A stretch of DNA of 64,000 bases from Malacoraja senta (Eukaryota): NCBI GenBank assembly GCA_038087875.1, contig CM075995.1:8434001-8498000 (forward strand). Direction: 5' to 3'. This document shows positions 1-64,000 of this stretch, piece by piece. The notes beneath the pieces were generated by a model. The model did no database searches. It was not told where the DNA came from and was given only the letters and a program-made list of their open reading frames with translations. A program made the translations under genes and the position numbers. The first letter of the stretch is position 1; each line of letters opens with the position of its first letter.

Positions 1-508
1 CATTGGCTATATTTAAGAGGGAGTTAGATGTGGCCCTTGTGGCTAAAGGGATCGGGGGTATGGAGAGATACTGAGTTGGATGATCAGCCATGATCTTATT
101 GAATGGCGGTGCAGGCTCGAAGGGCCGAATGGCCTACTCCTCCACCTATTTTCTATGTTTCTATGTATGGTCCTACTGCTGAATGGATTAGCACGCAACA
201 AATGCTTTTCACTGTACCTCGGTACACGTGACAATAAACTAAACTGAACTGAAAACTGGAGCGCCTGGAGAAAACCCACGCAGTCACAGGGAGAACGTCC
301 ACAAAGCCAGCACCCGTGGTCAGGCTGGAACCTGGGTGTCTATCAGCTACTGCCCGATTCCCTATTGTGGACATTGGACTTTGTCCCTGGATCTGATGCG
401 CTTGGGGGAGGGACTTGAACTTTATTTCGCCTTCCACCACAGTGAGGAGTGTGTAGGAGTCACTGTGGTGGATGTTCATGTTGAAATGTGTTTTGGATTG
501 TTCTGTTT

Positions 509-725
509 CCAAGATGGCCGCCGGAAGTGAGAGTGACCGTTGGCGGGACTAGCTGCTGCCGCTGCTCTCTCTTCGAATTGTGTATCGTTGCTGTTACCGA
601 CCACTTCTTGTTCTGTTTCATTTTGTTTATATGTTTGTAATTTGCTTGTTTTAATCTGTAAGGTGTCCTTGGCAGTCCTGAAAGGCGCCCATAAATAAAA
701 TGTATTATTATTATTATTATTATTA
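509..725 (+). mobile_element. Short CAAGATGGC-headed retroposon with an L2-like (TAT)n tail
   Basis: Second copy on the minus strand at about 52218-52466; shared tgtaaggtgtcctt...aaggcgccc.taaataaaat(tat)n end. Confidence 0.65.
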
Positions 726-812
726 CAATGCTGTGAACTATATTCAGCACTCTGTACCTTCCCCTTTGCTCTTACCTTGCCCACACCGGCCAACACACGT
801 CCCAGCTACAGC

Positions 813-1388
813 AGGTAGACACAAAATGCTCAACGGGACAGGCAGCATCTTTGGAGAGAAGGAATGGGCGACGTTTCGGGTCGAGACACTTCTTCAGACT
901 GATTTCAGGGGAGTGGGCGGGACACGAAAAGAATATAGTTGGAGACAGTAAGACTGGTGGGAGAACTAGGAAGGAGGAGAGGGTGGAGAGAGAGAGAGGG
1001 AAAGCAAGGGCTGTTTGAGAAGTCATCGTTCATACCACTGGGGTGTGAGCTACCCAAGCAAAATATGAGGTGCTGTCCCTCCAATTTGCGCTGGGCCTCA
1101 CTCTGACAATGGAGGAGGCCCAGGACAGAAAGGTCAGATTGGGAATGGGAGGGGGAGTTGAAGTGCTGAGCCACCGGGAGATCAGGTAGGTCAAGGCGGA
1201 CTGAGCGGAGGTGTTCAGTGAAACGATCACCGAGCCTGCGCTTGGTCTCGCCCCCAATGTACAGGAGTTGACACCTGGAACAGCAGATGAGGTTGCAAGT
1301 GAACCTCCGCCTCTCCTGAAAAGATTGTCGGGGTCCTTGGATTGAGTCGAGGGGGAAGATAAAGGGACAGGTTTTGCATCTCCTGCTA
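813..1388 (-). mobile_element. Penelope-like element 3' fragment (GIY-YIG endonuclease end plus pseudo-LTR with hammerhead core)
   Basis: Minus strand encodes CSRCQLLYIG..ETKRRLGDRFTEHLRSVR...PVAQHFNSPSHSQSDLSVLGL...RKLEGQHLIFCLGS.HPSGMN, followed by CTGAAGA-stem-GAAACGTC at 870-897. Confidence 0.9.
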
Positions 1389-2380
1389 CACTAGTCCCAC
1401 CTGCCTGCGTTTGGCCCATATCCCTCCAAACCTGTCCTATCCATGTATCTATCAAACTGTTTCTTAAACGATGGGATAGTCCCAGCCTCAACTACTTCCT
1501 CAGGCAGTTTGTTCCATACACCCACCACCCTTTGTGTGAAAACGTTACCTCTCAGATTCCTGTTAAGTCTTTTCCCCTTCACCTTAAACCCATGTCCTCT
1601 GGTCCTCGATTCACCTACTCTGGGCAAGAGACTTTGTGCATCTACCCGATCTATTCCTCTCATGATTTTATACACCTCTTTAAGATCACCCATCATCCTC
1701 CTGCGATCCAAGGAATAGAGACCCAGCCTGCTCAACCTCTCCCTATAGCTCACACCCTCTAGTCCTGGCAACATCCTCGTAAACCTTCTCTGAAACCTTT
1801 CAAGCTTGACAATATCTTTCCTATAACATGGTGCCCGGAACTGAACACAATATTCTAAATGCGGTCTCACCAACGTCTTATACAACTGCAACATGACCTC
1901 CCAACTTCTATACTCAATACTCTGACTGATGAAGGCCAATGTCCCAAAGCCTTTTTGACCACCTTATCTACCTGCGACTCGACCTTCAAGGAACCATGCA
2001 CCTGCACTCCTAGATCCCTCTGCTCCACAACACTCCCCAGGGGCCGACCATTCACCGTGTAGGTCCTGTCCTTGTTCGGTCCCAAAATGCAACACCTCAC
2101 CTGACTAATCAACAATCTATCAATCTTCGACTTAAAAGTATCCATTGACTTGGCCTCCACAGCGATCTGTGACAATGAATTCCACAGATTCACCACCCTC
2201 TGATTATAGAAATTCCTCCTCACCTCCTTCCTAAAGGAAGGTCCTTTAATTTTGAAGCTATAGGTCTCTGGTCCTAGACTCTCCCAATAGTGGAAACGTC
2301 CTCGCCACATTCAATCCATCCAGGTCTTTCACTACTCAGTAAGTTTCAATAAGACCCCACCTCATCCTTCTAAACTCAAG
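1385..2380 (-). mobile_element. Two adjacent CR1-clade LINE 3' fragments
   Basis: LYKTLVRPHLEYCVQF...RTRGHGFKV...FTQRVVGVWNKLPEEVV, the CR1 ORF2 C-terminus. Confidence 0.93.
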
Positions 2381-2457
2381 CCAATAAGCTCTGAATTACT
2401 TAGACTTGTGGGCATTGGTTGTCTATTTGAACTCATTGTTTATTTGCTTTTTTATAT

Positions 2458-2487
2458 GTGTGTGCGAGAGCGAGAGAGAGAGAGAGC

Positions 2488-2520
<33 letters not shown>

Positions 2521-2655
2521 TGTCTGTCTGTCTGTGTGTGTGTCTGTGTGTGTGTCTGTCTGTCTGACTGTCTGTCTGTCTGTGTCTGTGTGTCTGTGTG
2601 TGTGTCTGTGTGTGTGTCTGTGTGTGTGTGTGTGTGTGTCTGTGTATGTGTGTGT
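2458..2655 (+). repeat. Compound (GA)n/(TG)n/(TCTG)n microsatellite
   Basis: Directly visible. Confidence 0.98.
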
Positions 2656-3298
2656 AAAAATGTATATATACACACACTGAACTTGCTTTTCTCATTGATT
2701 ATATTGTTTACGGTGTACTATGTTTCCATATTGTGTTGTGCTGCAGGAAGTAAGAATGTCATAGTTCTATCTGGGACACATGACAATAAAACACTCTTGA
2801 TCTACGGGCCCAGTGCCGTCAAACTACAGGCCCATCATATGTTAACCCAATCATTCCAAACTCAATTGTATTTATCGTATGGTATTATCTGATTAAATGG
2901 GGCGGGAGATTGCAACCTTCACGTGGTCCACCCTGTTTCGACAAATGCAATCAACCTGATGTGCACAAACAAATAGATCAAATAGAACACGTTGACCTAC
3001 AACTTTAGGCTGTGCGTGCCATACGCAAGATGATCTGATTGAATATCCTGCAAAGCAAAGCTTTGTGCTGTACCTCGGCACAGGTGCCAACAATAACAGC
3101 AAGCCTTCTATGTCAGTGAGGAGGTGCATGGTGGACTCACTGTGGCGGATGATAAATCTGTGTTTATTGTGTGTTTTTGTTATTTTATTCTATGTTATGA
3201 CTGCAAGGCACGGAATTTCGTTCAGACTGAAAAGTCTGGATGACAATAAAGGATACTTGATACTTGATATGTCCAGCAATGGAGGAAGGTGTAAGTAC

Positions 3299-3570
3299 CT
3301 GAACATCAAATGAGGGTTTGAAGAGCTTGTCCTTACAGAGGAACTTTGATGGTGTATCAAGTCGTAACTTGGCTTCCTTCTGCAGACTTGGTTCAGCTGC
3401 TGCTGCTTTGTCCACCTTGTTTTGTTGAGACATAACCATCTGGAAGGCTTTACTCTGGAATCTATTGATATCCAGCGGAGTCACCGCACTGGGTAGTTTG
3501 GTCGTGGACAGCTCGGGTGAAGGTTCAGGCGTTCGGCACAACTCGGCGGCAGCCCCATTCACTTCTTCAA
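3299..3570 (-). CDS. TOPBP1: TOPBP1 coding exon (region after BRCT5)
   Basis: Encodes (V)[16 protein letters not shown]...[17 protein letters not shown]...[21 protein letters not shown], matching human TOPBP1 [14 protein letters not shown]...[23 protein letters not shown] acceptor and GT donor; 272 bp, phase 1 to 0. The 5' boundary is slightly uncertain. Confidence 0.93.
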
Positions 3571-3708
3571 CTTAATATATATATATATGTAAAAATTCAA
3601 TAAAGGTGAGAAAGATATTTCAACAAAAAAACATGCATCATCACAGATTCTAACATTAAATTGAGTTGCAGAAATCTTTCACTCATTTACAGAAATGGTG
3701 CCGTTGAA

Positions 3709-4075
3709 GTGGCACGGTGGCGCACAGTGCCTCACAGCGCCAGAGACCCAGATTCAGTCCTGACTACGGGGGCCGTCTGTACGGAGTTTTTACGTTCGCC
3801 CCGTGACCTGCGTGGGTTTGCAGCGGATGCTCCAGTTTCCTCCCGCACTCCAAAGGGTTTCGGCCCGAAACGTTGCCTATTTCCTTCGCTCCATAGATGC
3901 TGCTGCACCCGCTGAGTTTCTCCAGCATTTTTGTCTACCAAAGTAGTTAAGGTTTGTAGGCTTCGGTAAAATTGTAAATGGTCCCTGTGGAATGTGTTAG
4001 TGTGCGGGGATCGCTGGTCGACGCAGACTCGTGGGCCGAAGGGCCTGACTCTGCGTTGTATCTCTAATCTAAACG
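3709..4075 (+). mobile_element. HE1-like SINE interrupted by a Penelope pseudo-LTR arm (about 3853-3940)
   Basis: SINE head and V-domain, then agggtttcggcccgaaacgttgcc..., then the SINE tail resumes. Confidence 0.82.
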
Positions 4076-4522
4076 AAAAAAACTCGAGGGCCTGAGCACT
4101 AGGGAGAGGTTGGACAGGCTGGGACTCTTTTCCTTGGGGCGCAGGAGGACGGGGAGGTTATCTTCTAGAGGGGTGCAAAATCATGAGGGGAATAGATCGG
4201 CTGCATTTTACCCAGAGTAGGGTAATCAAGAACCAGAGGATATAGGTTTAAGGCGAGAGGGGGAAAGATTTGAAAGGAACCCGATGGGGGAAATTTTTCA
4301 CGCTGAGGTTGGTGGGTTCCAAAGCTGCCAGAGGGAATGGTTGGGGCAGATACTACAACAACGTTTAAACAACATTTGTAGATGTGCATGGATAGGACGG
4401 GGATAGAGGAATACGAACCAAATGGGACTAGCTTAGATGGGGCATCTTGGCCAGTATGGACCAGTTGGCCGACTGGTTGATTTCCGTGGTGTACGAGTCG
4501 AATACAACAAAGAAAGCAATAG

Positions 4523-5943
4523 GCAATAGACAATAGACGCAGGTGTAGGCCATTCGGCCCTTCGAGCCAGCACCGCCATTCAATGTGATCAAGGCTGATC
4601 ATCCCCAATCAGTACCCCGTTCTTGCCTTCTCCCCATATCCCCTGACCGCTATCTTTAAGAGCCCTATCTAGCTCTCCCTTGAAAGTATCCAGAGAACCG
4701 GCCTCCACCGCCCTCTGAGGCAGAGAATTTCGCACACTCACAACTCTCTGTGAGAAAAAGTGTTTCCTCGTCTCCGTTCAAAATGGTTTAACCATTATTC
4801 TTAAACTGTGGCCCCTGGTTCTGGACCCCCCCAACATCGGGAACATGTTTCCTGCCTCTAGCGTGTTCAAACCCTCAATAATCTTATATGTTTGAATAAG
4901 ATCGCCTCTCATACTTCTAAACTCCAGAGTGTACAAGCCCAGCCGCTCCATTCTCTCAGCATATGACAGTCCTGCCACCCCGGGAATTAACCTTGTAAAC
5001 CTACGCTGCACTCCCTAAATAGCAAGAATGTCCTTCCTAAAATTAGGGGAACAAAACTCCACACAATACTCCAGGTGTGGTCTTACTAGGGCCCTGTACA
5101 ACTGCAGAAGGACCTCTTTGCTCCTATACTCGACTCCTCTTGTTATGAAGGCCAACATGCCATTCGCTTTCTTCACTGCCTGCTGTACCTGCATGCTTAC
5201 TTTCATTGACTGATGAACAAGGACCCCCAGATCCCGTTGTACTTCCCCTTTTGCCAACTTGACACAATTTAGATAATAACCTGCCTTCCTGTTTTTGCTA
5301 CCAAAGTGGATAACCTCACATTTATCCACATTAAGTGGCATCTGCCATGCATCTGCCCACTCACCCAACCTGTCCAAGTCACCCTGCATTCTCATAGCAT
5401 CCTCCTCACAGTTCACACTGCCACTCAGCTTTGTGTCATCTTCAAATTTGCTAATGTTACTTTGAATCCCTTCATCTAAATCATTGATGTATATTGTAAA
5501 TAGCTGCGGTCCCAGCACCGAGCCCTGCGGTACCCCACTAGTCACTGCCTGCCATTCTGAAAGGGACCCGTTAATCCCTACTCTTTGTTTCCTGTCTGCC
5601 AACCAATTTTCTATCCATGTCAGCACTCTATCCCCAATACCATGTGCCCTAATGTTGCCCACTAATCTCCTATGTGGGACCTTATCAAATGCTTTCTGAA
5701 AGTCCAGGTACACTACATCCACTGGCTCTCCCTTGTCCATTTTCCTAGTTACATCCTCAAAAAATTCCAGAAGATTAGTCAAGCATGAATTCCCCATCGT
5801 AAATCCATGCTGACTCGGACCGATCCTGTTACTGCTATCCAAATGTGTGGCTATTTCATCTTTTATAATTGACTCCAGCATCTTCCCCACCACCGATGTC
5901 AGGCTAAATGGTCTATAATTCCCTGTTTTCTCGCTCCCGCCTT
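4523..5943 (-). mobile_element. CR1 LINE, 5'-truncated (RT domain to 3' tail)
   Basis: SQHGF...YLDFQKAFDKVPH...GVPQGSVLGPQLF...KFEDDTKL; (CTATTGT)n-type tail. Confidence 0.97.
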
Positions 5944-6375
5944 TCGTCTGCTGTCTGTACGTGAGACAGACACAAAATGCCAGAGTAACTCAATGGGTCA
6001 GGCAGCATCACCGGAGAAATGGAATAGGTGACATTTCAGGTCGAGACTCTTCAATCCGAAACGCCACCCATTCCTATTCTCCAGAGCTGCTGCCTGTCCC
6101 GCTGAGTTACTACAGCATTTTGTGTCTGTCTATGGTGTAAACCAGCATCTACAGTTCCTTCTTACATATGCTGTCTGAGCGGAGCTTGTGTGTTCTCCCC
6201 GTGACCTGCGTGGGTTTTCTCCGGGTGCTCTGGTTTCCTCCCACACTCCAAAGACGTGCGGGTTTGGAGTTTAATTGCCTTCGGTAAAAATTATCCCTAG
6301 TGTGTAGTATTGTGCTGGTGTACATGGTGATCACTGGCCGGCGGGCACTGTGTCTGTGCTGTATCTCTAAACTAA

Positions 6376-6743
6376 CATTGTTAAGGGCTTGGACACGCTA
6401 GAGGCAGGAAACATGTTCCCCATGTTGGGGGAGTCCAGAACCAGGGGCCACAGTTTAAGAATAAGGAGTAAGTCATTTAGAATGGAGACGAGGAAACACT
6501 TTTTCTCACAGAGAGTGGTGAGTCTGTGGAATTCTCTGCCTCAGAGGGCGGTGGAGGCAGGTTCTCTGGATACTTTCAAGAGAGAGCTAGATAGGGCTCT
6601 TAAAGATAGCAGAGTCAGGGGATATGGGGAGAAGGCAGGAGCGGGGTACTGATTGGGGATGATCAGCCATGATCACATTGAATGGCGGTGCTCGCTCGAA
6701 GGGCCGATTGGCCTACTCCTGCACCTATTGTCTATTGTCTATT
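6376..6743 (+). mobile_element. CR1 3' fragment
   Basis: ESRTRGHSLRI...FSQRVVSLWNSLPQ; (CTATTGT)n tail. Confidence 0.93.
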
Positions 6744-7594
6744 GATAAATGCATAATTAAATTGATCATAAAGTCTAAAAAAGGTACAATCATGGGCTTT
6801 AAGCCAGAGTAAGTGCCTTTATACTCACTCGTTGTCTATAAACTTGAAAGACAAATCACAAAGCTAAAGGATAGGAGGAAGAGGATAGGGGAATGGAAAA
6901 GAGTCGTCGTAACTTTCATAGTCTTACAGCGTGGAAACAGGCCCTTCGGCCCAAACTTTCCCACACCAGCCTACATGCCCCATCTATACTCGTCCCACCG
7001 AGCTGTTTTTAGTCCATATCCCTCCAAACCTGTCCTATCCATGTACCTGTCTAATTGTTCCTTAAACGTTGTGATAGTCCCAGCCTCAACTACCTCCTCT
7101 GGCAGCTCGTTCCTTACGCCCACCACCCCCTTTTGTGAAAAAGTTACCCCTCAGATTCTTATTACAATAGACAATAGGTGCAGGAGTAGGCCATTCGGCC
7201 CTTCGAGCCAGCACTGCCATTAAATGTGATCATGGCTGATCATCCCCAACCAGTACCCCGTTCCTGCCTTCTCCCCATATCCCCTGACTCCGCTATTTTT
7301 AAGAGCCCTATCAAGCTCTCTCTTGAAAGCATCCAGAGAACCTGCCTCCACCGCCCTCTGAGGCAGAGAATTCCACAGACTCACCACTCTCTGTGAGAAA
7401 AAGTGTTTCCTCGTCTCCGTTCTAAATGGCTTACTCCTTATTCTTAAACTGTGTGTGGCCCCTGGTTCTGCACTCCCCCAACAACGGGAACACGTTTCCT
7501 GCCTCTAGCCTGTCTCAAGAATTAAATTCTTATTCATCCTGAACATTTACAGATTGAGAATGGGTTTGAAACAATCATTGGCTAAAACACGTAC

Positions 7595-7806
7595 CAGGCT
7601 TGTTGCAATTTTCGATGAAGTACTTTCTTTCATCGGCCTTCTTCCCAGTTCGAGCCGATTCAAAGAGCCAAGCCGGAGACACCGCCGGTAAACTCCACTT
7701 CTTTGAAGCTTCGTACTTGGAGCCTTGCGGTTCTTGCAGAACCAAATGGGTGCTGGCAAGCATGTCCTTCTTCACATTATCTTTCCGAACAAAAAACTCC
7801 TGCACT
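7595..7806 (-). CDS. TOPBP1: TOPBP1 coding exon (BRCT5)
   Basis: [59 protein letters not shown]; tttag|A acceptor, G|GTAC donor; 212 bp, phase 2 to 1. Confidence 0.96.
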
Positions 7807-8020
7807 CTAAACAAAACAAGAAGTCTCAATGGTTCCCGTTTTAAGGACTCGTGTCTTCAGATTGAGGCGGCATTTCATTTAACATCAATTTAGTTTAGTT
7901 GAGAAATACAGCACGGATACAGGCCCTTTGGCCCATTGAGTCCATGCTGACTAGCATTCCCTGAACACTAGCACTATCCTACACACTAGGGACGATTTAT
8001 AATCTTTACTGAAGCAAATT

Positions 8021-8553
8021 AGACAATAGGTGCAAGAGTAGACCATTCGGCCCTTCGAGCCAGCACTGTCATTCAATGTGATCATGGCTGATCATTCCCA
8101 ATCAGTACCCTGTTCCTGCCTTCTCCCCATATCCCCTGACTCCGCTATTTTTAAGAGCCCTATCTAGCTCTCTCTTGAAAGCATCCAGAGAACCGGCCTC
8201 CACCGCCCTCTGAGGCAGAGAATTCCACAGACTCACCACTCTCTGTGAGAAAAAGTGTTTCCTCGTCTCCGTTCTAAATGGCTTACTCCTTATTCTTAAA
8301 CTGTGGCCCCTGGTTCTGGACTCCCCCCAACATCGGGAACATGTTTCCTGCCTCTAGCGTGTCCAAACCCTTAACAATCTTATATGTATCAATGAGATGC
8401 CCTCTCTTCCTTCTAAACTCCAGAGTGTACAAGCCCAGCTGCTCCATTCTCTCAGCATATGACAGTCCCGCCATCCCGGGAATTAACCTTGTAAACCTAC
8501 GCTGCACTCCCTCAATAGCAAGAATGTCCTTTCTCAAATTAGGGGACCAAAAC
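8021..8553 (-). mobile_element. CR1 3' fragment
   Basis: RKDILAIEGVQRRFTRLIPGMAGLSY through the 3' UTR. Confidence 0.93.
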
Positions 8554-9609
8554 TTAAATTAAACCAAAATTAATATACAAACCTGCACGTCTTTTATTGT
8601 GGAAGGAAACCGGAACACCCGTGGGAAAACCCACACGCTCACAGCGAGAACATACAAACTCGTGCAGACTGTACCCATAGTCAGGATTGAACCCGGGACT
8701 CTGGCGCTGTGAGGCAGCAAGCCTACTGCTGCTCCACCGTGCCGCCCAGAGATCCAGGTTCGACCCTGAGCTCGGGTGCTGTCTGCACAGAGTTTGCACG
8801 TCCTCCTCCCCGTGACTGCGTGGGTTTTCTCCGGGTGCTCCGATTTCATCCCAATATCCCAAAGGCGTGCGGGTCTGTAAGTTAATTTGGTTTAGGAACA
8901 GCTCTGCCCAGGACAAGAAGCACAACTCCAGAGCCAACAAGATCATGGGAGACCCCTTCCACCCCAGCAACGGACTGTTCCAGCTGCTACGGTCAGCAAA
9001 CACCTCCGTTGCCACGCTGGGAATGGAGGTGTTTGAGAACGGAGAGGATGAGAAGGAGTTTCTTCCCAGAGGCCATTAGGACTGTAAACTCCTACCTCAC
9101 CAGGGACTAACTTTACTGAACCAATTTACTGTTGTGTGGTGTCTTTTAAAAATTGCTGTTTTTTTCTTTTTTCCTCCCACAAATATGTAATATGTGAATA
9201 TGTGATCCTGTTCCATAGTTTGTTTTTTGCACAATCCGCAAGCATTGCCACTTTGCATTTCACTGCACATCCCGTATGTGTATGTGACGAATAAACGTGA
9301 CTTGACTAATTGGCTTCTGTAAATTGTCCCTAGCGTGTGTGTGCGTGTGTGTGTGTGTGTAGGGAGTGGATGCCAAAGTGGGAAACATAGAACTAGTGTG
9401 AACGGGTGATTGATGGTCGACGTGGGCTCGGTGGGCTGAAGATCTCTTTTCATGCTGTATCTCTGAACTAAACCCTTCCTCCAATTTAAATCGAAGAAAA
9501 TATCAGGAAGTCATCCAATCAGTTCTTAAATAAGTGTTGTGACTGAAAACTGTAGTTCCAGTTGCTGCAATACAAGAAGCTATTGAAAGGGTGAAGAACC
9601 TAATGACGA

Positions 9610-10030
9610 GGCTTGTATTCACTGGAGTTTAGAAGGATGAGGGGGGGCTTCTTATAGAAACATATAAAATTATAAAAGGACTGGACAAGTTAGATGCAGG
9701 GAAAACTGTTCCCAATGTTGGGCGAGTCCAGAACCAGGGGCCACAGTCTTAGAATAAAGAATTTAAGACTGAGGTGAGGAAAAACTTTTTCACCCAGAGA
9801 GTTGTGAATTTGTGGAATTCCCTGCCAGAGAGGGCAGTGGAGGCCAAGTCACTGGATGGATTTAAGAGAGAGTTAGATAGAGCTCTAGGGGCTAGTGGAG
9901 TCAAGGGATATGGGGAGAAGGCAGGCACGGGTTATTGATTGGGGACGATCAGCCATGATCACAATGAATGGCAGTGCTGGCTCGTAGGGCCGAATGGCCT
10001 CCTCCTGCACCTATTTTCTATGTTTCTATG
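9610..10030 (+). mobile_element. CR1 3' fragment, (CTATGTTT)n-tailed subfamily
   Basis: ORF2 end and 3' UTR; the same subfamily occurs at 11368-11800, 47170-47650, 49310-49660 and 50476-50815. Confidence 0.92.
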
Positions 10031-11922
10031 TGATTTTTAAGAAGGAACTGCAGATGCTTGAAAATCGAAGGTAAACAAAAATGCTGGAGAAACTCAGCAG
10101 GTGAGGCAGCATCTATGGAGCGAAGGAAATAGGCAACGTTTCGGGTCACATCTGAAGTTTAGGTTTTAGATCCATTATTGTCACGTGTACTGAGGTAGTC
10201 AAAAGCTTTGCATGTTATCGAAACAGATCAGATATCGGATCTGAAACATCCACTGGGAGATGCCCAATCAAAACAGATCTGACCAAGGCCATGAGAAATT
10301 TTATGGTGGAGACAGATAGTATGAGTGTTATGGGGAGAAGGCAGGAGGATGGGGTTGAGAGGGAATGATAGATCAGCCATGAATGAACGGCAGAGTAGAC
10401 TAGATGGGCCGAGCAGCCAAATTCTGCTCCTGTCATTTATGATCAGTCTGAAGAAGGGTCTCGACCCGAAACATCGCCTATTCCTTTGCTCCATAGATGC
10501 TGCCTCACCCGCTGAGTTTCTCCAGCATTTTTGTCTACCTTCGATTTTTCAAGCATCTGCTGTTCCTTCTTAAAAGATATCTGAAGAAGTGTCTCGACCC
10601 AAAACGTCACCCGTTCCTTCTCTCCAGTGATGCTGCCTGAGTTACTCCAGCACTCTGTGTCTATCTTCGCTTTAAACCAGCATCTGCAGTTCCTGTCTAC
10701 ACAGATCAGGTAATATTATACATAATGAAGCCAAACTCAAGTAGAGTGAAGGGGACGATGCAGAATATAGATCTCATAAGTGATAGGAGTAGAATTAGGC
10801 CATTCGGCCCATCAAGCCTACTCCGCCATTCAATCATGGCTGATCTGCAGGGTTAAAAGGGGAAGATAGATCAGCCATGATTGAATGCCGGGGTAGACTT
10901 GATGGGCCGAATGGCCTAATTCTACTCCTATCACTTATGCCTTATGATCCAGCTTTCCCTCCTAACCCCATTCTCCTGCCTTCTCCCCATACCTTTTGAC
11001 ACCCGTACTAATCAAGAATCTATCTATCTCTGCCTTAAATATATCCACTGACTTGGCCGTCTGTGGCAAAGAATTCCACAGATTCACCTCCCACTGATTC
11101 AAGATATTCCTCCTCATCTACTTCCTAAAAGAACGTCCTTTAATTCTAAGGCTGTGACCTCTAGTCCTAGACTCTCCCACCAGCGGAAACATCCACTAGT
11201 AGATGCCTGATGGAAACGGATCTGACCAAGACCGTGAGAAACTTTAAGGTGGAGATCGATAAATTCCTTGATCAGTGTGGGTGTTACAGGGAGAAGGCAG
11301 GAGAATGGGGTTAGTAGGGAAAGATAGATCAGACATGAATGAATGGCGGAGTAGACTAGATAGAACCATAGAAACATAGAAAATAGGTGCAGGAGGAGGC
11401 CATTTGGCCCTTCGAGCCAGCACCGCCATTCATTGTGATCATGGCTGATCGTCCCCTATCAATAACCCGTGCCTGCCTTCTCCCCATATCCCTCGACTCC
11501 ACTAGCCCCTAGAGCTCTATCTAACTCTCTCTTAAATCCATCCAGTGACTTGGCCTCCACTGCCCTCTGTGGCATGGAATTCCACAAATTCACAACTCTC
11601 TGGGTGAAAAAGTTTTCTTAAATGGCCTCCCCTTTATTCTAAGACTGTGGCCCCTGGTTCTGGACTCGCCAAACATTGGGAACATTTTTCCTGCATCTAG
11701 CTTGTCCGGTCCTTTTATAATTTTATATGTTTCTATAAGATCCCCCCTCATCCTTCTAAACTCCAGTGAATTCAAGCCTAGTCTTTTCAATCTTTCCTCA
11801 GAGCGGCCAAATTCTGCTCCTGTCACATGAATTTGTGAATTGCAGTGTACATTTTATTACCGGATGGTTTTAAAGATTTGCATTAGACAGTAACGTGGAT
11901 TTATGATCTTGGTCGCAGTTAC

Positions 11923-12095
11923 CTCGCTCCAATTAATTCCGCTATGTTGAAAATTGCATCGCGTTCCACTCCAGTGAACTGGCTAATAGAAAGTACGCAG
12001 TTGTTCAGCGGAGAGCTTCCTTCCACGTAGGATAGAGGAGTAAACAAGGCATTGGAGGGCACCGGGAGAATGTACTGCTGATCTATGCACATTGC
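11923..12095 (-). CDS. TOPBP1: TOPBP1 coding exon (BRCT4/5 junction)
   Basis: AMCIDQQYILPVPSNALFTPLSYVEGSSPLNNCVLSISQFTGVERDAIFNIAELIGAR; ccag| acceptor, AG|GTAAC donor; 173 bp, phase 0 to 2. Confidence 0.94.
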
Positions 12096-12904
12096 CTGGA
12101 AAGGAAAGAGAAGGAAGTGCAGATGCCGGTTTAAACCGAAGATAAGACACAAAATGCTGGAGTAACTCAGCGGGACAGGCAGCATCTCTGGAGAGAAGGA
12201 ATGGTCTGAGGAAGGTTCTCAACCCGTAACGTCACCCATTCCTTCTCTCCAGAGATGCTGCCTGTCCCGCTGAGTTACTCCAGCATTTTATGTCTATCCA
12301 AGGAAAAAAGACTTGACATTCCTTTAATATTAGGGAAAGACCAAATCTTAACATTGACGACATATTGCAATAAAATTCACCTACCGCCGATCAGTAATGG
12401 TCACATCTAAGAAAACAGATATTTATTTTTCTCCGTGTACCAACTCCCGACATACAGCACCCGTAATTAGGTTCGAACCCGAGTCTCTGACACTGTAAGG
12501 TAGCGACTCCACAATCTGCCTCAGAGGGCGGTGGAGGCCGGTTCTCTGGATGCTTTCAAGAGAGCTAGATAGGGCTCTTAAAAATAGCGGAGTCAGGGGA
12601 TATGGGGAGAAGGCAGGAACGGGGTACTGATTGTGGATGATCAGCCATGATCACATTGAATGGCGGTGCTGGCTCGAAGGGCTGAAGCCTCCTCCTGCAC
12701 CTATTGTCTATTGTCTATTGGAGGAACAGCACCTTATATTTTGCTTGGGCAGCAAACAACCCAGTGGTATGACTTCTAACTTCAAGTAACCCTTGCTGTC
12801 CCTCACTCTTCATCCCTCCCCCACCCTAGTTTTCAGACGATTTTGACTGTCCTGATTAAATATTACTGATTGTATTGCCTCGTTGTCACCTTATTATCAA
12901 TTTA

Positions 12905-14318
12905 CACGAAGGAATTAAAAGTAACATCTCCAAGTTTGCGGATGACACAAAGCTGGGTGGCAGTGTGAGCTGCAAGGAGGATGCTATGCGGCTGCAGGGT
13001 GACTTGGATAGGTTGGGTGAGGGGGCAGATGCAGTATAATGTAGATAAATGTGAGGTTATCCACTTTGGTGGCCAGAACAGGAAGGCAGATTATTATCTG
13101 AATGGTGTCAGATTAGGAAAAGGGGAGGTGCAACGAGACCTGGGTGTCCTTGTTCAACAGTCACTGAAAGTAAGCACGCAGGTACAGCAGGCAGTGAAGA
13201 AAGCGAATGACATGTTGGCTTTCATTGCGAGAGGATTTGAGTTTAGGAGCAAGGACGTCCTCCGACATTTGTACAGGGAGACCGCATCTGGAGTATTGTG
13301 TGCAGTTTTGGTCTCCTAATTTGAGGAAGGACATTCTTGCTATTGAGGGAATGCAGCGTAGGTTCACCAGGTTAATTCCCGGGATGGCGGGACTGTCATA
13401 TGCTGAGAGAATGGGTCAACTGGGACGCTTATTTATTCTACATTTTCCTTGATCTCTCGTTTTCACACCTTACCCTTCCATATCTCCAAGAAGGAACTGC
13501 AGATGCAGGAACAATCGAAAGTAGACAAAAGGGGTGGAATGGGTAGCGTTTTGGGTCGAGACCCTTCTTCAGAAGGATCTCGACCCGAAACGTCACCCAT
13601 TCCTTCTCTCCAGAGATGCTGCCTGTCCTGCCGAGTTACTCCAGCATTTTGTGTCTGTCTTTAGCAACATTTGACGTCCCTCCTCATCACAAACGTATCA
13701 CTCTTCTTTAAAAATACCCATTGTCTCTATTGCCCCGTCAAAATTGCATTACGTTATGGCCTACGTAATACAAATAGTGTTCCTCAATTCATCTATCCTA
13801 ATTTGAGGAAGAACATTCTTGCTATTGAGGGAGTGCAGCGTAGGTTTACAAGGCTAATTCCCGGGATGGCGGGACTGTCATATGCTGAGAGAATGGAGCA
13901 GCTGGGCTTGTACACTCTGGAGTTTAGAAGGATGAGAGGGGATCTCATTGAAACATATAAGATTGTTAAGGATTTGGACACGCTAGAGGCAGGAAACATG
14001 TTCCCGATGTTGGGGGAGTCCAGAACCAGGGGCCACAGTTTAAAAATAAGGAGTAAGCCATTTAGAACAGAGACGAGGAAACACTTTTTCTCACAGAGAG
14101 TGGTGAGTGTGGAATTCTCTGCCTCAGAGGGCGGTGGAGGCAGGTTCTCTGGATGCTTTCAAGAGAGAGTTAGATAGGGCTCTTAAAAATAGTGGAGTCA
14201 GGGGACGGCAGGAACGGGGTACTGATTGGGGATGATCAGCCATGATCACATTGAATGGCAGTGCTGGCTCGAAGGGCCGAATGGCCTACTCCAGCACCTA
14301 TTGTCTATTGTCTATTGT
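12905..14318 (+). mobile_element. CR1 fragments (12905-13425 and 13795-14318) separated by a palindromic element and unique DNA
   Basis: KFADDTKLGG...NVDKCEVIHFG and RKNILAIEGVQRRFTR through the tail. Confidence 0.9.
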
Positions 14319-14917
14319 CAATCACATTTTATCCCTTTTGCATAATGGAAATAGTGTTATAGCAAAACTGCCTGTGTGATACTAAGTTTATAAATGATAG
14401 GAGCAGAATTAGGCCATTAGGCCCATCAAATCTACTCCGCCATCAAGTCTACTCCGCCATTCAACCGTGGCTGAGCTATCTCTCCCTCCCAACCCCATTC
14501 TGCTGCCTTCTCCCCATAACCCCTGACACCCGTACTAATTTAATCAATAATCTAAGGTAGACAAAAATGCTGGAGAAACTCAGCGGGTGAGGCAGCATCT
14601 ATGGAGCGAAGGATCACATTGAATGGCGGTGCTGGCTCGATGGGCCAAATGGCCTACTCCTGCACCTATTGTCTATTGAAATAGGGGACGTTTCGGGTCG
14701 AGACCCTTCTTCAGATAATCAATAATGTAGCTGTCTCTGCCTCGAAAACATCATCAAAACATCATTCCTAACTGTCACTCTATGCGTCATTCCTAAATGT
14801 CACAACTGTCACTGTGTGTCATGTTGTCACTTGCGGGCAGAGCACCAAGGCAAATTCCTTGTATGTGAATAGTGGGCCAATAAACGTATTCATTCATTCA
14901 AATAATGATGGTCTTAC

Positions 14918-15235
14918 CAGCCACGTATTTGTAACCACTTCACCCACTGTTGCGTCCACGCAGGTGCCCAATAACGGCACGACGGCAAAGTCTGCCACAG
15001 CTCGGCCGTGTGGTGGTAGAACCTGCCCACCGTTACCCTCAATTAGTTCAGCCATGTAGGCTTCATCTTCTTTGGTAAAGCCAAATATTAGAAATCGCTT
15101 TCCCCAAAAACAGTCCTTCGTCTGCAGTTCTCGTTTGGTTTACAGAAGTGCTTGCGGTCTGGTTATTTTCCAGCACGGTCTTGCGGAGGATGCCAGTTAC
15201 GTTACGGTCAGTTCTCTCCACGTTTTCAGGAACGT
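14918..15235 (-). CDS. TOPBP1: TOPBP1 coding exon (BRCT4) with an apparent +1 frameshift near 15100
   Basis: ...TADEGLFLG then, one base shifted, KRFLIFGFTKEDEAYMAELIEGNGGQVLPPHGRAVADFAVVPLLGTCVDATVGEVVTNTWL. cgcag| acceptor, |GTAAG donor. Length is 318 bp where phase requires 317. Confidence 0.92.
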
Positions 15236-15487
15236 CTGCGCGACGAGGAAAAAATAATGTAGTTAGCATTGATAATTTGTTGAAACGCAAGGGGGAAAAT
15301 CAGAGAGTTGGAAATGTTAACAGACAGACAAGAGAACAATTCAAAGTGCAAGCTGAAACCAAGGCGGATCGCAAGAAAATAACAGGACAGTGGCGCAGCG
15401 GTAGAGTTGCTGCCTCACCACGCCAGAGATCCTGACAAACGTTGACCTTTGTCATCTGTGTGCATTTTTTGATTGTGTGCTTTGTCG

Positions 15488-16024
15488 ATTGTGTGCAGTT
15501 TTGGTCCCCTAATTTGAGGAAGGACATTCTTGCTATTGAGGGAGTGCAGCGTAGGTTTACAAGGTTAATTCCCGGGATGGCGGGACCGTCATATGCTGAG
15601 AGAATGGAGCAGCAGGGCTTGTACACTCTGGAGTTTAGAAGGATGAGAGGGGATCTCATTGAAACATATAAGATTGTTAAGGGCTTGGACACGCTAGAGG
15701 CAGGAAACATGTTCCCGATGTTGGGGGAGTCCAGAACCAGGGGCCACAGTTTAAGAATAAGGAGTAAGCCATTTAGAACGGAGACGAGGAAACACGTTTT
15801 CTCACAGAGAGTGGTGAGTCTGTGGAATTCTCTGCCTCAGAGGGCGGTGGAGGCAGGTTCACTGGATGCTTTCAAGAGAGAGCTCGATAGGGCTCTTAAA
15901 AACAGCGGAGTCAGGGGCTATGGGGAGAAGGCAGGAACGGGGTACTGATTGGGATGATCAGCCATGATCACATTGAATGGCGGTGCTGGCTCGAAGGGCC
16001 TACTCCTGCACCTATTGTCTATTG
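15488..16024 (+). mobile_element. CR1 3' fragment
   Basis: Open CR1 ORF2 C-terminus to GEKAGTGY* plus the 3' UTR. Confidence 0.94.
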
Positions 16025-16294
16025 ACCTTGGGGCTAACGGAATCAGGGGATAAGGGGAAAAAGCAGGAACGGGGTACTGATTTTAGACGATCATCCATGA
16101 TCATAATGAATGACGGTGCTGGCTGGAAGAGCCGAATGGCCTACTTACTCCTGCACCTATTTTCTAAGTTTCTATCTATCTCTGCTTTAAATATATCCAC
16201 TGACTTGCCCTCCACAGCCTTCTGTGGCAAAGAATTCCACAGATTCACCCCCCCCCCTCTGACTAAAGAAGACAGTACAAGAATAGTTTCTCAC

Positions 16295-16545
16295 CTAGAG
16301 TGGCGTCGTTCTCCAGGTACTGCAGCAGGAGATCGTCGTCAGCCTGCTGCTCCTCCGCGGCGCAACGGGCTGCGGCTGCTTTCGATGCGTTACCGCCCTT
16401 CAGAGTGGAGTGCGTTTGGTCTCCGCTGCCGCGTCCGGGCACTGGAACGGCGGGCTGATAACCCGGGCAGAAGTACGGCTCCGCAGCAAGGAGACGTTTC
16501 TCGCAGAAGCAATCCACTAACCACTTTGCTGTAACCACGTGCGGC
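16295..16545 (-). CDS. TOPBP1: TOPBP1 coding exon (end of BRCT3)
   Basis: RPHVVTAKWLVDCFCEKRLLAAEPYFCPGYQP...QQADDDLLLQYLEND; ccag|G acceptor, G|GTGAG donor; 251 bp, phase 2 to 1. Confidence 0.95.
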
Positions 16546-18582
16546 CTGGCGCAGAGATGAGTCCCGTAAACATCATTCCATTCAACCGTTGCAATGAACA
16601 TGAATAAACATTCAAATCTCTACACAGGTAACTCTTTGCATTTTATTCCTCCAACCCGAAATGTAATTCTGTTCTCTTTTTACTGACGATTGTCTGGCCT
16701 GCTGAGTATTTACATCATGCCGTGTACATACATCTCTGACCCCTCTCACCCTGGCCACAAACCCTTTGAATCACTTCCCTCTGGAAGGCGACTCCGGACT
16801 GTCAAAGCTGCCACGGCCAGACATAAAAAACAGTTTTTATCCACGAGTAGTTGCTCTACTCAACAGCCAAAAATCTGTAGCCTCCCTTTGATCTGGTACT
16901 TTGTTGGTTCACATGCTTGATCAATGGTGTTTTATCATTAATGTTTTATTATTATTAATGTTTAGTGTTTTCTGAGTCATTCGTAACTGTCACTGTATGT
17001 CATTTTGTCACTTGTGGGCGGAGCACCAAGGCAAATTCCTTGTATGTGAATACTTGGCCAATAAACTGGTCCACCCCCTCCGCTAGCCCGGGCAAAATTA
17101 CCAGAGCGCACTTGAAATCCCCCCACCCTGAAATTGTGTTGCCTTGGCCAGGTGAGGCAACCGGTCGATCTCAACCTCATTGGGACTTCCGCGGCCGATC
17201 GGCGGGCCGAATATGCCCCCTGCGGCAGGGGCTCTGGACCTCCATCACGGCCGGAGCCGGCAGATCCGTTCTTGAAGGGATCTACAGGAGTCACTGCCTC
17301 AATAAAGCAGCCATCATCAGAGGCCCACACCACCCTACCACGCACTCATGTCACCCCTAACATCAAGGAAGAAGGCTTAGGAGCTGTATGACTCTATGGT
17401 GTAGAATACAATGCTTCTGAATGAAGTGACAGTCAGTCCTGGATAACAGTAGGATATTTATAATTTGGACGCAATCATTAAGAAAATATCTTTCCACTTT
17501 GGAACACGTACAACACAGATCCCACCAGCATGGATTGGGAATGAAAGGATTACATTTCTTGCACGCTCCACCATGCAGGACTTAAATAACACCATCAAAG
17601 GTTTAAGGACGCAGAGAATCTATTTTCTCTAGTGGCAGAATCCAGAACCAAGTCAACCATGCGGAAAATTAATTACCGCTTTACAAATACACCTCAGAGA
17701 TTCCGAATCTTGCGGTTATTTGATTTTGTTAGCTCAAGGTTAACCAAGTTAAACCAATTCAAGGCACATAATGTCAAAAGGTAGCGATGATCGAATCAAA
17801 TAGCTGACCATTCTCAAGGGATCCTGTTGCTATCATAGAGACATAGAATGATCCAGTGTGGAAACAGGCCCTTTGGCCCAACTTCCTCACACCGATCAAC
17901 ATTTCCCAGCTACACTAGTCCCACCTGTTTGCCACCCAATAAAGGGGAGGCCATTTAAGACTGAGGTGAGAAAAACCTTTTTCACCCAGAGAGTTGTGAA
18001 TTTGTGGAATTCCCTGCCACAGAGGGCAGTGGAGGCCAAGTCACTGGATGGATTTAAGAGAGAGTTAGATAGAGCTCCAGGGGCTAGTGGAGTCAAGGGA
18101 TATGAGGAGATGGCAGGCACGGGTTATTGATAGGGGACGATCAGCCATGATCACAATGAATGGCGGTGCTGGCTCGAAGGGTCTACATCTCGGTTATAGG
18201 GGACCGAGGCTCCCCGGTGCACCACACCCCACTGCCGCCAGTAACCTAGCGAGCTGGCGCCACGCGGCTTTGCTTCCGGTTGCGGGAGGGGAGAGAGCGA
18301 GCGGCGCAAGGGCGGCGTGTGTACCGGGCTCGTCCCCTGCGCACCCACCGCCTGTGGGGCCGGGGTCTCTGTGGCTCCCCGGAAATTATTTCCTTCGCTC
18401 CATAGATGCTGCCTCACCCGCTGAGTTTCTCCAAGCATTTTTGTCTACCCTACTCCTTGTGGTCTGTTATAATGCGAGCCTACTGTAGAGATTTAATGTG
18501 CAATTATATACAAATGCAATAATCGCATGCGATTGACTTCACGTTGGGTTGTTGTTGTACCGAGCGTGTGCGGCGACTGTAC

Positions 18583-18747
18583 CTGTGTAACAATTTGTTC
18601 AAACACTGCTTCAGCTCCTTGTCTTCCTCCCCCACGATGACGTGCGTGACGTCTTCAGAGGTTTGATTAAACCGAACCCCCACCTCCAAAGTTGATCATC
18701 CGCCTTAACTGGTCCAACTTTTTACCGCCAAATCCAGATAGATAGAT
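18583..18747 (-). CDS. TOPBP1: TOPBP1 coding exon (BRCT3) with an apparent +1 G frameshift at 18677-18681
   Basis: [23 protein letters not shown] / [32 protein letters not shown] versus human [40 protein letters not shown]. Length is 165 bp where phase requires 164. Confidence 0.94.
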
Positions 18748-18887
18748 CTGACAAATAGACATTCACACGTCAGATTTTTTTATACCGAAAAAAAAACCTT
18801 TGGACTTTGTAGATCAGTGTCGCTCATGCTATGAGTCCTACTGTGGCTCCGCCCACTGGTTTTTAAATAGAAAGCCCTTTTCCCTTT

Positions 18888-19548
18888 AGGGCCTGTGCCA
18901 CTTTCCCGAGCTATTCACAAATTCTCCTGAAGTTATTCACGAATTCTCCCGAGTTTTCAAACTCGCAGAATGTTCGTAACGAGTCTGTGATGTCTTGCTA
19001 TGATGTGTAATATATGTAACATGTATATAATGTTAAATGCCAGTGCAGGGCCTGTGATGTCTGTAAAATGGAGAGGGAGATGTGATGTCTTTGTAATGTA
19101 ATATATGTCATATATATTTATTGTGTAATCTAAATATATTGTGTAATCTAAAGTGGAAACTCGTGCCTGAGCCTCGGGACTGAGGTCAAATGACCTTCAT
19201 GATAAAAAGCAGTGATTGGAGAATAAACAGGCTCTTGACTCTTACTCTTTGTGCTAGTCACAACAGAGCCTTACATCATTCCGAAACCTTTACAGAGGCC
19301 GTAGGAGTCCGTGGATATATCGTAGCGGCTCGTTATGCCAGCCGTAGGTACTCGGGGCATCAGGTAAGTCGGGACGTTTTCCAGCCTGATGAAAATGTCC
19401 ACGAGTAAAAAATAGCCCGGAGCCGCTACGATATATCCACGGACTCCTACGGACTCTTTACCAACATTCTGCGAGTTTGAAAACTCGAGAGAATTCGTGA
19501 GTAGCTCAGGAGAATTCGTGAATAACTCGGGAAAGTGGGACAGGCCCT
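18888..19548. mobile_element. PIF/Harbinger-like MITE with a nested solo LTR
   Basis: Long TIRs AGGGCCTGT(G/C)CCACTTTCCCGAG... and ...CTCGGGAAAGTGGGACAGGCCCT, flanked by TTT on both sides. Confidence 0.75.
18986..19294 (+). mobile_element. Solo LTR (309 bp)
   Basis: TGTG...TACA termini, internal AATAAA and 5-bp flanks GAGTC/GAGGC. The MITE arm resumes exactly after it. Confidence 0.72.
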
Positions 19549-20031
19549 TTTCTCTCCCAGTCATGAGCTGTCTGTTAAGATGAAGTTACCTATGCTGTAT
19601 TGCTAATAAAACTCTTTGGATCCTAATCACTGTGTGCGAGTTAAGACAATCCAACATGGTGCAGAAAACACGACTCACTCCTTGGATCCTAAAAAAACAA
19701 CCAAAACAAAGAAAAAACCACCCACCATGTTGTATTGTCGTAACTCACACACAGTGAGTAGGATCCAGACTTTTTTATTCAGACTCATAGCATGGGTGAC
19801 CCCCGATCTACACACTTTAAACAATGGCTCCATAAACGGTGGCGCCCGCGTGTGTAAATAAATACGCACAAAGCATTTCACGCTGCGGTCGCACACGTGA
19901 CAAATAAATCATCTGGAATAACTCGGCACTTTGCGCCTTTATTTTGTAAACCAGCAGCTGCAGTTCCGTGCGTCTACAATTTACCTCTCCACAGATGCTG
20001 CCTGACGCGCTGAGTTGCTCCAGCATTTTGC

Positions 20032-20133
<102 letters not shown>

Positions 20134-20295
20134 AATGCTCTTTAAATGTTCATGTTCCTAAAGTTATAGGAGCAAAATTATGCCATTGGTCCATCAAGTC
20201 TACTCCGCCATTCAAATCGTAAGGTCGTAAGCAATAGGAGTGGAATTAGGCCATTCGGCCCATCAAGTCTACTCCGCCATTCAATCATGGCTGAT

Positions 20296-21050
20296 AATAG
20301 ACAATAGGTGCAGGAGCAGGACACTTGGCCTCTCGAGCCAGCACGGCCACTCAATGTGATCATGGCTGATCATCCCCAAATCAGTACCCCGTTCCTGCCT
20401 TCTCCCCATATCCCCTGACTCCGCTATTTTTTAAGAGCCCCTATCTAGCTCTCTCTTGAAAAGCATCCAGAGAACCTGCCTCCACCCGCCCTCTGAGGCA
20501 GNNNNNNNNNNNNNNNNNNNNNNNNNNNNNNNNNNNNNNNNNNNNNNNNNNNNNNNNNNNNNNNNNNNNNNNNNNNNNNNNNNNNNNNNNNNNNNNNNNN
20601 NNNNNNNNNNNNNNNNNNNNNNNNNNNNNNNNNNNNNNNNNNNNNNNNNNNNNNNNNNNNNNNNNNNNNNNNNNNNNNNNNNNNNNNNNNNNNNNNNNNN
20701 NGCTCTGTACAACTGCAGAAGGACCTCTTTGCTCCTATACTCGACTCCTCTTGTTTGTAACGGCCAACATGCCATTCGCTTTCTTCACTGCCTGCTGTAC
20801 CTGCATGCTTACTTTCATGGACTGATGTACAAGGACCCCCAGATCCGTGTTGTACTTCCCCTTTTCCCAACTTGACGCCATTTAGAGAGTAATCTGCCCT
20901 TCCTGTTTTTGATACCAAAGTGGATAACCTCACATTTTATCCACATTAAACGTCATCTGCCATGCATCTGCCCACCTCCCCAACCCGTCCAAGTCCACCC
21001 TGCATTCTCATAGCATCCTCCTCACAGTTCACACTTGCCACCAGGTTTTG
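20296..21050 (-). mobile_element. CR1 sequence on both sides of the gap (same strand, collinear)
   Basis: The left flank is the 3' UTR and ORF2 end; the right flank is upstream ORF2 (EYRSKEVLLQLY). Confidence 0.92.
20502..20701. other. Assembly gap (200 N)
   Basis: Run of exactly 200 N. The flanking sequence, especially 20702-24000, is rich in small indels. Confidence 1.
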
Positions 21051-21310
21051 TGACATCCCAAAGACGTGCGGGTTTGATAGGTTAATCGGCCCTCTGTAAA
21101 AATGTCTCAAGTGTGTAGGGAGTAGATGAGAAAGTGGGATAACATAGAACTAGTGTGAACGGTCGCGATCGCGATGGTTTGCTGTGGGCTGTCAGCGTCT
21201 GGACCATGCTGCATTTTTCAATCCTTTCATCAGACTATAAGTTTCAAGACGACACAGACCAGGTTCAGTCTTAGTGCCTGGAGACTGGATTATATATATT
21301 TAAATATATA

Positions 21311-21833
21311 TCTTGCTATTGAGGGAGTGCAGCGCAGGTGTAAAAGGTTAATTCCCGGGATGGCGTGGGACTGTCATATGCTGAGAGAATGGGAGCGGGG
21401 CTGGGCTTGTACACTCTGGAGTTTAGAAGGATATGAGAGGGGGATCTCAGTGAAACATATAAGATTGTTAAGGGTTTTGGACACGCTAGAGGCAGGAAAC
21501 ATGTTCCCGATGTTGGGGGAGTCCAGAACCAGGGGCCGCAGTTTTAAGAATAAGGAGTAAAGCCATTTAGAACGGAGACGAGGAAACACTTTTTTCACAC
21601 AGAGAGAGTGGTGTGAGAATTCTCTGCCTCCGGAGGGACGGTGGAGGCCGGTTTCTCTGGATGCTTTCAAGAGAGAGAGCTAGATAGGGCTCTTAAAAAA
21701 TAGCGGGAGTCAGGGGATATGGGGAGAAGGCAGGACGAGGTGGTACTGATTGGGGATGATCAGGCCATGATCACATTGAATGGCGGTGCTGGCTTGAAGG
21801 GCCAAATGGCCTCCTCCTGCACCTATTGTCTAT
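21311..21833 (+). mobile_element. CR1 3' fragment (many 1-2 bp insertions)
   Basis: Aligns by eye with the 15488-16024 copy, with frequent extra bases. Confidence 0.9.
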
Positions 21834-21926
21834 TAACTTTCTAATCATTTTAAAGATTAAACAGTAAATTAGTTGAACGTTTCTGGGAAAGCAACATCAG
21901 GGAGGTAGAAATTATAGAAGTGTGTG

Positions 21927-22240
21927 GCACGGGTGGCGCAGCGGTAGAGTTGCTGCCCTCACACAGCGCCAGAGACCCGGGTTTCCATCCCTGACTACGG
22001 GCGCTGTCTGTACGGAGTTTTGCACGTTCTCCCTGTGACCTGCGTAGGGTTTTCTCCCAGGAGCTCTGTGTTTTCTCCCACACTCCAAAGACGTGTAGGT
22101 TTGCAGGCCAATTGGCTTGGTAAGATTGTAAATTGTTCCCTGGTGTGTGTGTAGGAACGTGTTAGTGTACGGGGATGGCTGGTCGGCGCGGACTTGATGG
22201 GTGGAAGGGCCAGTTTCCTCGCTGTATCTCTAAACTACAC
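21927..22240 (+). mobile_element. HE1-like SINE
   Basis: Same tripartite structure as 37746-38050. Confidence 0.85.
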
Positions 22241-22270
22241 TATAGAGTTCAGAATCAAAACACCACTCAC

Positions 22271-22328
22271 CTCAATAATAGCTTTCATTACTAAACCAGC
22301 GCCTTTCACGATAGGCCATGGAAGGGTG
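22271..22328 (-). CDS. DNAJC13: DNAJC13 coding exon (last seen before the gap) with an apparent +1 insertion
   Basis: HPSMA / IVKGAGLVMKAIIE versus human HPSMAIIKGAGLVMKAIIE; ttag| acceptor, |GTGAG donor; 58 bp instead of 57. Confidence 0.92.
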
Positions 22329-22431
22329 CTAAGGATGAAGAAAGATTGAAGTAAAATTGGTTACCGAAATCTTTCAACGCATCAAAACCTGCAAATTCAT
22401 TACAGACACAACATTAAAATGGATTAGTAAT

Positions 22432-22756
22432 AGCCCTGTCCCACTCGGTGCGAGTTCATTCCAAAGAGCTCTCCCCGAGTTAAAAGAAAATCAAACTCGT
22501 GGTAAGCACGGAGAATGAATGTAGCGGGTACGTCGGAAGCTCTGGGGACGTCTCTTAGCGGCTTGTAACGCTAATGGCAGGTACTCGGGAAGACTCGCCA
22601 ACGGCAGGTAAGCACGGGAAGAGACTCGTGAAGATTTTTTCAACATGTTGAAAAAATGTCCACGAGAGCCCCGAGTACCGACGAGCGGCCATTACCGTAA
22701 ATCAGGGCAAACTCGGGAGAGCTCTTGGAATGAACTCGTACCTTGGGACAGGGCTT
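22432..22756. mobile_element. Harbinger-like MITE
   Basis: TIRs AGCCCTGTCCCA...GAGTTCATTCCAA.GAGCTCTCCC and their reverse complement; related ends at 24330 and 63854. Confidence 0.72.
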
Positions 22757-23044
22757 TAAGAATTTTACTTCAAAGGCTAATCTTGATCTAAATTATCTGC
22801 ACTCAGTCGCAGTCAGCGTTTCATTTGCAGCATCATCAAGGACCCACTCCACCCTGGCCATGCTTTCATCTCACCCCTGCCATCGGGACGAAGGTACAGG
22901 AGCCTGAAAACTGTAACGTCCAGGTTCAGGGACAGCTTCCTCCCTACAGCCATCAGGCTGTTAAACACGAAGAAACCTCCAAATGAGCTGCGAACTACAA
23001 CAGGCTTGGGGGACATTGCTTTTGGCCTTTGCACTATTATTGCT

Positions 23045-23730
23045 ATAGCAGGCAGTGAAAGCAAGCTAATGGCATGTTGGCCCTTCATAACGAGAGGATT
23101 GGAGTATAGGAGCAAAGAGGTCCTTCTGCAGTTTGTACAGGGCCCTGGTGAGACCACAACCAGAGTATTGTGTGCAGTTTTGGTCTCTCCTAATTTGCGG
23201 AAGGAACATCCTTGCCTATTGAGGCAGTGGCAGCGTAGGTTCACCATGCGTTAATCCCCGGGATGGCGGGGACTGTCATATGAGGAAAGATTGGAAAGAC
23301 TGGGCTTGTATTCACTGGAATTTAGAAGGATGAGAGGGAGATCTTATAGAAACGTTATAACATTATAAAAGGACTGGACACGGTAGATGCAGGGAAAAAA
23401 ATGTTCCCAATGTTGGGGGGAGTCCAGAATCAGAGGCCACAGTCTAAGAATATAGGGAAGGCCATTTAAAACTGATGAGAACAAACTTTTTCACCCAGAG
23501 AGCTGTGAATCTGTGGAATTCTCTGCCACAGAAGGCAGTAGAGGGGCAACTCACTGGATGAATTTAAAAGAGAGTTAGATAGAGCTCTAGGGGCAAGCAG
23601 AATCAAGGGATATGGGGGAGATGGCAGGCACGGTTTACTGATTGTGGATGATCAGCCATGATCACAAATGAATGGCGGTGCTGGCTCGAGGGGCCGAATG
23701 GCTTCCTGCTGCAGCCTATTTTCTATGTTT
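23045..23730 (+). mobile_element. CR1 3' fragment
   Basis: FITRGLEYRSKEVLLQ through the tail; indel-rich. Confidence 0.9.
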
Positions 23731-23998
23731 CAATCGTTTTTTTAAATTATTCATTATGTTTATTTTTTAATGGCATCAACAGACGTGTAGGTATCGTCGG
23801 CTGGTGCGGGCTCGGTGGGCCAAAGGGCTGGTTTCCGTGCTAGATCGCTAAAATAAACGAAACGAAACTAAAACCTAATTATACCGTTGGTTTGCAAACT
23901 AGGCTGATGTCCCTGGGACTGCAAAAAAAAAAAAAAACTCAAGTCCTGTGGGCTCCAATATATTCCAGAGCAAGCCCGAGAGAGAGAGAGAGAGAGAG

Positions 23999-24197
23999 CT
24001 ACGTTTACTACAAGGCGACAAAGCACAAGGGAATGACTCACCTGGAAAAGTTTGAACAAGGTCCTGCCGACTTCTGCCACCATTTCCAACAACATGTCTA
24101 CGTTTACTACAAGGCGACAAAGCACAAGGGAATGACTCACCTGGAAAAGTTTGAACAAGGTCCTGCCGACTTCTGCCACCATTTCCAACAACATGTC
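23999..24197 (-). repeat. Perfect 99-bp tandem duplication of a DNAJC13 exon 3' end plus donor
   Basis: acgtttactacaaggcg... starts at both 24001 and 24100. Confidence 0.98.
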
Positions 24198-24296
24198 AAA
24201 CTGCTGACCTTCCGTGGTCTCGCTGTACGGTGCGCAGAGTGCAAAGGTAAGAAAATCTAGGAGGGAACTAATCACCAGTGCACCCGTCCCGTGGTC
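24141..24296 (-). CDS. DNAJC13: DNAJC13 coding exon
   Basis: [52 protein letters not shown]; gcag| and |GTGAG; 156 bp. The donor is duplicated 99 bp downstream. Confidence 0.97.
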
Positions 24297-25330
24297 CTGC
24301 AGGGGGTGGGAAGAAAACCAGACGGTTAAAGGGCCTGTCTCACTAACGCGACCTTTACAGGCGACTGCCGGCACCCGTCATAGGTGGCCGAAATGTTCAA
24401 CATGTTGAAAATTCAGCGGCGACCAGAAAGACGCAACGACTCTTTGGAGACCTGGCACGACCATACAGGCGACGCCCTGGCGACATGTCGCGGGAGACCT
24501 CTCACGACCATAGGAGACCTCTCACGACCATACAGCCTAGAAGGTTGGTACTTTTCTAATTCAAAATAAAGAAAGCTGAAGAACTCAAGGCAGTACAGGG
24601 TTTGAAACGTCACCGATTTATTTTCTCCAGAGATGCAGCCATTGAGGTTACCACTGAATTGTGGCTTGAGAACTCTTCTTTAAACGGGCTCTAGACATCG
24701 TCTTAAGCCAGCTCGATACACCATTCAGTGGACACCAGCAACTACCGATAAGAGTCATACAACGTGGAAACAGGCCCTTCGGCCCAACTTGCCCACACCG
24801 ACCAACATGCCCCATCTACACCAGTCTCAATCGACAATAGGTGCAGGAGTAGGCCATTTGGCCCTTCGAGCCAGCACCGCCATTCACTGTGATCATGGCT
24901 GATCATCCACATTCAGTACCCCGTTCCTGCCTTCTCCCCATACCCCCTGACTCCGCTATCTTTAAGAGCTCCATCTAACTCTCTCTTGAAAGCATCCAGA
25001 GAATTGGCCCCCACTGCCTTCTGAAGCAGAGAATTGCACAGAGTCACAACTCTCTGGGTGAAAACGTTTTTCCTCATCTCCGTTCTAAATGGCTTACCCC
25101 TTATTCTTAAACTGTGGCCCCTGGTTCTGGACTCCCCCAACATCGGGAACATGTTTCATGCCTCTAGCGTGTCCACTCCCTTAATAATCCCCTCTCATAC
25201 AAGAGTATACAGGCCCAGCCGCTCCATTCTATCCACATATGGCAGTCCCACCATCCTGGGAACTAACCTCGTGAACATGCCTGCGTTTGGCCCATATCCC
25301 TCTATCCATGTACCTGTCTAATTGCTTCTT

Positions 25331-25960
25331 AATACAATACAATACAATACAATACCATTTATTGTCATTTGAACCTCAAATGAAGTTGAAACGAAATTTG
25401 GTTTCTGCAGTCAAACAAAACAAAACAGTTCCTACACGACACACAAACAATTCAATCCACAGAAAAACATCCATCACAGTGAATATCCTCCTCACTGTGA
25501 TGGAAGGCAAAGTCTTTTCTCTCCCCTGCACCATTTTTCTCCCGATGTTGAAGCCCCAGGCGGGCAACGTTAAGTCCCACGGCCGTTGAGGCCGCGCCGG
25601 GCGGTGTACGGCCTCGCTCCGGGCCCAAAAGTCACCAAGTTGGAGCCCCCGGCGGGCGCTGGAATGTCCCCGCGGCCATTAAGCCGCGCCGGGCGATTTA
25701 CGGCACCGCTCCGGGTCGTTCCAACCCCGCGACACGGGCGGGAGAAGTTGCGTTGCGGGAGCTCCGGAAAGCGGTCTCTCACCCGGACCCGCGAGCTCCC
25801 GATGTCACAGTCAACAGGTCTGCAGCTGGAGCTGGAACTCCGGAGTCGGGCCGCAGCAGCGAGCCACCACCGCTCCCCACGCTCCGAGGACGGCCAGCCC
25901 CACGATGGTAAGTCCGCAGTTCCCCCCGCCCCCCCCACATATACACAATTAAAAAACAGC
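25331..25960 (-). mobile_element. GC-rich non-autonomous retroposon with a (TATTG)n tail, inserted in a CR1 fragment
   Basis: The CR1 sequence breaks at ...cttcttaa and resumes at cttaaaagctgtgatagtccc; the insert ends in AATAAA plus a pentamer tail on the minus strand. Confidence 0.65.
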
Positions 25961-26299
25961 TTAAAAGCTGTGATAGTCCCTGCCTCAACTACCTCCTCCG
26001 GCAACTTGTTCCATACACCCACCCTTCTTTGCATGAAAAGTTACCCCTCTGGTTCCTATTAAATCTTTCACCCCTTCACCTTAAACCTGTGTCCTCTGGT
26101 CCTCGATTCCCTACTCTGGGCAAGAGACTCTGTGCATCTACCCGATCCATTCATCTCTTGATTTTTGTACACCTCGATAAGATCACCCGTCATCCTCCTG
26201 CACTCCAGTGAATAGAGTCCCAGCCTGCTCAACCTCTGCCTATAGCTCAGGCCCTCTAGTCCTGGAAACATCCTTGTCGCTGAAATCTTGAGCTAAACA

Positions 26300-26991
26300 C
26301 ACAGAGTGCTGGAGTAAGTCAGCGGGTCAGGCAGCATCTGTGGAGAACATGGATAGGTGACGTTCACAGAGTGCTGGAGTAACTCAGCGGGTCAGGCAGC
26401 ATCTGTGGAGACATGGATAGGTGACGTTTCACAGAGTGCTGGAGTAACTCAGCGGGTCAGGCAGCATCTGTGGAGACCATGGATAGGTGACGTTCACAGA
26501 GTGCTGGAGTAACTCAGCGGGTCAGGCAGCATCTGTGGAGAACATGGATAGGTGACGTTTCACAGAGTTCTGGAGTAACTCAGCGGGTCAGGCAGCATCT
26601 GTGGAGAACATGGATAGGTGACGTTTCACAGAGTGCTGGAGTAACTCAGCGGGGTCAGGCAGCATCTGTGGAGAACATGGATAGGTGACGTTTCACAGAG
26701 TGCTGGAGTAACTCAGCGGGTCAGGCAGCATCTGTGGAGAACATGGATAGGTGACGTTTCACAGAGTGCTGGAGTAACTCAGCGGGTCAGGCAGCATCTG
26801 TGGAGAACATGGATAGGTGACGTTTCACAGAGTGCTGGAGTAACTCAGCGGGTCAGGCAGCATCTGTGGAGAACATGGATAGAGACGTTTCCACAGAGTG
26901 CCGGAGTAACTCAGCGGGTCAGGCAGCATCTGTGGAGAACATGGATAGGTGACGTTTCACAGAGTGCTGGAGTAACTCAGCGGGTCAGGCA
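26300..26991 (+). repeat. 66-bp tandem minisatellite (about 10.5 copies) derived from the Penelope pseudo-LTR arm
   Basis: Unit cacagagtgctggagtaactcagcgggtcaggcagcatctgtggagaacatggataggtgacgttt. Confidence 0.97.
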
Positions 26992-29569
26992 AGCATGTCC
27001 TCCAGAGATGCTGCCTGACCCAATGAGTTACTTCGGCAGGTTTTGTCATTTGTTTGGGTCCAGTTTGTACAACACCATAATTTATTTAACCTCTTCCTCC
27101 TGCACAGGCCAGCATTGCAACGTGTGGATCTGTGCATAAACCCTCAATGGGACATTCGCGGATGGAGGAATCTCTGTTGACATTTCAGATCCTGGCGCAA
27201 ATCCAATATCAATTTTCAAAAGCTCCAAGTCTCAACCCGAAACGTCACCCATTCCTTCTCTCCAGAGATGCTGCCTGTCCCGCTGAGTTACTCCAGCATT
27301 TTGTGTCTGCCCAAGTCACAGAAAAATGGTTGAAGAACCATTTAAATAAATCACATGGTAGACAAAAACGCTGAGAAACTCAGCGGATGAGGCAGCATCT
27401 ATGGAGCGAAGGAAATAGGCAACGTTTTGGGCCGAAACCCTTCTTCAGACTATAAATTACATTTTACTTGGGGGAAAAAAAAGTAACTGCCTGACCGGCG
27501 GAGTTACCCAGCACTTTGTGTCTATCTTTGGTTTAAACCAGCGTCTGCAGTTTCCCTTCCTACACACTGTGGTCAACCTCTTATGCACCGGTTGCAAAGC
27601 CTCCACATCCTTCCTGTAACGGGTCGACCAGCACTGCACGCAACACTCCAAATGCCGCCTACCCCACAGTTTTCATGTAGAGCTGCAAAAATGATGTTTT
27701 AATCGTCCTGAAAGCAAAGCATCTGCCCAATCAAATTTTAAAAAACCAAAATCCTTCAGGAATTGTTTCAATGACATTTTCTAAAATGCTGCACCTGATC
27801 TGAGGAAAGACATTCTTGCCATAGAGCGAGTACAGAGAAGGTTCACCAGACTGATTCCTGGGATGGCAGGATTTTCATATGAAGAAAGACTGGATAGACT
27901 TGGCTTGTACTCGCTAGAATTTAGAGATTGAGGGGGATCTTATAGAAACTTACAAATTCTTAAGGGGTTGGTCAGGCTAGATGCAGGAAGATTGTTCCCG
28001 ATGTTGGGGAAGTCCAGAACAAGGGGTCACAGTTTAAGGATAAGGGGGAAGTCTTTTAGGACCGAGATGAGAAGGCAGGTACAGGATCTGAGTTGAATGA
28101 TCAGCCATGATCATATTGAATGGCGGTGCAGGCTCGAAGGGCCGAATGGCCTACTCCTGCACCTATTTTCTATGTTTCTATGTTTCTATAAAGAGACCAC
28201 GTCAAAATAGTGGCCTGTTCAGTGTGCTGTACTGACCTGGGCGATGGTGCTTATGAACGGGAATGGTTTTGCTGAGATATATGCAAAAGATGCACCTCGC
28301 TTGTACCTTGGTACATGGCGTGGGGGGAACTCCCGTGAGGGGGGGGGGGGGAAGAGAAGCGTGGGGGTGCAGCAAAGGAGGACCAAGTCAGTGGATATAT
28401 TCAAGGCAGAGATAATAATAATAATAATAAAATAAATACTTTATTGATCCCCTCAGGGAAATTCAGATGTCCAGAAGCCCAACAACCAACAAACCCACAC
28501 ATTCAGAATGAAAGCAGACAAAACCAGAAGACTGTGTCCCCAGAACCAGGGGCCGCAGTCTTTGAATAAAGGGGAGGCAATTTAAGACTGAGGTGAGAAA
28601 AAACTTATTCTCCCAGAGAGTTGTGAATTTGTGGAATTCCCTGCCACAGAGGGCAGTGGAGGCCAAGTCACTGGATGGATTTAAGAGAGAGTTAGATAGA
28701 GCTCTCGGGGCTGGTGGAATCAAGGGATATGGGGAGAAGGCAGGCACGGGTTATTGATTGGGGACGATCAGCCATGATCACGAATTGCGGTGCTGGCTCG
28801 AAGGGCTGAATGGCCTCCTCCTGCACTTATTTTCTATGTTTCTATGTTTCTAAAAAATACATAAATTACAATATGGACAATACCTGAACGCAATAAATAC
28901 TTAAAAAGACCCAATAATTAACTATTAAAAATGCAAAGCATCCCCATACAGCCTAGCGGTCAGTATTATAAAATCTAATGGCTGCAGGGGTGAAGGATCT
29001 CCTCAACCGCTCTGTTCTCCAGCGCAGGGAGAGGAGATTCTTGATAAGTACGGGTGTCAGAGGTTATGGGGAGAAGGCAGGAGAATGGGGTTAGGAAGGA
29101 AGAGATAGATCAGCCGCGATTGAGTGGCGGAGTAGACTTGATGGGCCGAATGGCCCAATTCTACTCCTATTCCTTATGACCCGTCATGGGTAACCCTGTC
29201 GGCGCCCTTTATGTGGCTCCTCTTTACATACCTTGGGTACGTACAACAAAGAATATCACTGTGACCCCTCACTTGAGACAATAAAGAGGTGGGAAGATTG
29301 CAACCTTCACGTGGTCCGCCCTGTTCCAACGAATGCAATCAACCTGACGTGCACAATCAAATAAGATCAAATAGAACAAGTTGTCCTACAACTTTAGGCT
29401 GTGCGCGCCGTACGCAAGAAGAAGAAGACAATAAAGACTTCATTCATTTAAGCTATTGAACCGTTGAGCAAAGGTTTCATTAAAAAAGCATGAGGATATT
29501 TAATAGCTATAATTAAATATTAATTTAATAGCTAAAAAATAAACAATATCATCCATTTGAAAGACTTAC

Positions 29570-29677
29570 CACGTGGGCATTGAATTTATCAAGTAAATTT
29601 TCCAAGAACTTTTTTGAGGATAAAAGAGATGCTTTGTTCAATTGCTCCTGTCTCAAGTCATAGTCATCGTGCATGGG
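29570..29677 (-). CDS. DNAJC13: DNAJC13 coding exon
   Basis: [36 protein letters not shown]; ttcag| and |GTAAG; 108 bp. Confidence 0.97.
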
Positions 29678-30483
29678 CTGAAAGGAAAACAAATGTACAT
29701 CCTGCGTCAATATAGTCATCGGGTGATACAGTGTGGAAACAGGCCCTTCGGCCCAACTTGCCCACACCGCCCAACAATGTCCCAGCTACACTAGTCCCAC
29801 CTGCCCGCGTTTGGCCCATATCCCTCCAAACCTGTCCTATCCATGTACCTGTCTAACTTCCAATTTCCGGTAGCCCTTGCTGTCTCCTCCCCTTCTCAGC
29901 TCTCCTTCAGCCCTCGGGCTCCTCCTCTTCCTTTTTCCTTTCTTCTCCCCCCCCCCACCATACATCAGTCTGAAGAACGGCTTCGGCCCGAAACGTTGCC
30001 TATTTCCTTCGCTCCATAGATGCTGCTGCACCCGCTGAGTTTCTCCAGCACTTTTGTCTACCTGTCTAACTGTTTCTTAAAGGATGGGATAGTCCCTGCC
30101 TCAACTACCTACAGCTCGTTCCATACACCCACCACCCTCTGTGTCACCCCTCAAGTTCCTATTAAATCTCCCCCCCCCCCCCCCACCCCCCGCCACATCT
30201 TAAATCCAATTCTTCAAATCGACAAAGATATTATATCAATTAAATTTCCAGGATTCTTTGCACATGTGGAATATCTTTCATGGAAAACTAAACATGCGTG
30301 ATTCAAAGTGGCAAGACTCATCGAAGAGGTACTTCAATTCACAATTTAAAATAGTGGTGCATTCATTGAAATGGTTTGAAAAGTGCAGCATGAAAACAGG
30401 CCCTTCGGCCCACCTAGTCCATGCCCATAATCGACCACCCATTCACACTAGTTCCATGTTATCCCTCTTTCACATCTACTCCC

Positions 30484-30689
30484 TGTAGATTGATGATGCA
30501 TGTGAATCAATCACACTTAGCTAGCATCACTAACTCCACCCCATTATAACATTTATACTAACGCCCATTCCCAGCACCGTTAGTTGAAGCAGCCAGGATG
30601 AACTGACAACACCTCGCTCTGTAATGCTGCCAAGTTAATGTGCTGATTAAAGATGTGTGTAAATCTTATATGCTTTGAAGTGATTTACA
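30484..30689 (+). repeat. 5' LTR of the Gypsy element
   Basis: TGTAG...TTACA, with 5 substitutions versus the 3' LTR by eye. Contains ATTAAA. Confidence 0.97.
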
Positions 30690-30738
30690 TGGTGTCAGAA
30701 GTGGGATTCGAACCCACGCCTCCAATCGGAGACCAGAA
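30690..30738 (-). other. Extended primer-binding site: 3' half of tRNA-Leu(CAA) including CCA (not a tRNA gene)
   Basis: Minus strand reads TTCTGGTCTCCGATTGGAGGCGTGGGTTCGAATCCCACTTCTGACACCA: anticodon-stem 3' strand, long variable arm, T-arm, acceptor strand and CCA of vertebrate tRNA-Leu-CAA. Confidence 0.92.
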
Positions 30739-30740
30739 TT

Positions 30741-32037
30741 GTCTTTGATGCCGATATCAGCGAACGCTGGGCCACGTTTGAAATTGATTACCAGCACTAC
30801 ATGAACATTGTACACTGAAATGAACCAGATGCTGTTAAGGCCTCTCTCCTGCTCAATCTTGCAGGACCTGGTGCCCTTCGTCGATCCAGAACATTACGTT
30901 ATGCTCCGGCTATCCGTGATGCCAATGACCAGGTAATTACACCGGCGGAGTCTCCCACTGACCCTAATGTTTTGCTGCGTAAACTGGCTCAGATCTGTGA
31001 CCTGCCCTCAAATCACATTTTGGACAGGGCAAGGTTTTTCTCTCGTCGTCAACTTCGTCAACGGGGAACGAGTGAACTCATTTATTTATTCTTTAATGTA
31101 TCTAGCCCAACGTAGTCGATTTCAGGAAATGCCAGTGGATCAGTTGACTGATCAGTTAACGAGGGATATTTTAGTGAATGGTATCACCGATCAAAAGCTC
31201 AGATCAGAGCTCTTGAGACGGCCAGAGTTATCGCTAGATGACGCGGCGCATGCATGCAGAACGGCTGAACTTATTGATTCTATAGACATTCCGCATGAAA
31301 GCAATACCATCAATCTGACGGGCCTCACTAGGCAGCGGACATACACAGATAACAGCCGATCTAAGATCCAAGCTAGCCAGGCAGCTCTCAGCGTTCCTCC
31401 ACAGAAATGTCCTAACTGCGGCTATCTACACAACAGGCAATCCACCTGCCCCGCCCTCGGGAAGGCTTGTAATTACTGCAAAAAGCTAAATCACTTTGCC
31501 TCAGCCTGTCGGGCTGCTATCAGGGCCCGAGGAAAGAATGCGCCCAGTCCCAAGTCTAATCTCAATTTTTTGCAACGAGACAGCAACATACTGACTCCCC
31601 ATTTCCAGCTCGAAGCCGCCCCCGAATATATTCCATTTGACTCGCAAGACGACCCTACTGTTTACATGTTACAGCATGCTGCTGCCAAGAACTCTGATCC
31701 TACAGTGACGATATCTGTAAACAATGTTGCTTTTGGCGCGAAACTGGATACGGGGGCGAAAGTCAACACAATGTCAATCAACCTTTTTAACAGGATCAGG
31801 GCTAACGAGCCACTTGTCAAGGACGCGTCCACTTTACATGCTTTTGGTGGGGAGGTGCTAGTTCCTCTGGGCAAAACCAACTTGAAATGTGTACTGAAGA
31901 AAACAACTAGGGAATTGACTTTCCATGTGTTGGACTTTAATTCGGTTACCCTGCTTGGCAATCGTGCCTGTCAGGAACTAGGGCTGATTCCTTTGATAAA
32001 ACTGTCCACAAACTGCAAGTTTCCTTTCATCCACTGA
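30741..32037 (+). pseudogene. Gypsy gag plus aspartic protease (disrupted)
   Basis: VFDADISERW...LLLNLAGP with TGA at 30816-30818 and a frameshift near 31050. Zinc knuckles CPNCGYLH...C and CNYCKKLNHFASAC; protease motif LDTGA. Confidence 0.92.
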
Positions 32038-32075
32038 ATGACTTCCCTGGTCTTTTCGACAACAACCTAGGCAAG

Positions 32076-34862
32076 TTGCCTGTGTCCTACAAGATTACTA
32101 TTGACCCCGATGTGACACCCGTAATTCGAGCCCCGCACAGATTGTCATTTGCCATGACTGACAGGGTTCACTCTATGCTGAAGGACATGGTCTCCAAAGG
32201 CGTAATTGAAGCAGTCAGTGACCCCGCCGACTGGGTCTCAACCATGATTGCCACAGTCAAGAAGGGAAAGGATGAAATCCGCCTGTGCATTAATCCAAAA
32301 GACCTGAACACTGCCATTAAGCGCCCGCACCATCCCATGAAGACAGTAGAGGATGTTGCAGCAAAGATCGGAACGGCCACCCTATTTTCCGTCCTAGATG
32401 CAAAGAACTCATTCTGGCAGATACCGCTGGACAAGAGGTCATCAAACCTCACCACATTTGCCACCCCATTCGGCAGATTTAAGTTTCTGAGAATGCCATT
32501 CGGGATCAACTCTGCCAGCGAAGTCTTCCAAAGAACTATGGAGCAACTATTCGAGGGTCTGCCTTGTGCCATTATTGTCGATGATATTCTTGTCTATGGC
32601 AAGGACGCGGTGGAACACAACCACAATCTCAGGCTCATTTTGGAGCGTGCTGTCAAGATCAACCTCAAGCTCAATCCTGACAAGTGCAAGTTCAGGGTTC
32701 CAGTGGTCTCCTATGTCGGCCACATCTTCACCCCTGACGGCCTCAAACCGGATCCGAAGAAGACTTCTGCCATCACAGAAATGCCTGCACCCACTGACGT
32801 GAAAGGCCTACGTTTCCTGGGCATGGTAAACTATCTCGGAAAGTTCATACCTAACCTCAGCGAATTAAGCTCCACATTGCGGCAGCTGACAAAAAAGGAC
32901 ACTGCATGGTCATGGTTCCAGCAACATCAGGATGCCTTCGATGTTCTGAAATCAAAACTGACCAGTGCACCGACCCTGACTTTTTTCGACCTGAAACGTC
33001 CGGTGGTGATCACCTGCGATGCCTCGAAATTCGGGCTTGGCGCAGCCTGCCTGCAACCGTCTGATGATGGCACCCTACTACCTGTCGCGTATGCCTCTCG
33101 CACCATGACCGACACGGAGCAGCTCTACGCGCAAATCGAAAAGGAACTGCTGGCGGTCGTCTTTGCCTGCTCCAAATTCCACGACTTCGTCTATGGCAAC
33201 ACGTTCATGGTTGAGACGGACCACCAACCACTGGTGACAATCTTGAACAAGCCTATCCACGCCGCCCCAGCTCGTTTGCAGCGCATGATGATGCAGCTGC
33301 AGCGGTACGACTTCTCTATTACCTACAAAAAGGGCAAGGACATGCATGTTGCTGACACACTCTCTCGTGCCCCTCGAACATCTTGCGAACAACACCCACA
33401 CGAACGGGAGAATTTCACGGTTCTCGGTGTCGGTCTAATCTCCAGCAAGCAACTGCGCACCCTGGCCGCGCACACTGCTAAGGATGATACGCTTCAAGCC
33501 CTCTCGTCCATCATCAAGACAGGCTGGCCAGACAAACAATCCAACACGCCCACAGAGGTGCAGCCGCACTTCTTGGTCCGCGATGAACTGGTGGTTCAGG
33601 ATGGTGTGGTCGTCAAGGGCCACAAGGTAGTTGTACCTGCATCGCTACAAGACGAATACTTCAAAGAGGTACACAGCGGTCACCCAGGAGCCGACTCCAC
33701 ACTGGCACGCGCCCGGGATCTGTTCTACTGGCCTGGAATGGCCACGTACATCCGGGACCGCGTAGCCTCCTGCCCCACTTGCAACAATCTTGCGCCTCAT
33801 CAGCAGCGGCAACCCCTTCTGCAACAACCTCCACCAGCATTGTCTTGGTCGTCGCTGGCTGCGGACATTTTCGAATGGTGCGGTAAGCACTACCTCGTTC
33901 TGGTCGACTCGTACTCCAACTGGTTTGAACTTGACCAACTTACCTCCCTCACGTCGGTGATGGTCATCAGGAAGCTGAAAAGACATTTCTCAGACCATGG
34001 CATTCCTGTTATTCTGAGAACCGACAATGGTCCACAGTTCACCAGCCACTTGTTCAAGCTTTTCGCTGACCGATGGAACTTCCAGCACGTCACAAGCAGT
34101 CCCGAGTATCCACAGAGTAATGGACTCGCTGAACGCGCTGTCAGAAGCGCCAAGCACTTGCTGGAGGGAGCGCGCATTTCAAAGTCTGACGTTTATCTCG
34201 ATCTACTGAATCTCAGAAACATCGCAAGAGACGGCATCTTGGGGTCACCAGCACAGCGGCTGCTGTCAAGGGCGACAAGGTCTCCGGTCCCCATCGCACA
34301 ACAGCAGCTGGTTCCTCGGGTGTTGAAGCCCGCCACTATCCAGCAACGTCTCCAAGAGAAGCACGATACCCAGAAACGGTCATACGACAGCTCCAGCAGA
34401 CCACTCCAGCCCCTACTGCCGGGCCAGGTCGTCCGTACGAACTCCAACTGGTCATTCTCGTCTGGGCGTTGTTGTGCGCCCGACTTGATGAGCCGCGATC
34501 GTACCTTGTGGACTGTGAGGGAGCGGTTTACCGGAGAAGTCGACAACACCTGCTTGCTGTGAAGGAGCCCCGACCGCCGCCTGCCGATCCATATGCTCCG
34601 CCGCTCCAGTTCCAGCCGCCTTCCGCAATGTCTCCCGCCCGTCCCCGCATGCCTGGCACTCCCCCCACGTCTATCGGTCTCCAATAACCACGGGGTTTCA
34701 CCCACCGCATGTTTCCCCCCTCGGTCACCACAATCCTCTCCCGTGCGATTTTCACCTTCAGCCTCTCCGCCTAATCCTTCAGTTGAGGGAGGGGATGGTT
34801 GGGTCCGCACGCGTTCGGGCCGTGTTAGTAGACCACCAGACAGGTATGGCGAGTATGTTTAA
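32076..34862 (+). pseudogene. Gypsy pol (RT, RNase H, integrase), frameshifted near 34435
   Basis: RMPFGINSASEVFQ, IVDDILV, CDASKFGLGA, YAQIEKELLAVVFAC, TDHQPL, integrase H-H-C-C and TDNGPQF...SNGLAERAV; C-terminal TRSGRVSRPPDRY. Confidence 0.96.
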
Positions 34863-34900
34863 TATGCTTCCTCTCCACATTTAATCTTTAGGGGGAAGGA

Positions 34901-35106
34901 TGTAGATTGATGATGGATGTGAATCAATCACACTTAGCCAGCATCACTAACTCCACCCCATTATAACATTTATACTAACGCCCATTCCCAGCACCATTAG
35001 TTGAAGCAGCTAGGATGAACTGACAACACCTCGCTCTTTAATGCTGCCAAGTTAATGTGCTGATTAAAGATGTGTGTAAATCTTATATGCTTTGAAGTGA
35101 TTTACA
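34901..35106 (+). repeat. 3' LTR of the Gypsy element
   Basis: Direct repeat of 30484-30689, preceded by the polypurine tract and followed by the CTCCC TSD. Confidence 0.97.
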
Positions 35107-36136
35107 CTCCCTACCTACGATGAGGCGATTAACAGAGGCCAACTAACTGACCTACAAACTTGTACGCCTTTGGATGGAGGGAGGAAACTGGAGCAAAGGG
35201 TGGTGGGTGTATGGAACGAGCTGCCAGAGGAGGTGGTTGAGGCCGGGACTAACCCAACGATTGAGAAACAGTTACACATGGATAGGACAAGTTTGGAGGG
35301 ATATGGACCAAGCGCAGGCAGGTGGGACTAGCACGGCCGCTAGGACATGTTGGGCCGAAGGGCCTGTTTCCACATTGTAAGACGCGATGACTCGGAGAAA
35401 AGCTGGACACAGGGAGAACGTGCCAACTCCACACAGACAGGCAGAGGTTGTCCCTAGTATGAAGGATAGTGCTTGTCTACGGGGCGAAGAGGCAGTGGGC
35501 CAAAGGGCCTGTTTCCACGCTGTATCTCTAAACTAAAATTGATTGTAATCATTTACGGAGATAATTTACAGCAAAAAGAGAACTTCACTTTACCTCAGTA
35601 CATGTGACAACAAAGAATAATGGAACATTAGAAAATAGTCTGTGACTGCTGGGGTTACCAAGGCATTTTTATCGGGAGTTATTAAACGCACATAAATACA
35701 CTAATATTAAAGAACGGTGATTTAAAACTCCATACATTATTTGTTGCGTGTGCAGCATGACGGGTGTCAAGGGTTATGGGGAGAAGGCAGGAGAATGGGA
35801 TTAGGAAGCAGAGATAGATCAGCCATGTGTAAGAAAGAACTGCAGACGCTGGTTTAAATCAAAGGTAGAGACAAAATGCTGGGGTAACAGCATTTCTGGA
35901 GAGAAGGAATGGGCGACGTTTCGGGTCGAGGGTTTTTTTCAGACAGAAGGATTTCGACCATAAACGTCGCACATTCCTTCTCTCCAGAGATGTTGCCTCA
36001 CCCGCTGAGTTACCCCTGTATTTTGTGTCTACCAGAGATCAGCCATGATTGAATGGCGGGAGTCGATGGGTCGAATGGCCTGATTCTACTCCTATAACTT
36101 TTATAAGGCATTCAATAGAATATACCCCACACTTAC

Positions 36137-36236
36137 ACACATCAGTGCACATAACATGTCAATGGCGGCATGTGTAACACCATCGTGGTTTCTTTTCAAA
36201 GCTTTCACCGTCTTCACTCCCAACCTTTCGCGAAAC
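36137..36236 (-). CDS. DNAJC13: DNAJC13 coding exon
   Basis: [33 protein letters not shown]; ccag|G and |GTAAG; 100 bp. Confidence 0.96.
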
Positions 36237-36342
36237 CTGGATGTGTAAAACAGGGAGATGGGATTAATACCGAGGAATACCACCATTCCCAGCGGAATAT
36301 TACACTGTAGGTCAAACACCAAGTACGACGTTTGAGGTGTTT

Positions 36343-36569
36343 CACAGAGTGCTGGAGTAACTCAGCGGGTCAGGCAGCATCTCTGGAGAACATGGATAGG
36401 TGACGTTTCACAGAGTGCTGGAGTAACTCAGCGGGTCAGGCAGCATCTGTGGAGAACGTGGATAGGTGACGTTTCACAGAGTGCTGGAGAAACTCAGCGG
36501 GTCAGGCAGCATCTGTGGGGAACGTGGATAGGTGACGTTTCACAGAGTGCTGGAGTAACTCAGCGGGTC
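36343..36569 (+). repeat. Same 66-bp minisatellite (about 3.5 copies)
   Basis: Units start at 36343, 36409, 36475 and 36541. Confidence 0.95.
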
Positions 36570-36645
36570 GGCACGGACTCAGTGGGCTGAAGGTCCTGTT
36601 TCCGCGCTGTATCTCTAAAGTAAGTAAATGGAAGGGTTTTCTTAC

Positions 36646-36815
36646 TTGGGAAGTTTGGTGAAAGCTTGAAATCCAGCCTTTGAAGCAACGAGCCGTCGTA
36701 CAGCCTGAAACTGACTCTCCAGTTCGGCGCTATTAGCGCTCTGCTCCCCTTCCTGAGAGAGCAACGCTGAGATGGCATTATTAATCAGTTTCTCCTTGTT
36801 CTCAGAGAAAAGACC
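36646..36815 (-). CDS. DNAJC13: DNAJC13 coding exon
   Basis: [57 protein letters not shown]; acag| and |GTAAG; 170 bp. Confidence 0.96.
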
Positions 36816-37582
36816 CTGTCAAAAAACAAAAATCCATCCAATGCTCACCACCTCACACAAAACAACGACAGGACGCGCACGGCAGGAATGAGTGGGTTAA
36901 CATCTGATGAGCGTTTGACGGCACTGAGCCTGTACTCGCTGGATTTTAGAAGGATGAGGTGGGGGGGGACCTCATTGAAACTTACCGAATAGTGAAAGGC
37001 CTGGATAGAGTGGATGCGGAGAGGATGTTTCCACTAGTGGGAGAGTCTAAGACCAACGGGTCTAAGAGGGCACAGTCTCAGAATTAAAGGGCGTGCCTTT
37101 AAAAAGACGAGGAGGAATTTCTTTAGTCAGAGGGTGGTGAATCAGCGGAATTATTTGCCACAGACGACTGTGGGGGCCAAGTCAGTGGATATATTGAAGG
37201 CGGAGGGGGGGGGGGGGGGGGTGGTTATTGGTTTGGTATAAATTGTCCTCAGTGTGTGTAGGATAGCGTTAGTGTGCGGGGATCGCTGGTCGGTGCGGAC
37301 TCGGTGGGACGAAGGGCCTGTTTCCGCCCCGTATCTCTAAACTAAACTAAACTAAAGACGGCTGTGGAGGCCACAAGTCGATGGATATTTTTTTACTGCA
37401 GAGATAGATAGATTCTTGATTAGTACGGGAGTCAGGGGTTATGGGGAGAAGGCAGGAGAATGGGGTTCGGAGAGAGAGACAGATCAGCCGCGATTGAAAT
37501 GGCAGAGTAGACTTGATGGGCCGAATGGCCTATTTCTGCTCTTATCACTTAGGAACATGGACTTTATAAAATAAATCCTTAC

Positions 37583-37662
37583 ATCCTGTGTCACAGCGTG
37601 CAGAACTCCACTGTATGAGACGTTTGCATTGAACCTGAAAACGGCATCTGCAAAGTTACCAT
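37583..37662 (-). CDS. DNAJC13: DNAJC13 coding exon
   Basis: (N)[26 protein letters not shown]; ttcag| and |GTAAG; 80 bp. Confidence 0.96.
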
Positions 37663-37745
37663 CTGAAATACAAAATTAAAATTTAGAACCATGCAATTTT
37701 TTCCATCAACTGCATTATTGAAAAGTAACTTTCAACTGTTGGTGC

Positions 37746-38050
37746 GGCACGGTGGCGCAGCGGGTAGAGTTGCTGCCTCACAGCGCCAGTGACCCGGGTT
37801 CCATCCTGACTACGGGTGGTCAGCACAGAGTTTGTACGTTCTCCCCGTGACCACGTGGGTTTTCTCCGGGTGCTCCGGTTTCCTCCCACACTCCAAAGAC
37901 GTACAGGTTTGTGGGCTAATTGGCTTTGGTCTAATTGTAGAATTGTCCCCTAGTGTGTGCAGGACAGAGTTGGTGTGCGGGGATCGCTGGTCGGCACGGA
38001 CTGGGTGGACCGAAGGGCCTGTTTCCGCGCCGTGTGTCTCTGAAACTAAA
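37746..38050 (+). mobile_element. HE1-like tRNA-derived V-SINE
   Basis: tRNA-like head GGCACGGTGGCGCAGC...GGTTCCATCC, V-domain GGTTTCCTCCCACA and CR1-type tail GAAGGGCCTGTTTCC...AAACTAAA. Confidence 0.88.
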
Positions 38051-38089
38051 GCGGACTGACCATTTTACGACGAAATAGATACGACTTAC

Positions 38090-38256
38090 TGGGCGGGGCA
38101 TTGAGAAACCTGAGATGTAGACTTTCCACTTCCTCATCGACGGGCATGCTCAGCAAACCCCACCTCTGGCCCTTGTGAGTTGGCACCATCTTCACGCACA
38201 CGTCTCTGTTCCCTGAAGCTCTCACTCCATCCAACAGGCTAGCCATCAAGGAGTCT
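38090..38256 (-). CDS. DNAJC13: DNAJC13 coding exon
   Basis: [55 protein letters not shown]; ttccag|A and A|GTAAG; 167 bp. Confidence 0.97.
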
Positions 38257-38648
38257 CTGGAAATAATCATAGAAACACAGAACAGTTGCAGGAGTAGGCC
38301 ATTTGGCCCTTCGTGCCAGCACCCGCCATTCAATAGACAATAGACAATAGACAATAGGTGCAGGAGTAGGCCATTTGGCCCTTCGAGCCAGCACCGCCAT
38401 TCAATGTGATCATGGCTGATCATCCCCAATCAGTACCCCGTTCCTGCCTTCTCCCCATATCCCCTGACTCTGCTATTTTTAAGAGCCCTATCCAGCTCTC
38501 TCTTGAAAGCATCCAGAGAACCTGCCTCCTCCGCCCTCTGAGGCAGAGAATTCCACACTCACCACCAAGTGTTTCCTCGTCTCCGTTCTAAATGGCTTAC
38601 TCTTTAATCTTAAAATATGGCTTACTCCTTATTCTTAAAATATCATAC

Positions 38649-38740
38649 CTTTCTGTCGACGAGTATTTAGAAATCTGCCCTTTGATGTATTCGATATCAA
38701 AGCGCTGAGGATTTTCAGCATCGAGCACTAGAGCAAAGAT
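38649..38740 (-). CDS. DNAJC13: DNAJC13 coding exon
   Basis: [31 protein letters not shown]; acag| and AG|GTATG; 92 bp. Confidence 0.96.
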
Positions 38741-38930
38741 CTGTGAGGAGAGGGTGGAAGGAATGAAGAAACAATGAATCATTTCACCAACAATAGAAAC
38801 CGGTTACAATCACGTCGGAAGGTTAAAACTGAACAAAAACCAACTGCAAAATCCGTAAGGTGAGCCACTCCCTCGTTAACCAAAAACCTGAAAGGGGATG
38901 TACCAAATTAGGCTCAAGGCCATTGAAGGG

Positions 38931-39517
<587 letters not shown>

Positions 39518-40029
39518 AAAAAAGCTATTGCAAAACCCATTCGCCGTTCCCTTCTTTAACAAAACCCCCGAAAAGGGATCGACCAAATTAAGCTCGCAGG
39601 CAGGTTATTGTTACAAACAGTGACGGCTATTTAGGAACTAGTTAGGGTTCCCTTCATTTCCTACGTATGAAACTGTACTTTTTGTTCCTCGTTACAAACA
39701 AGCTGGTTAACTCTTGTTGGGAACTCCTGGAACAAAGGGGGAACAACATTTTTCTTGGACCCCAGGAAGGTTCCTCAGGAACAAGGATCTACCGGAGTCG
39801 CTGCCTCAAAAAGGCAGCCAGCATCATCAGAGACCCACAACACCCTGGCCACACACTCATTTCACTCCTGCCCATCGGGAAGAAGGTACAGGAGCCTGAA
39901 AACTGTCACGTCCAGGTTCAGGAACAGCTGCTTCCCCACAGCCATCAGGCTATTAAACACTACAACCTCAAATAAGCTCTGAACTACAGTAGACTATTAT
40001 TTTTATTATTGCACTATTATTGTGTTTTT

Positions 40030-40250
40030 TTGTGTGTACGTATGTGTGCGTGGCTGTGAACGTGTGTGCGTACGTGCGTGTGTGAGTATACGTGTGTGCG
40101 CGAGTACGTGTGTGTGCACATGTGCGTATGTGTGTACGTATGTGTGTACATGAGTGTGTGTGTACGTATGTGTACTTGAGTGAGTGTACGTGTGTATGTG
40201 TGTACAATGTGTGTATATACAGTATATATATATATATATATATATATAAT
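40030..40250 (+). repeat. Degenerate (TG/TA)n microsatellite in a Rex1-type 3' UTR
   Basis: Directly visible. Confidence 0.93.
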
Positions 40251-40340
40251 ACACACTTTCTCGTTTATTATATAGTTTACAGTGTACTATGTTTCCATAT
40301 CGTGTTGTGCTGCAGCAAGTAAGAATGTCATTGTTCTATC

Positions 40341-41881
40341 TGTATTGTATTGTATTGTATATCTTTATTGTCATTTCCTGAGTATTCACATACCCAGAGG
40401 AAACAAAAAAACGTTCCTCAACCAGTGTCCATTTCAGTGTGCAATAAAAAATAAATAGACGTAAAAATACATATATCATGAACAAATTAACACTCTACTC
40501 TACTAAACATCAACAGGCGTTCCGATCGGCAGCGGCACGACAGTGGCTCTGCTGCAGTGTGTCCAGGTTGGTGGTTGGTGCACGATACTTTGGCAGGGGA
40601 CAAAGTCCGTTTATCAGTCTTATAACCTGCGGGAAGAAGCTGAGGAGCATCCTGCTGGTTTTGCACCTAATGCTCCGGTACCTCTTCCCAGATGGCAGGA
40701 TGGAGAATATATGATGCGATGGGTGGTAGGGGTCTTTGATGATGGAGATGGCTCTGCTGATACATCTCTTCCTGTATATGTCCAGCAGGAATGGGAGTGG
40801 AGCACCAATAATCCTGCTGGCGGTCTTCACAATCCTGTCTAGTTGGTGCCGTTCGTACGCCTTGCAGCTCCTGAACCAGGAAGTGATGCCGTAGGTTAAT
40901 GTGCTCTCGATTGTCCCCCTATAAAAAGTTCGTAGGTGTGTAGTGGGGAGACCTGCTTTACGTAGTCTTCGGAGAGGGTGTAGTCACTGCTGGGCTCTCT
41001 TGACCAGTGCTGTGGTGTTGGTCGTGGACGTCAGGTCATCTGACAGGTGGAGTCCTAGGAACTTCACGCTGTTGACCCTTTCCACATCAGCTCCATCGAT
41101 GTGCAGAGGTGTATGGTGTTGTTTTCCCACCCTCCTGAAGTCAACCACCATCTCCTTAGTTTTTCCCACGTTGAGAATGAGGTTGTGGGATTTGCACCAT
41201 CCTGTGAGCAGCTCCACCTCCATCCTGTACGCCGACTCATCATTGTCACTGATGAGACCCACCACTGTTGTGTCATCAGCGAACTTGTTGATGAAGTTGT
41301 TGTTGAGTCTAGCAGTACAGTCATGTGTTAGCAGACTAAACAGCAGGGGGCTTAGGACACAGCCTTGGGGCGAGCCAGTGCTCACGGCTATGGTTTTTGA
41401 TGTCCTACTGCCCACCCTGACTGTCTGCTGCCGTTGCGATAGAAAGTTCAGGACCCAGTTACATGTGCCAGCATCAACCCCCAATAGCTCCAACTTCTCC
41501 ACCAACTGCTGCGGAATGATTGTATTAAAAGCAGAGCTGAAGTCTATGAAGAGGATCCTGGCATAAGTATTTTTCCGATCAAGGTGTGACAGTACGAGGT
41601 TCAGTGTTGTTGAGACTGCGTCCTCTGTGGATCGGTTGGCTCTGTAGGCGAACTGCAGTGGGTCTAGGTCGGCAGGTAGACTATTTTTGATATGCTGCAT
41701 AACCAGTCGCTCAAAACACTTCATTACTATGGGTGTTAGAGCCACTGGTCGAAAGTCATTATGGCAGGCTGGGTTTGGTTTCTTCAGGACAGGGACGATG
41801 GTGGCACTCTTAAGACAGTTGGGCACTACTGCCTGGCTGAGTGAGATGTTAAAAATGTCTGTGAAGACATCTTTCAGTTGC
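40341..41881 (-). mobile_element. Rex1/Babar-clade LINE, 5'-truncated, nested in an older Rex1-type tail
   Basis: [61 protein letters not shown]; one stop at 40984-40986; (CAATA)n tail; tctatctg on both sides. Confidence 0.93.
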
Positions 41882-42859
41882 ATCTATCTGGGACACATCT
41901 ATCTGGGACACATGACAATAAAACACTCTTGACTTGACATCAATGCTGTAAAGGGGCTTAGAGTTATAAAGCTTTGGCCCAATTCGTCCACACTGGTCAA
42001 GATGTTCCATCTAAGCTTTAGCCCCATTTTGCCCCATGGTCCTTTATAATCGGCTGCTGTCTGTCCCGCTAAGTCACTTCAACAGTTAGTGTCTATTCAT
42101 GAACCCGTCCAAGTGTGTTTTAAATGCAATTCTATTACCAGTTTGGTAATAGAATTACCAAGCCACCATGTTTGGTCGCGCTAGACGCATGCAGTCGCGA
42201 CCAAACGGATTTGATCCTGACTACGTGTGCTGTTTGTACGGAGTTTGCACGTTCTCCCCGTGACCTGAGTGGGTTTTCTCCGAGATCTCTGGTTTCCTCC
42301 CACACTCCAAAAGACGTGCAGGTATGTAGGTTAATTGGCTTGGTGTAAATGTAAAAATAGTGTAAATATTCGGGGATCGCTGGTCGGCGCAGACCCGGTG
42401 GGCCGAAGGGCCTGTTTCAGCGCTGTATCTCCAAACTAAACAAAACTAAAATTCAACCTCTCAAAGTGCGACACCTCACAATTGCCTAGACAGCAGACAA
42501 ACTGGCCGTTCACCTCATTGAGCCCATTGAGCTTGTGTTGATCGTTAAGCACCCCCACCATTTGGTCACACAATCCCATCAAATCTCCATAGATGCCGCC
42601 CTTCCGTACACCGGGAGACAGTGGCCCAGACACCCTAGCAACCCACACACCTTTGGGATGTTGAAGGAAATCAAGGCACCCGAGGGAAAACCCACTCCAT
42701 CACTGGGAGAACGTGCAAACTCCACACTGACAGAACGTGCAAAAACTCCACACTGACAGCAGCACAGGCAAGGACTGGAGCCATGGGGTGGCAGCTGTGT
42801 TCGTTGTGTTATTCTTGATCATTGCAAGCTATCGGATACCTTAAACAATTCCAGGTGGG

Positions 42860-43043
42860 CAAAAATGCTGGAGAAACTCAGCGGGTGAGGCAGCATCTGT
42901 GGAGCGAAGGAAATAGGCGACGTTTCGGGCCGAAACCCTTCTTCAGATTGGGCGGTCTGAAGAAGGGTTTCGGCCCGAAACGTTGCCTATTTCCTTCGCT
43001 CCATAGATGCTGCTGCACCCGCTGAGTTTCTCCAGAATTTTTG
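42860..43043. mobile_element. Palindromic Penelope-derived element with two divergent hammerhead cores
   Basis: About 88-bp inverted arms around an 8-bp spacer. Each arm begins CTGAAGA-A-GGGT-TTCG-GCCC-GAAAC-GTY. Confidence 0.8.
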
Positions 43044-43046
43044 TGT

Positions 43047-43500
43047 ACAGTCCAAGGAACTGCTCTGCCCAGGACAAGAAGGCTCTGCAGAGAGTAGTTC
43101 GTTCGGCCGAACGCACTGTAGGAACTACATTCGCCCCCCTGCAGGACGTATACATCAGAAGATGCAGTTCCAGAGCCAACAAGATCGTGGGGGACCCCTT
43201 CCACCCCAGCAACGGACTGTTCCAGCTGCTACGGTCAGGCAAACACCTCCGTTGCCATGCTGTGAGAACGGAGAGGTTGAGAAGGAGTTTCTTCCCAGAG
43301 GCCATTAGGACTGTAAACTCCTATCTCACCAGGGACTAACTAACTGAACCAATTTACTGTTGTTTTTTTTCCCCCCCCCACAAATATGTAGTTACTGATT
43401 CTGTTCCATTCTGTTTTGTTGTGTTTTGCACAATCCGCAAGCGTTGCCACTTTTCATTTCACTGCACATCTCGTATGCGTATGTGACGAATAAACTTGAC
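43047..43500 (+). mobile_element. Rex1-type LINE 3' fragment
   Basis: DKKALQRVVRSAERTVG...DPFHPSNGLFQLLRSGK...RRSFFPEAIR; a related copy lies at 8895-9305. Confidence 0.88.
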
Positions 43501-43671
43501 CTAACTTGTTTGAAAATAATAGCTTCAAACATCAAGCTTTTCAATGTTACCTTTGCAATTGAGTACACTGGACACTCACGGGACACTAAGTGAATCAGTA
43601 AGTCAACAACTCTTCAACGGACCATTTATTTGGATGCAATTACTTTGGTGCACCTTACATAGGTTGTCAAA

Positions 43672-43975
43672 TTTAGTTTACAGATACAGCGCGGAAACAG
43701 GCCCACCGGGTCCGCGCCTGCCAGCGATCCCCGCACTCTTAACACCATCCTACACCCACTGGGGACAATTTTTCCATTTACCAAACCAAATTAACCTACA
43801 AACTTTGACGTCTTTGGAGTGTGGGAGGAAACCGAAGATCTCGGAGAAAACCCACGCAGGTCACGGAGAAGAACGTACAAACTCCGTACAGACAGCACCG
43901 GTAGTCGGGATCGAACCTGGGTCTCCGGTGCCGCAAGCGCTGTAAGGCAGCAACTCTACCGCTGTGCCACCGCGA
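43672..43975 (-). mobile_element. HE1-like SINE
   Basis: Reverse complement of the family; further copies near 51250-51447, 54876-55182 and 55730-56020. Confidence 0.86.
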
Positions 43976-44730
43976 CCGCCCTTTAGTCAAGTTAAGACAA
44001 GTCAAGAGAGTTCTATTATCATGTGTCCCAGATCGGACAATGAAATTCTTGCTTGCTGCAGCACAACAGAATATGTAAACATAATACAGAACAGGAGATA
44101 AAAGTTCAGTGTGTTTATAGACCATAGACCATATATATACAATAAATAATCAAATAAATAGACAATAGACAATAGGTGCAGGAGGAGGCCATTTGGCCCT
44201 TCGAGTCAGCACCGCCATTCAATGTGATCATGGCTGATCATCCCCAATCAGTACCCCGTTCCTGCCTTCTCCCATATCCCCTGATGCCGCTATTTTTAAG
44301 AGCCCTATCTAGCTCTCTCTTGAAAGTATCCAGAGAACCGGCCTCCACCGCCCACCGCCAAATAAAGTGCAATAGGCTGTTATAGTTCAGAGTTTGTTTG
44401 ATGTTGTGTTTAATAGCCTGATGGCTGTGGGGAAGGGGCTGTTACTGAACCTGGATGTTCCAGAGTTCAAGCTCCTGTACCTTCTTCCCGATGGCAACTA
44501 GAGATGAGTGTGTGGCCAGGATGTGTGGGACTTTGATGATGTTGGCAGCCTTTTTGAGGCACAAGAAACCACAATGCGCAGTTTTTTAAAACTGCAATGC
44601 GTCTCCCAAAGTCAAAATAGCTGAGGCAGAGAGTGTGGAATGATTCGCTGCAGTCGTGACGGGAATCGGTGCACTCTCCTTTTTAACCTTAAATGGAAAA
44701 CAAATCAAGCGTTGGTGAAGCGATACGAAC

Positions 44731-44826
44731 CTCTCCTAAAGGCTTCAGCGTGACAATGTTGTACGTGGCTGGATCACGTTCCACTAAACACGTTTCCGTA
44801 AGCGCCAACACCCTCTTTACTGCATC
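44731..44826 (-). CDS. DNAJC13: DNAJC13 coding exon
   Basis: [32 protein letters not shown]; ttccag| and |GTTCG; 96 bp. Confidence 0.96.
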
Positions 44827-47098
44827 CTGGAAAATGAAAAGTTGCAGAAGTAACAAAATCCTTGAGGATTAAATTTATTATTTGCGCATGTCGATATCGA
44901 GGTTCAATGAAAAGCGTTGTGTTGCAAGCTAGTTAATAATACTACACATCAATACAATAGACAATAGGTGCAGGAGGAGGCCATTCGGCCCTTCGAGCCA
45001 GCACCTCCATTTCACACAGAGAGTGGTGAATCTCTGGAACTCTCTGCCACAGAGGGTAGTTGAGGCCAGTTCATTGGCTATATTTAAGAGGGAATTAGAT
45101 GTGGCCCTTGTGGCTAAAGGGATCAGGGGGTATGGAGAGAAGGCAGGAACGGGATACTGAGTTGGATGATCAGCCATGATCGTATTGAATGGCGGTGCAG
45201 GCTCGAAGGGCCGAATGGCCTACTCCTGCACCTAATTTCTATGTATCTATGTATTCAATGTGATCATGGCTGATCATCCCAATCAGTACCCCGTTCCTGC
45301 CTTCTCCCCATATCCCCTGACTCCGCTATTTTTAAGAGCCCTATCTAGTTCTGTACAATTCTGGTCGCCAAATTATAGGAAGATGTCAACAAAATAGAGA
45401 GAGTACAGAGGAGATTTTACTAGAATGTTGCCTGGGTTTCAGCACATAAGTTACAGAGAAAGGTTGAACAAGTTAGGTCTTTATTCTTTGCAGCGCAGAA
45501 GGTTAAGGGGGGACTTGATAGAGGTCTTTAAAATTATGAGAGGGGATAGACAGAGTTGACGTGGATAAGCTTTTTCCATTGAGAGTAGGAAGATTCAAAC
45601 AAGAGGACATGATTTGAGAATTAAGGGACAGAAGTTTAGGGGTAACATGAGGGGGAACTTCTTACTCAGAGAGTGGTAGCTGTGTGGAATGAGCTTCCAG
45701 TGGAAGTGGTTGAGGCAGCTTCGATTTTATCATTTAAAAATACATTGGATAGGTATATGGATGGGACTAGGTGAGAGTAAGTGTTCGGCACGGACTAGAA
45801 GGGCCGAGATGGCCTGTTTCCGTGCTGAAATTGTTATATGGTTATATGGTTAAGTCTACTCCGCCATTCAATCATGGCTGATCTATCTCTCCCCTCTCAA
45901 CCCACTCTCCTGCCTTCACCCCATAACACCTGACTCCCGTACTAATCAAGAATTTGTCAATCTCCACCTTAAAAATATCCACTGACTTGGCCTCCACCGC
46001 CGTCTGTGGCAATCAATTCCACAGATTCGCCACTCTCCTGACTAAAGACATTCCTCCTCGTCTCCTTTTGGAATGTACGTCCTTTTTTTTGTGAGGCTGT
46101 GCCCTCGGGTCCTAGACTCTCCCACTCGTGGAATCATCCTCTCCACATCCACTCGATCCAGGTATATTTACAGGGTTTATTTTGAATTGCTTTCCAATCA
46201 GATAATACAGATAAAAGGGGGAGGGGAATAGACAAAAGACAATAGATAGGTGCAGGAGTAGGCCATTCGGCCCTTCGAGCCGGCACCGCCATTCAATGTG
46301 ATCATGGCTGATCATCCCCAATCAGTACCCCGTTCCTGCCTTCTCCCCATATCCCCTGCCTCCGCTATTTTTAAGAGCCCTATCTAGCTCTCTCTTGAAA
46401 GCATCCAGAGAACCTGCCTCCACCTGAGGCAGAGAATTCCACAGACTCACCACTCTCTGTGTGAAAAAGTGTTTCCTCATCTCCGTTCTAAATGGCTTAC
46501 TCCTTATTCTTAAACTGTGGCCCCTGGTTCTGGACTCCCCCAACATCGGGAACATGTTTCCTGCCTCTATTTTTAAGGTGGAGATTGACAAATTCTTGAT
46601 TAGTAAAAGCAAATGGGCTGAAACCGAGAGGTACGGGTTTAGGAGGTGTACCGAGATACAGGGAAAGGTTTTGTCGGTCAACACGCAACAAAAGCTTTTC
46701 ACTGTTCCTCGGTACAGGTGACGATAAACTAAGCGGTTGTTGCCGCATGTACCGAGATACAGTGAACAGCTTTCTGTTGCAGGTGATCCAAACTGATCAG
46801 TTCACACTACACACCAATAGAGTCAAGTCAAACTCAAGTACAGTAGGTAGAGCAAAGGGGGTCAGGCAGCACCTCTGGAGAGAAGGAACGGGTGACGTTT
46901 CGGGTCTGAAGGAGGGTCACCACATGAAAAAGTCACCTCCACTTTTCCCCCAGAGATGCAGCCTGACCCGCTGTTGCTTTCCCATTTACCACACAAAACC
47001 CACCAGGCCCACCCAGCGGAATGAATATTGACTTCTCTCATTTCAAGTCCCCCTCCCCCCACCGAGTCAGTCTCAAAACGTCACTTATTCCTTTTGTC

Positions 47099-47820
47099 CA
47101 GAGATGCTGCCTGACCCGCTGAGTTTCTCCAGCACTCTGTGAAACGTCACCTATCCATGTTCTCCAGAGATTTACGAGATTGATCCCTGGGAAGGCGGGA
47201 CTGTCATATGAGGAAAGATTGAAAAAGTCTAGGCTTGTATTCACTGGAGTTTAGAAGGATGAGGGGGCATCTTATAGAAACATATAAAATTATAAAAGGA
47301 CTGGACAAGCTAGATGCAGGAAAAATGTTCCCAATGTTGGGGCGAGTCCAGAACCAGGGGCCACAGTCTTAGAATAAAGGGGAGGTCATTTAAGACTGAG
47401 GTGAGAAAAAACTTTTTCACCCAGAGAGTTGTGTATTTATGGAATTCCCTGCCACAGTGGAGGCCAAGTCACTGGATGGATTTAAGAGAGAGTTAGATAG
47501 AGCTCTAGGGGTCTGGTGGAGTCAAGGGATATGGGGAGAAGGCAGGCACGGCTTATTGATAGGGGACGATCAGCCATGGTCACAATGAATGGCGGTGCTG
47601 GCTCGAAGGGCCGAATGGCCTCCTCCTGCACCTATTTTCTATGTTTCTATGCTGCCTGACCCGCTGAGTTACTCCAGCACTCTGTGAAACGTCACCTATC
47701 CATGTTCTCCACAGATGCTGCCTGACCCGCTGAGTTACTCCAGCACTCTGTGAAACGTCACCTATCCATGTTCTCCACAGATGCGGCCTGACCCGCTGAG
47801 TTACTCCAGCACTCTGTGTC
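47099..47820 (-). repeat. Same 66-bp minisatellite, inverted and interrupted by a + strand CR1 3' fragment (about 47170-47650)
   Basis: Reverse-complement units at 47099-47168 and 47649-47820 flank the CR1 sequence. Confidence 0.9.
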
Positions 47821-47862
47821 CATCTTCTCTGCACTCTCAATGACATCTTGAAGGTGACGTAC

Positions 47863-48070
47863 CTGATGCCTTTGTGCAATTTTCTGCACGATGAATTCTG
47901 CCAGTGAGGTGATGGACTCGTCATTGCTGTACTTTCCAAAGCGGTGACTCTGGTACAAGTCGAACTCAAACGGTTCTTTCCGGATGCGGAGAGAAATGCC
48001 GATGTAGTTGCCGGCGTGCTCGATCGCACACCTGATGATCTCTTCCCTTTGTTCAGATGCAAAAAAGGTG
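47863..48070 (-). CDS. DNAJC13: DNAJC13 coding exon with an apparent +1 T frameshift (A6 run at 48061-48066)
   Basis: HLF / [66 protein letters not shown]; 208 bp where phase requires 207. Confidence 0.96.
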
Positions 48071-48169
48071 CTGGAATTACAAAAAGCATCGACTGAGAAT
48101 AAATCTCTGCATAAAAATAGTAAAATCACGAGAGGAATAGATCTGGTAGATCCCCTTGTCGGGTTGATG

Positions 48170-48748
48170 ACAATAGACAATGGACAATAGACAATAGGTG
48201 CAGGAGTAGGCCATTAGGCCCTTCGAGCCAGCGCCGCCATTCAATGTGATCATGGCTGATCATCCCCAATCAGTACCCCGTTCCTGCCTTCTCCCCATAT
48301 ACCCTGACTCCGCTATTTTTAAGAGTCCTATCTAGCTCTCTCTTGAAAGCATCCAGAGAACCTGCCTCTACCGCCCTCTGAGGCAGAGAATTCCACAGAC
48401 TCACCACTCTCTGTGAGAAAAAGTGTTTCCTCTCTCCGTTCTAAATAGCTTACTCCTTATTCTTAAACTGTGGCCCCTGGTTCTGGACTCCCCCAACATT
48501 GGAACATGTTTCCTGCCTCTAGCGTGTTCAACCCTTAACAATCTTATATGTTTCAATGAGATTTCCCTCTCATCCTTCTAAACTCCAGAGTGTACAGCCC
48601 AGCTGATCCATTCTCTCCGCATATGACAGTCCCGCCATCCCGGGAATTAACCTTGTGAACCTTCGCTGCACTCCCTCAATAGCAAGAATGTCCTTCCTCA
48701 AATTAGGGGACCAATTCTGCACACAATACTCCAGATGTGGTCTCACTA
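48170..48748 (-). mobile_element. CR1 3' fragment
   Basis: Same family as 4523-5943. Confidence 0.92.
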
Positions 48749-49988
48749 GGTGATCTTATAGCGGTGTACAATACCATGAGAGATTGGGTCAACGCCCAGA
48801 GTAGGGAATCGAGGACCAGGTAACATAAGTTTAAGGTGAAGGGGGAAAGATTTAATAGGAATCCCAGGGGTAACTTTTTCAGAGGGTGGTGGGTGTATGG
48901 AACGAGCTACAGAGGAGGTAGTTGAGGCTGGGACTATCCCATCGTTTAAGACACAGTTAAACAGGTACATTGATAGGACAGGTTTGGAGGGATATGGACC
49001 AAACGCAGGCAGGTGGGACTAGTGTAGCTGGGACATGTTGGCCGTGTGGGCGAGTTGGGCAGAAGGGCCTGTTTCCACACCGTATCACTCTACGACTCTA
49101 AAAATTGCCGGTCGACAGGAACTAGGACCCGCCCGAAGGCTCGTGGGGTCGCTCGGCGTATCAGGGAGGGAGCTGGAGACGTGGGACGTGAGGTGCAAGG
49201 GCCGGTGAAACGGGGCGATGCCTCCAGCGCCTTCAAGGCCGACTGCAGGAGGCGCCCACGGGTCACAAAGGCCGGGCGAGGAGAGGAGAGGGACTTGGGT
49301 TCATTGAAACATAGAAAATAGGTGCAGGAGGAGGCCATTCGGCCCTTCGAGCCAGCACCGCCATTCACTGTGATCATGGCTGATCGTCCCCTATCAATAA
49401 CCCGTGCCTGCCTTCTCCCCATATCCCTTGGACTCCACTAGCCCCTAGAGCTCTATCTAACTCTCTCTTAAATCCATCCAGCGACTTGGCCTCCACTGCC
49501 CTCTGTGGCAGGGAATTCCACAAATTCACAACTCTCTGGGTGAAAACGTTTTTTTCTCACCTCAGTCTTAAATGGCCTCCCTTTATTCTAAGACTGTGGC
49601 CCCTGGTTCTGGACTCGCCCAACATTGGGAACATTTTTCCTGCATCTAGCTTGTCCAGCCCTTTTCGCTGTTCGCGGTCCGCGCGGACTGCTGCAGGATA
49701 TCGAGCGCCCGCGGGCCGACCGGACTTTGAATAATGCCGCCAAAAACGGTGACGCAAAAAGAATTTCACTGTGCAGCTGCGTATGTGATGAATAAAGCAC
49801 CATTGCAATAACCCTTCATTGATCATGCAAGAGTAATCAATAACTTGCAGTATATATATATCCTTAATATGGTTGATGTCACAGAGGTATTTATAGCTAA
49901 CTGAGTTACAGAAGGAATTTTAAAGCAGTGACTAAAAAAATGCTTGGTCAAAGAGGAAGCATTCACTAAAGGAAGCAAAGGTCACAGA

Positions 49989-50839
49989 TAGTGTCGCCAA
50001 CGTTCTCACTCCCAAATAAGGGACAAAAGGTCAAAATACGGGACAAATTCCCCACGGCAATTCGTTGAGCGACTCGGCCGTGGCTGGGTGGATGATGAGT
50101 TGGCCCCGGGTGCTGGACTGCACACAAAGCCCAGCCCCGGCTGAGGAGTTTTGGCCCGAGCCGCGCGCAAAGTCCGGCGCCCCGTGCAACTCATGAACCG
50201 ATGATCGGCCGTGAGAAGGAGGGGGGGTGGTGGTGTCGGCGGTAAGCAAAGGTCCGAAGGTCGGACCAGCTGGCCGGGCTGCCGACCGACCGACGGGGCC
50301 ACGGGCGAGGAGGCGCTGCTGCTGCTGCTGCTGCTGCACTCCACGGGCTGCACTACGTCGGGACGGGTGAGGCGGGGCCGGACGCGGCGCTCCGACCCGA
50401 CAGTCCACTCGACCCGAGTAGTAGCGGTCAAATACGGGACAAACCAATTTAGCCAATATACGGGTGTCCCGGCTAATGCAGGAAAATGTTCCAATGTTGG
50501 GCGAGTCCAGAACCAGGGCCACAGTCTTAGAATAATGGGGGAGGCCATTTAAGACTGAGGTGAGAAAACCACTTTTCACCCAGAGAGTTGTGAATTTATG
50601 GAATTCCCTGCCACAGAGGGCAGTGGAGGCCAAGTCACTGGATGGATTTAAGAGAGAGTTAGATAGAGCTCTAGGGCTAGTGAGTCAAGGGATATGGGGA
50701 GAAGGCAGGAACGGGTTATTGATAGGGGACGATCAGCCATGATCACAATGAATGGCGGTGCTGGCTCGAAGGGCCGAATGGCCTCCCACCTGCACCTATT
50801 TTCTATGTTTCTATGTAATACGGGACAGTGGCAACTCTA
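49989..50839. mobile_element. hAT-like non-autonomous element with a nested CR1 fragment (50476-50815)
   Basis: Termini TAGTGTCGCCA...TGGCAACTCTA, 8-bp TSD gtcacaga/gtctcaga and subterminal GGGACA repeats. Confidence 0.78.
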
Positions 50840-53305
50840 GTCTCAGAGGAGACAAATAGGTTTTTTCCATTTAGTTTAGTTCAGAGATACAGTGAGATAC
50901 AGGAGCTGTGCCCTGTACATTTAAGATAATCTAACACTGCTATCTTGGCTGGCTCCTGTTTGACCATTGACCTTGTGAATCAGTAACCTACAGGAGGCTG
51001 AAGGTTGATTTGTACTTCGCATTCCTTTTAGCTTGTTTTAAAAATATATATACAGCGCTGAAACTGGCCCTTCGGCCCATCGAGCCCGCACTGAACGGTG
51101 CTCCCCACACCTTAACTACCCACCACACACCCGGGACTACTAACAATTGGCTTGGTAAATGTAATAGTGGATAGTGTAATATGCAGGGGTTGCTGGTCGG
51201 GCACGGCCTCGGTGGGCCGAAGGCCTGTCCGCACTGTATCTTTATCTCTAAACATTTACACCAAGCCAATCAACCTACAAACCTGCACGTCTTTGGAGTG
51301 TGGGAGGAAACCGAAGATCTCGGAGAAAACCCACGCAGGTCACGGGGAGAACGTACAAACTACGAAGAGACAGCACCCGTAGTCGGATGGAACCCGGGTC
51401 TCTGGGCGCCGTGAGGCAGCAACTCTACCGCTGCGCCACCGTGCCGGCCGTGACAATGAAGCTGAGGAAATATTATATAAATAGAACCGCTCGAATAGTG
51501 ACTTCTATATGGGCTGGGTAATTTGCAAAAGAAAAGCTTAAGGTTTTCCTGACTAAATAAAGTACGGGGAGTCACACAGGGAAAGATGAATCAAAGCATG
51601 GAGGCCTGAACCTGAACCGGCTTAGCTTAGTTTATTGCTTTGAGGCAATTGTATCGCTGGAGGAAATTGTATTTGGTATGATTGTGCTTGGAGAATGGAT
51701 AGCTGAATAGGGGCGTCTTCTTAGGCCAGAGGTCAACTCTTTTCTCTCTGGTACAATCTTAGGCTATGAGGTTTGTGCTGAGTTTGAGATAGAATTCAAG
51801 GCTGAGAGATAATAGGCCCTGTAGTTAGCCTTGGCTATGTTGAATTAGGATATATGTGAAGAGGAGTAGTTGCTTGGAGAAGAAGATAATTTGATTGATG
51901 GATTTGTTTATAGGAAGTCGAAGAAGCAGATGTAATTCTGAGTTGTGAATTTACGCTTTGTTCTGTAATATTTGTAAAAGACCTTGTAGTGAGATTGGAC
52001 ATCCAGCTACCAGATAGCAGGAAAGGGGCTCCAAATTAGAATTCAGTTTCTCCTGGTACCAAACACTTATTAACTAAGTTGACAGATTTACGACCCATGT
52101 ATGCTTGGTTGGGATGTGTATGGGTTTTGAACTTAGAAACTGTAATTCAGCAAACTTATATAATTAATGTTTTAAATACATATGTAATAGTGAAATTGTA
52201 GTAAAACAAATTATGAAATAATAATAATAATAATGAATTTTATTTACGGGCGCCTTATACCGAGGTGTCAAGGACACCTTACAGAGATTTATAGGAAACA
52301 TATAATCAGAATTTAAAAAATAAGTTATAAAGACCAATACACAAATCAGGGACAGAATTCCTTCCAAAAAGACAAAAAAAGAAAATCAGAAGCACAATTT
52401 GAGGAGAGAGCAGCGGCAACGAAACCGCGCCAGCGTCCACTCTCCCCTCCGACCGCCATCTTGAAATGTATTGTCTTAGTAGGAATGTAAACATTAGACA
52501 TAGAAATTGTTTAGATTTATAGAAATATCTTTCTTCTTGGTATGGGAAGTGTGTATGACGTGTGATCATTGTATTATATATGTATCTTATATTTTGAGGA
52601 GTGGTCTTTGATAATTGGGCCTACTGGGGTTTTGCTTTGTTGAAATAAAATAAGCAAAGTTATACCACAGGCAAAGGAAGGTTGTAAAGAGGCCAGGGAA
52701 GGGGGATCATGTGACTGATGTTGTAAATCACCAGAAGGACTCAGATGATTGGTTACTAGCTTGTCATACCCTCTGTATCTGAAATGTCTAATACCTATAT
52801 AAATGCCATGAGTTTCTATCAAAGTTATTCCTCTCTGGACCCGCCCCAGAGCATCAGCTCTGTGTTGGAAGGTTCAAGAGACTAGTCTCAGCTGAATAAA
52901 GAATCAATTTCAACAGCAACAAGTGTTTTGAGTCAAGTTGACGTTAGATTGACAAAAGAACTCAGTTTAACAAAGCATCGTTACTTTTTTGCATATCTTT
53001 CATTTATTGTTCTCTATCTCTCTACATCATCGTCTATATCTCTCGTTTCCCTTATCCCGAACTAGTCTGAAGACCCGAAACGTCGCCCATTCCTTCTCTC
53101 CAGAGATGCGGCCCACTGAATTACTCCAGCATTTTGTGCCTGCTCTAAGAAAGCTTTTGCAGGAAGGAACTGCAGATGCTGGTTTAAACCGATGATAGAC
53201 ACAGAGTGCTGGAGTAACTCAGCGGGTCAGGCAGCATCTCTGGAGAAAAGGCATAGTCCGGTTTAGTTTATTGTACCGAGGTAAAGTGAAAAGCTTTGTG
53301 TCAAG

Positions 53306-53975
53306 TCCCCTAATTTGAGGAAGGACATTCTTGCTATTGAGGGAGTGCAGCGTAGGTTTACAAGGTTAATTCCCGGGATGGCGGGACTGTCATATGCTGA
53401 GAGAATGGAGCAGCTGGGCTTGTATACTCTGGAGTTTAGAAGGATGAGAGAGGATCTGAATGAAACATATAAGATTATTAAGGGTTTGGACACGCTAGAG
53501 GCAGGAAACATGTTCCCGATGTTGGGGGAGTCCAGAACCAGGGGCCACAGTTTAAGAATAAGGGGTAAGCCATTTAAAACGGAGACGAGGAAACACTTTT
53601 TCTCACAGAGAGTTGTGAGTCTGTGGAGTTCTCTGCCTCAGAGGGCGGTGGAGGCCGGTTCTCTGGATGCTTTCAAGAGAGAGCTAGATAGGGCTCTTAA
53701 AAATAGCGGACTCAGGGGATATGGGGAGAAGGCAGGAACGGGGTACTGATTGGGGATGATCAGCCATGATCACAGTAAATGGCGGTGCTGGCTTGAAGGG
53801 CCGAATGGCCTACTCCTGCACCTATTGTCTATTGTCTATCAGCCATGATCACATTGAATGTCAGTGCTGGCTAGAAGGGCCGAATAGCCTACTCCTGCAT
53901 CTATTGTCTATTGTCCATCAGCCATGATCACAGTAAATGGCGGTGCTGGCTAGAAGGGCCGAATAGCCTATTGTC
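53306..53975 (+). mobile_element. CR1 3' fragment with triplicated 3' terminus
   Basis: ORF 53315-53749; the terminal segment recurs at 53761, 53840 and 53919. Confidence 0.94.
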
Positions 53976-56067
53976 TCTTGTGTGCTATCCAGTCGGCGGA
54001 AAGTCTGTACATGATTGCAATCGAGCCATTCACAGTGCGTGACCTTCAGGTGAGGTTTCGGGTTGAGACCCTCCTTCAGACCCCTCCCTCTAAATAAGCT
54101 TCCTCCTGCTCACTGTAAAAGTATGCCGTCTAGTATTTGCTTTTTCCACCCTGCGAAGAAGGTTCTGACTGTCTGCCCTATCTATGCCCCCCCCCCCCCC
54201 ACAGTTTTATATACTTCTCCCAGGTCTCCCCGCGACCTCTGGCATTCCAGAGCGAACAATCCAAGCTCTGTCCAACCTCTCCCTGTAGCTCATACTCCCT
54301 GGTGAAAGACACCGAGTGCTGGAGTAACTCAGTGGGTCAGGCACCATTTCTGGAGAAGAAGGATGAGTGACGTTTCAGGTCAGACCCTTCTTCAGACACT
54401 TCATTCATTCCGGTAGACCTCCTCTGCTCTTGTCGACCCCATCCTTCCTGTCATGGGGGCGACAAGAACCGCACGCAATACACCAAATGCGGCCTGACCA
54501 AAGTCCTACAGAGCTGCATCATGACGTCCTGAATGTTATAATCTATATGCCTTGACCAATGAAGGCAAGCATACCTATGCCTTCTTTACCATTCATGGAG
54601 TCAGAGGTGGAAACAGGCCCTTCAGCCCAACTTGTCCACGCCGGCCAACATGTCCCCAGCTACACTAGTCCCACCTGCCTGCTCTTGGTCCATATCCCTC
54701 CAAACCTGTCTGATCCATGTACCTGTCTAACTGTTTCTTAAACATTGCGATAGTGCCTGCCTCAACTACCTCCTCTGGCAGCTCGTTCCATACACCCACC
54801 ACCCTTCCATTTACTTATCCTGCCACTTTCAGGAAGCTCATGACTTGGACCCCAAGATCCCTCTGCACGGGGCAGTCACGGTGGCGCAGCGGTAGAGTCG
54901 CTGCCTTACAGCGAAAAAGCAGCGCCGGAGACCCGGGTTCGATCCCCACTATGGGCACTGTCTGTAGGTTCTCCCCTTGACCTGCGTGGGTTTTCTCCGA
55001 TATCTTCAGTTTCCACCCACACTCCAAAGACGTACAGGTTTGTAGGTTAATTGGCTCGGTAAATGTAAAAATTGTCCCCAGTGTGTGCAGGATAGTGTTA
55101 ATGTGCGGTGATCGCTGGTCAGCGCGGACTCGGTGGGCCGAAGGGCCTGTTTCCGCGCTGTATCTCTAAAACTAAAACTAAAACACATCAATGTTGTTCA
55201 GGATGTTGACATCAATTGTATATTTTCCTATCACATTTGACCTCCCTAAGTGCACCAGTATCCAGCATTCTATGTGTACCTTCGTTTTAAAGCAGCATCT
55301 GCAGTTCCTTCCTACACCTTTGAATAGACCTCGGTTATTGACAGATTATATCCCCAACAATAAATGGGCGGAAATTTTCAAAATTCGTTATTTAAGAATT
55401 CAAAGCCTGAGTAGACCAAGTATTATTCAGTACTCCACGAGTAGCCGGCAGAGCCACTGCCTCACAACGCCAGAGACACAGGTTCGATCCTGATCTCGGC
55501 TGGTGTCCATGCGGAGTTTGCACGTTCTCAACGAGACCGCCTGGGTTTCCTTCAGGTTCTCCGATTTCTTCAGATATGCGTCAATTGCCCGTACCTCTGG
55601 AAATTGCCCCTAGTGAGTAGGGAGTGGATGAGAAAGCGGGATAACGTAGAACTAGTGTGAACGGGCGATCGATGGTAAACGTGGACTCAGTGGACTGAAG
55701 GGCCCATTTCCATTCGGTGTCTTTTCGTTTACTTTAGCTGAGTTTCGAGATACAGCATGGAAAGGGCCCTTCGGCCCACTGAGTTCACACTGACCAGCGA
55801 TCATCTCATACACTAGTTCTATCCCACACGTTAGGAACAATTTTACAGAAGCCAATTAACCTACAAACCTGCACGTCTTTGAAGTGCAGAAAGAAACGGG
55901 AGCACCCGGAGAAAACCCACGCAGGTCACATGCAAACTCCGTACAGGCAGCGGCCGTGGTCAGGATGGAACCCGGGTCTCTGGCGCTGCGAGGCGGCAAC
56001 TCTACCGCTGCGCCACCACGCCGAGTTGAGTCCCTCAATTCTCAAATGTTGAGTGGCAAAAACTCAC

Positions 56068-56268
56068 CAATCGATTAAATCCTCCATGAATGATGCAAAA
56101 GCCACCCTGATAATCGGACAGTTCGGCAAAGCCTTCGATGTTTTTGTAGTCATAGGAACATGCAACTTTATTCGTGGTGGCGTCAATCTGATCTATCCCT
56201 CCTGGAGTCACTTCAAGGACCACCAGCTTTCTTGTATCTGTCCAGTGGTGCTTGTAACAGTTATAGCG
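56068..56268 (-). CDS. DNAJC13: DNAJC13 coding exon
   Basis: [67 protein letters not shown]; ccag| and |GTGAG; 201 bp. Confidence 0.97.
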
Positions 56269-57128
56269 CTGGAGAGAGAGAAAGCAGAGCAGTTCTTCTC
56301 AATACAGATACAATCAACAGCAGACACCGGCTTACAAAAAGACAGAGTGCTGGAGTAACTCACTCAGCGGGTGGCAAGGCAGCATCCCTGGAGATTATAT
56401 TCCGAGGATATAGACCAGAATAAAAGGACATATCTTTAGAAAGGTTCCATATCTGAGGAAGGATGTGCTGGCTCTGGAGAGGGTCCAGAGGAGGTTTACG
56501 AGAATGATCCCAGGAATGAGTGGGTTAAGATATGATGAGCGTTTGACGGCACTGGGCCTGTACTGCTGGGGTTTAGAAGGATGAGGGGGTAACTCATTGA
56601 AACTTACCGAATAGTGAAAGGCCTGGGTAGAGTGGATGTGGAGAGGATGTTTCCACTAGTGGGAGAGTCTAGGACCAGAGGGCACAGCCTCAGAATTAAA
56701 GGACGCACCTTTAGAGAGAAGAGGAGGAGGAATTTCTTTCGGCGGAGGGAATCTGTGGAATTCATTGCCACAGAAGGTTGTGGAGGCCAAGTCAATGGGT
56801 ATTTTTAAGGTGGAGAGGAGATTGAAAGATTCCTGATCAGTACGAGTCTCAGGGGTTATATGGAGAGGGCAGGAGAATGGAGTTAGGAGGGGGAGATGGG
56901 GCAGCCATGATGGAATGGCGTGGTAGACTTGATGGGCCGATTGGCCTAATTCTGCTGCTACAACTTGTGAATTTATGAACGTATAAACCACAACATGCCC
57001 CGGACTAAGGACAGCAGTCAACCAATTTGGCAAGTGACAGTGCAATACCAAAGAGCGATCTGGAAAGGGTGTGGATTGCAGTGAGACGCATGAAGAGAGT
57101 TATGACTTTGGGAAGGTGGTACAAGTCT

Positions 57129-57631
57129 TTTTCTTTTTAAAATATTTTTATTTTATTAGAAGTACGTACAGTAATATGGCACCAAAGTGCCTCATATATA
57201 TTGGCAGGTTACATTTTATGTACGGCTTCTTTTCTTTCTTTTTTTAATAATGAAAGAGAGAAAGAGAGAATAGATAATAAAAAATAGAAACATGTGTGAT
57301 GTATGGTGTGTGAAAAGGAAAAAGGGGGGAAAGAGGGAAAGTGGAGGAAAAAAAAGGAGAGAGTAAGAGAAAGAATAGAGAGTAGGAAATTATAGATGGT
57401 TATTTATATTCTTGACCATCCTTCACCCAGTCCTGAAACAATTAGCTTCTACGATTTTGTTGCACCATATGCTTCCAAAAAGTCGATAAATGGAGACCAA
57501 CTCATTAAGAATTGGTCTGATTTATCTATTAGGAGGAATCGCATTTCTTCAAGATGTGCGGTGTCCAACATGTTTGAAATCCACATTTTAAGCGTTGGTA
57601 TGGGTGTATTTTTTCCAAAATTTAAGTATAA
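57129..57631 (-). mobile_element. L1-clade LINE 3' fragment
   Basis: Minus strand ILKFWKNTPIPTLKMWISNM...EEMRF...FLMSWSPFIDFL, an A-rich tail, and a 17-bp TSD gaaggtggt(a/c)caagtct at 57112-57128 and 57632-57648. Confidence 0.88.
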
Positions 57632-59452
57632 GAAGGTGGTCCAAGTCTGACAGTGAAGTTTCAGATGTCAATAGAAGACATACCTAATATTTAATTTTAA
57701 TTTTTGTTTTAATTTGACTGGCTCTTGTACATGATCGTGTAATTGTTTATGGCTACACAGTGCGTACCAAGAGTCAAGAGTGTTTTATTGTCATATGCGG
57801 GATGGCGGGACTGTCATCCGCTGAGAGAATGGAGCGGCTGGGCTTGTACACTCTGGAGTTTAGAAGGATGAGAGGGGATCGTATTGAAACATATAAGATT
57901 GTTAAGGGCTTGGACGCGCTAGAGGCAGGAAACATGTTCCCGATGTTGGGGGAAGTCCAGAACCAGGGGCCACACACAGTTTAAGAATAAGGGGTAAGCC
58001 ATTTAGAACGGAGACGAGGACACACTTTTTCCTCACAGAGAGTGGTGAGTCTGTGGAATTCTCTGCCTAGGTTCATGTGATAGGAGCAGAATTAGGCCAT
58101 CGTCTACTCCGCCATTCAATCACGGCTGATCTATCTCTCCCCCTCAACCCCATTCTCCTGCCTTCTCCCCATAACCCCTGACACTCGTACTAATCAAGAA
58201 TCTATCTATCACTCCTTAAAAATATCCATTGACTTGGCCTCCTCAGCCGTCAGATTCACCACCCTCTGACTAAAGAAATTCCTCCTCCTCATCCCCTTCC
58301 TAGAGGAGCATCCTTCAATTCTGAGGCTATGCCCTGTGGTCCTAGACTCTCCCACTAGTGGACACATCCTCTCCACATCCACTCCATCCAGGCCGATGTA
58401 GTTCCACATAGTCCAGAGCTTATTTGGAGATGATCGTGTTTCATAGCCTGATAGCGGTAGTCAACTCCAGAAACAATATTGCCAGAGGAAACAAATTAAT
58501 AACATTCAGATACGAAAGAACTTTATTTATCCCAGGAGGGAAATTGGTCTGCCAACAGTCATAGAAACATAGAAAATAGGTGCATTCGGTCCATGGGAGG
58601 GATGGAAGTAGATGGGATAACGGGAAGAATGAGTGTAAGCGAAGGCCAGGGAGGGGAACACAGGAAAGAGGGCGGGAGGTATTGCGGAGTTTGCACGTTC
58701 TCCCCGTGACCACGTGGGTACAATACACAAGTATGCAAAGGGTCGCCGCGTATAGGGCGCTGAGAGAGTTATAAAAGTATTCAGTATAGTCCGGATGGTC
58801 CCTCCTCCTCCTCTCCCTCCCCTCCACACCGGGTCCATCTTTCAATATGATCATGGCTGATCATCCAACTCAGTATCCTGTACCTGCCTTCTCTCCATAC
58901 CCCCTGATCCCTTTAGCCACAAGGGCCACATCTAACTCCCTCTTAAATATAGCCAATGAACTGGCCTCAACTACTTTCTGTGGCAGAGAATTCCACAGAT
59001 TCACCACTCTCTGTGTTAAAAAAAAAATAATCTCATCTCGGTCCTAAAAGACTTCCCCCTTATCCTTAAACTGTGACCCCTTGTTCTGGACTTCCCCAAC
59101 ATCGGGAACAATCTTCCTGCATCTAGCCTGTCCACCCCCTTAAGAATTTTGTAAGTTTCTATAAGATCCCCCCCTCAATCTTCTAAATTCTAGCGAGTAC
59201 AAGCCGAGAAAACACAAAAAACACACGATACACGAAACATGAAATTAAAGTGAAGCTGTTAAGATGCCTTTTTATTAAAAAAAAGTACCCTGGAAGACTG
59301 AAAAACGTTTAACATTGTCATAGATACGGCGGGTTTGAAATTGAGGTTATGAGTTAAATAATGGTATTTTAAAATACTCAACTATATCTTATTCAAGGGC
59401 ATTAAAAATTCATCACAGCCAAAAGTTCTTAAGAGCATAACTGGTGATTTAC

Positions 59453-59494
59453 CTTTCCAGTGATTTTTCCCTCCGAAAACTCGGCCCGGAACCG
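59453..59494 (-). CDS. DNAJC13: DNAJC13 coding exon (42 bp, first seen in the window)
   Basis: RFRAEFSEGKITGK versus human RFRTDFSEGKITGR; ctacag| and |GTAAA. Confidence 0.93.
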
Positions 59495-59635
59495 CTGTAG
59501 AAATGAAAAGAAAGTTGATAAATTATCGAGCAAATGAAATATAGAAGTACATTTATCTTTCACAACCAAGCAAAATATCAGATGGAAGAGATACAATGAA
59601 TAGTTGACAGACAAAGTGGCAGCTTCTTCACTGCA

Positions 59636-60374
59636 TAGACAATAGGTGCAGGAGTAGGTCATTCGGCCCTTCGAGCCAGCACCGCCATTCAATGTGATCA
59701 TGGCTGATCATCCCCAATCAGTACCCCGTTCCTGCCTTCTCCCCATGTCCTCTGACTCCACTATCTTTAAGAGCCCTATCTAGCTCTCTCTTGAAAGTAT
59801 CCAGAGAACCGGCCTCCACCGCCCTCTGAGGCAGAGAATTCCACAGACTCACCACTCTCTGTGAGAAAAAGTGTTCCTCGTCTCCGTTCTAAATGGTTTA
59901 CCCCTTATTTTGAAACTGTGGTCCCTGGTTCTGGACTCCCCCAACATCAAGTCAAGTCAAGTTTATTCATCACATACACGTATAAGATGTGCAGTGAAAT
60001 GAAAAGTGGCAATGCTTGCGGATTGTGCAAAACAAACTACAAAACAGAATGGAACAGAATCACATATTCACATATTACATATTTGTGGGAGGAAAAAAAA
60101 GAAAAAACAGCAATTTTAAAAACACACCACACAACCGTAAATTGGTACAGTAAGCTAGTCCCTGGTGAGATAGGAGTTTACAGTCCTAATGGCCTCTGGA
60201 ACATGTTTCCTGCATCTAGCGTGTCCAAACCCTTAATAATCTTATATGTTTCAATAAGATCCCCTCTCATTCTTCTAAACTCCAGAGTATACAAGCCCAG
60301 CTGCTCCATTCTCTCAGCATATGACAGTCCCGCCATCCCGGGAATTAACCTTGTAAATCTACGCTGCACTCCCT
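59636..60374 (-). mobile_element. CR1 3' fragment with a nested Rex1-type 3' tail (about 59948-60197)
   Basis: CR1 sequence is interrupted at ccaacat and resumes at ggaacatgtttcc. Confidence 0.88.
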
Positions 60375-61409
60375 TAACAGAGGATAAATTGTCAATGTCT
60401 GAGATAGATTACATTTTTACATATTCTGATTGACATTTTCCCCCCTCGAGGCCGAGATCACCTTCACTCAACATTTAAAAACGACCGGCTTCAACTGATG
60501 ATGACACAATGGCTCGGCTGGCAGTGATCAGCCTCACTGAAGATTTCATCCTATATTTCATGTTATTCGCGATTAAAGCTTTAAAAATGCCAACTTTCAC
60601 AAGATTTTTTTTTACTGTTAAAATCATTCCTGTCGGCTTCCAACACACTTTGATCCAATGTTGCGACACAGGAACACTCTGAACTTTTCACCTCACAGGA
60701 GGGGGAGGGCAAATTGCTGTAGCAACACGCAGGGCAAGTCCAACTGGGGGCTATGGGTAGGGAACGGGTGCATTGGAGGGGGGGGGGGGGGGGTCTGCAC
60801 TTGTCTAGTATCCACTATTTGCCTGAAATAGAGTTCCACATTCTAACTGCTGCCAGAGTTGTTTCCAGAATACTCAGTGGCACAGAAACAGCCTCTTTCG
60901 CCCAACTTGTCCGTGCCAAATAAAATGCCCCATCTAAAATAATCCCATTTGCCTGTGTTTGGCCCACAGTCCTTTTTTTTAAAGTTTAGAGATACACCAT
61001 GGAAACAGGCCCTTCGGCCCACCGAATCCCACGCCGACCAATGATAGACAAAAGACAATAGGTGCAGGAGTAGGCCATTCGGCCCTTCGAGCCAGTGCCG
61101 CGTTCACACTAGCTATCCCACTACGCTCTCCCACTACATCTCCTTAGAAGGTCCTCTTTAAAAAAATCTTGCCCCGAACAAAGTATTGAATGCCTGGAAC
61201 GCTAGGCTTGGTGGTGGAGGCATTTAAGAGACTTTTGGATGGGCACATGGATATGCAGGGAAGTGGGATACGGATCACGTGCAGGCAGCACCCATGGTCA
61301 GGATCGAACACGGGTCTCTGGCGTTGGAAGGCAGCAAATATATCGCTGCGCCACTGTGCCACCATTAGACGGGGGGTTCATGAAACGACAGATACAAAAC
61401 AGACAGGAA

Positions 61410-62040
61410 AACGCAATGCTAGCATTTATTTCAAGAGGGCTTGTATACAAAAACAGGGATGTAATGCTGAGGCTCTATAAGGCGCTGGTCAGGGCGCATT
61501 TGGAATATTTTGAGCAGTTTTGGGCCCCATATCTGAGGAAGGATGTGCTGGCTCTGGAGAGGGTCCAGAGGAGGTTTACAAGAATGATCCCAGGAATGAG
61601 TGGGTTAACATATGATGAGCGTTTGTCGGCGCTGGGTCTGTACTCGCTGGAGTTTAGAATAATGAGGGGGGACCTCATTGAAATTTACCGAATAGTGAAA
61701 GGCCTGGATAGAGTGGATGTGGAGAGGTTGTTTCCACCAGTGCGAGAGTCTAGGACCAGAGGTCACAGCCTCAGAATTAAAGGACGCTCTTTTAGGAAGG
61801 AAATGAGCAGGAATTTCTTTAGTCAGAGGGTGGTTAATCTGTGGAATTCTTTGCCACAGAAGGCTGTCAGTGATATTTTTAAGGCAGAGATAGATAGATT
61901 CTTGATTAGTACGGGTGTCAGAGGTTATGGGGAGAAGGCAGGAGAATGGTGTTAGGGGGGAGAGATTTATCAGCCATGATTGAATGGCGGAGTAGACTTG
62001 ATGGGCCGAATGGCCTAATTTTACACCCTATCACTTTTGA
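61410..62040 (+). mobile_element. CR1 3' fragment (another subfamily)
   Basis: NAMLAFISRGLVYKNRDVMLRLYKALVRAHLEY...RKDVLALERVQRRFTRMIPG. Confidence 0.94.
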
Positions 62041-63244
62041 CCACAGCAGTAGAATAAGATATGTAGAAATAGGATATGTGGAGAGAGATAGATAGGGCTC
62101 TTAAAAATAGCGGAGTCAGGGGATATGGGGAGAAAGCAGGAACGGGGTACTGATTGGGGATGATCAGCCATGATCACATTGAATGGCGGTGCTGGCTCGA
62201 AGGGTCAAATGGCCTACTCCTGCGCCTATTGTTTATTGTCTATTGTCTAAATACAGTCGAAGTTTGTATAGAGGGAAAGAATGACAAGGTTTTCATTTTG
62301 AGTAGACATAACAGACAGATTGAGGGAAATCAAGGACAGTACGCACGAACTGTGGATGTCATTTGGCAAGACGGGCTGGGAAAGGAAAATAATTTGCTAA
62401 CGAGGGCTCAATTATCTCAGCAGACACCGCAGAAGCTACTGCTGATTACCCAGTCAGACATTGTCTCAATAGTCCCGTGAAATCTGGGCCGTTTGACAAC
62501 CATATGCCTTCAGGGTGAAGTACACTCGAGCACTTAACAGCTCCGGAGTCTGCTGGCATTTAACATTGTAACAGCAGCAGACAATCTACCATGGAAGTTT
62601 AAGAATAAGGAGTAGCCATCTAGAACGCAGACCAGGAAACACTTTATCACACAGAGAGTGGTGAGTTTGTGGAATTCTCTGCCTCAGAGGGCGGTGGAGG
62701 CCGGTTCTCTGGATGCTTTCAAGAGAGAGCTAGATAGGGCTCTTAAAGATAGTGGAGTCAGGGGATATGGGGAGAAGGCAGGAACGGGGGTACCGATTGG
62801 GGATGATCAGCCATGATCACATTGAATGGCGGTGCTGGCTCGAAGGGCCGAATGGCCTACTCCTGCACCTATTGTCTATTGTCTATTACACTAGTCCCAC
62901 CTGCCTCTGTTTGGCCCATATCCCAGGCAGTGAAGAAAGCGAATGGCATGTCGGCCTTCATAACAAGAGGAGTTGAGTATAGGAGCAAAGAGGCTATTGG
63001 ATGCTCGTGCAGGCTTAATTGTGAGCAACTTAAAATTTATCAAGGTGTCCGTTCCCCCCTCCCCCCCCCCTTCTCCCCCCAGGAAAGTCAGATTAAAAAA
63101 AGGTTTCAAGTCAGAGTAAGAGATAGAGTGTGGAAAAAAACCCACTCATATGCATTCACCCCACTGTCTTCATAATGGTCCCACGTAACTTGCCTCAAGA
63201 TGCCACCATTCACCTATAGAGTGGGGGCACATTTGTGGCTAATA

Positions 63245-63680
63245 CGATATGATTCGATAGAACTTTATTTATCCCAGGAGGGAAATTGATCTGCCAACAG
63301 TCATAAAAACACAAGATACTCGAAACATGGAATTAAAGTGACGAGTGGAAAGGATTGGGGATGTGGGGAGGGGGTAGGGTGGTGGGGGAAGGGGTCAGTC
63401 TCAGTCTACCCCACGACAGAAGGGGTTGGAGTTGTACAGTTTGATAGCCACAGGGAAGAAGGATCTCCTGTGGCGTTCTGTGCTGCATCTTGGTGGAACC
63501 AGTCTGTTGCTGAAGGTGCTCCTCAGGTTGACCAGTGTGTCACGGAGGGGGTGAGCTGTTTTGTCCAGGATGCTCCACAGTTTGAGGAGCATCCTCCCCT
63601 CCGAGACCAACTTCCTGTGAATCCAACTCCAACTCCGCCCCCAGGACGGAGCCGGCCTTTCTGATGGGCTTGTTAATCCT
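63245..63680 (-). mobile_element. Rex1/L2-like LINE 3' fragment
   Basis: SILDKTAHPLRDTL...RLVPPRCSTERHRRSFFPVAIKLYN. Confidence 0.8.
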
Positions 63681-63708
63681 GTTAACAAAGGGATTCTTTA
63701 CCCCACCG

Positions 63709-63746
63709 TAGGTCTGAAGAAGGGTTTCGACCTGAAACGTTGCCTA
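63709..63746 (+). ncRNA. Minimal type I hammerhead ribozyme motif (Penelope type)
   Basis: TAGGT-CTGAAGA-A-GGGT(TTCG)ACCT-GAAA-CGTT-GCCTA: 5-bp stem I, conserved core, stem II with UUCG loop and palindromic ACGT stem III. Confidence 0.72.
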
Positions 63747-64000
63747 TTTCCTTCGCTCCATTGATGCTGCCTCACCCGCTGAGTTTCTCCAGCAATTTTG
63801 TCTACCACCGTAGCCCACCAGGTCCTCACCGACCAGCGATCCCGGTACACTAAAGCCCCTGTCCCACTTACGTATCCTTGGCACGCTAATTACATGACGT
63901 CGTGGTCGCGTTGAGGCGCGACGGTCCCGCGAAGGACGCGCGCGACTTCATGCGTCCGCACAGCTGTCTGGAGCGCGTGACGTCATTTGAAGATGGACAC

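Follow-up and report, generated by a model that had tools for sequence, protein, structure and literature searches.

Introduction

The minimal hammerhead ribozymes of metazoan Penelope-like elements (PLEs) are characterized by a CUGANGA box, an extra base before the G10.1-C11.1 pair, a GAAA box, a palindromic 15.2-16.2 and no stem III, and most copies of these elements are solo truncated pseudo-LTRs (pLTRs; PMC4209133). Dual motifs on opposite strands, 100–700 bp apart, were reported for Schistosoma in the same work, the accessible part of which does not name cartilaginous fish among the hosts. Insertions of EN+ PLEs typically show an inverted arrangement, in which head-to-head pLTR pieces meet at short-overlap junctions, an outer TSD of 9–12 bp flanks the whole, and a tail of 30–40 bp is found on one arm (PMC3846280; 10.1101/2021.04.23.441226). 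The self-priming model published for such insertions invokes an antisense template (PMC3846280). The protein of the Anolis Poseidon element PAc, a predicted dimer, cuts and extends both DNA strands with uncut RNA as template, and the tail of the element is delimited by the two sites at which RT starts, both downstream of the hammerhead (PMC11167929). Animal non-LTR retrozymes are non-coding, pLTR-derived, hammerhead-bearing repeats arranged as head-to-tail tandems, every unit of which has a core, and can in principle dimerize and circularize (10.64898/2026.07.22.740005).

Here, we analyzed a palindrome at positions 42860–43043 of a 64,000-nt stretch of the genome of the skate Malacoraja senta (GCA_038087875.1, contig CM075995.1, 8,434,001–8,498,000, forward strand; hereafter the window). 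Its hammerhead cores share the listed sequence features of the metazoan PLE motif, as well as the prevalence of solo truncated pLTRs. They differ in having a stem II of 4 bp and, in the native context, a stem I of 2 bp followed by an internal loop, which is nearer to the 2-bp helix I of D. virilis than to the helix I of 4–5 bp (PMC4209133); at the palindrome itself, the minus core has just 1 bp available and the plus core 3 bp, and the cores abut. The inverted pairs in the window resemble the EN+ PLE insertions in all four respects named above. In contrast to these, they consist of two stubs of 60–130 nt without an ORF, their 5′ ends often lie at one point, and at least one pair has arms of two variants, a feature that the self-priming model does not predict (PMC3846280). 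The skate system is like PAc in its two putative tail-defining RT start sites downstream of the hammerhead and in the proposed cutting and extension of both strands on uncut RNA; the protein relatives have a Neptune-type linker and probably belong to a different clade, and several skate 3′ junctions have primer-template overlaps of 1–4 nt, whereas PAc was reported to start without homology (PMC11167929). Unlike the units of retrozymes, the arms are head to head with one sense core per strand, and the 66-bp arrays of the window have no core; in the one same-strand pair of the window (10447 and 10580), both cores are mutated.

Structure and motif are already known, and as an element the palindrome is ordinary. 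We interpret it as a minimal insertion of a skate Neptune-type PLE, assembled at integration from two short cDNAs, with a probability of about 0.78. The clustering of 5′ starts just before the core and the mixed-variant arms seem to be unreported: a search of mainly freely accessible literature gave no paper on mini-PLE palindromes in skates or sharks, none on PLEs priming from two ends and none on 5′ ends clustered at a hammerhead. Palindromes of this sort provide a large natural record of PLE integration.

Materials and methods

Arm positions were numbered from q1, the T preceding CUGA, which places the predicted hammerhead cut at q29/30. The copy set was curated by hand and comprised 31 copies; the three arrays with a 66-bp unit were not counted, nor was a stub of 7 nt near 10150. 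The 5′ starts were assigned by hand after alignment to native upstream sequence. Head-to-head copies within 10 nt of each other were scored as abutting pairs. The TSD scan covered 22 units and 300 random controls, among which a score of ≥9 was reached by 4, ≥7 by 18 and ≥5 by 101. Reads of a related organism (8707 mapped, approximately 6% of one polyA RNA run) were mapped with the copy at 29860–30062 (plus strand) as reference. A run search with 37900–43400 listed no RNA run containing this stretch; the RNA run used was of a relative covered by the same study as a DNA run that did contain it.

Results and discussion

Geometry and genomic setting of the palindrome

The arms, at 42860–42947 and 42956–43043, were 88 nt each and 94% complementary, with a spacer of 8 nt, in agreement with the inverted arms of about 88 bp given in a preliminary description of this DNA. 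The RNA fold of the palindrome reached −178 kcal/mol (z −23), and 0 of 200 shuffles were equally stable. The inner ends of both arms read CUGAAGA-A-GGGU(UUCG)GCCC-GAAA-CG-UH. The earlier identification as minimal hammerheads was borne out by the invariant core, stem II and the palindromic ACGU replacing stem III in both arms, as was the presence of a core on each strand (Table 1). Neither arm carries a tail, the left one having the short 3′ end, and the TSD scan found no outer TSD for the pair. The right arm adjoins a fragment of a different repeat, presumably L2-like. The host genes of the window are on the minus strand: the palindrome sits among exons of RME-8/DNAJC13 at about 24.0, 38.2 and 47.9 kb, and an exon of a twin-BRCT gene was located further left (7578–7856), with a 200-N gap in between.

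Table 1. Coordinates of the palindrome, its parts and related copies in the window (a dot marks features without a single strand).
Feature	Position	Strand	Description
Longest PLE fragment in the window	811..1382	-	GIY-YIG endonuclease end (broken frame), 3′ UTR rich in pyrimidines, core at 870-897, short 3′ end
Left arm of the 42860 pair	42853..42947	-	3′ pLTR stub, q1 to ~q94; CCTCA variant; GUC triplet
Spacer	42948..42955	.	8 nt; found in the 42860 pair alone
Right arm of the 42860 pair	42956..43048	+	3′ stub, q0/1 to ~q93; CTGCA variant; GUU triplet; no tail
Hammerhead core	42919..42946	-	Minimal; invariant bases and 4-bp stem II all kept; GUC
Hammerhead core	42957..42984	+	Minimal, intact; GUU
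Head-to-head pair (5964)	5958..6167	.	Tail on right arm alone; exact 9-bp TSD; no intact core
Head-to-head pair (12145)	12108..12298	.	Tail on left arm; left arm from q32; 7-bp TSD (weak)
Head-to-head pair (13488)	13486..13660	.	3-nt overlap joint; tail on left arm; no TSD found
Head-to-head pair (35828)	35828..36035	.	Tail on left arm; exact 12-bp TSD; cores mutated or truncated
Head-to-head pair (46850), the sixth abutting pair, absent from the preliminary description	46850..46920	.	q17 arm and short q0 stub; 3-nt overlap
Single stub	14553..14715	-	Starts at q1; exact 11-bp TSD; later split by another repeat
Single stub	27357..27451	-	Starts at q-1; 11-bp TSD with one mismatch
Longer copy of the 42860 subfamily	29860..30062	+	109 nt of native upstream sequence; 13-bp TSD
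Single stub	63712..63804	+	Starts at q0; 9-bp TSD; flank gives a 6-bp stem I

Origin of the arms in a Penelope-like element

Searches of the window with the arm gave 46 matches by BLAST and 43 by nhmmer. The match at 829–898 (82% identity over 71 nt) lies directly 3′ of a broken GIY-YIG-type frame, as the preliminary description had claimed in tracing the arm to the 3′ region of a GIY-YIG Penelope fragment; the core of this fragment has a stem II mismatch. The adjoining frame (1007–1390, minus strand) was 53–80% identical to cartilaginous-fish proteins. Its relatives (15 hits among 161 candidates) came from skate, ray and shark, with Leucoraja and Rhinoraja records scoring highest, and the proposed PLE origin was supported in that the best relatives were skate and shark PLE proteins. 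GIY-YIG was matched by three of the relatives, under the curated cut-off, and RVT_1 weakly by one; a Pfam search of the window's own frame gave no match.

A Cys-rich linker (CX2-5CxxC) precedes the endonuclease in four of the five relatives examined over their whole sequence (P0002, P0005, P0006 and P0011), and the PLE copy of the window ends inside this linker. Such a linker is common to Neptune and Nematis elements (10.1101/2021.04.23.441226). On the upstream side, the relative's contigs for the 42860 subfamily extended into the coding end described above, with 64 loose ends before 29859. Based on the protein relatives and this upstream coding end, the arm was assigned to the pLTR end of an EN+ PLE. 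At the level of sequence, the arms are best described as the 3′ end of a skate Neptune-type PLE, the linker being shared with Nematis. No full-length PLE was seen. Pattern scans had no hits in the viral, metagenome or prokaryote collections, a result that is uninformative for a fish repeat.

Several related features were observed alongside. In the Stegostoma gene model P0006, the C-terminus past the endonuclease ends in SLMKGLRPKRQ, in register with the window core, the translation of which is SLKKGFGPKRC-like; this read-through may hint indirectly that a shark element has the same hammerhead. Pieces of the PLE endonuclease also occur in gene models P0003, P0007 and P0013, whose names include receptor-transporting protein 3-like and neuromedin-U receptor 1, through either exonization or annotation fusion. 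Another PLE endonuclease end was found at 12717–12851 (plus strand); it has a different 3′ UTR, lacks a core and is cut off by another repeat.

Pairs, single stubs and their 3′ ends

Six abutting head-to-head pairs were present among the 31 copies; in 20,000 shuffles, their number averaged 0.04 and never exceeded 3. Within the window, their arms start at approximately q5/q19, q32/q0, q1/q6, q0/q6, q1/q0 (with the 8-nt spacer) and q17/q0, giving six distinct centers, three of which have overlaps of 1–3 nt. The tail is one-sided in four of the six. The 3′ ends of the copies fall at two points, ~q94 or ~q129, about 35 nt apart (24 copies aligned). Loose ends in the relative's reads agreed with these two points: there were 504 at 30062, mixed in sequence, and 2242 at 30063, which ran on into the 35-nt tail. 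Outer TSDs were exact in two pairs (9 and 12 bp) and weak in one (7 bp), and none was found for the other three (42860, 13488 and 46850). Single-arm stubs with their own TSDs outnumber the pairs.

In their arrangement, the pairs match the inverted-pLTR insertions published for rotifer PLEs (PMC3846280) and depicted as typical elsewhere (10.1101/2021.04.23.441226), here in the most reduced form. Of the two readings offered in the preliminary description, that of inverted-pLTR truncation products is supported by the one-sided tails, the outer TSDs and the differing centers. The other, a discrete hairpin family, was not supported because the centers differ in all six abutting pairs, stereotyped as the outer ends and many 5′ ends are. 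Those outer ends, the overall length of about 170–210 nt and the high copy number would suit a palindromic element that is discrete and non-autonomous, is copied from masters of its own and is mobilized by the PLE enzyme; given six centers for the six pairs of the window, several subfamilies, and single-arm stubs with their own TSDs that are commoner than pairs, we regard such an element as very improbable.

Only part of what had been described for five other hairpins held: they are inverted pairs, but a core on both strands was not retained, since at least one arm of each starts inside or beyond the core or has core mutations. Among the pairs, two intact cores occur at 42860 alone. The arms at 10036–10575 are separated by a spacer of 295 nt, both have tails and no TSD was found, so that they probably represent two insertions.

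Stubs were also arranged tail to tail, at 27230–27451 (46 nt apart, with TSD-like repeats on each of the two copies) and at 52975–53256 (13 nt apart). At the 3′ junctions at 3938, 14553, 30062 and 63804, the TSD overlaps the last 1–4 bases of the element, which suggests short primer-template pairing when RT initiates. Tandem arrays with a 66-bp unit were found in both orientations at 26300–26996 (10.6 copies), 36339–36573 (3.6 copies) and 47649–47818 (2.6 copies). Their unit comprises the same pLTR from GAAAC to ~q88, without CUGANGA and stem II. The arrays are a satellite that stems from the PLE end and lacks the ribozyme.

Position of the 5′ starts

The 5′ starts of the 31 copies lie at q-1 to q1 in 12, at q5–q75 in 15 and far upstream in three; the remaining one is ambiguous (q-4). 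For the 28 short copies, the clustering at q-1 to q1 had a P of about 1e-10 compared to uniform starts, and three of the starts are fixed by TSDs, at q1, q0 and q-1. RNA read depth of the relative increased 11-fold, from ~220 at 29950–29959 to ~2360 at 29970–29979, equally on both strands, and a probable DNA run showed the same step. A C-run of the reference just upstream may deepen the dip; RNA depth was still ~170–185 at 29880–29939. The loose letters upstream of the step were mixed, the 263 loose ends before 29968 agreeing at 0.34. At q-1, the RNA reads of the relative showed no pile-up of starts that would point to a transcription start.

The native sequence before the core forms a short pseudo-palindrome. 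At the 5′ start, two longer copies have the native sequence TCAGT, which we take to resemble a general initiator. The pLTR of a rotifer has an Inr-like TCACT, one letter from TCAGT (PMC3846280).

Cleavage by the ribozyme as the cause of the boundary would predict starts at q30, and just 3 of the 31 copies start at q32–34; as the cut lies 29 nt downstream, it is not the cause of the 5′ start. A splice acceptor was also considered. Three longer copies have a pyrimidine tract and AG directly before the core, and an intron of D. virilis ends at helix I (PMC4209133; PMC2377424). This cause was not supported, with no common upstream exon and with the low agreement of the 263 loose ends, a donor upstream of the reference lying outside the detectable range of the check. 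In view of the lack of a shared upstream exon, an RNA 5′ end with run-off cDNA is favored. A structural RT stop is a possible alternative.

Assembly of the head-to-head insertion

The arms of the 42860 pair differ at a dinucleotide, giving CTGCA in one (a state found in 3 of 27 arm matches) and CCTCA in the other (7 of 27). Both states are common in the reads of relatives. A further difference between the arms is in the cleavage triplet. A single cDNA that folded back on itself would not yield these differences, which points to two templates at 42860. The arms of the 5964 and 13488 pairs likewise look like different subfamilies; those of the 12145 and 35828 pairs look like the same template, and are equally explained by self-priming.

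Self-priming or fold-back on a single template, with the differences between arms arising later by mutation or through conversion with other copies, would be consistent with several features of these last two pairs, namely the 12145 arms being identical over 54 nt, their junction falling at the would-be closing point of stem I, and a private variant common to both 35828 arms, and also with the pseudo-palindrome before the native core. However, the tail is on one arm only in four of the six pairs, so that fold-back would need trimming of an arm, and it accounts poorly for two family variants at adjacent bases in the 42860 arms and for the subfamily differences at 5964 and 13488. We therefore consider it unlikely, though not markedly so.

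As the 42860 pair shows neither a TSD nor a tail and its 8-nt spacer is unexplained, it could also result from successive insertions or later rearrangement. Insertion of two single stubs one after the other, the later one immediately 5′ of the earlier and in opposite orientation, would accommodate the lack of an outer TSD, the spacer, the differing arm variants and the short 3′ ends of both arms, and by eye a 5-nt direct repeat surrounds the left arm alone. Matches of 5 nt are common by chance, as shown by the 101 of 300 controls with a score of ≥5, and abutting pairs occur far above chance, two of them being flanked by TSDs as units; these points make successive insertion at 42860 decidedly unlikely.

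Assembly from two short cDNAs is the reading we prefer. Both cut strands would each prime one cDNA, with the 3′ ends outward, and the middle ends would then be joined, often through an overlap of 1–3 nt; we rate this priming and central joining at even odds. The two 3′ points would correspond to the pair of internal sites at which RT starts and from which the PLE tail arises (PMC11167929). At 42860, the cDNAs would have been copied from two different RNA templates. Many cDNAs would stop at q-1 to q1 where the template RNA begins, and be run-off products, which is a tentative view that we hold at somewhat less than even odds. The hammerhead would be a passenger, uncut RNA being copied and the motif ending up locked in a duplex of about 90 bp. 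We infer that the 5′ start cluster and the mixed arms fit two separately primed run-off cDNAs.

A more specific scheme can be put forward, which as a whole is rather doubtful: the RNA would start 1–2 nt before the core, the 5′ ribozyme would be unable to cut for lack of a stem I, priming 94 or 129 nt downstream would yield a short run-off cDNA resembling the strong-stop DNA of retroviruses, and a dimeric RT-endonuclease would prime two of these, one per cut strand and each on its own RNA, and join them head to head. If true, the inverted pLTR and the one-sided tail would be explained without an antisense template. Any skate assembly would allow mixed-variant arms and the sharp 5′ start to be counted, and these features distinguish self-priming from two-end priming.

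In run X1 of the relative's reads, three joint rows from 30010 to 29979/29982 may be compatible with an inverted junction by a 5-nt overlap.

Integrity and predicted activity of the hammerhead cores

Rfam (E≤1) returned no hammerhead match, only generic miRNA-type hairpin matches below the gathering score; this is expected for a motif without stem III. All invariant bases are kept in 7 of 13 core-spanning copies and one is lost in the other 6 (one copy with a deletion left out), and 4 of the 13 combine the invariant bases with stem II and the ACGU dimer stem. A stem I of 6 bp is present in the 63713 copy alone. Stem covariation consisted mostly of one-sided U-A/U-G changes, its score being reached by 34 of 500 shuffles and the percentage paired by 108 of 500.

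Forcing a hammerhead fold within the palindrome cost 55–57 kcal/mol, and the unpaired probability of the core was 0.00. Once complete, the core is fully paired with the antisense arm in both directions of transcription, the antisense arm being transcribed first. As each transcript contains one sense core, the 42860 cores cannot dimerize in one RNA, and no dimer self-cleavage by the palindrome is predicted from the folding models. The suggestion that minus-strand cores could cut the introns of host pre-mRNAs was not sustained: the cores of the palindrome are fully paired, and in those at 870–897 and 14688–14714 stem II is mismatched or stem I is missing.

That the cores are active ribozymes cutting host introns, alone or as dimers, thus appears extremely improbable, even though 4 of the 13 core-spanning copies are fully intact, GUU and GUC are both cleavable triplets (PMC3138052, the accessible text of which yielded no comparison of rates for GUU) and the protein of one PLE activates that element's hammerhead in vitro (PMC11167929). 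In the sense-strand intronic cores, stem I is 0–2 bp, the two cores of the palindrome are on opposite strands, and 6 of 13 copies lack an invariant base. As far as the sources consulted report, minimal hammerheads are inactive as monomers and weak as dimers (PMC4209133), and 8 of 9 tested Xenopus dimers remained uncleaved (10.64898/2026.07.22.740005). No read ends piled up at the hammerhead cut site in the relative's RNA reads, which is weak evidence. By analogy with protein-assisted cleavage (PMC11167929), activity of the hammerhead in the parent element is plausible. Head-to-head joining silences the hammerhead, burying the motif rather than doubling it, and puts duplexes of about 90 bp into introns.

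Editing of the duplex from A to I was considered and rejected: the RNA run exceeded the DNA runs for A>G and T>C, but also for every other change.

Two further copies were of interest for their folds. The copy at 63712–63804 (plus strand) is situated in a CpG-rich stretch, and a hammerhead-like fold with GUU and a G-U closing pair lies within 0.5–1.4 kcal/mol of the minimum; modeling would make this copy the best candidate for cleavage. At 12108–12298, the inverted arm begins 2 nt past the predicted cut, and the core is in the loop of a stem of about 60 bp; this is the sole geometry that gives a long stem I, and the core there is mutated.

Other features of the window

An exact 99-bp tandem duplication at 23999–24197, a possible assembly artifact, overlaps the RME-8 coding frame. 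LTR-retrotransposon-like frames (protease, RT, RNase H and integrase, with an open frame of 873 aa) were located inside RME-8/DNAJC13 at 30937–34559, on the opposite (plus) strand.
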